A stretch of 62,645 nt of DNA, filler included, from Vermamoeba vermiformis (Eukaryota): the NCBI GenBank assembly GCA_045837725.1. It is 5 parts of 5 records of this genome, joined end to end, with 100 filler letters (N's around TTAATTAATTAA, not from the genome) between each part and the next. Parts side by side here need not be neighbours in the genome. Positions count along the whole stretch, not along the records: positions 23,279 to 34,186 come from JBEWZL010000240.1; 4 more parts are not named here. The stretch is one strand, 5' to 3'. The position numbers were made by a program, and so were the translations under genes. The notes beneath the pieces are model-generated. The model did not search any database. It saw nothing but the letters and a program-made list of their open reading frames with translations, and was not told the DNA's origin. Of the stretch, positions 1 to 62,645 are shown piece by piece (position 1 is the stretch's first letter; every line of letters begins with the position of its first letter).

Positions 1-56
1 GAAAAGTATTGTAAAAACGCATTTGAGTAAATTTCGCACTTTTATAAGACAACTGG

Positions 57-3000
57 TTATTTTTTCCTTCTTTTCTGTTCATACTCTGCCCATTCCTGGT
101 TTTTGCTTTGGTCAGCATCAATGAAGCAATTTCGTGGTTCCCACGATTGCTCTCCATTTTCCCACAGAACCAACCATTCTAATCTGTTTCCATTCTTCCT
201 ATGGTCAACTACTCTTTTGACAATCCATTCCTCTTGGTCTTGAAAAGAATTAGTATTGGTTCAAATAGTTGCCAACAGCATACCCTGAGTGAAATCTCGT
301 TTGCGCTTTTTGGTTAACACTTCTACCTCTGGTTTTGAGCTAGTACTAATTATTGGGGCAGGCACTTCTGGTTTCACTTGCCCAATGGAGAACATTGCTT
401 CAGAACTTTGAATCGGTTTGTATTGTGCCAGAGCTTCGAAATATTCAATTGCCTAAACTAGCCTTAAGAAACGGTTTCAAAGTTGAAAGCTTACTTGTTT
501 TGACAAGAATTTCTGAGCCTTGCTAACAATAGTTTGAATCAAATCGGCAGAAGGGCAAGTGGGTTGTATCACAGAAGGCTGACCAGATGGAGCTGCGCTG
601 AAAAGTTCATCTTTAACTTCCGTCCATTCATTATCCAGTGACTGTTTCTTATACAAAAGAGAAGGAGTGTTGTCAAGTCCAGGTTTGATCCAAAATGCAT
701 ACTTGTCCTTATGTCCACTTATTGACTGTGAAAAGCCAAGAAACCATTTCTTCCATGAATATACTGGCCATTGTAATTCACGAATGAGAATGTCTTTTGG
801 ATAGATGGCTCTGGCAAATTCCACTGCTTGGTCCATAGTTTCTATAACTTTCCATCGAAAGTAAGTGTGGAATAACTGAAACAATCTATCAATGTCTTCA
901 TGGGTATGTCCAGGTTGAAGGTAGTGAATGAATATTTCATCGAACCAGTTATGGTGCACTAAAGCTGCTGCAAACTGTAGCAGATACTGGTTCTTTCCTT
1001 CTGCGGCACTGTTATCTACTTGCAAGTAAAGAGTTCTTGGTCTCTTGCCTGGGTCTAGAGTGAGAAGTGACTCTTTTAGGTGATGGAAAAGCAGTGAGAT
1101 GTAAAAGTCTGAATCTGCTACATAATCTGTTTCCTTGAAAAACACCAATTCTCTCTTGTTCAGACCATGGTTGATGAAGCCAACAAAACTGACAGGTAGG
1201 AAAGTTACATTTGTCCATTCTTTTGGCATTGGATGAAAATGAGGCAACCAAAATGAGCCACTTTTGTCCGTAATGACACTCATCTTGAGGTGAGGTTGCT
1301 TGATAGCAATATCTGTTCGAACTCGATAACCTTGTCTATCTCTGGTAATATAGGCTATATGATCTTGCATTTGTTGCTTAAGAGCTGAAAGAGTTTTTTC
1401 ACACAGACCAGATTGAAGTCGCTTCTGTTTAATTAATAGGCATGTTGAGCACTTTCCCAGTCTGGTTTCTTTCGGTCTTTTAACATTCTAAATTGATAAT
1501 TAGTATTAATAGGATTCAAGTTAATGTACCTTAAATTGCTTGTGCCTCACTTGCTTGAATGTCTCAAAACTGGGAATATCTTCAGTTGGCCGTTGCAGTT
1601 TGCACTCTTCTGCAAAAAGTTTGTACCACTCTTTGTTTCTGAAGCTAGTAATTACAACCATATTCTATTTTATATACAAACTTACGTTAAATGAGATGGT
1701 AAGTGAATTTCATCCTTTGTAGGAACATAGTCTCCATAGGTTTCACAATAAGCTGAAATCCATGCTGCAACAGAGTCTCTCTTTGGAGTATCATATACTC
1801 GAAAGTAATTACCATGTAGAGTTGCAGTACTGCCATTAAGGTGCATTTGCTTGCAGTGAATCACTTTCTGAACGGCTACACCATAGATCCGACAGAAAGC
1901 CAACTGACAAACTGACATTCCATTGATCAAAAACACAACTGAAGGATCTGATATATTCATGTTGGTTCCCATAAATTTCAATAGCCAAGTTGTTTTTTCA
2001 CTTTCATTCATGTCAGCTACCATTTTGCGACATTTGAGAATCTGTTGATACGTAAACAATGAAGTGCACCTTGCATTACAACAGCTATCTTGTTGAACTG
2101 GTGTAAACAAGTTAGAGGTGTTTTTTAGAAGCGAAAACATACCCTTTGTTATTGACTGTTCACTCACTAGTTTGTCTTTCTTTGCATGTTGGGCTTTCTG
2201 AGAGGGAACTTTCACGGCTGTGAGCTCTCTGAAAAATGAGCGAGAGATGAGTGGCTCCTCTTCAGCTTTTGATATAATGGATTGAAACAATGCAATTCCA
2301 TTAACTTCTTTCTTAGTTGCCAGGTCCTATTTAGATTGTCAATACTGGAATACAGACAAATGTCAACAGACCTGCTGCTTAATGTACACCAAATGATCAA
2401 TGTATTGTTTGTTTTTGCTAACATTGATATCTTCATTCACTCGATAGGCTATACCATTGTTTTGCATCCCATCATAAAAGTATGTGGCGTTGTTGTTAAG
2501 AAAGTAACACGTGGTGTGCACCCCATCACACATCAAAGCACTTAGTAGACTATATGTGCTATCTCCAAAGTGGAGAGTTGGTTCAATTTGTAAATTAATA
2601 TTGGTGAACTGTCTCTTATATCTGCCCAACTCCACTGTGAGAACGGTTGGAAGGTGCATTGTTCCTAACACATTTGTAAGAATATATCTTTGACATCACT
2701 GGAGTTTCTTACGATGTTCCACTGCAAATTCTCCACAAAATTCACACGGCATAGGCATTTTTTGGCAATAGTCTATCAAATGGTGAATTGAAGCCTGAAC
2801 GGAGAGCGTACTGTCAGAAAGTTTCTCAGCAACATAAACAGTTGGGTTGTTGAATTGTTTGATAGTTAAGGGGCAGCGGCAATTTGATCTGTGCTCTTCA
2901 GAAGTGCAAAAAAGGGTTGCTTCAGCTGTGGGCAAGGTTTTGATAGCAGCAGACAGTATTGCTCCAATAGAAACGTATGATTGGCACGGAGTCCATCCAG

Positions 3001-3266
3001 CTACTGGTCCAAGAGCTTCAATTAAATCAACTTTCAATTGATGTAATGCTGAGCTTGATAATGGTGCAAATTGAATCCAGGTTGCAAGCAAGCGAAAGAA
3101 ATTACTAGTCAGCTGCAAATCAGGAATACACTGCAGTGTTAGGCGAAGCACCAGGGCAACAGTTTCAATAGTGCACAGATCTTTCATTCCTAGTTTCTAG
3201 GTTAGTACTACTAATGAGAAAGCTCACCAAGTCCTACCAGCTGAGCCCCACAGGAATCCTTGAAAT
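57..3266 (-). CDS. Multi-exon fusion: USP-like cysteine protease + Sola/DUF7869-like DDD/E transposase + C-terminal chromodomain
   Basis: ORFs 2696-3187, 2363-2671, 1682-2290 and 477-1370 join through short GT-AG introns. Protease motifs: KDLCTIET, LPTVLTVEL, GVHTTCYF..YFYDG. Transposase motifs: ITDKS, LYLQVDNSAAEGKN, PGHTHEDIDRLF. The last exon (57-~237) reads QEEWIVKRVVDHRKNGNRLEWLVLWENGEQSWEP, a chromodomain. Start codon not resolved. Confidence 0.8.
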
Positions 3267-4348
3267 CTAAAAAAGACAAGTCAGTCACTAACTTGAGCAG
3301 TGATTTTTCAACGAGCCAACAATATAATATATAAACTATAAATGATTAACAATATTCAATTATCAATGAAATAGTGTTCGGCAAAGTCGTAGACCAGAGG
3401 TGCAAAAGTTGGTGCAAAGTTTGTTTCGACATCATCGCTGAGTCATTTTTCAGACAGTCGAATATCATTGAATTAGGCATAATGTGGTGTATTAAGTGCA
3501 TATATTAAGTTAGTTTTGTTCGGCAAACAGTTGCGCAATGGGAGGACTCAACAACCGAACTGTAACTACCAGTCAAGATTTTTCATTTGATAAGTAATTG
3601 CACGTTTATATTATGCACAATTAATACTTCATATAATTACTCTTTAGGAAGTTCGGCAAAGTAGTGTTGGAAAGTGGTTAAAGTTGGATCTGACTGCCGG
3701 CAGAACTTGAGAAGCCATACAAAGGCTACAAATGTCAAATAGGACAATATATTCATTTATCTATCTTTTCTGAGTTATCTGAATGCTGTATATGGAGTTA
3801 CAAGTGCATTTAACTTGGTTGCCGAACATTTTACTGAGGGCACGGGGTAGTTGGCATTAAAGATAAGCTATAAACAAAGCATAAACAAAACAAAGCCCAT
3901 AAGTGCATTATATACTATATTAATATCATCATATAATATTAACAGCACTGAATAATTATTAGAAATGACTTGCGAGGCAGATATGAAATTGTGCCGATCA
4001 CTTTTTTCATTAAATTGTCAATTCCTTCATTAGGATATTATTAGAGCTGTACTTTAAAGCCCTTTTAATTATTAATAACTCAAAAGAATAATTTCTAATG
4101 ACTTCCGAAGAGGGAGGAAAATCAAATCTGACCCGGCTTACCTTGAATTAATCTCCATAGTGTTTTGAATAAAATGACCAATGATATTGATGTTATTATT
4201 AATAGTAGCTGTAGTAGTTGTGGGTTATCTTGTTGATAGTAATAAGAAAATGGCTTGGTAAATTGGCTCGTGCCCAAAGCCCTGGTAACTTCCTTTTTTG
4301 GGAGAACAAAATCAGAAGTTGCTCGGAAGTCATTAGATAACCACAACA

Positions 4349-5804
4349 ATGGCTAATAACCCAGAAAACTCTATTATTGAAGTACCAACAACCCCCGAAG
4401 ATGCAAGCCCTCCCGAGCAAAAGACTGAAACTGATTCCTCAGATCTGAATCCATCTCGGAAGTCATTAGGTATGAGATATTACCTTTAATAATTAGGATA
4501 TAATAGTAAAATAATATACATTAGCTTAATGTAAGCTTAATTTCATTTTTCAATAGCTGACAATTCTGCCGATGATTCAAATCTAGCTCGATCCAAAGAA
4601 AAAAGCTCAGATCAACTCCTCAATACTATAGGTAATAAATAATTACACTACTATCTAAAATATAATATTATAATGCATTATTATAGAAGATAAAGCCATT
4701 AGCTTGGACGGCCAAGAAAAGCCTGTCGCCGATCCAGTTTCATCCGAACAAGACAAGAGTAAGTCCTACTGTTTGTACACTTCTACAATAGTTAACTCTC
4801 ACTGCAGAGGACATCACTGAGTACTTCATTTACTTTGGAGAGCCTTGGGAAAAGAAGTGTTATTACAAAGTGACTCGAAGAGTGGACAACTTCTGCATCG
4901 AGGCAGGAGACTTGGTTGCCTTGAAATCAAATGCTGGGCTCCACACTGTCCTTCTCATTAAGAGAAACAAACAATACAACAAAGTCCTTCTTGCCGACCC
5001 AACTCTAGCAAAGGTCATCGAGGTCAAGTTCAGCGAGGTCCTGACAATCCACGGCAAAACAAGCTCTGGGCAACAGCCCCAACTGGACATATTATTCAAG
5101 GAGTACATCAGTGCAAAGGTAACCTAGCTATCTATCAAGATAAAAGCTTATTCACCTTTGTAGAAAAAAAAGTTATCTCCGGCAAAGTCCAAATTAAAGC
5201 CCAAAGAAATGCATCCAAAGAGTGCAACTCGTACCCAACCACCTCGTTCTTCTCGTTCTCCTCCTGTGAAGAGTGTGCCAGTAATCAAAAAAGGTATAAT
5301 CAAAAACATCAGTAGTATCATCTAATAACCTTGAACTTAGAGCTAAAGCAAGCAATCCCTCAGGCACTGCGTCGAAGAAAGGAGCGCAAGCCAGCTCCAA
5401 AGATATTACCTGACTCCTCATCCTCTGACTCGGAGAGCTCTGTTAGTGTCAAGCCAAAGCCAAAGCAACAAAAGAAAGTGATGGAGGCTCCAAAGCTCAA
5501 GCCAGAGACGCTGCTCAAACCAACCCAACCATTGAGTGATAGTGCTCTTCAAAATGCACCGTCTCTTTCTAATCAAGATTGTTCTCCAAATCCGATTGCT
5601 TTGGAACCTGCCACGCACAATGTCACTCCACTGTTCAACGTACCATTCCAGCTTCAAAAACTGCTAGAGCTTCAACAAGTGCACCATCGGCATGCAATGG
5701 CACAACAACAGGCTAATTTCATGTTGTTGTTACAACAGCAACAGCAAGCTGAGTCTCAAGAGGCATTCAGTGCAGTAGTGCAAACCTTCTCGAAATTCAA
5801 ATAA
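4349..5804 (+). CDS. Multi-exon accessory protein (ORF2) of the transposon: acidic N-terminus, small beta-rich domain, K/P/S-rich linker, Q-rich helical end
   Basis: ATG at 4349 (MANNPENS). Exons include ORFs 4870-5127 and 5331-5804, linked by GT-AG introns. Layout parallels 45296-46423. Confidence 0.6.
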
Positions 5805-5982
5805 TTAGTTCCTGACGTTCTGCGAAATTCTTGCTAGTTAAATAAAATGAGAAACTTCTAGAAGTAATAGATTTCGTTGATTTTTCGTCAAAATTTCGCT
5901 GACTTTCTAAAATAGTAGGGTATAAAAGGAGAATTCTTAGCAAACTGTCATTTTTAAATTGATTCTAAAGACAACACAACAA

Positions 5983-7026
5983 ATGCCAGAATACCTTGAA
6001 AACAAGCTAGATGCAAGTGCCATCAATGCCAAAGCAAAGGGCCACAAGTTCAACTCAATATCCACTGGTCCATACAAAGTACCTACTTCTTCAGAGCCCC
6101 TACCTACCATGAATGGACAGTATACTCTCTCTGCCTCTGCCATTGGAAAGTGGCTTATTATCAAGCTGCGGCAAAAACGTCAACTTAAGCACACTCTCTA
6201 CATCTCTCTCAGCATGAAAGGACAAGTTGTGTTTCTTACCCCTGAACAGTATGAAGCTGAAAGCAAATTTGTGGCTATTGCTTTCCATCGTGCAGATGGC
6301 TTGGTCATTGGACTCTTCCACAAGCCCAGCAACCACATTGTTATATATGTGGATTACAAACCTGACACTCTTTCACATGACTTCTTCCTTGAACCATCAG
6401 CATTCAAAAAGCACCTGCAACAGAAGTTGAAAGCTACCCGCAAGAACCTGGCTACTACTCCTCTCTGTGTATTGATGCTGGATCAAGACTTCTTTCCTGG
6501 AGTTGGAAACTATCTGCGTGCTGAAACTCTCCATAAGGCAAACATTCCACCTTTCACTCCTGCTAGCCTCCTGAACGAACCTCAGTTTTTGCAAACTCTG
6601 TTGGATGCTCTACATGCAATTGTGATGGAATTCATTGCCAAGTTACCAGATCACTACAACATGCAAGATGCTCAAATGAAAACTTGGTTTGAGAATGATT
6701 TCCTGAAGGTGTATGGCAAACAAGACTCCCAACGTGCCTTTGACTCCAGTGGAAAGAAGATTTGGTGGAAAGGACCAGGGGGACAGCTTCCCTATGTACC
6801 AACAGAAGATGTATCCAAAGAATCTGTTGGTCCTTATAGTGGATGGGCAATGGAGCTGGAACAAACTGAAATTACTCACCAGGACAAGCAAGCTCTTCAC
6901 TATGCAGTGCGCAAAGGAAAGCGTGGACGACCTAGAGTGATACGCAACTCTATTGGAAGACCAAGCCTGGGCCGCCCTCAATACAATAATAGAAGAGCAA
7001 AGCAAAAGTTTATGTACCGTAAATAA
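5983..7026 (+). CDS. NEIL1: NEIL1-like Fpg/Nei DNA glycosylase/AP lyase (intronless)
   Basis: Starts M-PE (catalytic Pro2/Glu3). ASAIGKWL matches the NEIL1 ASARGKEL Lys. H2TH motif LDQDFFPGVGNYLRAETLHKANIPPF. Zincless-finger region DSSGKKIWWKGPGG. Basic tail. Confidence 0.9.
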   Translation: MPEYLENKLDASAINAKAKGHKFNSISTGPYKVPTSSEPLPTMNGQYTLSASAIGKWLIIKLRQKRQLKHTLYISLSMKGQVVFLTPEQYEAESKFVAIAFHRADGLVIGLFHKPSNHIVIYVDYKPDTLSHDFFLEPSAFKKHLQQKLKATRKNLATTPLCVLMLDQDFFPGVGNYLRAETLHKANIPPFTPASLLNEPQFLQTLLDALHAIVMEFIAKLPDHYNMQDAQMKTWFENDFLKVYGKQDSQRAFDSSGKKIWWKGPGGQLPYVPTEDVSKESVGPYSGWAMELEQTEITHQDKQALHYAVRKGKRGRPRVIRNSIGRPSLGRPQYNNRRAKQKFMYRK

Positions 7027-7049
7027 ACTAAATGTACCCAAATGCACTT

Positions 7050-7283
7050 TTACAATACCTTTCGATGATTTAATTTTTTCTTCTTTCTTCTTCTGATTAA
7101 TTGCCAGAAATTGTGATCGTCTGCAATCTTTTTGTCAAGATCCACATGAGTTTTTCCAACTTCGTTAAGCTTCTTCAACGCAACTCTTCTAGCTTTATAG
7201 GCTTTGTTATACTGTTTGGTAATTTGCTCAAGAGTAAGCTTCATTGACTCTTGAATTCTTGTTTTTGTTCTGTAAAGATTCAT
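7050..7283 (-). CDS. Small basic coiled-coil ORF, convergent with the glycosylase
   Basis: MNLYRTK..RRRKKKK ORF; no recognisable family. Confidence 0.3.
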   Translation of the reverse strand: MNLYRTKTRIQESMKLTLEQITKQYNKAYKARRVALKKLNEVGKTHVDLDKKIADDHNFWQLIRRRKKKKLNHRKVL

Positions 7284-7465
7284 GGTTACTGATTCAAAAA
7301 AACAAATAATAAATTGATTCAATAGCAGGATCTAAAAGATTTGACATTCTTGGTTTATGAAATTTCAAAAGTTAAGAACGTCAGAATCAATCAATTAGAC
7401 TTTATGGGAATCTATTCAATTCCCATTGTATGTAGATGATGTCAAGGTGTTGCGTTTGATATACA

Positions 7466-9937
7466 GTTTATATGGACGATATTATCATTTTTGGTAGAAA
7501 TCTCGACGAACACTTCAACAACCTCGAAACCGTATTTGGCGCTCTCGCAAGTGCTGGTATCACGCTCAAACCCAGCAAATGTCGCTTCTGCCAACGTGAA
7601 CTGCCCTTCCTTGGTCACGTGGTTTCCGAAAAAGGAATTGCAACGGATCCGTCAAAGATTGCAAAAGTCCGCGACGCTGCAGTACCTAAGAACATTCATG
7701 AATTACGCTCCTTCCTTGGTCTCTCTGGATATTATCGAAAATTCATCAAGAATTACGCGAAACACGCCGAGCCTTTGGTCAAACTCACCAGATCTGATAC
7801 GAAATATCAATGGACACAAGAACAGCAAGCCTCATTCGACAAACTCAAAGCCAAACTCGTCAAAGCTCCTATTTTGGCCTATCCCGACTTCAACAAGCCC
7901 TTCACGCTCTACACTGACGCCTCATCCGTTGGACTTGGTGGAATTCTCAGCCAAACTTTTGACGACAAGCCTCGAGTCATCGCATATTGGTCCGAAACTC
8001 TTACCCCTGGTCAACGCTCATGGTCTGCCACTGAAAGAGAATCGCTAGCTATGGTTCACGCTGTCAAATACTTCCGCTATTTCCTTATCGGAAGGAAATT
8101 TCAACTCGTCGTTGATCATCATTCATTAGTCTTCAAAATGTCTGATGCGAACTCTAAGCTCATCAAACACGCCATTCAACTTCAAGAATATGATTTCGAC
8201 ATTGTCTACAGATCCGGAAAATCTCACACTAATGCCGACGCTATGTCACGACCTCCTATCGTCACCACCGAACTCAACAATACCCAAGAAGAACCATTAC
8301 CCTTTTCAGAAGAATATTTCCGTAAAAATCAACGCCTGGATCCCACGATTTCCTACATCTGCGACTACTTCGAGAAGAAGATCGAGCCTGCTTCGCAGAA
8401 AGAAAAGCTACAACTTCAGCGCATCACTGCCGACCTAGTAATAGAAGATGGAATATTATATAGAATTTGGAAACCCTTTGGACGCGCCCTAGACGAACAT
8501 CGACAGATCTTCTTGCCGCTGCATCTGCGACCGAAAATTCTCAAGTTCTATCACGACTCTCTATTTGGTGCTCATCTTGGATTCTTCAAGACACTCAACA
8601 AAATTCGCGAACGCTTCTATTGGTTTGGTATGCTTCGTGACGTGCATCACTATGTCACATCCTGCGAATCCTGCACGCGAAGAAAAGTTTATGGAAAACT
8701 CTATGGAAAACTCAAGACTATTCCAATCACCGACGCCTTCGACACTATTGGAATGGACATCCTTGGACCCTTCAAAGAATCACGCAACGGCTACAAATAC
8801 ATTCTCGTCATCACTGACTACGCTACTAAATGGGTTGAAGCCTTCCCGCTCTTCAGTATCTCATCAGAAGACATCGCCCGTATTTTAGTCGAAGAAATTG
8901 TTTGCCGCCACGGATCGCCTGGTCAGATCATCACGGATCAAGCTGATAATTTCAACTCCGAAATGATTCAACAAGTCTACAAGCTGCTCAACATGAAGAA
9001 AATCCGCACTGTTGCCTATCACCCTCAAACCGACGGTCTCACGGAAAAATTTAATCACACTTTGGCAAAAATGCTCACGCCTTATGTCAACGAATCACAA
9101 GACGACTGGGACGAATATCTCCGCTTTGTTCTCTTTGCCTACAACACTGCCGTTCATGAATCGACGAAATTTACGCCGTTCTTCCTGCTCTATGGTCGAC
9201 ACGCGAAAATGCCCGTGCCCTGGGATCACATCTCGCCGCCTCCTCAGATCCACGACAGTTATCAAGGTTATGCTAAAGATATGCTCAATCGCCTAGCCAT
9301 TGCCAAGAAGATTTCGAAAACGAACATCACGAAAGCGCAAGCTCATCAAAAGAAGAATTACGACAAGAAGAAGAAAGACGAAAAGAAAATTCCGCCTGAC
9401 TCAATAGTTTGGTATAACAAATACAAACTTGATGAAGGTACTACTCACAAGCTTGCCTACAAAAACGATGGCCCCTTCGTCATTAAGAAAATCGATGGAC
9501 TCAATGCCGAGATCGCGCTCAAAGAAAATCCCGCTTATGTCAAACGCGTCAACGTGTCACAACTCCGCATTCAGAAACCGCGCCGCGCCGAACTTGAAGA
9601 GAATGATAGTTTGTCTTCTACCGACAAACCGAACTCACCGCCGCCTACAATCGAAGAAGAAATCTTAAGTGAGAAAACGCCTGTCAAACGTCAACGTCAA
9701 TCAACGGACAATCAACTCGTGCAATCGCTCCGCCTGATTCAACAATCCATCAAACCCACGTCATCACTCGCTCCTCTCAAGAAGAACATTAATCAACTCG
9801 TTGGACTCTCATCAACGTACTCCCGCTCTACTTCAGCGAAAGAAAACAACGAGAAGTTGGTACGCAAGTGCTCTACACCCGCCGAACTGATAAGTTTGAT
9901 CGATCACTTCATTCAAACTTACGCCTCAGAGGACTGA
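7466..9937 (+). CDS. pol: Ty3/Gypsy pol, 5'-truncated (end of RT, RNase H, integrase)
   Basis: Open frame begins at VYMDD, with an in-frame stop at 7457. RNase H motifs LYTDAS and TERE. Integrase HHCC and DDE (GMDILGP, TDQAD, GLTEKFN). Confidence 0.95.
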   Translation, partial: VYMDDIIIFGRNLDEHFNNLETVFGALASAGITLKPSKCRFCQRELPFLGHVVSEKGIATDPSKIAKVRDAAVPKNIHELRSFLGLSGYYRKFIKNYAKHAEPLVKLTRSDTKYQWTQEQQASFDKLKAKLVKAPILAYPDFNKPFTLYTDASSVGLGGILSQTFDDKPRVIAYWSETLTPGQRSWSATERESLAMVHAVKYFRYFLIGRKFQLVVDHHSLVFKMSDANSKLIKHAIQLQEYDFDIVYRSGKSHTNADAMSRPPIVTTELNNTQEEPLPFSEEYFRKNQRLDPTISYICDYFEKKIEPASQKEKLQLQRITADLVIEDGILYRIWKPFGRALDEHRQIFLPLHLRPKILKFYHDSLFGAHLGFFKTLNKIRERFYWFGMLRDVHHYVTSCESCTRRKVYGKLYGKLKTIPITDAFDTIGMDILGPFKESRNGYKYILVITDYATKWVEAFPLFSISSEDIARILVEEIVCRHGSPGQIITDQADNFNSEMIQQVYKLLNMKKIRTVAYHPQTDGLTEKFNHTLAKMLTPYVNESQDDWDEYLRFVLFAYNTAVHESTKFTPFFLLYGRHAKMPVPWDHISPPPQIHDSYQGYAKDMLNRLAIAKKISKTNITKAQAHQKKNYDKKKKDEKKIPPDSIVWYNKYKLDEGTTHKLAYKNDGPFVIKKIDGLNAEIALKENPAYVKRVNVSQLRIQKPRRAELEENDSLSSTDKPNSPPPTIEEEILSEKTPVKRQRQSTDNQLVQSLRLIQQSIKPTSSLAPLKKNINQLVGLSSTYSRSTSAKENNEKLVRKCSTPAELISLIDHFIQTYASED

Positions 9938-9959
9938 GTCTAAACTAGCGACGGGGTAA

Positions 9960-10210
9960 TGTAACGACTCTATTAGTCATCATCGCGGAAATTTCAGTGA
10001 AAACTCCACGATGACGAAGAAGCTTCGAACAAACATCAATAACCCAATAGCAATATGACAACAAATAATTAATAATATATAGAATGACCTAGAACATTCT
10101 ACGGTCAAGTATAAATAACGTTGTAAACGAATCCGATCTTGTATTCTCTTTTATTTAATAAACAACATTACAACAACTACTTAGACGTTGATAGCCCACA
10201 CAACGTTACA
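9960..10210 (+). repeat. 3' LTR of the Gypsy element (251 bp)
   Basis: TGTAACG...CGTTACA terminal inverted repeats, preceded by a purine-rich tract (GACGGGGTAA). Contains TATAAATA and AATAAA. Confidence 0.85.
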
Positions 10211-10799
10211 GTTCATATCCAGTTTGAACTTGTTGACCCAGAACAACGGCGCTCCTGGTGCAGTGTACATCATTAAACGTTTGCAAGGTGTTTGGACATT
10301 GGCCGGAAAGATCACTGGGTCACTCAATCAACGATTTTTTGGCAACGGCATCGTCGCGACAAACAGTTCACTAGTGTTCGATGGAAATATTGCAATGCAT
10401 TCGTTACCGAGATGCACGTTCGATCCAATCGATTGGGACTGTCCTGATGGTGTCAAACTGGATTCATGTGCTGTTGGACAGTTCGATGCAAAGATAGTCT
10501 GCAAGAGCAATCAGCCTACATGCGATTCAATGGTCACCACTGAAATCAAAAACCTTGTCCTCAATGAAAATTCAGTGGAGATCGCATACGCGTTGCATCG
10601 ATTTGGCGCAGACCCTGTATCGCACTCAGTCACGATTGATTGTTCTAAAGACACAACGAGTCCTGATCAACCTTCAACGGTCAATCCTCCGCTCTCAGTG
10701 CCACGAAACAATGATGGCCTCACGAGTAGTTCTGCACGTCGTATTGTAGGAGCTTGTACAGGATTCTTCCTCATTGTATTGACTGCACTCTTGTTTTAA
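10211..10799 (+). pseudogene. 3' part of a surface protein gene (FG-GAP-like repeat, S/T/P stalk, C-terminal hydrophobic/GPI-like tail), separated from its 5' part by the LTR element
   Basis: GAVYIIKRLQGVWTLAGKITGSLNQRFFG resembles an FG-GAP repeat. Ends SSARRIVGACTGFFLIVLTALLF. The frame runs into the LTR upstream. Confidence 0.55.
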
Positions 10800-11108
10800 A
10801 GTCTCTTCGATTTGACTCGTTTACTATGTACTTTTATCGGATGTAAACAAGTTTAATTCAAGAAAATGTCGACAAATTAATAGTTGGACGATCTAAGAAC
10901 CACACTCGAGCATATCATAAATACAAAGGTAAAATTATAATACTTTCTCTAAAAATTATAGCATGTTATTGAAATGGATTATTTGCATTTTACATAACTT
11001 GGATGTACCGAATTATTTAGTGTTCAAATAATGCGATCATTGCCCACATAATTATTCTATAATATTATAATGTTATATTCTGCTAATAAAAACGTAGATC
11101 TTGCAGGA

Positions 11109-12043
11109 ATGGCAGATCCTAAACCAGAATCTACCCCAGAAAAATCGGAAAATAAATCCAGCAATATTAGCCAATCACCCGCAAAAGAAATAGCATTATT
11201 TAACTTCGAATGGAAGTCAGAGACCCAAGATAAAGACAAGAATGTGACCTCACCTGAAAAACCATTCACTTTTACGCTAGATCCAGAATTAGCTGCTTCG
11301 ATAGCAACTCTATCAGTATCACCTACAAAATCACCTGCTAAACTTGATGCACCTAAACCAGCGGATCCACTTCCGCCATTCGATAAGCCACAAGAATTCA
11401 AAATTTGTCTTATTGGCGACGAAAAAGTTGGAAAAACAAGTTATATTGATAGAATATTAGGAAAAGAATTTAAATTCGCGTATGAAGCTACAAGCCAACT
11501 GGAAGTGCGAGATGTGACTTTAGAAACCAATCGCGGACCAATTACTTTCCACGTCTGGGACGTCGCCGGCAAAGATGACGGTCTAGGTAATTAACGTAAT
11601 ATTTCCTAGCTATTTTCCTTGCTTTTTGCTTCGTTGGATCCGTGGTTTAATTTTCCCTCCTAGGCGACGCATACTTTCTCGGATGCCATGGATACATTAT
11701 CATGTTCGACGTGACCAAGAAATCAACGTACGCTAGCGTGCCTGAGTGGTACAAAGAGTCGCAACAAGTGCAATCGAATCCAGTCGTCTTGGTCGGCAAC
11801 AAATGGGACGTGCTCGAGCGACAAGTGGACAAAAGGGACGTTACTTTTCATCACAAGAAGGGATTGCAATACTACGAAGTATCGGCGAAAACTGGGCACT
11901 ACCTTAAAGCACCATTATTGTCATTAGCTAGAGCTTTGGTACAAGATCCGCATCTGAATCTCACAGACGATAACAAATTGGCCGCTAATAAGTCACCCTT
12001 CAAAATAACAGAAGACGTTGCAGCTAAGAAGGACGAAGCTTAA
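11109..12043 (+). CDS. Divergent Ran-family small GTPase with ~97-aa N-terminal extension (2 exons)
   Basis: GDEKVGKT, TNRGPITFHVWDVAG, MFDVT, GNKWD, LQYYEVSAK, PLLSLARAL. Intron about 11587-11663. Confidence 0.88.
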
Positions 12044-12283
12044 AAAAGCTCACAAAAGCTTTATTTTGTACATAAACATTTCTAGTTTGCCGCCTATATT
12101 TCCTTGTGCTCTCTCAAACTAAACTTTTGATTTTTTGGCGATGACGTGCCATGATACGCCTTACAATTATGCAAACATCCGGATCCTTCTCTGAGCAACA
12201 TTTTTGTGATTCCGAAATCACGAAATCCTTCAGTTTTGTTCGTTTGGAGACGAGCAACACCAACGTAACTTAAACTTGTAGCT

Positions 12284-13631
12284 ATGGCATCGTCAGCAAT
12301 AATTATTGGATCGAGAGCTTGGGACCTGGATTACGAAGACTCATTTTTGGGATCGGATTGGGATGTCGTTATGACAAAGCAGGATTTAATTAATATATTA
12401 AATGGTAATTAATATTTGAATATTTTTCCCTCAATTGTTTTGCCAATGCTCTTAATTTTAGCATTGTGAAAAATCAGAATTGCGTCATTTTATCGTGCAG
12501 CGATTTTAGCACAAATAATATTAATTGTAGCATGTATTGATAGGTGGCTATATATATGACATTTCTTATGACTCATTGCAAGACTATAAGTATCGATTAA
12601 AACAACGTCCAAAACGTGTGCTCGACATCGAATTAGCGGACGCTTTTCGAAGCACCAAACTGCTGCACAAACTGACGCAGAAGGGCAGCACTCTAATTGA
12701 GCTGGGTACTGTGGGAGCTAGTCCTGTTTCACCAATCACCTGCGTGGTGCTCAAAGCGAGCCACATTACATTTCCTATTCATTGGCGCAAAACCGGTACA
12801 GTCCTTTTACTATTACTATTCTAATACTATTCTGATTCAACTATGTCCTTATACTATGCTAATATTTCTCTTTCAGCTTCGCATCTTGCGATGATGAAGG
12901 CATGGTTCAAAACCGAATCGTTACAAGCCCTGGTCGAATCAGACGTCCCGTGTGATCTGTTCAAACAACTGTTAGACGTACGGAGCAGAGAAACTCTTGC
13001 CAGGGTTTTGTCGAAAACAAAGTCTCGCGCAGTGAATAACGCCAGTCTCAAAGGTACGCCCAATTGTTCACACGATGTTGTTGCTAGCTAACAATACCAA
13101 TTAGAGAGGAAATCGATGCTTGCAGACGAACAAGCATTCACCAAGTTTGCACCGATCGACCAATCAGACGCAATTTATTTCCCAACGACCGACACGTACG
13201 TGAGCAGATCTAAATTCAATTCTGGCTCGGCAGAGTACAAATCTGAGCTTGTGCAACGACAGCTCGAACTGATTGCGGGAATTTACTTCATCGATCATCC
13301 AGCGTTGGTACAACTCAGGTAAACAAGCGATTATGATAGTAGTTGTTGCTAAAAATGAATGAACTACAGTCCCGAAGCACGCGTCACTGAGATCTATTTG
13401 CTGTCGCTGCAAACCTTTTGCTGTCAACAAGTAGCGAGTGAAGTACCAGATGTTGATCACAGTTCGTTGGTGCGGAAAACTTACCACGTATATCGTACGT
13501 ATCTACTTGCACACGTTTCTACTTACCAAATATTGCTATTACAGAACGATTTAGGGCCGTGCCGACCAATAAAGCGAATGAAGTGCAAGATCTTGTCCAA
13601 AAACTTAGCGGTAAGTGCCAATGATTTGTAA
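12284..13631 (+). CDS. Putative Pol-beta-superfamily nucleotidyltransferase-like protein, multi-exon (possibly degraded)
   Basis: Exon 1 MASSAIIIGSRAWDLDYEDSFLGSDWDVVMT fits hGS-x(n)-DhD. A later exon reads LKASHITFPIHWRK. 3' exons uncertain. Confidence 0.5.
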
Positions 13632-13662
13632 TTGCCAATTGTGTAACATTTGTTCATCAGCC

Positions 13663-14277
13663 ATGAATGTCACTGAACTGCCGTTAGCCACCGACGAACA
13701 AGTCGCGGCGTCACCTTTGGGCAATCCAATCATTCAGTGGCTCGTGGATCATTGGACCGATGCGACACTCGCTCCCACGCAGTCATTTAAGCAGTTCGTT
13801 GTCACACACAGCACCGCGGAGTACCAAAGAGTGAACAATATCGGCTTACCTCCTGAAATGATGGAGATGATTTTCGGACAGATAGACGAGCACGTGACCT
13901 ACTGCTCATTGATCAGCTTAAACAAGTACTACCGAGCATTGTACAACAGTGATGAAGCGTGGAAGAAGTTCACGCACAAGTGTTGGAGTGAAGATCAGCT
14001 CAAGCACTCGAAGATTTCTGAGCAACCACCGAGCTCGAAGAAAGAGAAGCGAAAGCAAGAGCGAGCACGATGGCAACAAGTCTTTGCAGAGATGTACCAA
14101 CGAGCTTTGCAAGACAGTTTCGTTTTGTGCGGGCATTGTCACTTATTCCACAATGCAATTGCCCACGGAAGAGAAGACCGAGACGAAGCGTATTGGGATC
14201 ACTGTGCTTGTAACGATTGTGATGCAGGTAGCTGGCAGACGTGCGAGTATAATGATGAATACACCTGGGAAGATTGA
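13663..14277 (+). CDS. F-box protein with Cys/His-rich C-terminus
   Basis: LPPEMMEMIFGQI..SLISLNKYY..DEAWK F-box. C-terminal CGHC..H..HCAC..C. Confidence 0.75.
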   Translation: MNVTELPLATDEQVAASPLGNPIIQWLVDHWTDATLAPTQSFKQFVVTHSTAEYQRVNNIGLPPEMMEMIFGQIDEHVTYCSLISLNKYYRALYNSDEAWKKFTHKCWSEDQLKHSKISEQPPSSKKEKRKQERARWQQVFAEMYQRALQDSFVLCGHCHLFHNAIAHGREDRDEAYWDHCACNDCDAGSWQTCEYNDEYTWED

Positions 14278-14405
14278 GCACGCGACAATAAAGACCGGTT
14301 TTTTTTTGCGTCAATCAAAATGTGATTAATCGCAACAAGTTATAGTTTTGTTCGAATAGCAAAGATAATTGGAAGTATAAAGTGCTTCGAACTGGATTTA
14401 CATAA

Positions 14406-15298
14406 TTAAAATATATCAACATCATCGACATAACGAGATCGTGCTTTGCCAGCCAATCGACCGCTTCGTCGTTTCTTCGGATCGGGTTCTTCTTCAATAA
14501 CGGTTTCTTCTCGTTTTCGCTTGGTTACTTTTGGTTTCTGCGGTAACCTCTTTAATACTTTTAGATACTCCCTTCTAACTGCTTCAAAAGTACCCCACTT
14601 TGCTAGCGCAACAAGCCGCGCTTTCACGTGAAATGTCAGATGTGATGCACTTGGAATTGAGCGATAACGTACCTCGATACTCGTAGCAATATTCGGTAGG
14701 TATGCCTCGATCAGGACTCAGATATTCATCGATGTACACGTGCTCACTCGCTTCTTCGTATGTCAAAGCAAACTTCTGCATCGTCTCCTTGGCCGTGATC
14801 ATCATGGACCCGTGCGACTTGAAACACGAGCGACACAATGATCCACCACTCCAGCCGCCACCTACTTTACGAGCGACGCAATTAGGGCTAAAACGAAATT
14901 TTAGTAACGGTGGATTAGAGGGAAAATTTGACAGATGCACACCATTTAGATTTACGCACGGCAAGGTACCGAAAATAGAGCGCTTTATAATAGCCTGGTT
15001 CTTCGTCGTTATATTTGTGCTCAATCTGTATTACAAGGTTAATAAATAGAATAGCGAAGGTGCGCTCTTCTACCTTCGTTTCGCTGTCCAGCGTTTCAAT
15101 GGCGTATTCGATATCGCCATTTGTTAATTGAGAAAAATAACGCTTCCATATTGTGTTTGACGAAGCATATTCATTGCACAGCTGAGATAGTTGGGCGAAA
15201 ATACCTAATCCATCGATCGATAACCAACCAGCTACTTCGAGCTGCAACTCTGCTGGTAAATTAAAGAATAAAAATATGCTATTTTCTTGTGTTTCCAT
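14406..15298 (-). CDS. F-box protein, multi-exon
   Basis: LPAELQLEVAGWLS..FAQLSQLC..IWK F-box, continued by ORFs 14584-15024 (CxxC motifs) and 14406-14627 (basic tail). Confidence 0.75.
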
Positions 15299-15685
15299 AT
15301 TGCAAAACAGACGACGATAAGGACAGATCTCGCTCCATTTTTATGTTCTGTCGATCGAGAAATTCTAGGAAATGCTTTTCCCGGAAATTATTGCCTGGTG
15401 CTCCGTGCATTTTTTGCTAAATCTGCACCAGATAACGCAGCACCACATGTCTCCGAAGGCAAATCTCGTACCGCACCCACCTGAGTAAAACATGTGCGGC
15501 ACTTTGTGCTTGTCTGTTTAGGAAATGTAATTTTACTGTTGTCCTCTGTTTAGGATTCCGGTAGTAATATTTTCCGTGCGTGATTGTCAAAAATAGGAGA
15601 TCTCACCAAGATTTTTTGTCTTAGCGGTTGACAAAATCAAAATCAATCTCCAATAATTTAACCAAGAAAGCACCACAATTTCAAC

Positions 15686-18600
15686 ATGTCTGTATTCTTG
15701 CGGTTTATGAAAGAAGGTGTGGACGACCTTGCCATGGTCTCCAATCCGAGTAACGGCGAGATCACCAAACAAATTGGAGCGAGATATGGCAAAAATCTCA
15801 TCTACACTAATATCGGTGATGTACTTATTGCGGTATGTATGATCATCTAGCGGTTTAAGATGAAAGAAAGCAGATCTGAATTAATTGAAAAAATCTTTTC
15901 GTTGATAAATTAAAAATTAGATTCTTATCAAATTAGAGTTTGGTTCACGTATCGAGTATCTTTTTTTAATCAAAACGCGTTCGAAATCATCGAAATTGAA
16001 TCGATTAAGATTTTGTCCGTTACGGCAGATCAAGATATTGTTGCTCGTGACTCCGCGTTAATACTGGATATTTTATAGGTCAACCCTTATACTCGCTTGC
16101 CAATCTACACTGAAGATCACATTAAGATGTACATGAACAGCAACATCTACGATTCTCCTCCTCACATTTATCAATTGGCCGAACAAGCCTACCGAACGAT
16201 GGTCAGCGATGGATCTAGTCAAGCTGTAATTATTAGGTAATTAACATATATTAATTCATATAAGAAAAAAGATTTTAATTTTTCAATTTGAAAGTGGTGA
16301 ATCTGGTGCCGGCAAAACTGAGTCCGCAAAATTGATTTTGAACTATATCTCAGCAGTCAGTGGTAGCACTGGTGACACTGCTCGCGTCAAGGACGTCATT
16401 CTGAGCACAAATCCGTTGTTAGAATCTTTCGGTAATGCCAAAACAGTGCGTAATGACAACAGCTCTCGATTCGGCAAATACTTGGAAATTTTATTCAACG
16501 AGAAAGGCGAGCCTTGCGGCGGACAAATCACCAATTTCTTGTTGGAGAAGACCAGAGTCGCTTTCCAAGGTAAGGATCCTTTAAAGATCCGTTTAACACT
16601 CTGCAATAATGATGAAATTTGGGATATAATATCGATGATAAATAATTTACGTCGCGTAGTTATTTTAAAAAAATTTTGGGTTGGGATCTAGAAAATCGGA
16701 GTATTAATTTGAATTTGTACTATAGCTAAGGGCGAGCGTAACTTCCATATCTTCTACGAACTTGTCAAGGGTGCTCCTCCACAATTGAAGCAAGAATTAG
16801 GCCTCACTGGTGGTCCGGAATCATTTTTCTATTTATCTCAAAGCAAGTGTACCACTGTCGATGGCGTAGACGACGCTAAGGGCTTCGAAGATGTTTGCAA
16901 AGCCATGACTGTTATCGACGTATCAGCGACCGATCAAGTAAGCAACTAATATTTCAGATCCCGATCCGAAAACAAACTGAAATTTTTCCTTTTTTAGCAA
17001 AACTGCTGGAAATTATTGGCCGCTATTTTGCACGTTGGAAACATCCGTTTCGAAGGAGATGCCCCTGCTAGAGTATCAAACAAAGACACTCTCGATTTCG
17101 CAGCCTATTTGTTGGGCTTGGATCCCTCAACCCTCGCTGAAGCTTTAGTGCACCGTGCTATTCAGACCGGTAGTGCTCGCGCTTCCGTCTATTCAGTGCC
17201 TCAAAATCCTGATCAAGCTAGCGGTATTCGTGATGCCTTGGCCAAGTCGTTGTACGAAAGAATTTTCGACTGGCTCGTGCACAGAATCAACGTCGCCCTT
17301 GGCTCTCGAGGTAAATATAACCCCCTAACATAATTACTATCGTCAACCAAGTCTTACAAGCGCTGAAAGAGATGTTTGAGATTTGACCGTCAAATTTACT
17401 CCGTTGATTTTTGGCTGTCAAATTTTGGTCTCATCGCGCACTGGCACCGGCAGACCATCAATTTTATGTTTAACGAGCGGTATAGTGACGATATTAATCG
17501 ATAGGTACTCCTGTCTCATTGAGCAGCTATGCTAGTCCAGTCAGCAGTCCTCCAACCAGCCCGCGTCAGATGCCGAGTCCGAACGGTGGTGGAGGTCCTC
17601 CAAAGATGCCTATGGGCAGAGGTAAATACAAATATAATTAATAACGTCTTAATATGCCCATTTATACGCTTAAATTGCTTTTATTTTCTTGATCTGACCG
17701 ACTTTTTGTAGCCAAAGGCCCCGGTCCTAAAGGCCCTGGTCCAAAGGGTCCCGGTCCCAAAGGCCCTGGTATGGGCGGTCCTAAGATGCCCCCACCCATG
17801 CCTGGTGCCAACAACAATTACAGCAACAGCCCGCCAATTCCTAAGGGTCCTAAAGGCCAAATGTAAGTGTTAATTCGAAAAACCTAAAATTTTATACTAT
17901 TTTATTTACAATATTTACAAATATATTTTACTTCCTGCGTGGGCCTAGATTAATTTTTATGATTTTAGGGGTAATTCTGGTGGCGGCAATGGTGGATTCA
18001 CTGTTGGCGGCAATGGTCTCGGCAACATTCGTACAGGCGGCAAGAGCATTGGTGTGCTCGACATTTACGGCTTTGAAATTTTTGAAGCAAACGGCTTTGA
18101 ACAGTTCTGCATCAACTACGTCAACGAACGATTGCAACAGGTCTTCATTGATCTGACGCTCAGACAAGAACAAAAAGAATACCACGACGAGAACTTACCC
18201 GTACGTTGTGATATATATATATCATCGGTGTAGTATATAGGACTAATGTATATGTATCTATTTAGTGGAAAGATATCAAGTACTTTGACAACAAAGTCGT
18301 GGTGGATCTGATCGAAGGCAACAACCCGCCCGGAATTTTCCGATTGTTGGACGACACGTGCAAGACTGTCCACGCACTCGACTCGGCCACGTGCGACGGA
18401 AAATTCATGGAAAAGGTGATGAAGACGCACCCGCACAACGAACACTTGATCGGAGCACATCCGACTTCGTTCACGGTCAAGGTAAGTCAATTTGAACTAT
18501 ATAATGACAGTAGTATTTAATAATATTATTTTGCTTCAAAGCACTATGCGGGTGAAGTGACGTACACCGTGGAAGAATTCTGTTTCAAGAACTACGACAA

Positions 18601-19577
18601 CTTGTACACCTCGCTCGTCATGTGCATGCAGACCTCGGACAACTCGTTCTATTTGACACTCTTCCCTGAAGACGTTTCTGACGGTACGGATCCACCGGTG
18701 GAATAATATTACTTTGCGTCATTTTATTGACTTGTACTTATTTCCTTATATAGAAAAGAAAGCACCGACCACTTCAGGCATGAAGATCCGTCAGTCAGCC
18801 AACATGTTGATGTCAAAATTGAGCGCTTGCGTTGTAAGTCTTACCTGACATTTCCTAATAAGGAAATCCATTCTGACGTGCTATTTTCAGCCTCACTACA
18901 TTCGGTGCATCAAGCCCAACGACAAAAAACAACCGTTGGACTTTGTCATGGCCCGTGTCGAACATCAAGTCAAGGTAACATTTCCTAATTTGGCAATCAC
19001 CACCACGTGATCTAATCTCGCTTAGTACCTTGGTCTGCTCGAGAACGTGCGTGTCAAGAAGGCAGGTTATTCGTACCGCACACCGTACAGCAAGTGGGTC
19101 CGTCGCTTCAGTCCGCTGTTGGAACAACCACCTGCTGGCGAGGGACAAGACGCGGCACGCACGATTGTCAATTATTTGATCGGCAAGGTACGAGCAAACT
19201 CAAACAAATATCGAAATCAAAGCCCGTGAAAATTTTACACTGGACTTTGCGCCAAACCTGAAAATCAATTAATTAATTGCCACATTGAATATTTTTTATC
19301 CAATTGGCCACTGAAATCGTATTTTATTCTAATGACAGTAGATATATAATCTAACGTATTCTCGTTGCAGATGAAGGACGTGTCAGCCGATGAGTTTGGC
19401 TGGGGCAGCACGAAGATCTTCGTCAAGTCTCCTGAAGTCATTTTCACGATTGAAGAGATGTTGGAACAGAAAGTGGATCCAGAGGGCTACAAGAACAAAG
19501 TCAAAGACTTCAAAGAGAGCGAACGAAAGGCGAAAGCTAATCAAGGCAAATTCAAGGGTCGTTGTCTCATTCAATAA
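15686..19577 (+). CDS. myoK: Class I myosin, tail-less MyoK type with CaaX box, multi-exon
   Basis: Starts [15 protein letters not shown]. Motor motifs [50 protein letters not shown]. No IQ/TH1 tail. Ends GRCLIQ*, the same CLIQ farnesylation motif as Dictyostelium MyoK. Gly/Pro-rich insert in the motor domain. Confidence 0.9.
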
Positions 19578-19782
19578 GCGAAGAATCGGATCCGCAATCG
19601 GGTCTGAAAATTTTGTTACATTATTATTTATACGCCGCTGTCGGCACAATTGTATTTGAATAAACCAAATTCCAAGTAGACAAATATTGTACTACCCTGG
19701 GACAAAAGTTAGTTTGGTGATGGCTGTACGGAAAAAGATCGGTAACGGGTGGAAATAGTTCCTCCGCGATCTCAAAATGCAT

Positions 19783-20946
19783 TTATTGATTGACAACAGG
19801 TCGATAACGAATGACAACGTGTTTCAACGGAAATACTCTGGCGATTTGATCGGAAGTAATTCGTGGCCCGCCATCGAACTCTAGAACTTGCAGGTTGGTG
19901 AGAGCACTGAATTCTTGCACTGTATTTGGGTCACTTAGCCAATCAGCTTCGTTCAATCCGAGACACGTTACATTCGTCAGCAGTGAAATGCCTTGTAAAC
20001 TCGGTGCTGGCAACGTCAAACTTCGAAGATTTGGTAGCGATGCCAGATTTACTATTTCGCTGTCCTCGATCTCAGATTCTACGTTACTGATCAATGCGTG
20101 ACAACATGAAATTTCAGTCACACTTACGGCAGTATAGAGCACGCAGTTGTTGCAGGTCAGTGTAGCCTGAAAGATAGCGAACAAAAAGCGACGTCACTCG
20201 TGTAGGTAGGGTGCCACCAGCTTTCATGTCATTGACACCCAGGGCAGTGAGATTGGTAAGCACTGTCAGACTTGAATGATACGTGCAGGATGCAAGGTTC
20301 AGTTCGTGAATCTGCGTCAAGGTTGCAAGCTGAGTCAAGTGTTCGTCATACATCGAATTTTCGACACTGAACGAAATTAAATTCGGTAACTGAGCCAAAG
20401 AACTAAAATTCTTATAGGGCCAACTGCGCAGGCTGATCGCCTTCAGTGCATGGAAACAAGATACCCATTCCAAGTCACTTTGTGCCGGCGATATCCAAAG
20501 GGATTGCAGTTTTGTTAAGTGTCTTAATTGATAGCTACCAAACTTCTCTGTTGCTTCCGCGTGCAATGATGTCAATTGAGTAAAGGTCGTACAAACATCG
20601 CCGAACAAATCTTCGTTCAAGTCGTTGAGGATTGTTAATCCGACGACACGTGTCAATTGCATCATCGCTGTTGGCAGTCTAAAAACCAAGACGTCAGCTA
20701 CAATCAACTTCATATTGTCTCGTACTCTGTAATGACGTCATCGTCCTTGACCGTGAAATACAACGTTTTGACTCGAGCGGCATCTAAGCGCGCTAATAGC
20801 GAGCTTGCAACATTGTATGGTAATCGACTCGTCCAACCAACACGCCACTGTTCTTCCGAAGGTTCCAGTCTTGAATCGAAATGGGTCACATACTTCCATG
20901 CATTCCAATCCCAGCTCTTGCATACGAAGCACATTCTGTGATCCAA
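19783..20946 (-). CDS. Leucine-rich repeat protein (probably F-box/LRR), multi-exon; 5' end unclear
   Basis: Repeated LxxLxxLxL units across three ORFs that can be joined by short introns. FVCKSW resembles the end of an F-box. Confidence 0.7.
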
Positions 20947-21146
20947 TTATTGCGTCAATTACATAAATGAACAAATTTTAGAATGACGCAAGATATTCGT
21001 CAATTAATGTTACTTATAAATTAACAAGAGCATCATACTAGTGCTATATTTATTAACAAAGAAACGAAGGATTTTGTATTGACGTTTGATTACATAAAAA
21101 AAACTAGGAACAGCTATTTCATTGCAACTAAACAATTTATTAATTA

Positions 21147-23178
21147 GAGTGAGTCTCCGATTTTGTCCCAAACCCCCAATTTTGTCCCAAACGATTTTGG
21201 ACTAAAATTTAACAATAATTTATTTTAATACTTATTTAATGGAGTGATTTCAATACAAATAGATAAATAATAAGTGAATACTTGAATTACAGTTGATTTA
21301 ATCGTGCAATTCGCCTTCATCACTGGCCAGATCGGATCTTTCTTCGCTCAGATCAGATCCGCATTCAGCAGCATGCTCATCATGAATATCTCGTTTTTGA
21401 CACTTCTTGCATACTTGATAGCTATTACATGAGGTGCAGACCCAAAATTTGTGCTTCTTGGTATAGATACGACGGCAAGGTGAGCACGTCCTACTAATCA
21501 CATCACTCTGTTTGTCAAGTTTGCGTCGCTTGACGAGCTCTTGTCGCTCTTCTTTCTCCTCTTCTCTCTTTCTCTTCTTGTCCTCTCTTTCTTTCTTCGC
21601 AAGTTCTTTAGCCTCCTTCTCTTTCAGTTCTTTTTCCTCCTTCTCACGGGCATAGATCACCAACTGCTGGCCAGTCACCAATTTATTCCGCTCATTGGCA
21701 CGTACTCGCTTGATAGGAGTCTTGGTTTGATTAGGTATCAAGGCCTCCTTAAGTATCAGTGCCATAGCTTTAACTTCTTCATCTTCACTGGTGTGCAGTT
21801 GAGGTTTTGTGTCGAACATGTACATGTTCTGAAATTTCTTGCTGATAAGTGCACTATCGAATGGCCAAATGCCTGTATGTCGAAATCCTGCCTTAATGAC
21901 CTCTTTATCAAATATATTGGACTTCTCCTCCGTGATAATGTCTTCAATAACAGAGTGCAGGGTCTCTCCAGTGAGGAGCCGTCGCATTCTTTCAAGGTCT
22001 CTCTTGACACGCATCTTGCGTTTGAACGAGCCAAAAATCACGTCGTCAAGAGGTTGAAGCAAATGAGTTGTATGTGCTGGTAGGTACAGGGGCTGTATAT
22101 CAGAATCTAATAGCAAGTTGATGCTGGTCAACTCCAGGTGGGTGGAGTGGCGGTCAAGAAGTAAAAGAGCTGGTTGTCCTTGCTTGAACGCTGAAAGTCG
22201 CTCCACGAGTCGCGCTATTATTTGCTTCCACAACTCATTTGTAATAAAGCCATTAGCTGTTGTGGCATAATAAGTTGGTATAGTGCTGCGAGTATATCTC
22301 AGCTCTGTAGTGACGGGAATCGAATTCTTCTTTTCGTTGCCATTTTGTGACATGTCCTTGTAGATGAGCACTATCATCCAAACACGACCAGATGCTGCAA
22401 CAAATGGAAGTATAGTGCGTAGATGACTCTTGGGAGTACTCAATCTACCCTGCTTTTTCGAATTTGCACTCGTTAGAATCTTCGAACTTTCTCCGTCAGT
22501 AAATTTACAGGGAGATTCGTCAGCGTTGATGATGAAGTCGTCCGTGTAACTTTTCTCTTCTAGTAGCCTCTTGTATTCTTTCACAAATGACTCAATAATA
22601 TCAATAGTGACAGAATTGACACGTCCCATGTCGAGGTCTTTACCAAACGCGTGAGAGATGCGATCTGAATTGCGGATCAGAAAATTGCTAAACCAGTGAT
22701 CGCCTCGCCAGTCTTCAGGGAGCTCAAATATCTTACGTACAAAACTAATGAATACACTTCTCGACAGAGCTATTCCGCTTGCTGAAAAAGCTAAAATGAT
22801 GCTGCATAGTCTTTTTTCTTGCTGATTGGTGAGCATCTGATTTCCATGTTTCTTCTCTTTATTCTTTTGAGCCCGCTGGTAGGCTTTGCGAAGTGTTTCG
22901 AATTTATTGGGACTATTCCGCGTCAAATCGCGAATAATTTCGCTAATTGTCTCGCCGTTTTCTGAAATCCGTTGATTGATCTCATGAATTTCGTTTTCAT
23001 ACTTCGCCATTACTGGTCAGAAAAATTATAAATAAAATCAATACTATTGAACAACAAGCTGTCGTGTTCGTGTGCGAAGCAACTTATTGAATGCCGTTGG
23101 TAAAATAATTTGCGAAATTACGCAAAAAAATCGGTTGGGACAAAATCAGGGGTTTGGGACAAAATCGGCGACTCACTC
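21147..23178 (-). mobile_element. pogo/Fot1-like DNA transposon, 2032 bp, apparently complete
   Basis: ~53-bp TIRs GAGTGAGTC(T/G)CCGATTTTGTCCCAAACCCC.., each with two ATTTTGTCCCAA direct repeats. TA at 21145-21146; the right flank is lost in the gap. Confidence 0.93.
21298..23010 (-). CDS. DDE_1 (DD35D) transposase with CENP-B-like HTH and C-terminal Cys-rich finger
   Basis: NADES, LLDRHSTH, LPAHTTHLLQPLD, with 35 residues between the second and third D. Intact 570-aa ORF. Confidence 0.95.
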   Translation of the reverse strand: MAKYENEIHEINQRISENGETISEIIRDLTRNSPNKFETLRKAYQRAQKNKEKKHGNQMLTNQQEKRLCSIILAFSASGIALSRSVFISFVRKIFELPEDWRGDHWFSNFLIRNSDRISHAFGKDLDMGRVNSVTIDIIESFVKEYKRLLEEKSYTDDFIINADESPCKFTDGESSKILTSANSKKQGRLSTPKSHLRTILPFVAASGRVWMIVLIYKDMSQNGNEKKNSIPVTTELRYTRSTIPTYYATTANGFITNELWKQIIARLVERLSAFKQGQPALLLLDRHSTHLELTSINLLLDSDIQPLYLPAHTTHLLQPLDDVIFGSFKRKMRVKRDLERMRRLLTGETLHSVIEDIITEEKSNIFDKEVIKAGFRHTGIWPFDSALISKKFQNMYMFDTKPQLHTSEDEEVKAMALILKEALIPNQTKTPIKRVRANERNKLVTGQQLVIYAREKEEKELKEKEAKELAKKEREDKKRKREEEKEERQELVKRRKLDKQSDVISRTCSPCRRIYTKKHKFWVCTSCNSYQVCKKCQKRDIHDEHAAECGSDLSEERSDLASDEGELHD

Positions 23179-23278
23179 NNNNNNNNNNNNNNNNNNNNNN
23201 NNNNNNNNNNNNNNNNNNNNNNTTAATTAATTAANNNNNNNNNNNNNNNNNNNNNNNNNNNNNNNNNNNNNNNNNNNN
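23179..23278. other. Artificial scaffold linker (N-run with TTAATTAATTAA)
   Basis: Exactly 100 nt with a six-frame stop spacer; the same pattern recurs three more times. Confidence 0.97.
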
Positions 23279-23284
23279 CGAACT

Positions 23285-23504
23285 GGACTCATCCGTGTCC
23301 TGTCCGAGATCGGCGAAATAAGTCGATCCTTCCTCGGTTCTCGCTGAGGATTAGTAGGCCCAAACGTCTACTAATATTCCTTCGTGGAGAGTACTCTACG
23401 AAGCGGATTAATTGATCAGGCTTGGGGTGCTAACATCCCTAAATCAGATCGATCAAATCCCAAACTGCGACTAAAGTTGCTACTTGAAGCTTATTAAGGC
23501 TTCA
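23285..23504 (+). ncRNA. Putative structured RNA (or ssDNA) element: array of ~8 consecutive hairpins
   Basis: Stems 23308-23328, 23331-23350, 23351-23374, 23380-23403, 23405-23460, 23467-23480, 23485-23504. Six of the stems each contain a G-U pair on the + strand. May be cut by the gap. Confidence 0.6.
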
Positions 23505-23604
23505 CATAATTTTGGCGTCATAAATAAATTATAATGGTAATTATTGGCGACTAATTTTTAAATTTTCGAAGATTTGCTGATCAAATCCTTTTTAGGCCGC
23601 GCCA

Positions 23605-26600
23605 ATGAACTTAGAGGCCAAGGTCTCTTTATACTTGGAAATATTAATACTCGCGCGCAATCGCAATTGGAAGATGAACACGCCCAGTCAAGAGCTTGCA
23701 AGCGAAATTATTGGGTGCATCAAGCAGTACCCTGCAGATTCGGAGCGTGACGATTTCATATTTTACTTCGTGGTATTCTATTACCATAAAATGCTACCGC
23801 CACACGTGCCCGGCCGCAAATATTATGGAACTTGGTATCGCAAGTATCGGCAGCAGATTGCGAACGCGCTCAACATCGATCTCGACGATAAATTCTGGTC
23901 CAACTTCATGAACGTCATGAAAGCCCTCCCGAATACGTTGCGACGCGTCAAAACCTATTGCTGGTCAGAAATATCAGCAAATGTGGCTAGTGCTCACTCA
24001 ACTTCTGACGCTTCGATCCACACGGCCTACTACACTGTTTGGTGTGCCCTTCACTACCACTACGTGCATTGGGAGACCTTCGAAAGGCTTCAAGTATTAA
24101 TGATGTATATTAAGACCCAAGGAGTTGCCTGTGATTACTCGTGCCCGTTGTTTACTGGTGCCTCGCTCGTAGAACGACTGGTTATCGGCGCGCAATTACC
24201 TACGACAACTGCGCGGAAAAAGAAGGACTTCTCGCAGTCTCTAAACAAGCAATTTGAAGACATGGATTTTGTTGCAGGCTGCGATGGCTGTGGCGCCCAT
24301 TGGTTTCACTTGCAAGCTTTTGACGACGCAACACCATTGTACAAACCGGTGCCTAACCCGAAGCCCGGCTCCAAACGTCCGCGCGATAACGCTAACGAAT
24401 ACACCGATGTTCCGTCGAAGCGCCAACGCATTGAAGAACCCGATTCGCCTCGAATCAATCCTACGGAAGAAGACCGTTTGAAAGAGCTCGAGGAGAAGCA
24501 AAAGCTAATCGAAGAAAAGCAGCAGCAAATCAAGTCCCTCGAAATGAAACTTGAAGCGAGTGAAGACGAGTTGTCAAGGATTGAACGCTCGTTAAGGAAT
24601 GAGCTGCAAGAGGCTCAGCGCCAATTGCACGACAAGAACAAAGCTGTTGAAGTACTCTCGCGTCAAATCCAAGAAGAGAACAGTATTGCCGAACAGCACG
24701 CTCGCACGCAGGCACGATACGAGCAGCGAATTACCCTCCTGCTTGAAACGCAGAAATCGTTAGCTTCTGAACTCGACAAGGCGACGGTCCGCGTTGGTGA
24801 ATTAGAAGCAGAGCTCAGAAATACTGGCATAATGAATCAACATATGGGGCTAGATTCATCATTTCTTGTGTCAAATCTCCTATTGTTCTCACCCCGTCGT
24901 ACGGACTCGCCCAATGCGTCTACTGCAGCGGATTCGTCTGGATCGACTGCTAAGAACACTGCCGCAGACCCCACTCCTACAAAGAAAGCACCCAAAGACT
25001 TGGACAAAGAAGGAATGACAGAGCTTCTGTCAAATCATCATGCTACTTTCGCCGATGATTTCGTTTGGTGGCTACTGCCGCGCGAAACTCAAAAGCTGCG
25101 AGATCTGTTACTCACTCACATTTCTTGGGTAAGCCTTATTACGATCATAAAATAGACAGATATTAACCATTTAATAGTTTGAAGATTCTAATCGCCACTT
25201 TGATGTGAGTTCAGTCAATTTGGCGGATTGCAAATCCGATCAAGAAAAGTACGAGAAAATTCTGTACGCCTATTTGGTAAGTTAAAATTTAATTCAATAT
25301 AATTGTTAACATGTTTTTGAAGCAAGCAAATGCTATTCCCGACTTCATCTATCGCCTTGGTCTTTATGTAAGTACAACTCTCGCATTTAAATCGAATTAA
25401 CATTAATTGCAGCCACGAAACGGCCCGATGCAAACCTTTTTGAAAGGTCTGCAATATTGGAACCAACGTAATCCACCTAATGGAATGCCTACTGCAGTCA
25501 TTTGGACCCTTCCTTCTTTGGCTTGGGAAATTGTGTTGGACGAGCTTGATCCAGCATCGCTGCTTCAATTCGCCTGTGTTGCTCGTGATAGTTTACAGCT
25601 AGCCTATTCGACGTTTTCGTCACGAAAATGGTTGCAGATTCGATCGCATCCAGCTTGGGCAAACGTTGCTTTGAATATCCTGCGGTCTTCTCCAACAAGT
25701 GCAAAAAACATCCTGGGGTTGTCTTTGACGCTTCACGGTCTACGCATATTTAGAAATCTAATAACGGAGGAGCTAGGCGTTTCTTGGATCTCTCTGCAAG
25801 ACTTTAGTGTTCGAGCCTCAGATTTCATTACCCTGTCACGTGTACCAAAGCTCTCGGCCCTCGAACTGGTCAGAATGAAGGGCACCATTGCATCAAAGGA
25901 AAGGGAAGACATCCACCCTGACCTTAAAAGGTAACAACTAAGATTACGTACAATCGATTCTTACTTTTATCGGCAGCTTGACGAAGTTGCACGTACTTGC
26001 TTGCCATCATACCGAGAACAAGTTGGTCGCCGAGCTGGCCAAGATCTCGCTGCCAACTCTTTCTTGCTTGATCATCACTGGCATGAACGCCCCGTTAAGC
26101 TCGTACGGAGTTCTTGACAGAAGCCTTATAAAAGGCCTATTGTTTTTGGATTTGCGGTACGGGAACTTCGCTGAAGGTGCTTACCGATCCATTTCGGCAA
26201 AGCATCAACTCAGTGACATAATGAGCAGCATATTCAACGCATCACCTGGCTTGATTGGACTACGCTTGTCTATTCCCAACAAAGCTCACGATAGATCAAC
26301 GATAGCCCTGCCTAATAAGTTGCCCAGCCTTCTCAAGTACCTGGAGTTAGCCGGTATCTCAGGCTGTCCATCAATCGACCTGCGTGCAATCCGATCATGG
26401 ACAGAATTACGTGCGTTGTCCTTGGTCGATGTCACCTCGATCAGTCCAGATAAAGGCCCTCTAACGACAGCAGCGGGAACCGTTGCATTGTTTGTGGCCA
26501 GCGACGACCTTGTCTTCAGTTCGGACTCTGAAGGCGAGCGCGTGCCACTGCCTCCAGTTCAAACGAACTTCAATCCACCACTAACTCCTCGAGTGCATAT

Positions 26601-27023
26601 TGGAGGGACCACAACTCCAAGTACGTTCTTCGTACTCTCTACTTTATTAGAGAACAAAGTGTAAGTATCGCGATCTTATTTCCATTCGTTATTAAATTTT
26701 TTTTTTCCAGATTTGGTTGGCCAGCGAGTTGCACTCCACCGAGGTACATCTATACTCCCAATCGATTCGATGAATTGTTTATGGCAGAGGTAGCATATCA
26801 ACTTAGTAACCTGCCTTTCCATCACTACAACAAAGTGGTCACCCCCGATCCCTTGGAACCGTGCTTGTTCCCTGTGCCGCGACCTGCAGAGACTTCTCCG
26901 GACATGGCCCGTTACCTAGATGCTATTAACCGGCCATCAGTTTATACCCTGCCCGACAAGATTGAGAGAGACTTCATGCACTCGCCGTTAATCTCAATGT
27001 TTATCTCTAAACAAAAACTTTAA
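23605..27023 (+). CDS. Gene A of contig 2: large multi-exon protein (unknown N-terminal domain, coiled coil, internal F-box, degenerate LRRs)
   Basis: ORF 23605-25155 splices in frame through two small exons (FEDSNRH.., QANAIPDF..) into 25407-25934 (F-box LPSLAWEIVLDELDPASLLQFACVAR), then 25978-26664 and 26775-27023. The start could be 23674. Confidence 0.65.
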
Positions 27024-27109
27024 AAATTAAATGGCGAAATTTCAGCTGCTCTGGCCAATCACAACACTGCCCGCCAATTTGGCGAAAATTTAATGCGCTA
27101 CTAACTGGG

Positions 27110-27310
27110 TTGTTTCTTTGCTTAGTTTCGACAACGTGAACACAAGCACAGTACAACTCGGTAAGTAGCGCAGTACTTCTCTCGGACATCTCTGAGAGGT
27201 GAAGGGCCACTCACTCTTCATATTGAGACACTACTCAATGCGAGCTGCTCCATCCGGCAGTAACTCGCCTGCGGCCAATTCTGGAGCCTGGTTTTAACCC
27301 TAGACCCAGA
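27110..27310 (+). ncRNA. Second array of consecutive hairpins, directly upstream of gene B
   Basis: Stems 27163-27178, 27179-27198, 27199-27221, 27222-27239, 27240-27268, 27280-27310, plus a looser one at 27110-27157. Wobbles are G-U on the + strand. Confidence 0.5.
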
Positions 27311-27313
27311 CTG

Positions 27314-29492
27314 ATGAGCGACAACTTGAGAGAGGTTCGAGGCATTGCATCGTGCATACGAGAAAATAGGAGGAGAGCTGCCGAAGAGACCTCACCTAAC
27401 CGCAACCCATCCAGAAAACGGAAACGTGCCTCCTTGTCCCCTAAGGCCAGAAAGCAAAGAAAATTGCTACCGTTTACTCCTGTTCGCAAATCGCCGAAGG
27501 TAAGCGGCCCGTGTACCGAAGCTTGGGAACATTAACTAACTTGCTGCTATTTTAGGCACCCCAAAAATCTCCCGAAAATATCTCTAAATCCGCTCGCGCT
27601 CTTAGAGAACGAAATCCTCAACTGAGTTATGCTGGTACGTTTATTGTTTTGATTAACTTCTACCAGTTGGTTAATTTGATCCGCTTTAGACCCGTCCCTG
27701 AGCTCTATGTCGGAAGAATCCTTGCCTATCGGCCAAAGTGCCGAAATCGTTACTTCTGAAGATGAGGAGGGCGGTGTTAACTTCGACTCGCTAGCTCTGG
27801 CCCAAAAGGATTGGGAAGATCTCCACATCCGGGATGAGCCAACCACCGAAGATCTTGCTTTCCTGGCGCCCGAAGAAGAGGTCGTAAACGACGAGGCCTC
27901 TTTTGAAGAGGGTGAAGAGGAATACCAGTCAAGCTTCGAGGATTCTTCAGCTGAGGCAGAAGTGCAGAGCAACGCATCTAACGCGAACCAAAGTTCTACC
28001 AACAAGCCTGTCGCGTCTGTGCCAGCCGAAGAGCACCAATCCGTTGCCGGTAGCAATGAGCTAGGGAGTGAGCAACCTGATGACGACGCCAAGCCCGAGC
28101 CTGAGCCCGAGCCTGAGCATGAGCCCGAGCATGAGCCTGAGCTTGAACCCGAAGACAACGCCGGCGAACAGCAGTCAGAGAACGAAGCCGATGACGCTCA
28201 AGCTTCAACTGAAGCTGGCGAAGTCGTCAAAGCAAAGCGCAAGAAGGCTAAGTCATCCAAGCCGAAGTCTAAGGACAAGAGAGACAAGCACAAGAAAAAG
28301 AACAAGAAGAAAAAAAAGAGCAAGAAAATAATGGTTGAAGTGACTCCGCAGGAGAGTGACGAGGAAGATGAGCCGAAAGAAGGCTCAAAGCCACCCAAGT
28401 GTAGGGTTACCTTCATTATCAACCTTTAAATAAACACTCGTTAATTGTTCGATCATGTAGTCCTTGCTGGCGTTGAAGAGGCTGAGCAGCAAAGAGAACA
28501 GCTTGAGGCAGATACTTCGCCGGAGTCGAAGTCGAATGGTCGCACGCAGTTTGTCCGCTCGATGTGCCGATTGTTGGAAACTCTGTCACAACACGGAGTG
28601 TCTCTTGTTGTCAGCGCTACACACAAGACAGGAAAACTCAAGGCGCTTGTTTTTGGCGACACTGAGTTTTCGGTTAAAACGGCACCGACTGTTGATATTG
28701 AAGTCTCAAGACCAACACACAAAGCCAAAGATAATGGATCGTTAGAGCAAATGTGTAAGTAATAGGTGCATAGATTTGCAAGTCAAATGATTTACCGTTT
28801 GCGCAGTTGGCCTTCCTAAGTCCGTTGTGGATGCACTTCGAAACTGCCGGTTTTCGCAATCTGCTAGGGACAGTGTGTCTAAACTATCTGCACGACTTGC
28901 TGTAGACAACACTGCTGTAGATTCAGGTTCTGTTAGTTTGTTTGTAACACAAGAAAAACTCCCAGAAATGGACTTCGATGAGAGGACCTCAACACACATC
29001 TCGGCAGTTCTCACCGATCTTGAGCGCCTACACATTGCCCATGTTGACGTCACTGTCATGATCAAGCTAAAGATGTTCTATCTTGGCGGAGTGCTTGACT
29101 TGCTTGCGACAAAGTACCGCGGTGAGCTCAGATCAACGGCTGGTGCCAACGTTCCGGATCGCCTACTGGAGGGAAAGGTCAACGAGAGGTTGTACGACTT
29201 GTTTGGCAAATCCGTCAAGGATGGGACTCTTGCGGGAATGACTCCTGGCGAATACGATACGCGCGATGCAATGTCTTGCCCTCCTCAGTCGCCCGTCAAA
29301 CGTGATGGCTTCTGCACTTGGAAGTGTCGCTTGGCCAAATTTTATGCAGTTTGCAAATTCTGCAAAGATTTACTGTATTCGGACCTGTCTTATACATTTA
29401 TTGCGAGATCTTTTGGCGATTTTGAATCCGCTAAACAGATGTTGCAATTTATCAAAGACCATCCGGAAGAGTACCCAAATTGGAATTATTAA
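27314..29492 (+). CDS. Gene B of contig 2: multi-exon unknown protein (basic N-terminus, acidic/EP-repeat region, poly-Lys NLS, globular C-terminus)
   Basis: ORFs 27314-27535, 27707-28429, 28445-28762 and 28827-29492 join in frame through GT-AG introns. Confidence 0.65.
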
Positions 29493-29510
29493 TAAACTAT
29501 TGATTAGATA

Positions 29511-32500
29511 ATGGCATTTCAAGACGTAACAGGCTTTTACGAGAATGTGCATCCGACTTCGGGTAATTTTTTTTATTTTAAATTTTTCCGTACAATAACT
29601 TACATTTATTCTATTATAGTGCTGGGAACTCCATTCAAGAAAGCGCTGGATGACATCTTCCATGCATCAATCTCCCCCGAAAAAGAAAATCTCGCTCCCG
29701 ATCTTCCAATGGAACTTTTGAATGACGATCTTGCTATTGACGAGCACTTACTGTCATACGAAGATATTGAAATGAACCCCAGTGACTTTCTCTGCTCACC
29801 TGAAAAAACTGGTATGATCTTGTTTGCTGCGATATCCCGTAACTCACGGATCCCGCAGACAATCGCGCTAACGAAGACTGGGAAGATACTGTTCCTCAGG
29901 ACGATGGTGTAATGCTCGAAGAGGAGCACCAATCTCAAGCAGCTCCTACTTTTAATGCCAAGCCAAAGCGCAAGACTGTTCGGGCTGTTACGGGACAATA
30001 CCACCGACGCTCTTCAAGAAATAGGGCTAGTCATCACCGAGCTCGGACCCACTTCAAGCGTCCTACTAAGGAGCGTGCTCAGGACGGTCATAAAGCAATT
30101 TCAATTCGTGAGCTGACCAATAGCCAAGAGCGCGATGCTTCAAGTTCTGAAAGCCTGGAGCCAATGCAGGTTGACCACGACCCAGCAGTGCATAATGAAT
30201 TGTCACTGTCAAATGAAGAAGAGAAGCAGCTGGTTCGAGATATGAGTTTAACGTGGCAAGCTCGAGGGACCGACAAGTCAATATTCGATATTATGTCCTT
30301 TGCAAAGCTCTCGTCTGTTGTGCGGTTGAAATTCTTACGTCGCTCGGAACAGTAAGTATTCTTGCTACTAACTGAGCTTTGACTAACGCTGTTACAGATC
30401 CTACCTCCAAATGAGAGGTGAGAGTGTTAGCTACAGCGAAAGTTACCAACACTCGTTGCACGATGCCTTATCAAGTAACAATCTCAAGTCATCAGTTTAC
30501 ACTACCAGTTTGGAGTTGAATTCAGTCTCTGTCTCCTCGGAGGAGGATTTTGGGCACGATTTCAAGTCCAGTTTACGCTGGATGAACTACCATAACCGTT
30601 TTGTACCCGCGTGCTATGTGAATAAGTCTCTCGATTGCCAACTTGCGCACTCCATCGACTTTGACTTTGTTGGCTTTGCGTTTGAGTCACTGGCCTTTAT
30701 CAAGTCAAGTATGGAGATTGTCTTCGTTACAGAGCTCGTCAAATCAAAGATGCCTAGTTCGAAGATCTTGTGGCAAGGCAAGGCGGTACATAATATGCTT
30801 AATACTTTACTTGGGTGCGTATTATTTCTACAACAAGCATCGACTAACTAACACTTCTTCTACAGTACTGTTGATGAGAACTTGCCCGTGTATGTCGCTT
30901 TTCCTGACATCAGAGACCGAGATCCGTCAGAAGTCATACATGAATTCTTTGAACAAGTTGTTTATGAAGGTAACTTGGATACAACTTTAACAGCATTTAT
31001 TAACGAGCTCATCCCAAGGGGTTTTATCTTCTCCAATGTATCGTCAGACTAAGATCGCTTTGCCGTACCAAAGTTGTATCGAGAACAATGAGCCTGGTGC
31101 TATTGAGGCGTTGGAGGATTCTACATTGCCGTACTTGCAGGTGGCATTAGAAGATTACTTAGCAAGAGACAATGCGTAAGGTTCTGCACATATTTAGGTG
31201 TGCGACTAACAAACTGTTCAGGGTGAAGCCAATTTTCATCATTCAGCAGTACGGCCAAAAACGAATTCTGAAATCCGCGGAAGAGCTTCACAAAATACAT
31301 GCGAAGCACGCAGCCTTATTTGACTTAACTATGGTCTACACGCACAAGTTGGGTCAGAAGGCAATGTCTTACATTGATATTGCTAGTGACATAAGGTAAT
31401 ACGCATTGACTCAAGTAATTCTTTCTAATCACGATGCAGTTGCCACGATGATGCCTACGTGACAATGTTTTGGAATCGCAATTTATACACACTCTTATTG
31501 GATTGCTCAGCGTCACCCTTTGCAGAGTTAATGGTGCCGAACAGTACAATAACTAGACATGCACGAGCCCAGCGAAGTTTCTACTCGTCGCCGATGTAAG
31601 TGAATGATGCTTGTTTAGCCAGTTGCTAACACCAATTGCCTTACAGAGTGCGGGAGTATCCTAATTATGGCATTGGATCTCTCGCAAGTTGCGTAATCGA
31701 GTACAAGAACGAAGCAGTTCTACTCAGGAAGCTCAAGTTGTATCAGCGAGGAAGCCAAGAGTTTCGTCACGCAGTTCCATTCAGTAATGTGTGGCATGCG
31801 CTTTTGGCTTTCCCATTCGAGAAAGTGAAGATGCTTGTATCCGGTTCCGGTGTTGCGATATCAGAGGCAGTACTCAGAAGGTAAGATGCAATATTTATCT
31901 AAAACTAAACAGTAACTCAATTGGATTAGACTACGCGAGGAGGCAGCTGCTGTTGCGTCGCGCAAAGAATTCAATCGGGCAAACGCTCAGTATTCAACCT
32001 TCATGCCCCAGAAAGCGTACGGGCCACGCGTCGAACTTACACTTCAGAATGCAACATGGGATCAGCTACACAGTGCCTATCAACTGCTTGATGAATTCAG
32101 TTTGGCCTGTGCACTTACTTATAATAGCCTTAAGGCGTTGTGTCTTGAGCGATTGGTTCCATCCGAGTTGATGCGATGCAGTCCTTTGCAAACTGTTTTA
32201 ACCAAGACAGTTTGCTTATTTCCGAAAATGTTTACTGAGAGCATATCCGCTTATTTATATTTACTGCTCGACCGAATTATTGCTGGTAAGTTCCAGTCTC
32301 TAATCCCTTACGTTGTTAACTTTGTCGTGACAGATCGCAAGGCAGGCTTAATTGAATACAATGAACATTGGGTGCGCCTTGCTTTCGTATTACAAGATCA
32401 GCTGACGTACCTTTGGACTGGATCGATACAGTCATTGGTATTTCCGAAGCTGTTTCTTCGATACGAATTGGATCACGCGGTGCTCTCACAAGGCCACTAC

Positions 32501-33741
32501 TACATCAGCCCAACACTATTGGTCCTTGGGAGCAGCTTTGACAGCACCAAGCTCTATTTGCCTGTTCCTGAAAGGTGCCAAGTTGCCGAGATTGACGCTC
32601 CCATGGAACTGCTGGAAATTGATAATCTCGAGCTAATGCCCCTTCCACCACGATTTGTTTATTCCTTATTACCACAAGGACACAGCTTAGAGGACGCGCA
32701 CGCGTTCATGGAACGTGTCAAACTTTGTATGCAAGTGACAACGGGCGTTGTGCAGCCACCCCAAAAGAGCATTGGCTGGATCATCGCCAGTAACTTGGTT
32801 AATGGCCTCTTTTCGGCGCTATTTAATGCGCTTGGTATCGGTCACAGAGAAAAGAAGCAGAGCGAGTTATTGGACTCTATGCGAAGTGTCTCTTTATCTG
32901 GCGTATTTGAAGTTGTAAAATCTGTTTCGGCAAGAGCAAAAGTATGTGTTTAACTCAGGTTATATATTTTTACTAATTGTTATTATAGACAGAGGAGAGG
33001 CACGGTCAGTTGCGTTATGAAGATGTGATATCAACCACGTTTCCAATCGGCGGAGACGTGCGAGAGTTTTCAGAATGCCAGCACGTTGATCTTGCATTCA
33101 AGAAGCAGTGGCACCTTGCTCGTTCGAAGATGATTGCAGAAATGAATGTAAAGTTCAAGAGTGCCTCGCAAAAAATGCTGCAACACGAACAGCATCTTGT
33201 TGGGTATACTCCCAATGTGTTGACACCAGACAGCATTCACGGCAAGATGATTTACCTGCTCAAATCATTGAAACTGTACTTCTTTCCTGCGCTGTCAAAA
33301 ACTTATTTTTGGGGCAAAGACGGCAAGTTCTCCTTTCAACGCCTTGCTGGTGTGCAGGTGCCTCAAGCTGTGGCACGTACGGATTCTCATGGCCAGCTTG
33401 TAGTTATTCGCGAGGCTGAGCGTCAGTTGCTCGATTCTGAAATGAGAATTAAGGTACGCAACATTTGCAGTTGCAATGTCTAATACGTTGTTTAGTTGAT
33501 CGACCACATTATTTACAACACTTCTCTGGTGAGCAACTGCCGTGCCAAGACAGAACTTCGCTCGCATTGTGTATTCCATGCTTTGAAAACCAATCCATCG
33601 GCAACTTTCCCGTACAAAGCAGGTGTGCGTGACTGGATATTTGAAACCGGCTTATTTTTGTGTTGTCAAAAGAAAGAACCAATTTTGCCAGTGCCTGACA
33701 GTGAATGGATATCAATTTATCGAAAATATTTCCCTAAGTAA
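29511..33741 (+). CDS. Gene C of contig 2: large multi-exon unknown protein, possible Rep_trans-like endonuclease
   Basis: About a dozen exons join in frame. Motifs in order: HSIDFDF..SLA, VYVAFP, QYGQK, YIDIASD..MFW, KLKLYQR..E..PFSN, YGPRVEL. The function is inference only. Confidence 0.65.
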
Positions 33742-33902
33742 ACTAGACACTTGTGCACTAAATCTTAATAAAAAATCATTGCAATATTAACGTGGCTATG
33801 CAATTTCTTTTGCTTTTGTAACTCACCGGCATTGCTATTATTTTTTGTTATGCTCTTGCTCTTCTCAATGCCAAACAGATTGCCATGGTGTGTAATCAAC
33901 AC

Positions 33903-34160
33903 AGAATCCCAGTAGCCCAGAATTTTAGGTGCCTGCTCATGGAATCCTAGGTGCCCGGAATCCTAGGTGCCCACTCATGCGCACGGAATTCTAGGTGCCC
34001 AGACATGTGTGCAGAATCCTAGGTGCCCGGGATCCTACGTGCCCATCTCATGGAATTCTAGGTGCCCAGTCACGGGATCCTACGTGCCCAGGATCCTAGG
34101 TGCCCACTCATGCCTGCACGGAATTCTAGGTACCCAGTCACAGAATTCTAGGTGCCCAGA
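33903..34160 (+). repeat. Subtelomeric repeat array, ~11-12 copies of a 16-bp unit RGRATYCTASGTGCCC with 0-13 nt spacers
   Basis: Directly visible copies, e.g. GGAATCCTAGGTGCCC at 33941 and 33957. Confidence 0.9.
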
Positions 34161-34171
34161 ATCCAATTACA

Positions 34172-34186
34172 AGGGTTAGGGTTAGG
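34172..34186 (+). repeat. Start of a TTAGGG telomere tract at the contig end
   Basis: AGGGTTAGGGTTAGG immediately before the gap; only ~2.5 units visible. Confidence 0.75.
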
Positions 34187-34286
34187 NNNNNNNNNNNNNN
34201 NNNNNNNNNNNNNNNNNNNNNNNNNNNNNNTTAATTAATTAANNNNNNNNNNNNNNNNNNNNNNNNNNNNNNNNNNNNNNNNNNNN
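34187..34286. other. Artificial scaffold linker
   Basis: 100-nt N-run with TTAATTAATTAA. Confidence 0.97.
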
Positions 34287-34386
34287 AATGAACGGTGTTG
34301 TTTATATCAAATAATACATAAAAGGTAAAACATTAAAATTGGTCATTATTAATTAGCGACTGAATCGCGACCCACGATTCATCACA
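34287..34386 (-). repeat. 3' LTR (~103 bp; last 3 nt lost in the gap)
   Basis: Begins TGTGATGAA after the PPT AAGGAGAGAGAAA. 34287-34318 is identical to 39605-39636. Confidence 0.88.
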
Positions 34387-34411
34387 TTTCTCTCTCCTTA
34401 GCTTTGGACTT

Positions 34412-37400
34412 CTACTTCGTAGCGCTGGTAAGCTCATACTTGAAAACGTTAGCAAATTCGTCGATCCAGTTCTTCAACAAATCTTCCAATTGTTTCGTAT
34501 TTTCGCATTTCTTGACGCAGGCAATAAAGTTCTCTTTTCTCGTTGAATTCTTAACGTGCAGCGGTATGATGTCACGCGACAATTGAGTTTTGATCGCGGA
34601 CAATTTCTTGATCTCTTTTCCGGCGATAATTGCGTGAATGCCTTTGATCTCATCGTGGAATTTTTCTAATTTTTTCTTTTTCTTTTCTTTTTCTTTTTCT
34701 ATTTTTTGTTTTTCTTTTTGATCCACTCGATCTAGGCTTTCACTCTCGCTATCGGAATTATCACTTGAATTATCTTCGTCTTCATCATTATTATTCTCTC
34801 TCCTATCATTCAAGCGTGTTTCTTCTTCGTCTTCATCGCTAGAAGGTTCTTCTTCGTCGATCTGATATTTCTCGAACGAATCCGCTTGTTCGTTCCACTC
34901 GCTGACGTTGTTAAAATTAATTCTCTTCAATTGTGTGATATTGAACGTCTTCTCGATAGGATTTCCTTCTAGATCTTCTAGCTTGTAATTTAACTCTGAT
35001 AACTTCTGACGGATTCGAAACGGTCCGTAGAACGGTCGTTTGAATTTAAAATCGCCAGGCTTCTTGATCGCTTGCACTATCACGTAATCATCAACTTCAT
35101 ATTCAACGTTTAATTTGTCCTTGTTATATTGTCGCTGCTGTTCTTCTTTCGCCTTGAGCGTCGCTATCTTCGCTGCCTCGTGCGCCGTTTTTAACGCACT
35201 AATTAAATCATTAATATACTGGTGATTGCTAACGGTCTCTTTCATCTTCGCGCTAATAATAGTGTCCATCGCTATGAGAGGCTCTCGCCCGTGCAACATA
35301 AAATACAGAGAATAACCTGTCGCTGAATGCTTCGTTCTTCGATACGCTAATAGAACAAGTGGAAGCCACTCGTCCCAATCTGACTGTCGTTGATCACAAA
35401 ATATCGTAATCTGGGTCTTCAACACTGAATTCAATCTCTCGACTTGTCCGTCGCACTGAGGATGATACGCTGTAGTCTGCATCTTCTTAATCTTCATTTC
35501 TTCTAATAGCTCGTTCAATAAGTGTGACGTGAACTGACTTCCTTGATCTGATAGAATCTTCTTTGGCAATCCGTGTCTCGGAAAAATCTTCGTTACTAAT
35601 ATTCTCGCGACTTCTCTACTTGTTGCTTCTTTCAATGCGTACGCTTCAGGCCACTTGGTGAAATAGTCCGTAATTACTAGAATATGGCAATTACCTTTCT
35701 TCGAATCGCGAATCGGACCAATAAAATCAATTCCAATAATCTCCCACGGCTCTGATGCTGTGATTGACTTCAATAGTCCTGCCTTCTTACTTCTTGACTT
35801 CTTGCTGAGTTGACACGCAACACATGCTCGCACAAACTTCCTCGTGTCCATTGTCATCGTCTCCCAATAATATCGCTGACGCACTAAATCTAACGTTCGT
35901 TGAAATCCAAAATGTCCTGATGTCAAATCTGAATGACAACTGCGTAAAACCATTCCGCGTAAATTGAACGGAATAACTACTTGAAACGCTGCTCCTTTCA
36001 CTGAATTCTCGACTCTGATTAATGTTCCGTTGTCGTCCAAGAGAAAATGATCCGATGCTGCTGCTATTCTTGCCTTCTCAAACTCGTCTTCTGGTTATGT
36101 TCCGTCAACTAAATAATCAATTAATGGTTTGAGTAGACTGTCACTGCGCTGTTCCGTTGCGATGTTGAAATTATCAAATATTGCCATCACTTGCTGCACT
36201 ATTGGTTCTTGGGATAACGTATCAGCTGCTACGTTAGTCTTGCCAGATCGGTAAAAAATATTGAATTTAAATTCAGATAGATCAATAATCCATCGCGCTA
36301 ATCTTCCTGTCGGCTCCTTCATTGACTTCAACCATGTTAGGCACTGATGATCGGTCCAGATGTCGAACTCTCGCTGGTGTAGATATGCTCGGAAATGCTT
36401 CACTGCCTTCACTACTGCTAAGCACTCCTTCTCAGTCACGCTATAATTCAATTGATGCTTCGTCATTGTCTTCGAAAAATATGCAATTACTTGTCTTCCT
36501 TTCTCTCCTTCTTGCAATAATACGGCTCCTATTGCAAAATTGCTCGCGTCTGTCTCCAGGATGAACTTCTTTTTAAAGTCCGGGAATGCCATTACTGGCT
36601 CCTGTGACAAAAGCTTCTTCAATTGCTCAAATGCTGTCTTACAATCTTCTGTCCAGTTGAATGCTGACTTGTTGCTCTGAATCTCGTGTAGTGGTTTCGC
36701 GACTGTGGAATAATTGGGCACAAACTTTCGATAATAATTAGCCAGGCCTAGGAATCGTTGCAATTCTGTTGTGTTCTTCGGTTCTTCTGCCTTCTGTATT
36801 GCTTCTATCTTCTCGGGATCCATTGATAAACCTTTCTGTGACACAATGTGACCTAGAAATTTCACAGAATCTTGACCCCATTGACACTTCTCGGGCTTCA
36901 CCTTGAAATTCGCTTCATCTAATCTTCTTAATACTTCTTCAATATGCTTAATGTGATCTTCGAATGTCTCGGAATAAATCAAAATGTCATCTAAATATAC
37001 GAGACAATACTGCCATGATATTCCTGTCAATAATACGTCCATTGCTCGCTGAAAAGTTGCTGGCGCTCCTGCTAATCCGAAAGGCATAACTTTAAACTGT
37101 AAATGTCGATTGCGTGTTGAAAATGCTGTCTTCTCCTTGTCTTGTTCTTCTAACAATATCTGCCAATATCCTGTGATTAAGTCAATTGTGCTGAAAAATC
37201 TCGCCTTGCCTAACACGTCTAAGTAATTGTCAATCCTTGGTAACGGATAGGCGTCAATGATTGTCTTCTCATTCAATGCTCTAAAATCAACACAAAATCT
37301 CAATGTTCCATCCTTCTTCTTCACTAGAATTACTGGTGAGTTCCACGCACTGGTGCTCTCTTCAATGACTCCTTGCTTCTCCATCTGTTCAACTTGTCTG

Positions 37401-38413
37401 TCAATCTCTTCATGTTCTGCATGTGAAAGTGGGTACTGTCGAATCTTCTTAGCATTGTTGTCCTTGGTTGGGATTGTGTGCTTCACAGGTGTGATACCAA
37501 GCTTGCTAGGCTTTTGAAATACTCGTGATCTCTTCTGAAACACATGCCATAACTCTTCCTTCTGTTCTTCTGTCAAATGTGACAACTTCATCTTCTCTCG
37601 CAACTCCTTCATGTCATCTTCTTCACTGTTCTTGACGTCCTGTAGGGTTAATATCTCTCCTTTGGCATTACGACACTCGGCAAAGGGTTCCAAGTTAGCT
37701 ATGGTTCGATTACGCCACAACTTGACTTGCGTATCCGATGCGTTAATTAATAGCACGTGCACTTCATTATCCTTCACATTGACTACAGTACGGCCTATAT
37801 ATACTTTAGGTCGACACCAGTCATCACGCTCTACTACCATTGCTTGCTTCAATTGTGCTGCATTCTCTGTCTTACATTTGATAACTCGCATCTGTCTTGG
37901 TGGAATAATAATACTCTTCTTAACTGTTGCTGTGTCGTACTTGGGCTGGTCAAGATAGTTGATCTCAATCTTCACTGCTGAACCTTTGTCTGGTGTAATT
38001 GTACGAGTCTTCAAGTCCATGTTCAAAGCAAACTGATCCATGATATCAAGTCCCACTAAAATGTCCTTACTGAAGTTCGGGACATAATAGAACTGACACG
38101 CATGTACCACGCCACCGATCGCGACGTTCGCTCGAACAAGACCTTTGACTTCGATTTGATGTTGACTTGCCGAAGTTAATGCTGTCTCAAACGATTGAAT
38201 AATAGTCTTATCTTTCAATAACTTAAATGTACTTTCATTAATAATCGAAGCACTAGCTCCTGAGTCAATGATTGACTTTACATTCTCGTTGTCTATTGAT
38301 ACAATTGCGTTCATTGGCTTGTAATAGTTGATTAATAATATCTCTGAACGCTGAGGTCTGCTGTCACTCGTGGACGAAGAACGACCTACTTCTTCGCCAC
38401 TGTCTCTTTTCCC
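34412..38413 (-). pseudogene. pol: Gypsy pol (protease, RT, RNase H, integrase) with one in-frame stop at 36095-36097
   Basis: IIDSGAS, YLDD, LETDAS, HHCC and DDE motifs. ORFs 36095-38467 and 34412-36040 share a frame and are separated by a single TAA. Confidence 0.92.
38354..38413 (-). promoter_or_regulatory. -1 ribosomal frameshift signal (slippery heptamer + pseudoknot)
   Basis: G GGA AAA in the gag frame (38413-38407), a 6-nt spacer, then stem GTGGCGAAGAA/TTCTTCGTCCAC. Loop AGGTC can pair with downstream GACCT. pol is in the -1 frame. Confidence 0.75.
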
Positions 38414-39576
38414 GCATTCTCGGGACAGTCCTTCTGAATGTGTCCTTGCTTTTGACACGTGAAACAAATGCGCTGTTCAACGAACTGATGACCACCGCGA
38501 CCACGACCACGACCGCCAAAACCACGGCCTCGACCGCGACCACGGTAATTCGATGCAAAACGCTTGATGAAGTTGACCTCCTTCTCTGACAACTGCAAGG
38601 TGTTGACATTCGAGCTCACAGTAGTTCCTGCGTTAGTCTTCTCCGCGTGCCAAATAGCACGTGTTCGAACAATAACTTCATGTAAAGTTTTAAATTTATC
38701 TGATTCTCTTGAAACCAAATTTCCAACGGACTTAGGATGTAACGCGTTGATAAATAACGACATCGCAATTTGAGGGTCAAAAGTTGTTTCGGTAGATTCA
38801 ATTTCATTGTAAAATCGTAAAATAAATGCTTCCAAATCTTCCGTTGGTGACATTTCAATTTTTAAAGTCTTTCGTAAAGCGATGTTACCTTTAACTTTGT
38901 CACCGAATCTCTGAATGAAGCTCTTCTTCACTCTTCGCCATTTCTGTCGCGTGTGCTGATCCAATGTCTTCCAAAAGACCGCTGATACGTCATCCAACTT
39001 ACAACGTACCACGAACAGAGTTTCGTCTTCTGTCCACGACAATGATTTCTTGAAGGCTGAAATCATTTCGCACCAACGCTGCACTCCAACGCTCTTCTTT
39101 GTGCCAAAAATCGGCAGTTGCTCATCTGAGGGTGTCTTGAACCCTTGTCTGACGACGTAGACCATCTCACCGTCGCTATCACTGTCAGAGTCAGAGTCTG
39201 GTTCGTCCTCGCGAACCATCTCGGCGTTAGTTTTTATGGATTTATTCAAATTTGTGAACTGTTTATTTGACACATCCGATTTAATTTCCTTCAATTGAGG
39301 TTCTGGTTTGACCTCTTTTAATTTCTCGTCACCGCCATAGGAAATTTCTTGACGGGATGTATTATTTGAAAAATTACCAGATTCTAAACCGAAATTCAAT
39401 TTATTTAAAATCTTTTGAAATTGATCATCTAAACTGTTTATACGTTTTCTTACATCATCAGTCAACAAGCTCATTTGTTGTGCAACTTGTTCGTTATACT
39501 TCGCCAATTTACTTTCGATGAGATCTACCATATCTCCATCTCGCGAGTCTAAACTATCGTCATAATCGTTGCTCAT
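38386..39576 (-). CDS. gag: Gypsy gag with CCHC zinc knuckle
   Basis: ATG at 39576 (MSNDYDD), RG-rich region and CFTCQKQGHIQKDC. Confidence 0.92.
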   Translation of the reverse strand: MSNDYDDSLDSRDGDMVDLIESKLAKYNEQVAQQMSLLTDDVRKRINSLDDQFQKILNKLNFGLESGNFSNNTSRQEISYGGDEKLKEVKPEPQLKEIKSDVSNKQFTNLNKSIKTNAEMVREDEPDSDSDSDSDGEMVYVVRQGFKTPSDEQLPIFGTKKSVGVQRWCEMISAFKKSLSWTEDETLFVVRCKLDDVSAVFWKTLDQHTRQKWRRVKKSFIQRFGDKVKGNIALRKTLKIEMSPTEDLEAFILRFYNEIESTETTFDPQIAMSLFINALHPKSVGNLVSRESDKFKTLHEVIVRTRAIWHAEKTNAGTTVSSNVNTLQLSEKEVNFIKRFASNYRGRGRGRGFGGRGRGRGGHQFVEQRICFTCQKQGHIQKDCPENAGKETVAKK

Positions 39577-39585
39577 CTCAACCGT

Positions 39586-39599
39586 GTGCTTCGCTACCA
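39586..39599 (-). promoter_or_regulatory. Primer binding site, probably initiator tRNA-Met
   Basis: TGGTAGCGAAGCAC, 2 nt after the LTR end (..TTACA). TGGTAGC is typical of an iMet PBS. Confidence 0.75.
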
Positions 39600-39636
39600 A
39601 ATGTAATGAACGGTGTTGTTTATATCAAATAATACA

Positions 39637-40691
39637 AGACCAGTTATGCTAAAACTCCAGCGCCATATATAGTAGGTAAAAAATGTTATATTTACTACAA
39701 TTTTAGGTGATTTTACATGTTGTTATACTCATTAATAAATGGTTGCAGTAGCTGTTTATCCTTATCACTTAGATCACTTATATTCTCCCAAGTCCAGTCA
39801 TTTTCTTTTGGATAATGTTGCCACTGTACTAATGCTGTTTGCTTTGCATGATCATAACCTCTGATGTGCAAAACAGTAGAAGCTTTTGGCTGTTCCTTAT
39901 GTGTTCGCTTGAAATCATCTAACTTATGTTGGGCATCTTCTAACTGATCTTCTGTCAGCCACTCATCATATTTGTCATCAGACCAATTGTTATACTTGTC
40001 ATCCTTAAATTTAACCTTGTATTGAATTGAGCCATTAACTTGACGACACTTAAGAATTTCTCTAACTTCAAATACTCTGGAGCTGAAGTCCCATTCATCC
40101 CACTTGTCTTCATAATCAAGTTTGATTTCTGGGAGATGAGCAATTGTTTTCTTAATTTGGCGCATTACATTAATACGTTGGGATGATAGAGGAGTTGTAA
40201 CAAATGATGGCAACTGTTCTGGAAATGAGACTGTCTGCTGATGTTTTCTTAAAAGTATGGGTTCACTCCATGCATCATCGCTCTTGACTCTCACTCTTAC
40301 ACTGCCTGGATGGTCTTTTGAGAACCAAAAGTGATAGTTTTCTGATACTTTTAATCCTTTAGGTTTGGTGTAATTACTGTCTAAAAACTTCTTGAAGTTT
40401 TTTGCATTGCAATTCCTGAAGTCTTTGATAGTCTCACGATAAGATACACTTTTTTTCACATTCTCTATTAATTGTTCAATGTTCCATGCATCAAGTTTAA
40501 TGATCTCCTTGCCAATCTTTCCAAACCATCGATCTGGACCAAATTTGGTATGGCCAGGAATCATGAAGTCCAGTTTAATATCATCTGCCCATCCAAGATC
40601 AATACACGAACAAAAGAATTTGAGGACATGCTGATTCTTATTTTGACCAGAACAGTTGTCTGCAGCAAAATGTAGAAGTCGATCGGTTTCC
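39637..40691 (-). mobile_element. 3' end of a Sola/DUF7869-like DNA transposon inserted in the Gypsy 5' LTR
   Basis: LTR identity stops sharply at 39636. The transposase stop lies 76 nt beyond that point. Confidence 0.75.
39713..40691 (-). CDS. Sola/DUF7869-like transposase C-terminal part with two tandem chromodomains (cut by the gap)
   Basis: AADNCSGQNKN, MIPGHTKFGPDRWFG. Chromodomains FEVREILKCR..QYKVKF..DEWLTEDQL and TVLHIRGY..LVQWQHYP..WTWENISDL. Confidence 0.88.
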
Positions 40692-40791
40692 NNNNNNNNN
40701 NNNNNNNNNNNNNNNNNNNNNNNNNNNNNNNNNNNTTAATTAATTAANNNNNNNNNNNNNNNNNNNNNNNNNNNNNNNNNNNNNNNNNNNN
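40692..40791. other. Artificial scaffold linker
   Basis: 100-nt N-run with TTAATTAATTAA. Confidence 0.97.
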
Positions 40792-41017
40792 TTCAAACAA
40801 GACTATCACATCCAAAAAAATAATGGAAAAATAAACAAAAATTAACCACCCATCCAAATAATAAGTCCGACACAGGATGCTGACGTGTAATAAGGTATTA
40901 AGTTGGTATAAGCTAAGGCTGTATTTTACAATGAGTTGGAAAGCTATCAAATATTTTATTTAATTTTTTACATCTGCTGGTCCATTGGGTCATTCTTGAA
41001 CCAAGCACTAAGAGGTA

Positions 41018-41621
41018 TTACAAAATCCATTTTAAGTGAGAAGGGGCATATTTAGGATACTCCAAGTCACCAGCATTGTCTTCTGAGTTTATAAATCTAT
41101 AATGAAGGGGCAATGTGCCTTCTGGAGCCAGATCTCTTTTGTTTAACTCACGTCTGACTTGCTGCTTGTTGAGGATCTGTTACTAGCAGTTGGAACCTGT
41201 TGCATTCGAATTACCACCCTTGAATGTCACATTAGAGCTCTTCTTATCATCCAAATGAGCATGTTCAACTCCTTCCTGCAAAGTATTGTATGCTCCGTTG
41301 TCAATCTGAGCAAATCTCAAAGCTTCATTTGTCATAAAATGTTGAGTCACAGTCAACCACCAGAGGTTCCCATGATAGACACTGATGAATGCTTCCTTGC
41401 AGTCCAAAATCTTGTTTTTTGGGGTGCTCTTTGTATGCAAAATTATAAAATACTCGTACCGAATCCAACACCAAAAATGTGGATCTGACTCTGGGCAAGT
41501 TAAAATTCACAGGAGCTTCAGGCCACTTGTACTGCATGTTCATTTGATCAAACACAAATAGCTCACTCAGTTGTGCAAGTAAGTTATGGGAAAAGAAGCG
41601 TTTCATGAGCATTGGAGTCAT
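41018..41621 (-). CDS. Possible small multi-exon gene downstream of the transposase, with a SAP-like segment
   Basis: ORFs 41325-41621 and 41183-41440 join by a 31-nt GT-AG intron. A further exon would read ILNKQQVRRELNKRDLAPEGT. Confidence 0.3.
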
Positions 41622-41662
41622 ACTTTATAAAAGGGTAAACAAAAAAGAGAATAGGTATTTTA

Positions 41663-44600
41663 TTACATTTTTTTGGGTTTTTTAGAAGGAGTGGCTGCTG
41701 AGGATCTTGTTCTTTTCTTTTGCAGCTTGTATTGACTGAAGGCTTCATTTTCGACCCCGTCTGAGTCGTAAAAGTTCTCTTCTGGCTCATAAGTTCGATC
41801 ACCAGCCTCCCAGAGGACATGATACTCTGTTTTATGGGTTTTCTGATTAAATCTCTGCCCTAAAATCTTACTAACTTTCCATTCATGTCCATTTTCTATC
41901 TTCTTTGACATTTGTAATAGAGTTTTGTTTGTCTTTTTAACTTCCACAGGTTTTTTTGCTTGCAGTTTTGGAACAAGATCAAAAACCGTTGATTGTGCTT
42001 CAGTAGGAATCAAACACTGTCCAGAAGTATCCAATAGCTGTTGCCAGAAAGCCTTTTGCTTATCATCCATAAACGAATGAAATTTGTTGTGTTGAATCTC
42101 TGGAAAGTTTGCATACTTTGGATGCTTTTCTAAGGGTTGTCCAATAGGATTAGAAGTAAAAATAATATGTCCTAAGCCCTCTGGCCCTCCATCCCACTGT
42201 GCATCTGTTGAATATTGTTTCACAAATAGCCTTGGCAGTGATGTAATCTTGTACTGATTTTGTTGTTGTAGAGTTGGTTTCTTAAGCAAAAAGCAATGTA
42301 GCTTTTGGTGGCCCTTCATGGGATTTGCAAACTGATTGAACCAAATCTTCCAACAATAAGCTCTTTTGAAGTTCACCACCACTGGAGGTTTGGAATATGC
42401 CTTGGAGACACTTTGCAATAAGTCTTCATATGAGAGAGCACTATTCTTTGAGAGATACACATGAATTGCTTGAAATAATTGATCAATATCTTCATGAGTG
42501 TGACCAGGTATCATGGTTGAGTAATATACTTCATCAAACAATCCCAAATGCACCAACAAAGCACAAAAACACAAGAAGTATCGGTTCTTTGATTCGGCTG
42601 CACTATTATCTCCTTGAAGGTATAAAATCCTTGGTTTTGAGTCTGACTGGCTTAGAGCTCGAACAAGGTGGTCATGTAGTACACTAATGTGGAAGTCTGC
42701 ATCCATTTCCCAGTGATCATTTAGAAAGAAAACAAATTCATTTAGTCCCAAGCCATGGTTTTTAACTCCAATTAAGCCAACCTAATTATTAACGTTAAAC
42801 AAGTAATGAAAAGAATGTTTTACCTTTAGTAAAGTTAAAAGCTCTGCTGACTTGAGATAGGGAATCAAATGTGGTAGCAAAATATCCTTTGTCTTGTCAA
42901 TTATCAAACTCATATAACAAGCTGGGTGCAATGTAGCCAAAAGTCGTCTTTCACAGTAAGGTAATCGTTCGGAGGAGTGTTGTTGTGTATGCTGTGCTAT
43001 CTCTTCTTTTAACTTAGAGATGTCTTGTAGAGTTTTGCATTTGAGCTGTTTTTGCTTAAGTGAAGTGCACGTGCCACATTTGCCCAATCTGGTAGTGCTT
43101 GGTTTTTTGACATGCTAATTAAGTAAGTAATATTATTCCAAGAATTGACCAAATTTACAGCACTTACTGAATAATACTTCTTTCGAACCTTTTTGAATGT
43201 CTCATACGAGGCAAGTGATGTTTGAGGAACATCTGCCATCAGCATTTCTGAGCTATAGAGTTCGTACCATTGTTTGTTTCTGCAGTAGGTGTTATTCAGT
43301 AGCAAGGTAAGCAAACACTTACGTCATGTGACATGGGAGGTATATTTTGTTTTTATCAGGGCGATAGTCGGCAAAAAAAGAACAATATACTGCTATCCAT
43401 ACTCTAACCGATAGCTTTTTGGGGCCACGTTCAATTCCTTGTCGATTCACACCTATCGGTACCATGCCTTCATTAAGAGAGATTTGTCGAGCTTTGTACA
43501 ATTTTTGTAATGAATAACCATGTAAAAATGCAAATGATTTTGCACAAATTTGTTTGTTCTCACAACTCCACTTCACCTCTTCTTCCTCTCTATGTTCATC
43601 AATATAATCAACAAGCCATTGCAATGCTTGTTCTTCTTTCATGGCGCATCTTTTGCTGCGCTTATTAAAAACCAAGGATAAATTAAATTTCGAAATGCAC
43701 CTTTTAATTCCATTCCCAATATCTACTTTGTCCAGTAATTTGTTTGATTTTGGAAGCTTGGGCAGTTTAAACAAAGAGTTAAAATCATCTTTGTATGTTT
43801 GATCCAGTTGAGGGTCAACTTGATCTACAACTGGTTGAAATAAAGTTTGAAAATCAGACATTTCAGAATTCAGTCCAACTTCGCAATATATGAAATAATG
43901 AGCATTACTTTGAAACTGTTTGCGGCTGAATTGTGAATAGGAGAACAATCCAGTGAGTTGCGCCACTCCATTATTAGTATTCCCATCATAGTAATGAAAT
44001 TGTGTCCCAATCTTAACCATTGCTCTGCAATGGCCTTCCCAAATCGACAAGATACCATAGAGTTCATATTCTTTTGCATTAACCAGCATTACATCATCAA
44101 TTTCATATCCTCCAACAAGCTCCTGAAAGACACATGTTAATTCTTTTACGAAAAGTATTTATCTTACGTCAGACAGTCCAGCATCAACATTGATGATTAG
44201 TACACTAGGTAGGCTTTCCCAGATGATTTCATTTTGCTGCTGTAGCTGACACCTAATGTATATAAGCAAGCATTACTTCACTTGTGTTTACTTACAAGTA
44301 ACAAATCATAAGCGTTTTTGATTGAAAGTAAGATTCAATGCCTTTCGAAATGCTTTGTAGCTGAATTAGATCTTGTTCCATCAGGATAATGCAGTATTCA
44401 GTAAACGACATTGTGAAGTCATGCTTACAAAAAGTGCAACATCCTCTTTTTGTGTATTTGGTACAAAAAAAACTTGTATCGCTGTCAAGGATTGGTTTGA
44501 GACATGAATATATGGCTATGAACTCCCCCGGTTGCCATTGTTCAATATCGTTCTGTTGGTAACCCACCAAAATGTCTCTTAATTTGTGAATGTTTTTAAT

Positions 44601-44837
44601 ATAATCGTTCATCGAAAGCTCTTTGAATTGGTTTTCCATATGTATCCACTCTCGAATGATCTTGAGATATTTTGAATTACTTTGTTTTTCCAGTTTTCGC
44701 AATGACTCCTTTAATATAAAGCAAACACTTTCAAGAACGCATAAATTTACTTTGCCTGCGAAACGGAAAAACGTTAGTCCGGATGAATTTTTGGATTTAG
44801 CCAATTTACCTCCATAGCCCCACTTAAAGCCTTGCAA
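41663..44837 (-). CDS. Multi-exon fusion: USP-like protease + Sola/DUF7869-like transposase + chromodomain
   Basis: GFKWG..VNLCVLES, LPSVLIINVD, and YELYGILSIWEGHCRAMV..YYDG in the same ORF as the transposase N-terminus. IIDKT, LYLQGDNSAAESKN, PGHTHEDIDQLF. Chromodomain WKVSKILGQR..EYHVLWEAGDRTYEPEENF. Confidence 0.85.
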
Positions 44838-45295
44838 ACTAACGTCACCGTTTACTTAAAACAAATAATTATTATTTTAACTTATTATTGTTAAAATCAA
44901 AGCTACGTTTGGATTATTGTCGGTGGATTTTGGGTAATAAAAAAGAGAATTTGGGCATAATTTTCATACAAAAGCATTTTCTAACGATTTAACAATTGCT
45001 TACCAATATGTGATTTATACAAAAACTACAATATTTTGCTTACATTTATCCATTATATAGCAATTGAGTTCCACGGGTGTAAATCCAGCTCAATTCGATT
45101 GCAAGATAACCAATCAACCTTTTTGCGAAAATTCCCAACTGTTGGTTGAAATTGTGCTGTTCAACTAAAAATAATTGTTGAATTGCCAATTGAACCTCAA
45201 GTAACGCAGTTCTATTATCCGGAAAAACACGAACAACCATAAAAGGAAAGACCAATAATTTTTAATCATTACCACTACAAATTGTAATAAGAACA

Positions 45296-46423
45296 ATGGA
45301 TGAGACAAGTGATTCAGTTAGTACTTTACCACAAGAGAAGGCATTGAAAACAGAAGAGGATAATAATACCAAAGAATATGCACATCCGCCGGATACAGAG
45401 AGAAATAGTGAAGGAACTAAGGAAGATGTAACTATGCAATTGAATAATGATGAAAAAAATGAGGACCAAGCAAATTTGCTTGAGATTCAATTTTTGGAGC
45501 CTAACGAAGCCAATCCAACATTTTTTGGATGCGCCAAATACCCAAAATTCACATTAAAAACAAGAGAAATGGCCAGCGATGGAACACATAATTTCATTAT
45601 TATTGCATTTAAAACCAATGGTCCCCTGCAGCTTGTGTACGCCTACAACTATTCAACTTCAGTAGTGGAAGAACTGCCAGCTCAATCAATCACAAAGAAA
45701 CTTGGAAGTTCAGTGCCTTTAGTAGAGTTTGTTAGGGCACGAGATATTTTTCAAAAGACGTACTTAATGAAAACAGACTCAAATAGCAAAGATTCTCATC
45801 CTCCAAGCGGACCCAAAGTAACCACTCCTAAAGCAAGCAAAATAAAGGAGAAAAAAGCTCAAAACACTCCGGCTACTAACCGCAGAAGCAAACGATTGGC
45901 CAATGCAAAGGAACAAAAGCCTCCACAGAAAAAACGGCAAAAATTTGAGCCAGTAATCGAAAAGAAAAAGCGAACGATAAAGCCAAAACCAACGGAGAAA
46001 ATTGAAGAGAGCTCTAGTTCCACTTCCGAGACTGAGAGACAAGTCCACTCTGGAAAGCCCTTGCCCAAAGTTGCCAAACCAGCAACGACGCCAAACGTTG
46101 CACCAGCTGCCGGAATTCCCTCTTCACCTCAGCTTGACATTGCCGAACCTAGCATTGACCTGCCGATCACTACAGAGGCACCTAAACAAATTTGCAAGAC
46201 TTCTGACACCGCTTCGGCACTGCCTTCGGTTGAAGTAGAAGGAACTATCCCAATGTCAATACACACAATGCAATTAGCAAAAATACGGCAAATGTACCTT
46301 TTACATACTATTGCTAACTTGCAAATGAATGAAATGCTACAACTAACGGATCCAACAGTTTTTATTCGAAGTATTGAGAGCGGCAATCACCCTCTCATTT
46401 GTAATCGGGTACTTAACCGATAG
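45296..46423 (+). CDS. Divergent accessory ORF2 of the second protease-transposase element
   Basis: 375-aa ORF: acidic start, beta-rich domain, basic/SP-rich linker, helical Q/M-rich end. Same layout as 4349-5804. Confidence 0.7.
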   Translation: MDETSDSVSTLPQEKALKTEEDNNTKEYAHPPDTERNSEGTKEDVTMQLNNDEKNEDQANLLEIQFLEPNEANPTFFGCAKYPKFTLKTREMASDGTHNFIIIAFKTNGPLQLVYAYNYSTSVVEELPAQSITKKLGSSVPLVEFVRARDIFQKTYLMKTDSNSKDSHPPSGPKVTTPKASKIKEKKAQNTPATNRRSKRLANAKEQKPPQKKRQKFEPVIEKKKRTIKPKPTEKIEESSSSTSETERQVHSGKPLPKVAKPATTPNVAPAAGIPSSPQLDIAEPSIDLPITTEAPKQICKTSDTASALPSVEVEGTIPMSIHTMQLAKIRQMYLLHTIANLQMNEMLQLTDPTVFIRSIESGNHPLICNRVLNR

Positions 46424-46758
46424 CTTAAAAACCTCAAAATAAACCCAACGATTATCCATTAACAGCTCTATTGCTACCACAGAGTCATCTTCGGCACCTG
46501 GAACTATTTTGCTCAAGTTCTTTCTACCATTGTCGTTTAACTCATCGGACACCAATTCAAGACTTGTGCAGTACTCCATAAACGCACCAACAATTGGACC
46601 TACGATTCATCAGCTACTACCAAAAAACAGAAATTTGGTACTTACGTATTTTGCACGGAAATTGAAATGGAATTCGATCCGGAAACTCCAATTTGATTGT
46701 GCAGTCTTCGAGTAAGTAAATTTCGAAACTTATAACTTATGTTTTAACTTGTTACAGC

Positions 46759-47363
46759 TTTCGAGCGGACACTGAGTTACGCCGTTGCATGTCTCAATGG
46801 CTCATCGTTGGTGCTCGAGAAGAATAAGATTATCGAGTGCGGTGGTGTTAAGATTGAAGAACACAGCACACGCACTTTGCAAATCAACCACAACGAGTTT
46901 TATCAGCAAGTCTGGACGGTACGTTGACTATTAGAGAAGTATCCTTGGCTAATGGTTCTTGTAGGCTTTGAGAATAGATAAGACAAACGACATCGTGCTT
47001 TGCAACAACACGATTCATAAAGGCAAGACGCTTGGCATCACTGTGAAAGATTTAAAGGTACGTCTGCGTGCAGAAATAGCAACTAATAACGTGCGCAGAG
47101 TGGTCTCATTGACGGCAACAAAGTTCAAGACAATGTCAAGTCCGGCTTGTTGATGCAAGACTTGCAAAACGTCGTCATCACCAACAACGTGTTTAGCGGA
47201 AATGGTGACTGCGGTGTTGATGCAAAAGATGTGAAAGACGTTACCATAGCCAACAATACCATTGTAAGTATATTACAGCCACTGCGAGTACGTGCTGCTT
47301 AATCGACTGACAATCGCCGCAGGAAAATAATCTGATGTCCGGTGTGGATCTGTACAACTCGAC
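46759..47363 (+). pseudogene. Right-handed parallel beta-helix (PbH1) repeat gene, truncated by a telomere
   Basis: Spliced exons read ..ALRIDKTNDIVLCNNTIH..SGLIDGNKVQDNVKSGLLMQDLQNVVITNNVFSGNGDCGVDAKDVKDVTIANNTI ENNLMSGVDLYNST, then telomere. 5' end unresolved. Confidence 0.75.
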
Positions 47364-47592
47364 AGGGTTAGGGTTAGGGTTAGGGTTAGGGTTAGGGTTA
47401 GGGTTAGGGTTAGGGTTAGGGTTAGGGTTAGGGTTAGGGTTAGGGTTAGGGTTAGGGTTAGGGTTAGGGTTAGGGTTAGGGTTAGGGTTAGGGTTAGGGT
47501 TAGGGTTAGGGTTAGGGTTAGGGTTAGGGTTAGGGTTAGGGTTAGGGTTAGGGTTAGGGTTAGGGTTAGGGTTAGGGTTAGGGTTAGGGTTA
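47364..47592 (+). repeat. Telomere, ~38 perfect TTAGGG units
   Basis: Directly visible; the G-rich strand runs toward the contig end. Confidence 0.98.
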
Positions 47593-47601
47593 AGTTGGGG
47601 A

Positions 47602-47701
47602 NNNNNNNNNNNNNNNNNNNNNNNNNNNNNNNNNNNNNNNNNNNNTTAATTAATTAANNNNNNNNNNNNNNNNNNNNNNNNNNNNNNNNNNNNNNNNNNN
47701 N
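47602..47701. other. Artificial scaffold linker
   Basis: 100-nt N-run with TTAATTAATTAA. Confidence 0.97.
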
Positions 47702-47737
47702 ATATTGTACAGTGCACATGGATCTAGTCAACTGAAC

Positions 47738-49723
47738 TTAATCGCTGACATAAACATCACCATCACTACAATTGTTATAATCACTCACGCTGTCTTCATA
47801 CCGCACACTATCACTATCGTCATTAAGCACCTCGCTCATGCTAGAGGAGTCGTATTGGGGGCCAGATCCGCTGTCATCGACTAGTGAGTCAGATCCACTC
47901 GGTTCAACGTCATATTCATGAGAGGTACTATCATTGCTGTCACTACTGTCACTTTTCAAATCAGGAGTGCTAATACTGCTGTCATCCATGTCTATATTTT
48001 GAGCGCTTAATGAGTTGTCATCGGATCCAGATCTCATCGGCGACAATGAGTCATCAACACAACTGCTACTAATATCACTATCGCTACTGTCACTACTGTC
48101 GTCATATTGTTCGTATTTGACGCCCATTGAACTGTCACTGTGTGAGGAAATTTCATCTGCCCCGTCTGGATCGTCATTGCCGTCGTACAATTGTCTCTCA
48201 GGGGCATCACTATCACTATCATAATAGGCATATGATCGAATAGGATAGGTGGTAGTAGTGTATCTGTCATGGCTAGTACTTGACGCATCATTCGAGTCAG
48301 ATCCAGATCCAGATCTGACCTCACTATCTTCGTCATCGCTGGCATCAGACTCGTGCGTATAATCCATATTTAGACTGTCACTATCATCTTCATCACGTGA
48401 CATGACATCAGCGTCGTCTTCATCGAACAGTTCCTCGTCTTCTTCGTCAATGCTGTACGCCAAGATCTGCGATCTGGCAGTGTCGGACAAGAAGGGCATA
48501 ATCAACTCTAATAGTCTATTGCTCATTATTAAGGGCTGTTGACCATCGATTAAGAACCCTGGCCGTCGTCTGCTGCGTGGTTTGTTGCGCAAGTTCTGCT
48601 CCAATGTTGCGTCAGATCCGTCGCTGTTCAAGTGCGCATAGAAACAGGCCGCATTGAAGGGACAATAGCCTGTGCCGTACTTGAAGTATTTACATGGTAT
48701 TTGCTTCAACCGCTTCAAGTACCGCGCAGTGATTTTGTCCTTGATCTGCCCTGTCGCGTGCACTGGCGAGGGCACGACGAACAAGGACAATTGACGGCAC
48801 ATGGGACACGTGTGACTGACCGACTCCACGGCCTTGTCTGCGTCGTGTTGGTCTGTGGCACGCCAATTACGAATGCAATCGAGACAGTACACGTGGTCAC
48901 AACTGCCTAAAAAGGAAATAATGTCAGAACCTCCAAAACTATTTATCTCTTTAACCTCGTTAAAATTGAAATAAGGTATCATAATGTGTTCAGTAATATG
49001 TATATAAGTGTTATTGGTCTATTAGATTATGATAAGATGGTAAGTGGGGTTGATGTAGCTGGCTTACTTAACAACCCGAAAAGTCGTTTCTGCGACACTA
49101 CGCCATCAAAACATATCGAGCATTCTTTGTCCTTAGAGTCGCTTATTAACTGTTGCATAGTTTTGTCGAGTACTATAGCTGCTGCTTCGACTTGTCCGTT
49201 ACTGTTCTTGGATGTACCGTCAGGATTCGTTTCATCGTCATCAAATAGCAATTCGTGCGAATAAGGACATGCATCGCCTTTCATACAATTGCCGCTGAAG
49301 TAAAAGAAGCAAGGCTGCGGGTTCTTCTCGACTGGATTTGGATTCGAGGGACCAGATCCAGATTTGTTGTTTAATTCCTTTCTCTTAGTTTCATCGTGCA
49401 TCCATGCGCACTGCGCTCCATTTTTGCAATTTCCTTGCAAGAAAAATTTGCAGAGGATGTTGTCTAGTGAAAGTCAAGATTAGTCAGTTGAAAACCGATC
49501 CACGCGAAAATAATTTGCATAAAAACGCGAAATTAATTAAATATGATTATACGTGGTATTTATGGATTAATTACGCTATTTGCGTTCGTTCTCCAATTTG
49601 AAGAATTTTTGAAAATTATTCGGATCCGAAGAAAATTTTGCTGCAGAAATCGAAATCTTGAGAATAGCTATGCATATTACTGTACATACCTTTGTTGTTA
49701 AAATTTCTTGTATTATTATTCAT
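47738..49723 (-). CDS. Makorin-like E3 ligase (CCCH fingers + RING + CCCH) with long D/S-rich tail
   Basis: CKFFLQGNCKNGAQCAWMH, CFFYFSGNCMKGDACPYSH, CSICFD..FGLLS/CDHVYCLDCIRNWR..CPMCR, CKYFKYGTGYCPFNAACFYAH. Probable first exon at 49723. Confidence 0.9.
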
Positions 49724-49933
49724 AAACTATTAATTCAGAAGATCTCGTACTAGTTCTACTTTTCTTTTTTTAAGCGGTGAAAGATGAACAAAGAAATATT
49801 TAACGTCCTATCAGCAAGTACAAGCAGGAACAACTTTTTGTTGTGTATCGATACACAATCTGATAAAAATAGACCAAAAAAACAAGATCTGGTCAAGAAA
49901 AAGTTCTGAAATTGTGATTACTTTATTACGAGA

Positions 49934-52214
49934 TTAAAGATTAGTCTTAGGTTGGCAGTTGTTACCGCAAGGAGGATACGGCAAGGTATCAGGAACGATG
50001 TTAACCTCAGTAGTAATCTTGAACTCATGGAGTACATTGACGGGATCCTTTGAGGGCACTTCGTAGATCAATTCAACAAGGAAACCAGTCCAGCCAGAGA
50101 GAGGAGCATTTTGACTAAAATAATGGTTAGATTGGATTTAATCTAGATTGCCATGCCAAGAAATTTAGTGTGGATTCGAGAAACCGAAATGGATTTGGAA
50201 CGAAAAATTATGAGGCAAACAATACTTACGTAGCAACATAGACGCCATTGCCTTGATCTTCCAATTGATGATACCACCACATGACTGGTTGAGCGCAGCC
50301 AGGGAATTGATTGATGCACGTGATCAAACGGAAGTCTCGGCGCGTAGCGCTCAAGGTTCGTGCGTACCACATATAGACACTGATAATAAGACCGTCAGTC
50401 TCAATACAACACAAGTAGAGCTTGGGAAATTAGTCGCTAAGGCGTGTCAAAATAGTCGTTAACTTACCCCTTAGGCTTGTCTTGGGTCTTCACGATAATT
50501 TGAGCATTAGTCGAGTTTGAGCGGATCAATTGCCACGAGACACGAGGTTGAGGCTTGTTACCGAGCTGCATATGAATGAAGCTTGAGATCGACAAGGCAA
50601 CGTCAGTTTGGGAGCCCAAAAGTGCGTGTTCAGCATTGGGTACCATGCGCAAATACTTGCTGCCTTGAAGTTTGTCCCAGAAGAAACTGGCACCTATAAT
50701 AATTGTTAGCCTTATTCAAGCAATAAAAATAAGACTTTATTTTAGTAAAGTTAGACGTACCGTCCGGCAAAAAGAACTCATCACCAGTGGCGCAAATGAC
50801 GTACTTGGCCTTGTTGACGTATCTATCGAGGTACTTGATGGGATCAATAATGTCAGCCATCAATTGGAATTGAGGCGAGTTCAAGTAGCTCATGACATTT
50901 TCTTCCAACTGCAGCACGAGAGTCAGATCCATACAACAATTTTATTACGAGCACTTACGTAATCACCGAATGCAAAAGTCCATTCACCGAGTGCTTGCCA
51001 CATCTTGTTAATGTTGGGGACTGTTACAATCATCATTAATTACTGTTTGATGGTGCGTACTTGTGTCTTCACAACTGCGACAACATACCCATATCTAAGA
51101 TCGGAATGACAATAGGGATGAAGACAGTGACACGCTTGTCAACGGCAGCAACAGTCCAAGTCGTCCAGCCACGCTTGGAGGCACCTGTCATATCGATAAG
51201 TACACGCACTTAATAAGCTCAATTAAGACTACAAACGTACCAGCAATAGCGAAGCTCGTGATCTTGGGGATGTTCATGTTCTTGGTGAAATCTTGTACGG
51301 TGTCCCTAATTTGACACGTGTCATCAGCACCGAAGTGTCACAAAGTGTTCTCGATCATTACGTACATTGCACGAACGCCAGCCTTGGTCATGGGCATACG
51401 AGCCAACCAATAGGGTGACTTGGTGTCGTTGATGAAGTGCGCCCAAGTGTAGGCAATCATCGCATCCTCTGAACGGTGCTTCTTTTTGGGATCGGCGCTG
51501 AAGATAATAGGCTGGTTGGGAATGTCTTGCAAATCTATTAAATAACATAGTGTCATTATTTAAGTACTGAGTTATTCGCATAAATTTTTCTTACGCGCTG
51601 TCACGGCTTTGGTCGATCTGCACAAAATGTCAATAAAGCTGATCAAGCTCGTGGGTTGAGAATCGCTTGTATGACCGCCATCCATATATATCAATGAAGT
51701 GTTGTACATCACCTATTTAATTTATTCATTAAGCATTATAGAAACAGAAAGTTCCGATCTGATCTCGGATTTCAACTCAAACTTTGACTCGACATTAGTA
51801 ATCGAGTAAATATGGTACTTACTTCATCGGGAATGCAGACCATCAACCAATGCTTCCAAACAGGTTGATTAGTGTCAGCAGAGGTGAGCCAGGTTTGAGA
51901 AGTCATGTGGATGGCCTTCAATGTTTAAATATAATTATGATTAGTATGGAGAAATTAATCAGTAAGCATTTGATGACGAATTTTAATTTTAAATCGTTAA
52001 ATTCTTGCCAAATAAAATATCTTTTTAGATTTGTGGTAACGAATCCGGTTCTTACATAAGCAGTATAGCCAAATCCTCTGAAGTTCCCCTTGACTGAATA
52101 AGTATAGCTCGAGTCAGGCATGTTGACATAATCATCCAACGGAGTAGCATTGACAGTTGCGATCACCGACAACAAGGCGACAATAACCGCCACTTTATTC
52201 ATGACGGTCAGCAT
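49934..52214 (-). CDS. aprA: AprA/PqaA (PhoPQ-activated pathogenicity-related) family secreted protein, multi-exon
   Basis: Signal peptide then TPLDDYVN. MTSQTWL, IPNQP, EDAMIAYTW, MPMTKA, GASKRGWTTW, ATGDEFFLPD. Confidence 0.88.
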
Positions 52215-52350
52215 TATTGCTAATATGGTGATATATAATACAACGAGAATGATAATGACAATTCAACCAAGGACGTAATTTTGATTCTCCTATTTTTGGC
52301 TGCAGATCACGTGTTTGACTAAAAAAATTCTTTATTACAGTAGTTAATAT

Positions 52351-55300
52351 CTATATTTTAAAATGGGATGCTTCGTCGTTGATTGGTTGATATGGTACAT
52401 GTTTTTTACAGCGATCCAATCCAACAGCGAAGAGAGCAATGCCGACCAACAGGGATGCACCAGCTAAAGTCGCCAAGATGTAGAAGTTGTACTTCAATAC
52501 TGCTTCAGGCACGGTAACCTTGCTCTGATAGACCTGGAGTTGTGGCTCATTGATCTCCGAGAGTTGTCTGGCATAGAACAACGGATAAAACAAGCCGGTT
52601 GTTACTTTAGGACTGAACTTGGCGAACAGAGACTGCTTTTCGACGTGGAAATTTGCTTGAACACCTCTGTTAACATAAACGACTACAAAATAAACATATT
52701 AGTACATTTCTAGAACAAATAAAATGACTAAAGATAAATTTCCTAATTTGGAGTAGAAGATCCGGTTGTGCAGCTTACTTCTTCCGAGAACAGGTGCGAC
52801 ATAAGCCAAGATCATGTCAGTCTCCCAATTAGGCACCATGCCTTCCACCTTATTGATCCAATAATGATCCACGTTGAACATGTGAATGTACGACAAGAAC
52901 AGCGGGGCCCGTTTGATAGATGTCAAATTCACAAAGCCGGAGATGGCTGAGTTATAAAAGTAATGTGCTTCCATAGTCTCGTTGTCTAGTGAGTACCGCA
53001 TCACTTCAATACCCTATTCAAGTATTAGACAGGTCAGTACATTGACCCAAACCACGCGTCGTACCTTGAAATTGAGTCGTTCGCCCGTGTAAATGACATT
53101 AATTGGACGGAAAAACGTCTCATCCCACAAGTGAATGACCGTAGACTCATTGAAATATGGTGAATAGAAGCCTAGAATTAGCATTAGTACAAAGTTAATG
53201 ATTTTTGTTGGATCTTCGTACCATCGTCAGTCTTTCCAGTAATAGGAATAGGCTTCTCATATCCGCCGTTGAAAGTAGTTATTCCGTCCCACTGAACGTA
53301 CTCCATCACCTTCAAGTCATCGTCAATGCCCGTGTAAATGATATTTTCACCCTTGTTCTTCATCACAAACTCCGCCGACGTGTCGTTGACTTTAATCGGT
53401 GCGGAATAATTGCCCGTCATTAGGCCTAAGAGTTTGTCATGGCCCACAAAGATCCTGTATATAAGACATTAATACAATTGAAGTTCAATGTCGCGAAGAT
53501 GAGCTCGTACCAATCATTGACAGTTTGGTTCTTGAACATGCCGTAGCCTTGTGCAATAAGGCTCTCTAATGTCGGCGTAGTGTAGCTCGTGTAGACTTGT
53601 TCGAAATAAAGATCCGTTTTAATCGCGTCTTTCTCCGTCATGCCCCACAACTCCGTCAACGTAGTGTAATTGCCAGATAAAACAGCATTAGCATTGTCTT
53701 TGAGATATGCTCCAAAATTGAGAGGAGAGAATATTGAATTATTTCCCTAACAAAAAACGAGTTAGATCCAGGATTATATGAAAATTAACGTATGTTGGTC
53801 TTACGTAAAACAGCTTGTTGCAGGTATCAAGAGATATGGTTGGATTAGGCTCTTTAATGCCACTAGCCCAATAGTGGTACTCAGGAGGAATGCAGCTCGA
53901 ACAGTACAGATCCGGGTACACGGTCTTGATTGACTCTTTCCACACGCTGCCCATGCCCCACTGTGCGCATGAAAAGTCGGTGAGTGCCTTGATACCCTTA
54001 GGCGCTAAGATATTCAATGTTTGAGGCACCACAACTCCACTATAATTGTCAAAGTATCAGTACAAATAATTTCCTTTTTTGGTAATGCGTTTAAAAAACT
54101 CACGATTTGAAGTCTTCGCGTTGCAGCCAATTAGAAATCATTGCCAATTGAGTATCGGACACTTGGAACTGTGCTTTGAGTTCAATTTTAACGCTCAAAT
54201 TGTACGGAGCTCCCATCCAAAGGCGCGCAGATCCGCCCATCAAGTGCTGAGTCTCGTAGACCAATGAATTTGGTACTGACTTGTCAAACAACATCTTGGC
54301 AGTGTTAACAGATATTTCAGAGCTCTGTTTGTCGAGACTGAGTTGCAACGGAGTCAAGCCCTTGAACTCAGTCGTTTGATTGGCCCAAATAGCGTAAAAC
54401 TTCAGCTCTGCCTCTTCTTTAGTCATATTGCCTGTTTGCAACAATTTGACGGCATTATCAAAGGCGAGACCTAGAGCTTGAGGCGTCTAAAATTAATTGA
54501 TTAGCGGATCCGTTTTTAAACTTCAATACAAAGACAATCCGTCGATATTATAGTATATAATATTTATATATAAGAAGTTTACTTACGTAAGCCAACAGAG
54601 CATCGTCCACGAATCGATTGCTCAAAGTGTCGAAGATCAGCTTCATTTGAACACCATTAAAAGCAATTGATAAGCCAAAATCACCTCCAGTTTGACTTAA
54701 GATGGCCAAGTAAGTAGGATTAATATTAACGATCACATCGGTCATTGGATCTCCTTTTGATTGGTCCTTTTCGAAGTGGTACTCGCTGATCCAGTACAAA
54801 ATTAGTATTTCGATGCTAACCTTCATGCCTATACTTACACCATATCGTAGTACTTGATTTGCTTGCCATCATTGATAAATTCAGGATTGACCTTTACGCG
54901 GTGAAGCCTACAAAAATAGGCCGTTACTAGATGTGCTTTACAAACACATTTTTCTGCGTAAAATGCATCGCATATATGCATAAATAATATTCAAATATTT
55001 GTTAAATATTTGGTGAGCTTACCTGTAGCAATAGGGTCCTGTTTCATTCAGGATGGGCTTTGCTGTGCGCAACAAAACATCGTCCTTATTTGTCAGGTTG
55101 TAAAATGAATAGCACTCGTAGAATGGAGGGGCGTCAGGGAATTCATTGTCGACCCATTGTTGATACACCATTGAATCCTTAAAATGGATCACAATAAGCA
55201 ATTTATTGAAAAGACAATCAATTAAATTTGATAAATAAAATTAATCAACGCGTATAATATTCAAAATATTCAAAATAACGCCTAAATATAATTTTATGAG

Positions 55301-55537
55301 GATTCGATCAACTTTTTCTCAAAAGGCGCATTTAAAAATATCTTTATAATTAAACTGTACCTTTCCAGTAATCACTGAGTTTTGTACTACTAAGTCATGG
55401 TACAAGCCAGGCAAAGTAAAATGTAGTACAATAGCCACCGCGAAAATGATCGTGGCAGTAGTGAGCCAACCAATCCCGCAGCACAAGATGCGCCGATCGC
55501 GCTTCGGCAAGTTTCTCGGTAGTCCACAATCGCACAT
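52351..55537 (-). CDS. CD36/LIMP-II family lysosomal membrane protein, multi-exon
   Basis: N- and C-terminal transmembrane segments. FYNLTN..ETGPYCYR, PLFLSYIHMF, C-terminal YQPI sorting motif. Confidence 0.85.
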
Positions 55538-55799
55538 GAATATATGTACTTGCCTTGTTGCGTTCCAACTGAAATTAAGATCCACCAGAGCTATTTTTGT
55601 GATCCAATTTTTGGCGAGCAAAATTTCAGGCTCAAAAAGATTCAGTAGTTCTATTGTATATTATTAGTGTTGTCAACAAAGGTACATATTTTTGTAACGA
55701 ACGGCATTATTACGCAATAACGATCTATGCTGGAAAATAACCGCCACATCCACTTTCAAATCTAACCGAAACTAATTATGTCGCATTATTACAGCTAAA

Positions 55800-57294
55800 A
55801 TGAAGTCACTATTTGTTGTATTAGCTTTATTGGCTTGTGTTTATGCTCAGAGTAAGTTAACCACGAATCTCAACTTGGAGATTTTTTTTAATATTTAAAA
55901 ACCAATCTAACTATATTGCCATATTTTTACAATAATAATATAATATTCATTAAGAAATAATTATTATCGCAGTTTGCAAATCGCACCATGATTTGATTTC
56001 GAAATATTAACGTCTGAAAATTATGTAGGCTGCCCTGATGGTCAATATGGCACAGATTGCTCATGTACAGCTAGTAAGTATATTAACCACGATGTTAATA
56101 CGATAATATCATTTTCCAGTTTCAAAGGGTTAGATCTAACCGCTAAGTTTTTTAATTTTGAAATTTATTTTGATTCGCCGTAAAATAATTCAATATATTA
56201 ATCCATATTGTTTCAGACGTATTGGAGTTCATGTCCACCGCTACGTGCACTGCTGGTCGTTGGTCTATCACAGGAAATCTTACCATTGACGATCGCAGAA
56301 CTTTGAACGTTTCTCTTGATTTTATTGCTATCAGTGGCAATCTTATTCTCGGTGGTACGTATAATCCAGCATAAAATACATTTTACAAACTTTGACTGTC
56401 TCGCGGCTCGATGAATTCTTCAATTTCAGATGCAAGTCAAAGCTTCAAAATTTAAAATAAGCGATCGATTTGATTATTATATCGATATCATCCTAATATT
56501 ATTATGAACAGGTGAGAATGCAGCTCTCCAATACAGCGTTAATTTGAAGGACGGCAAATTCGGCTTCATGAACATCACCGGCGATGCTAACTACGGCAAG
56601 GGCAAATTGAACATCGATTTTACCACTATGCCTGGTACGTACTTATATCGGTATATTATACGCCCTATCGATACGCACATGTAACGAATTCGCCTGTACC
56701 AAATCAGTGAGGCGAATTACTTCCAATGAGTTCCTTCAAATCGATTGAATATTACCGCTATTGTTAGTTATGAATATTAATGATTTATTATATTATAGTT
56801 GGTAACTGGAGCATTTTCTTGTCTCAATACAAGACTCGTTCTGTTGGATTTGGCTCGAACAACTTGTTTACTTACCCCAAGACCGAGCAATTGTGCCGTG
56901 AGCTTCCTGGCGATAGAAACCCACTCATTAGTAAGTTTTAATACGCTCTTAGTCATATTAATACTCCTTCGTACCACAAAATTTTGTGCCAGTACGCGGC
57001 AATGTTTTTTCGTCAAGACGTTTATTTTGCGAAGAAATTCTTCGGAGAATAATTCTAGGAACAAAATATTAATCGTCTCGTTTGCTAGACTACGATACCC
57101 GCATGTTTGTGACGATCAATATTGTCGATAAGGCCAACTGCAATTTGAACAACCTCGTGCCCGGCAGCCGCTACTGGGTGTTTCAAACATTCATTGCAGC
57201 AGGCGCTATTGGTTTAGCCGTCGGTCTGTTCTTTATCATCACTTGCTGCGCTCCTCAGCCTAAAAAGAAGATCTGGGAGAAGCTCGAGGATTAA
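55800..57294 (+). CDS. Secreted single-pass membrane protein, multi-exon, unknown function
   Basis: Signal peptide MKSLFVVLALLACVYAQ, CPDGQYGTDC exon, C-terminal TM FIAAGAIGLAVGLFFIITCC followed by a basic tail. Confidence 0.7.
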
Positions 57295-57699
57295 AAAGAA
57301 TGTTATATTTACTGGCGCGAGTTTGATAATCGCGAAATTACAAAGCCTATTTAATATTTGTTTTTTTATTGTTCGTACGTAACAAGTAAAATCTGTTTTA
57401 TTAATGTAAAATGGGTTATTGGTCAATAGCGGATCTCGGTCACCACGCACCTTTTACGGTAAAATAATTTATTTGTATAACAGATATTACATTCGCAATT
57501 GCTTTTGTACAGTTGTCTTGAGTTGCTTTCGTATTATTTGCATATCTTACATTATGTAGGTTCTTTGGGTGGATAATGAGCAGTTGTTAGTAACGTGTTT
57601 TACACTGGCTCTTTTTGCATAATTTTATATTAATGATGAGCGTATATTTAACGAAAGAAATAACGTCAATGATATTACGATGAAACAGCGTACTTTATA

Positions 57700-59355
57700 G
57701 CAATCAGTAACGACAAGTTGCTTCATTTGGTGGATTTGTTAAAGTGGATCGTGTCACGTACCTCCAAGCAACAAAAACAAGTACCAAAGCAACAGATCCA
57801 GTCCAATAGCCGCGCTTATTCGTCCCATGCCGCCTCTGATAAATAGCAAAAACACCGTTAGCCAGGAGTACTATAGAAATACGAGAGCTCGTGCCGAAAG
57901 GGGCATCCAACGAGATTGGTCGTGCAGTAACACTTACTTTAACATGGCTGATTTAAATCGTTCAAAACTTGCACTTTGTTGTTCTGTCCGATTGTTGTAT
58001 GATTGTTGGTTACTGCTATTGTTGTAGCCTTGATCTGTTTTGAAGTATGATAACACTTTGTTCTTCGTTTGTACAGCTTGGTTGATTATAGAGTGCGATC
58101 TATTCATGATAGTCCATTAGTATGGAATATTGCTTGGGTGTAATTGATTTTTTTAAAATAAATTTGAAATAATATTGATCAGATGATATTTATTTTTGCT
58201 TTAGCACGGCACTTACTGGTTTAAATTATTTATTGTTAACCGGGCTCAAATCCCCCCGTAAACCGTTTTATAAAACTGTTCAAATTAAATTTAAGTTTTG
58301 ATTTTATGCAATTGTTTAATTTCCGAAGCGATTTAGAACTTTTTAATTTATTTTGTTGAAAGAATTCGATAAATTAAAAATTTTAATAATAATTAAACAT
58401 TTTAATTAATCAATACTGGCGGTGCGATGCATTGCCCTCGCCCGTTAGCAATAGTAATATCACACGTATTTAGGGAAGTATATAATATTTATTTAACGTT
58501 GCAATACAAATATACAGTACGATCAGCGGGACAGCTGTTGTGCACTTGTGAGTGTCAGTAGCGGTGGTAGGTTCACTTACCCAAGGCGCCGTGTATCGTG
58601 TGGTTTTGTGGCTTACTTCGTGATTAAACTTTGAAAAATGAACGGAAAAGATTCTGCGGTGACGTCAAGCTCCTTCCAAATATGGTCAAAATGGCCAAAT
58701 TCATAGGAAATTCTTGTCCGAAAACTAGAATGACCAATCGTTAGCGAGCTTTGATTCGTTGTCACCGCAAGTCATGTTTTTCATTGTCAAAGTCAGCACA
58801 AGCCACGTAGCCACACGACGCACTGCACTTGGGTAAGTTTATCGCTAATGACACACGAGCAAGCAGAGCAACCAGCCGCCTTGAACTGTCGTACTGTGCA
58901 TTGTAATTGCAACGCTAAATAAAATTACGTTCACTAAATACTAGTGTCTTATTCACTGAAGCCACGTGCCGAACGTGACCGCGAGCACCGCTGGTATCAA
59001 TTAATTAAAATGTTTAATTATTATTAACATTTTAAATTTACAAATTCTTTCAATAAAATGTAGAAATCGAAGTTCTAAATCGCTTCGCAAATTAAACATT
59101 TGAATAAAATTAAAACTTTAATTTAATTTGAACAGTTTTATAAAACAGTTTACGGGGGGATTTGAGCCCGGTTAACAATACATTATTTTGATATAAATTT
59201 TTCTCGAACGTAAATTGTGTTTTGTTTTGCTGTTTGTTCGCGTTTGGTTTCTGCAGCGGATTGGCCTGAGTTACTGTTGCTTTTTGGTTTCGAAGGGCTG
59301 CCACGCCCTTACGCAACGCTCGCCTTAGTGTTGTCCTATACATGTTCGATAGCAC
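57700..59355 (-). pseudogene. Small gene with a mitochondrial-presequence-like N-terminus, interrupted in exon 1 by the MITE
   Basis: MLSNMYRTTLRRALRKG..QNNV resumes in frame as NNLNQ after removing 58233-59180, then splices in frame to SHSIINQAVQTK. Downstream exons uncertain. Confidence 0.55.
58233..59178. mobile_element. Non-autonomous foldback element (MITE-like, 946 bp) of the adjacent IS630/Tc1 family
   Basis: Termini TTGTTAACCGGGCTCAAATCCCCC as an inverted pair, TA on both sides (58231-58232 and 59179-59180), no coding capacity. Confidence 0.92.
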
Positions 59356-59797
59356 TCTACTGCAACAATAGATAACACGCCAAGTAAACAGATTATGGCA
59401 CTTTATTGTTAACCGGGCTCAAATCCCCCCGGAAAATTGTTTATAAAACTCTTAAAATTAAAATTAAGTTTCAATTCTATTAAAATATTGAATTATGAAA
59501 CAACGATAAACAAATTAATTATCAGAACGAACAATTTAAAATGATTTAACAATTAATATTAATAAATTACGGCAGTAACGGATGCACGCAGATCGACGGA
59601 TGTGTTCGTTAAATTATTTTGTCGTGACTGATTTGAGACAACACCGGAACTAACCTTTATTTTAAACATAAATATATGTATACAACAACATGAATACCAA
59701 AACTACAAAAAACAAAGAAAGTCACGAGCGCGAGATTGGCGAGGAGAGCGAGCAAGCAGTGGGAGCATGGAGCATTGGATTGTCGTTGCGTTGTATT

Positions 59798-60961
59798 TTA
59801 TACACGCTGCTTGAGAGGATTTAAGCAGTGAAGGTAACATTTGAAAACTAACGTACGAGTAACCATTTGGAATGCTAAGACGATTTGCTGTTGCAGGGTT
59901 AGATCGCGATTGTAATAGTTTCGAAGGATATGCTTAACGAACGCAAATATAAGTTCGATGGGATTTAGCTCGGGTGAGTACTTGGGCAATAACTTCAGCT
60001 GAATTTTTAGCTTATCTAAGTACTGTACTAACTCGGCGAATCCTTCAGCACTAGTATGAATGCGAGAATTATCTACAATCAGGTAGTCACCTTCGCGTAG
60101 AACATCGCGCGTTACACACCAACGAACAAAAGAATTGAAGTCCGAGTGACAGTTCGTTTTGGGTCGAATTACACCAACGATTGGCTCCGTCTCTGGGTCG
60201 ATACTAAACAATTAATACGTTGATGACAAAGCTTTACATCATACCATGTAAGTATAATAGCTGATAGAGTTGGTTCATTTAACGGACCACGCTCATTCAT
60301 TATTACAGGTTGGCCAACTCTGCTTCGGCCACGCAGTCTGCGAACATCTGTGAACAATTAGGTATGTAAATTATTTAATTGCTGGTCAAATTTACCTTTC
60401 TTTTTAAATGAGACTTCATCGATAAATTTGATTCGGCAAAGTGGCAAAAATATCACCGCTTTGAGATACTCCTCATAATAAGCAATATTATCAGGAGTAT
60501 ACTTGTGCACCTGTTTGTACGATGCAACTTTATAACTCCTATTTAACGATTAGTAATCTGTGTTCTAACACTTAACGAACATACCAGCGCCACGAGCGGA
60601 GCACATCATAAACCCAGTCGGGCTTAATATCAGTCTCAAGTAGTCGATTGATATGCTGACATATCTCCTTGGCATGAAGGCTGCAATCGGACTTCAACAA
60701 GGCCCAAATCAGTGCTTCGATTAGCTGTTTCTCTTCGTCAGAGAACTTAGAATAGCGATGCCCGCCCCACTTCATTGGGTGGAAACTGTCATCAACAACC
60801 TTTCTCTTCCAGTACTTGATTTGGTCTCTAGAGAGATTGGTCACCCGACAAACGAGCTTCGCCGGGTAAGTCAGTGCAGCAGCCCCTCCGCAAGCTCTTC
60901 GAAGATAAAACTCCCGCAGTTTACGAAGTCGTTGATGACTTGCAGACTTGTTGTTATTCAT
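59798..60961 (-). CDS. IS630-like DDE_3 transposase (DD38E), 4 exons, intact
   Basis: HTH-like N-terminus, KFIDEVSF, LIVDNSRIH, LPKYSPELNPIE. Three GT-AG introns restore the frame. Confidence 0.9.
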
Positions 60962-61112
60962 TCTGTTGAAAGTAAGCAATTAGATTTGACACGTGGCGAC
61001 TTTAAATAGAGTTTCCTGCTTTCATTCAAATTTCAGTAAGATCTATCGGAGATTTCTACAGCGAGGAGTATCTCTTAAATGCTTACGTGTCATCGATAAT
61101 TGCTAATGCAAC

Positions 61113-62255
61113 ATGTTAAGCGCAACAACACTTGCCTTGCAAGCGTCACAACAATACAAGCACATGAAGGTCAGAGCTCCAACTCCACGACGTTCAGACT
61201 TCAGTTCACAGCATGACTATGATCAAGCCATGCTAAGTTACTACCAAAAGAAGAACCAAGTTCACGCCTACAATCTTCGTCAAGACCAAAAGAGACTCGA
61301 GTTCATCAGCAATGGCTTGGCACAGGGAGAAGCCTTAGTCAACAAAGTGAAGCTCAAGCGTACTGCTAGCCAAATGAGTGATGATGTGGACCAATTGAAC
61401 GATGTCCAGCTCGAGCGTAAATCAAAACGTGGCCGTCCTTCAAAAGTGAATTCAATCGATGTACCAAAGGCAGGCACTCCTGCAGGTAAGTTAGTTAGTG
61501 CATATATTAGTTAATAATTGAAGAATTGAAATTAGGTATTCAAAAGGCTGCGCAGTTTTTCACTACTAATTGCCGAACTGCTAACCCACGATTCAATTCT
61601 GAGGCAGAAGCAGAGCAGGCAGCCACGGTAAATAACATAAATATTGTTGAAATGCAATTAACCATCGAATAGAAGCTATTTAATAATTTGAACAAAACGA
61701 ACGCTGCAATAATTCACATAACTGACGATGACGGAGAGCTAGACTTACGTGGTCAACTTCCAGGTAAGCAAAATCAAATCCAAGCATTTCTAATTAAAAT
61801 TCAGACCTTGACCTTGCCAACGAAGTCGAATTGCCTGCACAACAGGTGTCAGTAGCTCCGTCAAAAGTGTTCGTTAAGAATGAATTCAGTGCTCGACACA
61901 AAGTCAGCTACGACTTTTGGCTCAAAGTATTACCTAGCGAACTGCACTGCTATGCTGATCAACTTGCAACAAGTGGTATTCATGATAAGCATCTAATGGG
62001 ACTCGACAGCACGATTATTTGGCAATTGACGAACGATTTCTCTCTCTGTTGCGAAGTCAAAATTGCTGTGGATAACTATAAGTACGTAGTGTTATTTATA
62101 ATTATTTGTACTTACGACGACGCACTAGGCAATCGTTGAGCTTAAACCAGTTCAACACTAATAATACTAACGTCCGTCCGGTACCACCCGTACCGCCAGC
62201 ACCAGGTGATGAAAAATCACTTCCAAGTACTCCAGTACTACCAAACTATCCATAA
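61113..62255 (+). CDS. Second transposon gene: AT-hook and SAM-like domain protein, 5 exons
   Basis: KRGRPSK AT-hook. FWLKVLPSELHCYADQLATSGIHDKHLMGLD resembles a SAM domain. Pro-rich end and stop at 62253-62255; introns preserve the frame. Confidence 0.7.
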
Positions 62256-62645
62256 ATGCTCATGTTCTCTCCGCTTGCTCGCTCTCCTCGCCGATCGCTC
62301 GCTCGTGACTTTCTTCGTTTTTTTTGTTGTAGTTTTGGTATTCATGTTGTTGTATACATATATTTACGTTTAAAATAAAGGTTAGTTCCGGTGTTGTCTC
62401 AAATCAGTCACGACAAAATAATTTAACGAACACATCCGTCGATCTGCGTGCATCCGTTACTGCCGTAATTCAGGCTTGATTTATTTAATTTTAATTAATT
62501 ATAATTATAATTATTTACTGTTAAAATGTTTAATTAATTTGTTTATCGTTGTTTCTAATTCAACTTTTTAATGAAATTGAAACTTACTTTTAATTTTACG
62601 AGTTTTATAAACAATTTTCCGGGGGGATTTGAGCCCGGTTAACAA

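Follow-up and report, generated by a model that had tools for sequence, protein, structure and literature searches.

Layout of the window and structure of gene 1

The DNA analyzed here (the window, 62,645 nucleotides in all) consists of five contigs tied together by four identical artificial joiners of 100 nt, each of which has the non-biological composition 44 N, TTAATTAATTAA, 44 N. The region of interest lies on the contig at 23279-34186 (10.9 kb). In this contig, a string of hairpins (array 1) precedes a spliced gene (gene 1), and a second string (array 2) lies between gene 1 and the predicted first coding exon of a further gene on the same strand (gene 2). Array 1 begins one base past the joiner at 23179-23278; because this joiner sits directly upstream, the 5' end of the leader is cut off in the window. 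A DDE_1 transposase ORF found by Pfam to the left of the joiner (21298-23010) is not a true neighbor of array 1, since the joiner separates the two contigs.

The DNA of the window is eukaryotic. It contains myosin head exons split by short introns (Pfam), Ty3/gypsy elements, and short introns of 46-59 nt that are spliced out in RNA contigs. The nearest named relative of one of the myosin exons comes from the amoebozoan Planoprotostelium fungivorum (myosin IK, 80% identity), and closer matches, up to 89%, are solely metagenome proteins without a name. On this basis, we describe the host as amoebozoan-like.

A total of 24 public sequencing runs were listed as matching 23280-24000, four of which were compared over 23280-25300: X5, a root metatranscriptome with an RNA-Seq record; X2, presumed to be RNA; X3, a DNA-type run; and X24, a raw poly(A) RNA run with 0 reads on 23280-25300, a result that has no bearing either way. 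The contigs of X2 and X5 are referred to as RNA contigs. The features discussed below are as follows.

23179-23278, 34187-34286, 40692-40791 and 47602-47701: artificial joiners
23280-23533, + strand: 5' leader of gene 1 (exon 1, partial), covered by X2 and X5; carries array 1
23534-23536, + strand: probable start codon of gene 1, context AUAAUG|G; final three bases of exon 1
23537-23595, + strand: intron 1 of gene 1, 59 nt, GT..AG; missing from the X2 and X5 contigs
23596-25128, 25178-25276, 25323-25367, 25413-25930, 25977-26660 and 26711-27023, + strand: later exons of gene 1, with the stop codon at 27021-27023
27072-27310, + strand: array 2, seven hairpins, several with zero linker
27314-27499, + strand: predicted first coding exon of gene 2 (MSDNLREV...), by-eye reading from the earliest ATG that follows an in-frame stop

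The joiner, intron 1, the ATG at 23534 and array 2 are additions to a preliminary description of this DNA.

The model of gene 1 comprises seven exons and stays open for 1064 codons from the ATG at 23534. The introns after the first are 49, 46, 45, 46 and 50 nt long. Intron 2 (25129-25177) is seen as a joint in an RNA contig and removes the stop of a naive 516-aa ORF, and intron 3 is indicated by the loose end of a contig after 25276, which matches 25323-25352 exactly. The last three introns were predicted from their GT-AG ends and the open frame alone.

The protein was not assigned to any Pfam family (the match to 'Tower', at 16.7 bits, is below the cut-off of 25), a profile search of PDB revealed no relative, and the best Atlas score (0.80) is under the useful range. 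Among 5.8 billion proteins of 283-903 residues, we detected one relative with 96% identity (P0001). A representative library of 1.84 billion proteins gave 15 matches, most of which are short fragments that align to the N-terminal ~283 residues with 29-37% identity. Judged by these comparisons, the gene 1 protein is lineage-restricted. An F-box-like motif was noticed in exon 5 by eye only, and Pfam did not report one.

Hairpins of array 1

The MFE structure of 23280-23510, taken as + strand RNA, consists of eight local hairpins lying side by side with linkers of 0-6 nt. An A/U-rich spacer separates the last of them from the probable start codon.

23285-23300, + strand: hairpin 0, weak, 4 bp, 8-nt loop, -4.5 kcal/mol
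23308-23328, + strand: hairpin 1, 7 bp with 1 G-U, loop GAAAUAA, -8.6 kcal/mol (- strand mirror -3.2)
23332-23349, + strand: hairpin 2, 7 bp, loop UCUC, -8.3 kcal/mol (- strand mirror -3.0)
23350-23375, + strand: hairpin 3, 10 bp with 1 G-U, loop CCAAAC, -10.2 kcal/mol; zero linker to hairpin 2
23380-23403, + strand: hairpin 4, 10 bp with 1 G-U, loop AGUA, -13.1 kcal/mol
23405-23460, + strand: hairpin 5, long imperfect stem, 22 pairs with 3 G-U, loop CUAA, -19.0 kcal/mol
23467-23480, + strand: hairpin 6, 5 bp with 1 G-U, loop UAAA, -3.7 kcal/mol; - strand mirror unfolded (0.0)
23485-23504, + strand: hairpin 7, 8 bp with 1 U-G, loop AUUA, -8.0 kcal/mol
23505-23533, + strand: A/U-rich spacer from the last hairpin to the start codon, holding none of the hairpins of the string

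All seven stems of the preliminary description were recovered in place with their short linkers, and the weak 4-bp hairpin 0 was found in addition. That description had called the stems unrelated to one another, and a repeat search of the window indeed found no repeat common to them. It had also claimed one G-U pair on the + strand in each of six short stems. This holds in the registers used there, which were checked by hand and contain no other mismatch; for hairpin 2, the register was 23331-23350, whereas the MFE structure places it at 23332-23349 with two G-U pairs. In the MFE structure of the full leader, a few weak pairs are drawn across the spacer, and the mean unpaired probability over 23505-23545 is 0.54.

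The + strand of 23280-23510 has an MFE of -86.3 kcal/mol, compared with a mean of -55.8 (sd 4.6) for dinucleotide shuffles, which corresponds to a z-score of -6.70, and 0 of 200 shuffles were as good. For the - strand, the MFE is -64.4 kcal/mol (z-score -1.32) and 19 of 200 shuffles were as good. The comparison with shuffles on both strands, which the preliminary description had suggested, thus agrees with its claim of a structure acting on the + strand, and this is the sense strand of a spliced mRNA (see below). When the + strand was folded as DNA, the z-score was -3.86. Each of the eight hairpins, folded alone, is more stable than its own - strand mirror, with + strand energies from -3.7 to -19.0 kcal/mol; individually, the hairpins are just moderately stable. 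The MFE pairs have a mean pair probability of 0.83, and 152 of the 231 nt are paired.

We also scanned the whole window in 200-nt windows on both strands (1533 positions, 3066 strand-windows), with energies regressed on GC. Windows of array 1 ranked second and fourth of the 3066 in this GC-corrected scan. Plain counts of hairpins per 250 nt did not separate array 1 from A/T-rich low-complexity DNA, and energy z-scores were used instead.

With regard to strand asymmetry, the MFE structure of array 1 contains 10 G-U pairs versus one C.A 1x1 mismatch. A strand-neutral hairpin finder gave a G.T:A.C ratio of 4:0 in array 1 versus 246:248 in the remaining window. Taken alone, the G-U asymmetry has modest statistical weight. 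The base counts of array 1 (A 63, T 63, C 55, G 50) are without a G+T excess.

No Rfam family, including those of tRNA, snRNA, ribozymes, riboswitches, IRESs and miRNA precursors, matched at its gathering score anywhere in the window. In a search of 23280-23700 with E values up to 10, which reports noise only, the best match was Plasmid_RNAIII (21.4 bits vs a gathering score of 60). The weak Rfam matches to arrays 1 and 2 (Plasmid_RNAIII, a tmRNA fragment, snoZ163, AaHKsRNA82, mir-8338 and MIR7127) are all far under threshold and were dropped.

Transcription and variation of the leader, and a second hairpin string

The RNA contigs of X2 and X5 span 23280-23535, omit 59 nt with GT..AG ends and resume at 23595, from where they continue to 24008 (X2) and 23646 (X5). 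In the contig of the DNA-type run X3 (record 4, 23289-23648), the sequence of intron 1 is retained without a skip. Because the RNA contigs join array 1 across the intron to the ORF, array 1 is part of exon 1, within the 5' leader of a spliced mRNA transcribed from the + strand. Two features of a structured 5' UTR were observed: sense transcription on one molecule with the coding sequence, as seen in the RNA contigs, and a sense-strand fold beyond what composition would lead one to expect. Array 1 is very probably a transcribed and structured 5' leader. Of the possibilities that the preliminary description had put forward, the structured leader agrees with these data; a free-standing ncRNA conflicts with the splicing to a coding exon, and an ssDNA origin conflicts with the location in a spliced nuclear exon.

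The RNA contigs extend 40 nt (X2) and 37 nt (X5) upstream of 23280 and then stop. The ends of these two assembled contigs suggest a transcript start 37-40 nt upstream of 23280 and hence a leader of ~295 nt. The leader at 23280-23533 has stop codons in all three + frames. It contains 0 ATG in 254 nt, compared with 3.66 expected (P-value = 0.0088, 5000 dinucleotide shuffles), a pattern to be expected if the leader is scanned from the cap and under selection. The ATG at 23534 is the sole ATG of the spliced leader; it lies 30 nt past the end of the last hairpin and remains in frame over the splice (MAAPMNLEAK...).

Comparison of X2, X5 and X3 with the window revealed four substitutions in array 1 (23379, 23391, 23418 and 23481) and two indels (23328/9 and 23466), all of which fall on positions unpaired in the MFE structure. 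For the four substitutions, the probability of this outcome by chance is (79/231)^4, or ~0.014. Over 23280-23535, X2 record 1 differs by 4 letters (3 placed) and X5 record 13 by 3 (2 placed); the unplaced difference lies near a contig end or splice joint and could sit in a stem. The variants off the stems, together with the missing upstream ATGs, indirectly support selection on the structure of array 1. Alternatively, the near-perfect stems may have arisen recently in evolution and not have been maintained.

The depth of X3 is 58 over array 1 and 50 over the 3' part of gene 1. At a depth so close to that of gene 1, array 1 is not a repeat of high copy number. The 62.6-kb window contains no further copy. 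Protein-guided scans of metagenome, genome and viral contigs found no homologous leaders, and an exact 22-nt pattern of array 1 had no match in metagenome contigs. A match to the pattern of hairpin 4 in genome contigs (L001, from a bacterial MAG) was rejected as due to chance, as its flanks are unrelated GC-rich coding DNA.

Array 2 occupies most of the 290 nt from the stop codon of gene 1 to the ATG of gene 2 (27314). Its longest hairpin, at 27094-27172, covers 79 nt with 32 pairs. The + strand of 27000-27320 folds at -108.3 kcal/mol (z-score -6.92, 0 of 100 shuffles as good), and the z-score of the - strand is -3.55. Windows of array 2 ranked first and third of the 3066 strand-windows, with the strongest one at 27081, so that the two arrays together account for the four most extreme windows of the scan. 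No sequence repeat common to array 2 and array 1 was found. ATGs, which are missing from array 1, occur twice in array 2 (27093 and 27238), and with these array 2 matches a scanned leader less well. The best Rfam match to array 2 was mir-8338 (20.3 bits vs a gathering score of 80).

Both gene starts on the contig at 23279-34186 thus have a hairpin string upstream. As controls, we folded the upstream regions of two ORFs from a different contig, which gave z-scores of -0.29 and -1.39 and no such fold. A further control (31560-32010, upstream of an ORF at 32003) gave a z-score of -0.19, and by eye it represents internal exons and introns of gene 2. Because the regions upstream of the two other ORFs fold like shuffles, the architecture is not general. 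As the next gene downstream has an unrelated string of the same build, this type of leader seems to recur in the genome and not to be a one-off.

Possible functions and origins of the hairpin strings

A reasonable model is that the leader of gene 1 would fold in the sense RNA as eight independent hairpins, like beads on a string. A 43S complex would load at the cap and then melt the hairpins serially, and the AUG at 23534 would be reached past the last hairpin, after the A/U-rich spacer. The leader may therefore be a cis-acting brake whose output depends on helicase activity or conditions. We favor, with some confidence, the combined reading of a structured 5' leader of a spliced nuclear mRNA with a scanning brake acting in cis; the particular mechanism, in which the hairpins are melted one after another, is put forward more tentatively.

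Among known systems, the closest likeness is to structured 5' UTRs that hinder cap-dependent scanning, as in helicase-dependent mRNAs. That 5' UTR hairpins impede scanning is established (PMC11900008). Like such leaders, array 1 is a sense leader in which local stem-loops are stable and an upstream AUG is lacking, and its start codon lies past the last hairpin. It differs in being unusually regular, with eight near-perfect and unrelated hairpins 0-6 nt apart and no long-range pairing, and in that the neighboring gene has a second string of this kind. Our literature search found no report of a eukaryotic leader that is filled in this way by a series of unrelated hairpins, which is weak evidence of absence.

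Several other known arrangements were considered for array 1. Mimiviridae 3'-end signals that follow the 'hairpin rule' are also palindromic hairpins of unique sequence between genes, which act at the RNA level and have no common motif. They are, however, single hairpins at the 3' ends of viral transcripts, whereas the eight hairpins of array 1 lie at the 5' end of a cellular, spliced mRNA. A role as such a 3'-end signal was ruled out, as the same RNA contig goes on into the spliced coding exon. Clusters of extragenic palindromes that are transcribed as parts of mRNAs are likewise formed by bacterial REP/BIME elements and by MITE-like palindromes. REP and MITE families have a common consensus and many copies. 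A family of this type was rejected for array 1, which has no common stem sequence, no other copy in the 62.6-kb window and, in the one DNA run, a depth of 58 versus 50. A pri-miRNA or miRNA cluster, for which each hairpin needs a stem of ~20 bp or more that gives rise to an RNA of ~21 nt, was discarded because at least six of the eight stems have 4-10 pairs.

If the strings are not leaders scanned from the cap, they might be intercistronic spacers of a polycistronic transcript, serving as internal ribosome entry platforms or as punctuation for endonucleolytic processing, a reading that we consider improbable. It would account for array 2 nearly filling the space between two genes. In addition, X2 record 3 is 2242 nt long, 2118 nt of which lie past 25276, where the spliced remainder of gene 1 is just 1560 nt; if collinear, the record would extend ~560 nt beyond the stop, crossing array 2 and entering gene 2, as far as lengths can tell. 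However, a k-mer contig over two genes is not equivalent to a single molecule, and overlapping UTRs would be merged in the same way. The RNA contigs of array 1 from two runs end 37-40 nt upstream of 23280 without entering an upstream gene, and scanning from the cap is indicated by the fact that array 1 lacks upstream ATGs. As in viral and cellular IRESs, both arrays are long and highly folded RNA directly before an initiation codon, and array 2 lies between co-oriented ORFs. Known IRESs, however, fold into several domains that include junctions or pseudoknots, and they carry conserved motifs. By comparison, the arrays contain simple hairpins only, and neither array 1 nor array 2 has an Rfam IRES match. 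A broader form of this idea is that, in this lineage, strings of 7-8 near-perfect and mutually unrelated stem-loops, most with a G-U wobble on the sense strand, would occupy the entire space from a stop codon to the next AUG between some tandem co-oriented genes. They would then be not ordinary structured UTRs but a distinct class of RNA punctuation on multi-gene transcripts, with a role in processing, in internal initiation or in the insulation of neighboring genes; this we regard as unlikely. A source of small or stable RNAs, with hairpins excised and acting in trans in a miRNA-like manner, or with RNase III-type autoregulation of the host mRNA, seems distinctly improbable. The long hairpins at 23405-23460 (56 nt, 22 pairs) and 27094-27172 are near the size of pre-miRNAs, and the AGUA loop of hairpin 4 is of the AGNN type, which is a signal for RNase III (Rnt1). 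But at least six of the eight stems of array 1, with 4-10 bp, are too short for Dicer/Drosha-type enzymes, the Rfam miRNA match (mir-8338) is far under threshold, and the RNA contigs run unbroken from the leader into the coding sequence.

The hairpins may instead have no function and have arisen in a transcribed spacer by neutral inverted duplication at the DNA level, for example by template switching during replication, with the G-U pairs generated by an asymmetry of mutation linked to transcription, in which the non-template strand undergoes C>T and A>G changes. Short, near-perfect and unrelated stems are what young local inverted copies would be expected to look like, and the excess of G.T over A.C is numerically small (4:0 and 2:1 with the strand-neutral finder). 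RNA hairpins that arose by template switching have been documented (PMC8794818), and this process is a plausible origin of stems such as those of array 1. It would, however, explain origin and not function, and by itself it gives no reason to expect two dense strings located exactly in leaders, or variants that lie off the stems. Two strings of 7-8 hairpins, both right before an ATG on the sense strand and together holding the top four of 3066 strand-windows, are difficult to reconcile with a neutral origin, and random template switches are unlikely to be packed 0-6 nt apart just there. Moreover, the placed polymorphisms avoid paired bases, ATG is depleted, and the gene is without the G+T skew that a strong strand-biased mutation would leave. 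On balance, a purely neutral origin appears unlikely. An origin of ssDNA replication or transfer, or another structure acting at the DNA level, has next to no probability. The + strand does fold better than shuffles as DNA, but array 1 is an exon of a spliced nuclear mRNA, Pfam detected no adjacent gene of the Rep or relaxase type, G.T pairs add little to a DNA fold, and the excess over shuffles is greater for RNA.

Few cellular 5' leaders are structured so clearly and so simply as that of gene 1, in which almost the whole leader consists of discrete hairpins that can be mutated separately. If the strings control translation, they would offer a clean natural system, in a little-studied lineage, for examining how scanning ribosomes and helicases deal with serial obstacles. 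If they mark boundaries in multi-gene transcripts, they would represent a new organization of nuclear gene expression. If neither is true, they would be a striking case of mutation-born hairpins in transcribed DNA.

Composition of the window and its mobile elements

The window contains four identical copies of an artificial 100-nt joiner, each consisting of 44 N, TTAATTAATTAA and 44 N (positions 23179-23278, 34187-34286, 40692-40791 and 47602-47701), indicating that it represents five contigs strung together; contigs on either side of a joiner need not be adjacent in the genome. Several types of genes and elements with a known or probable relation to transposition, together with an adjoining ORF, were detected in these contigs.

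Known and probable transposition-related features and adjoining ORF
5959-7026, +: ORF with formamidopyrimidine-DNA glycosylase domains (Fapy_DNA_glyco, H2TH), adjoining retrotransposon genes
7472-9937, +, and 34412-39600, -: Ty3/gypsy-type retrotransposon genes
477-1370, 39713-40564 and 41663-42751, all -: three ORFs with the Pfam domain DUF7869
21298-23010, -: DDE_1 (pogo/Tc5-type) transposase ORF, 570 amino acids
58229-58321 and 59090-59178: terminal inverted repeats (TIRs) of about 90 nt (TTTATTGTTAACCGGGCTCAAATCCCCCCG...), flanking an element of about 950 bp
59402-59494 and 62557-62645: TIRs of about 90 nt (TTTATTGTTAACCGGGCTCAAATCCCCCCG...), flanking an element of about 3.2 kb

Zinc-knuckle gag, protease-RT-RNase H and integrase are among the Ty3/gypsy-type genes, whose nearest relatives were found in metagenome data (88-99% identity). 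In the glycosylase ORF, the H2TH domain scored 32.3 bits, slightly below the cut-off of 34.7 bits. The DUF7869 ORFs, two of which matched the Pfam family with an E-value of about 1e-39, look like a multi-copy transposase-like family; one of the three additionally has a C-terminal chromo domain. Immediately upstream of the ATG of the DDE_1 ORF, where the first contig ends (23135-23166), TTGGGACAAAATC occurs twice, 19 nt apart. The two TIR-bounded elements, of about 3.2 kb and about 950 bp, point to a DNA transposon accompanied by a short derivative of it.

Surroundings of the hairpin strings

Two further features lie in the contig that carries both hairpin strings.

27094-27172, +: long hairpin of the second string (79 nt, 32 pairs), of pre-miRNA size
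33920-34181: 61-nt unit (GAATTCTAGGTGCCC...) in three diverged copies, at the extreme end of the contig

All Rfam miRNA matches to the long hairpin were below threshold (20.3 bits versus 80). An ATTAAA hexamer was spotted by eye at 27026-27031, 3 nt past the stop codon of gene 1, the spliced gene that follows the first string. If this hexamer serves as the poly(A) signal, the 3' end of the gene 1 mRNA would fall at about the start of the second string. The 61-nt repeat region folds well on the - strand as well.

Telomere-type repeats

The fourth contig terminates in approximately 38 perfect TTAGGG repeats, located at 47362-47595. This tract is probably a chromosome end, the alternative being an interstitial telomere tract. 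A possible second case comes from X3, a public DNA-type sequencing run, in which one contig matches gene 1 as far as 24189 and then continues with TTTTTAGGGTTAGGG... in place of the gene. In addition, several variant contigs covering 23650-24560 are present in this run. Thus, a truncated paralogue of gene 1 may abut telomere repeats in the X3 organism.
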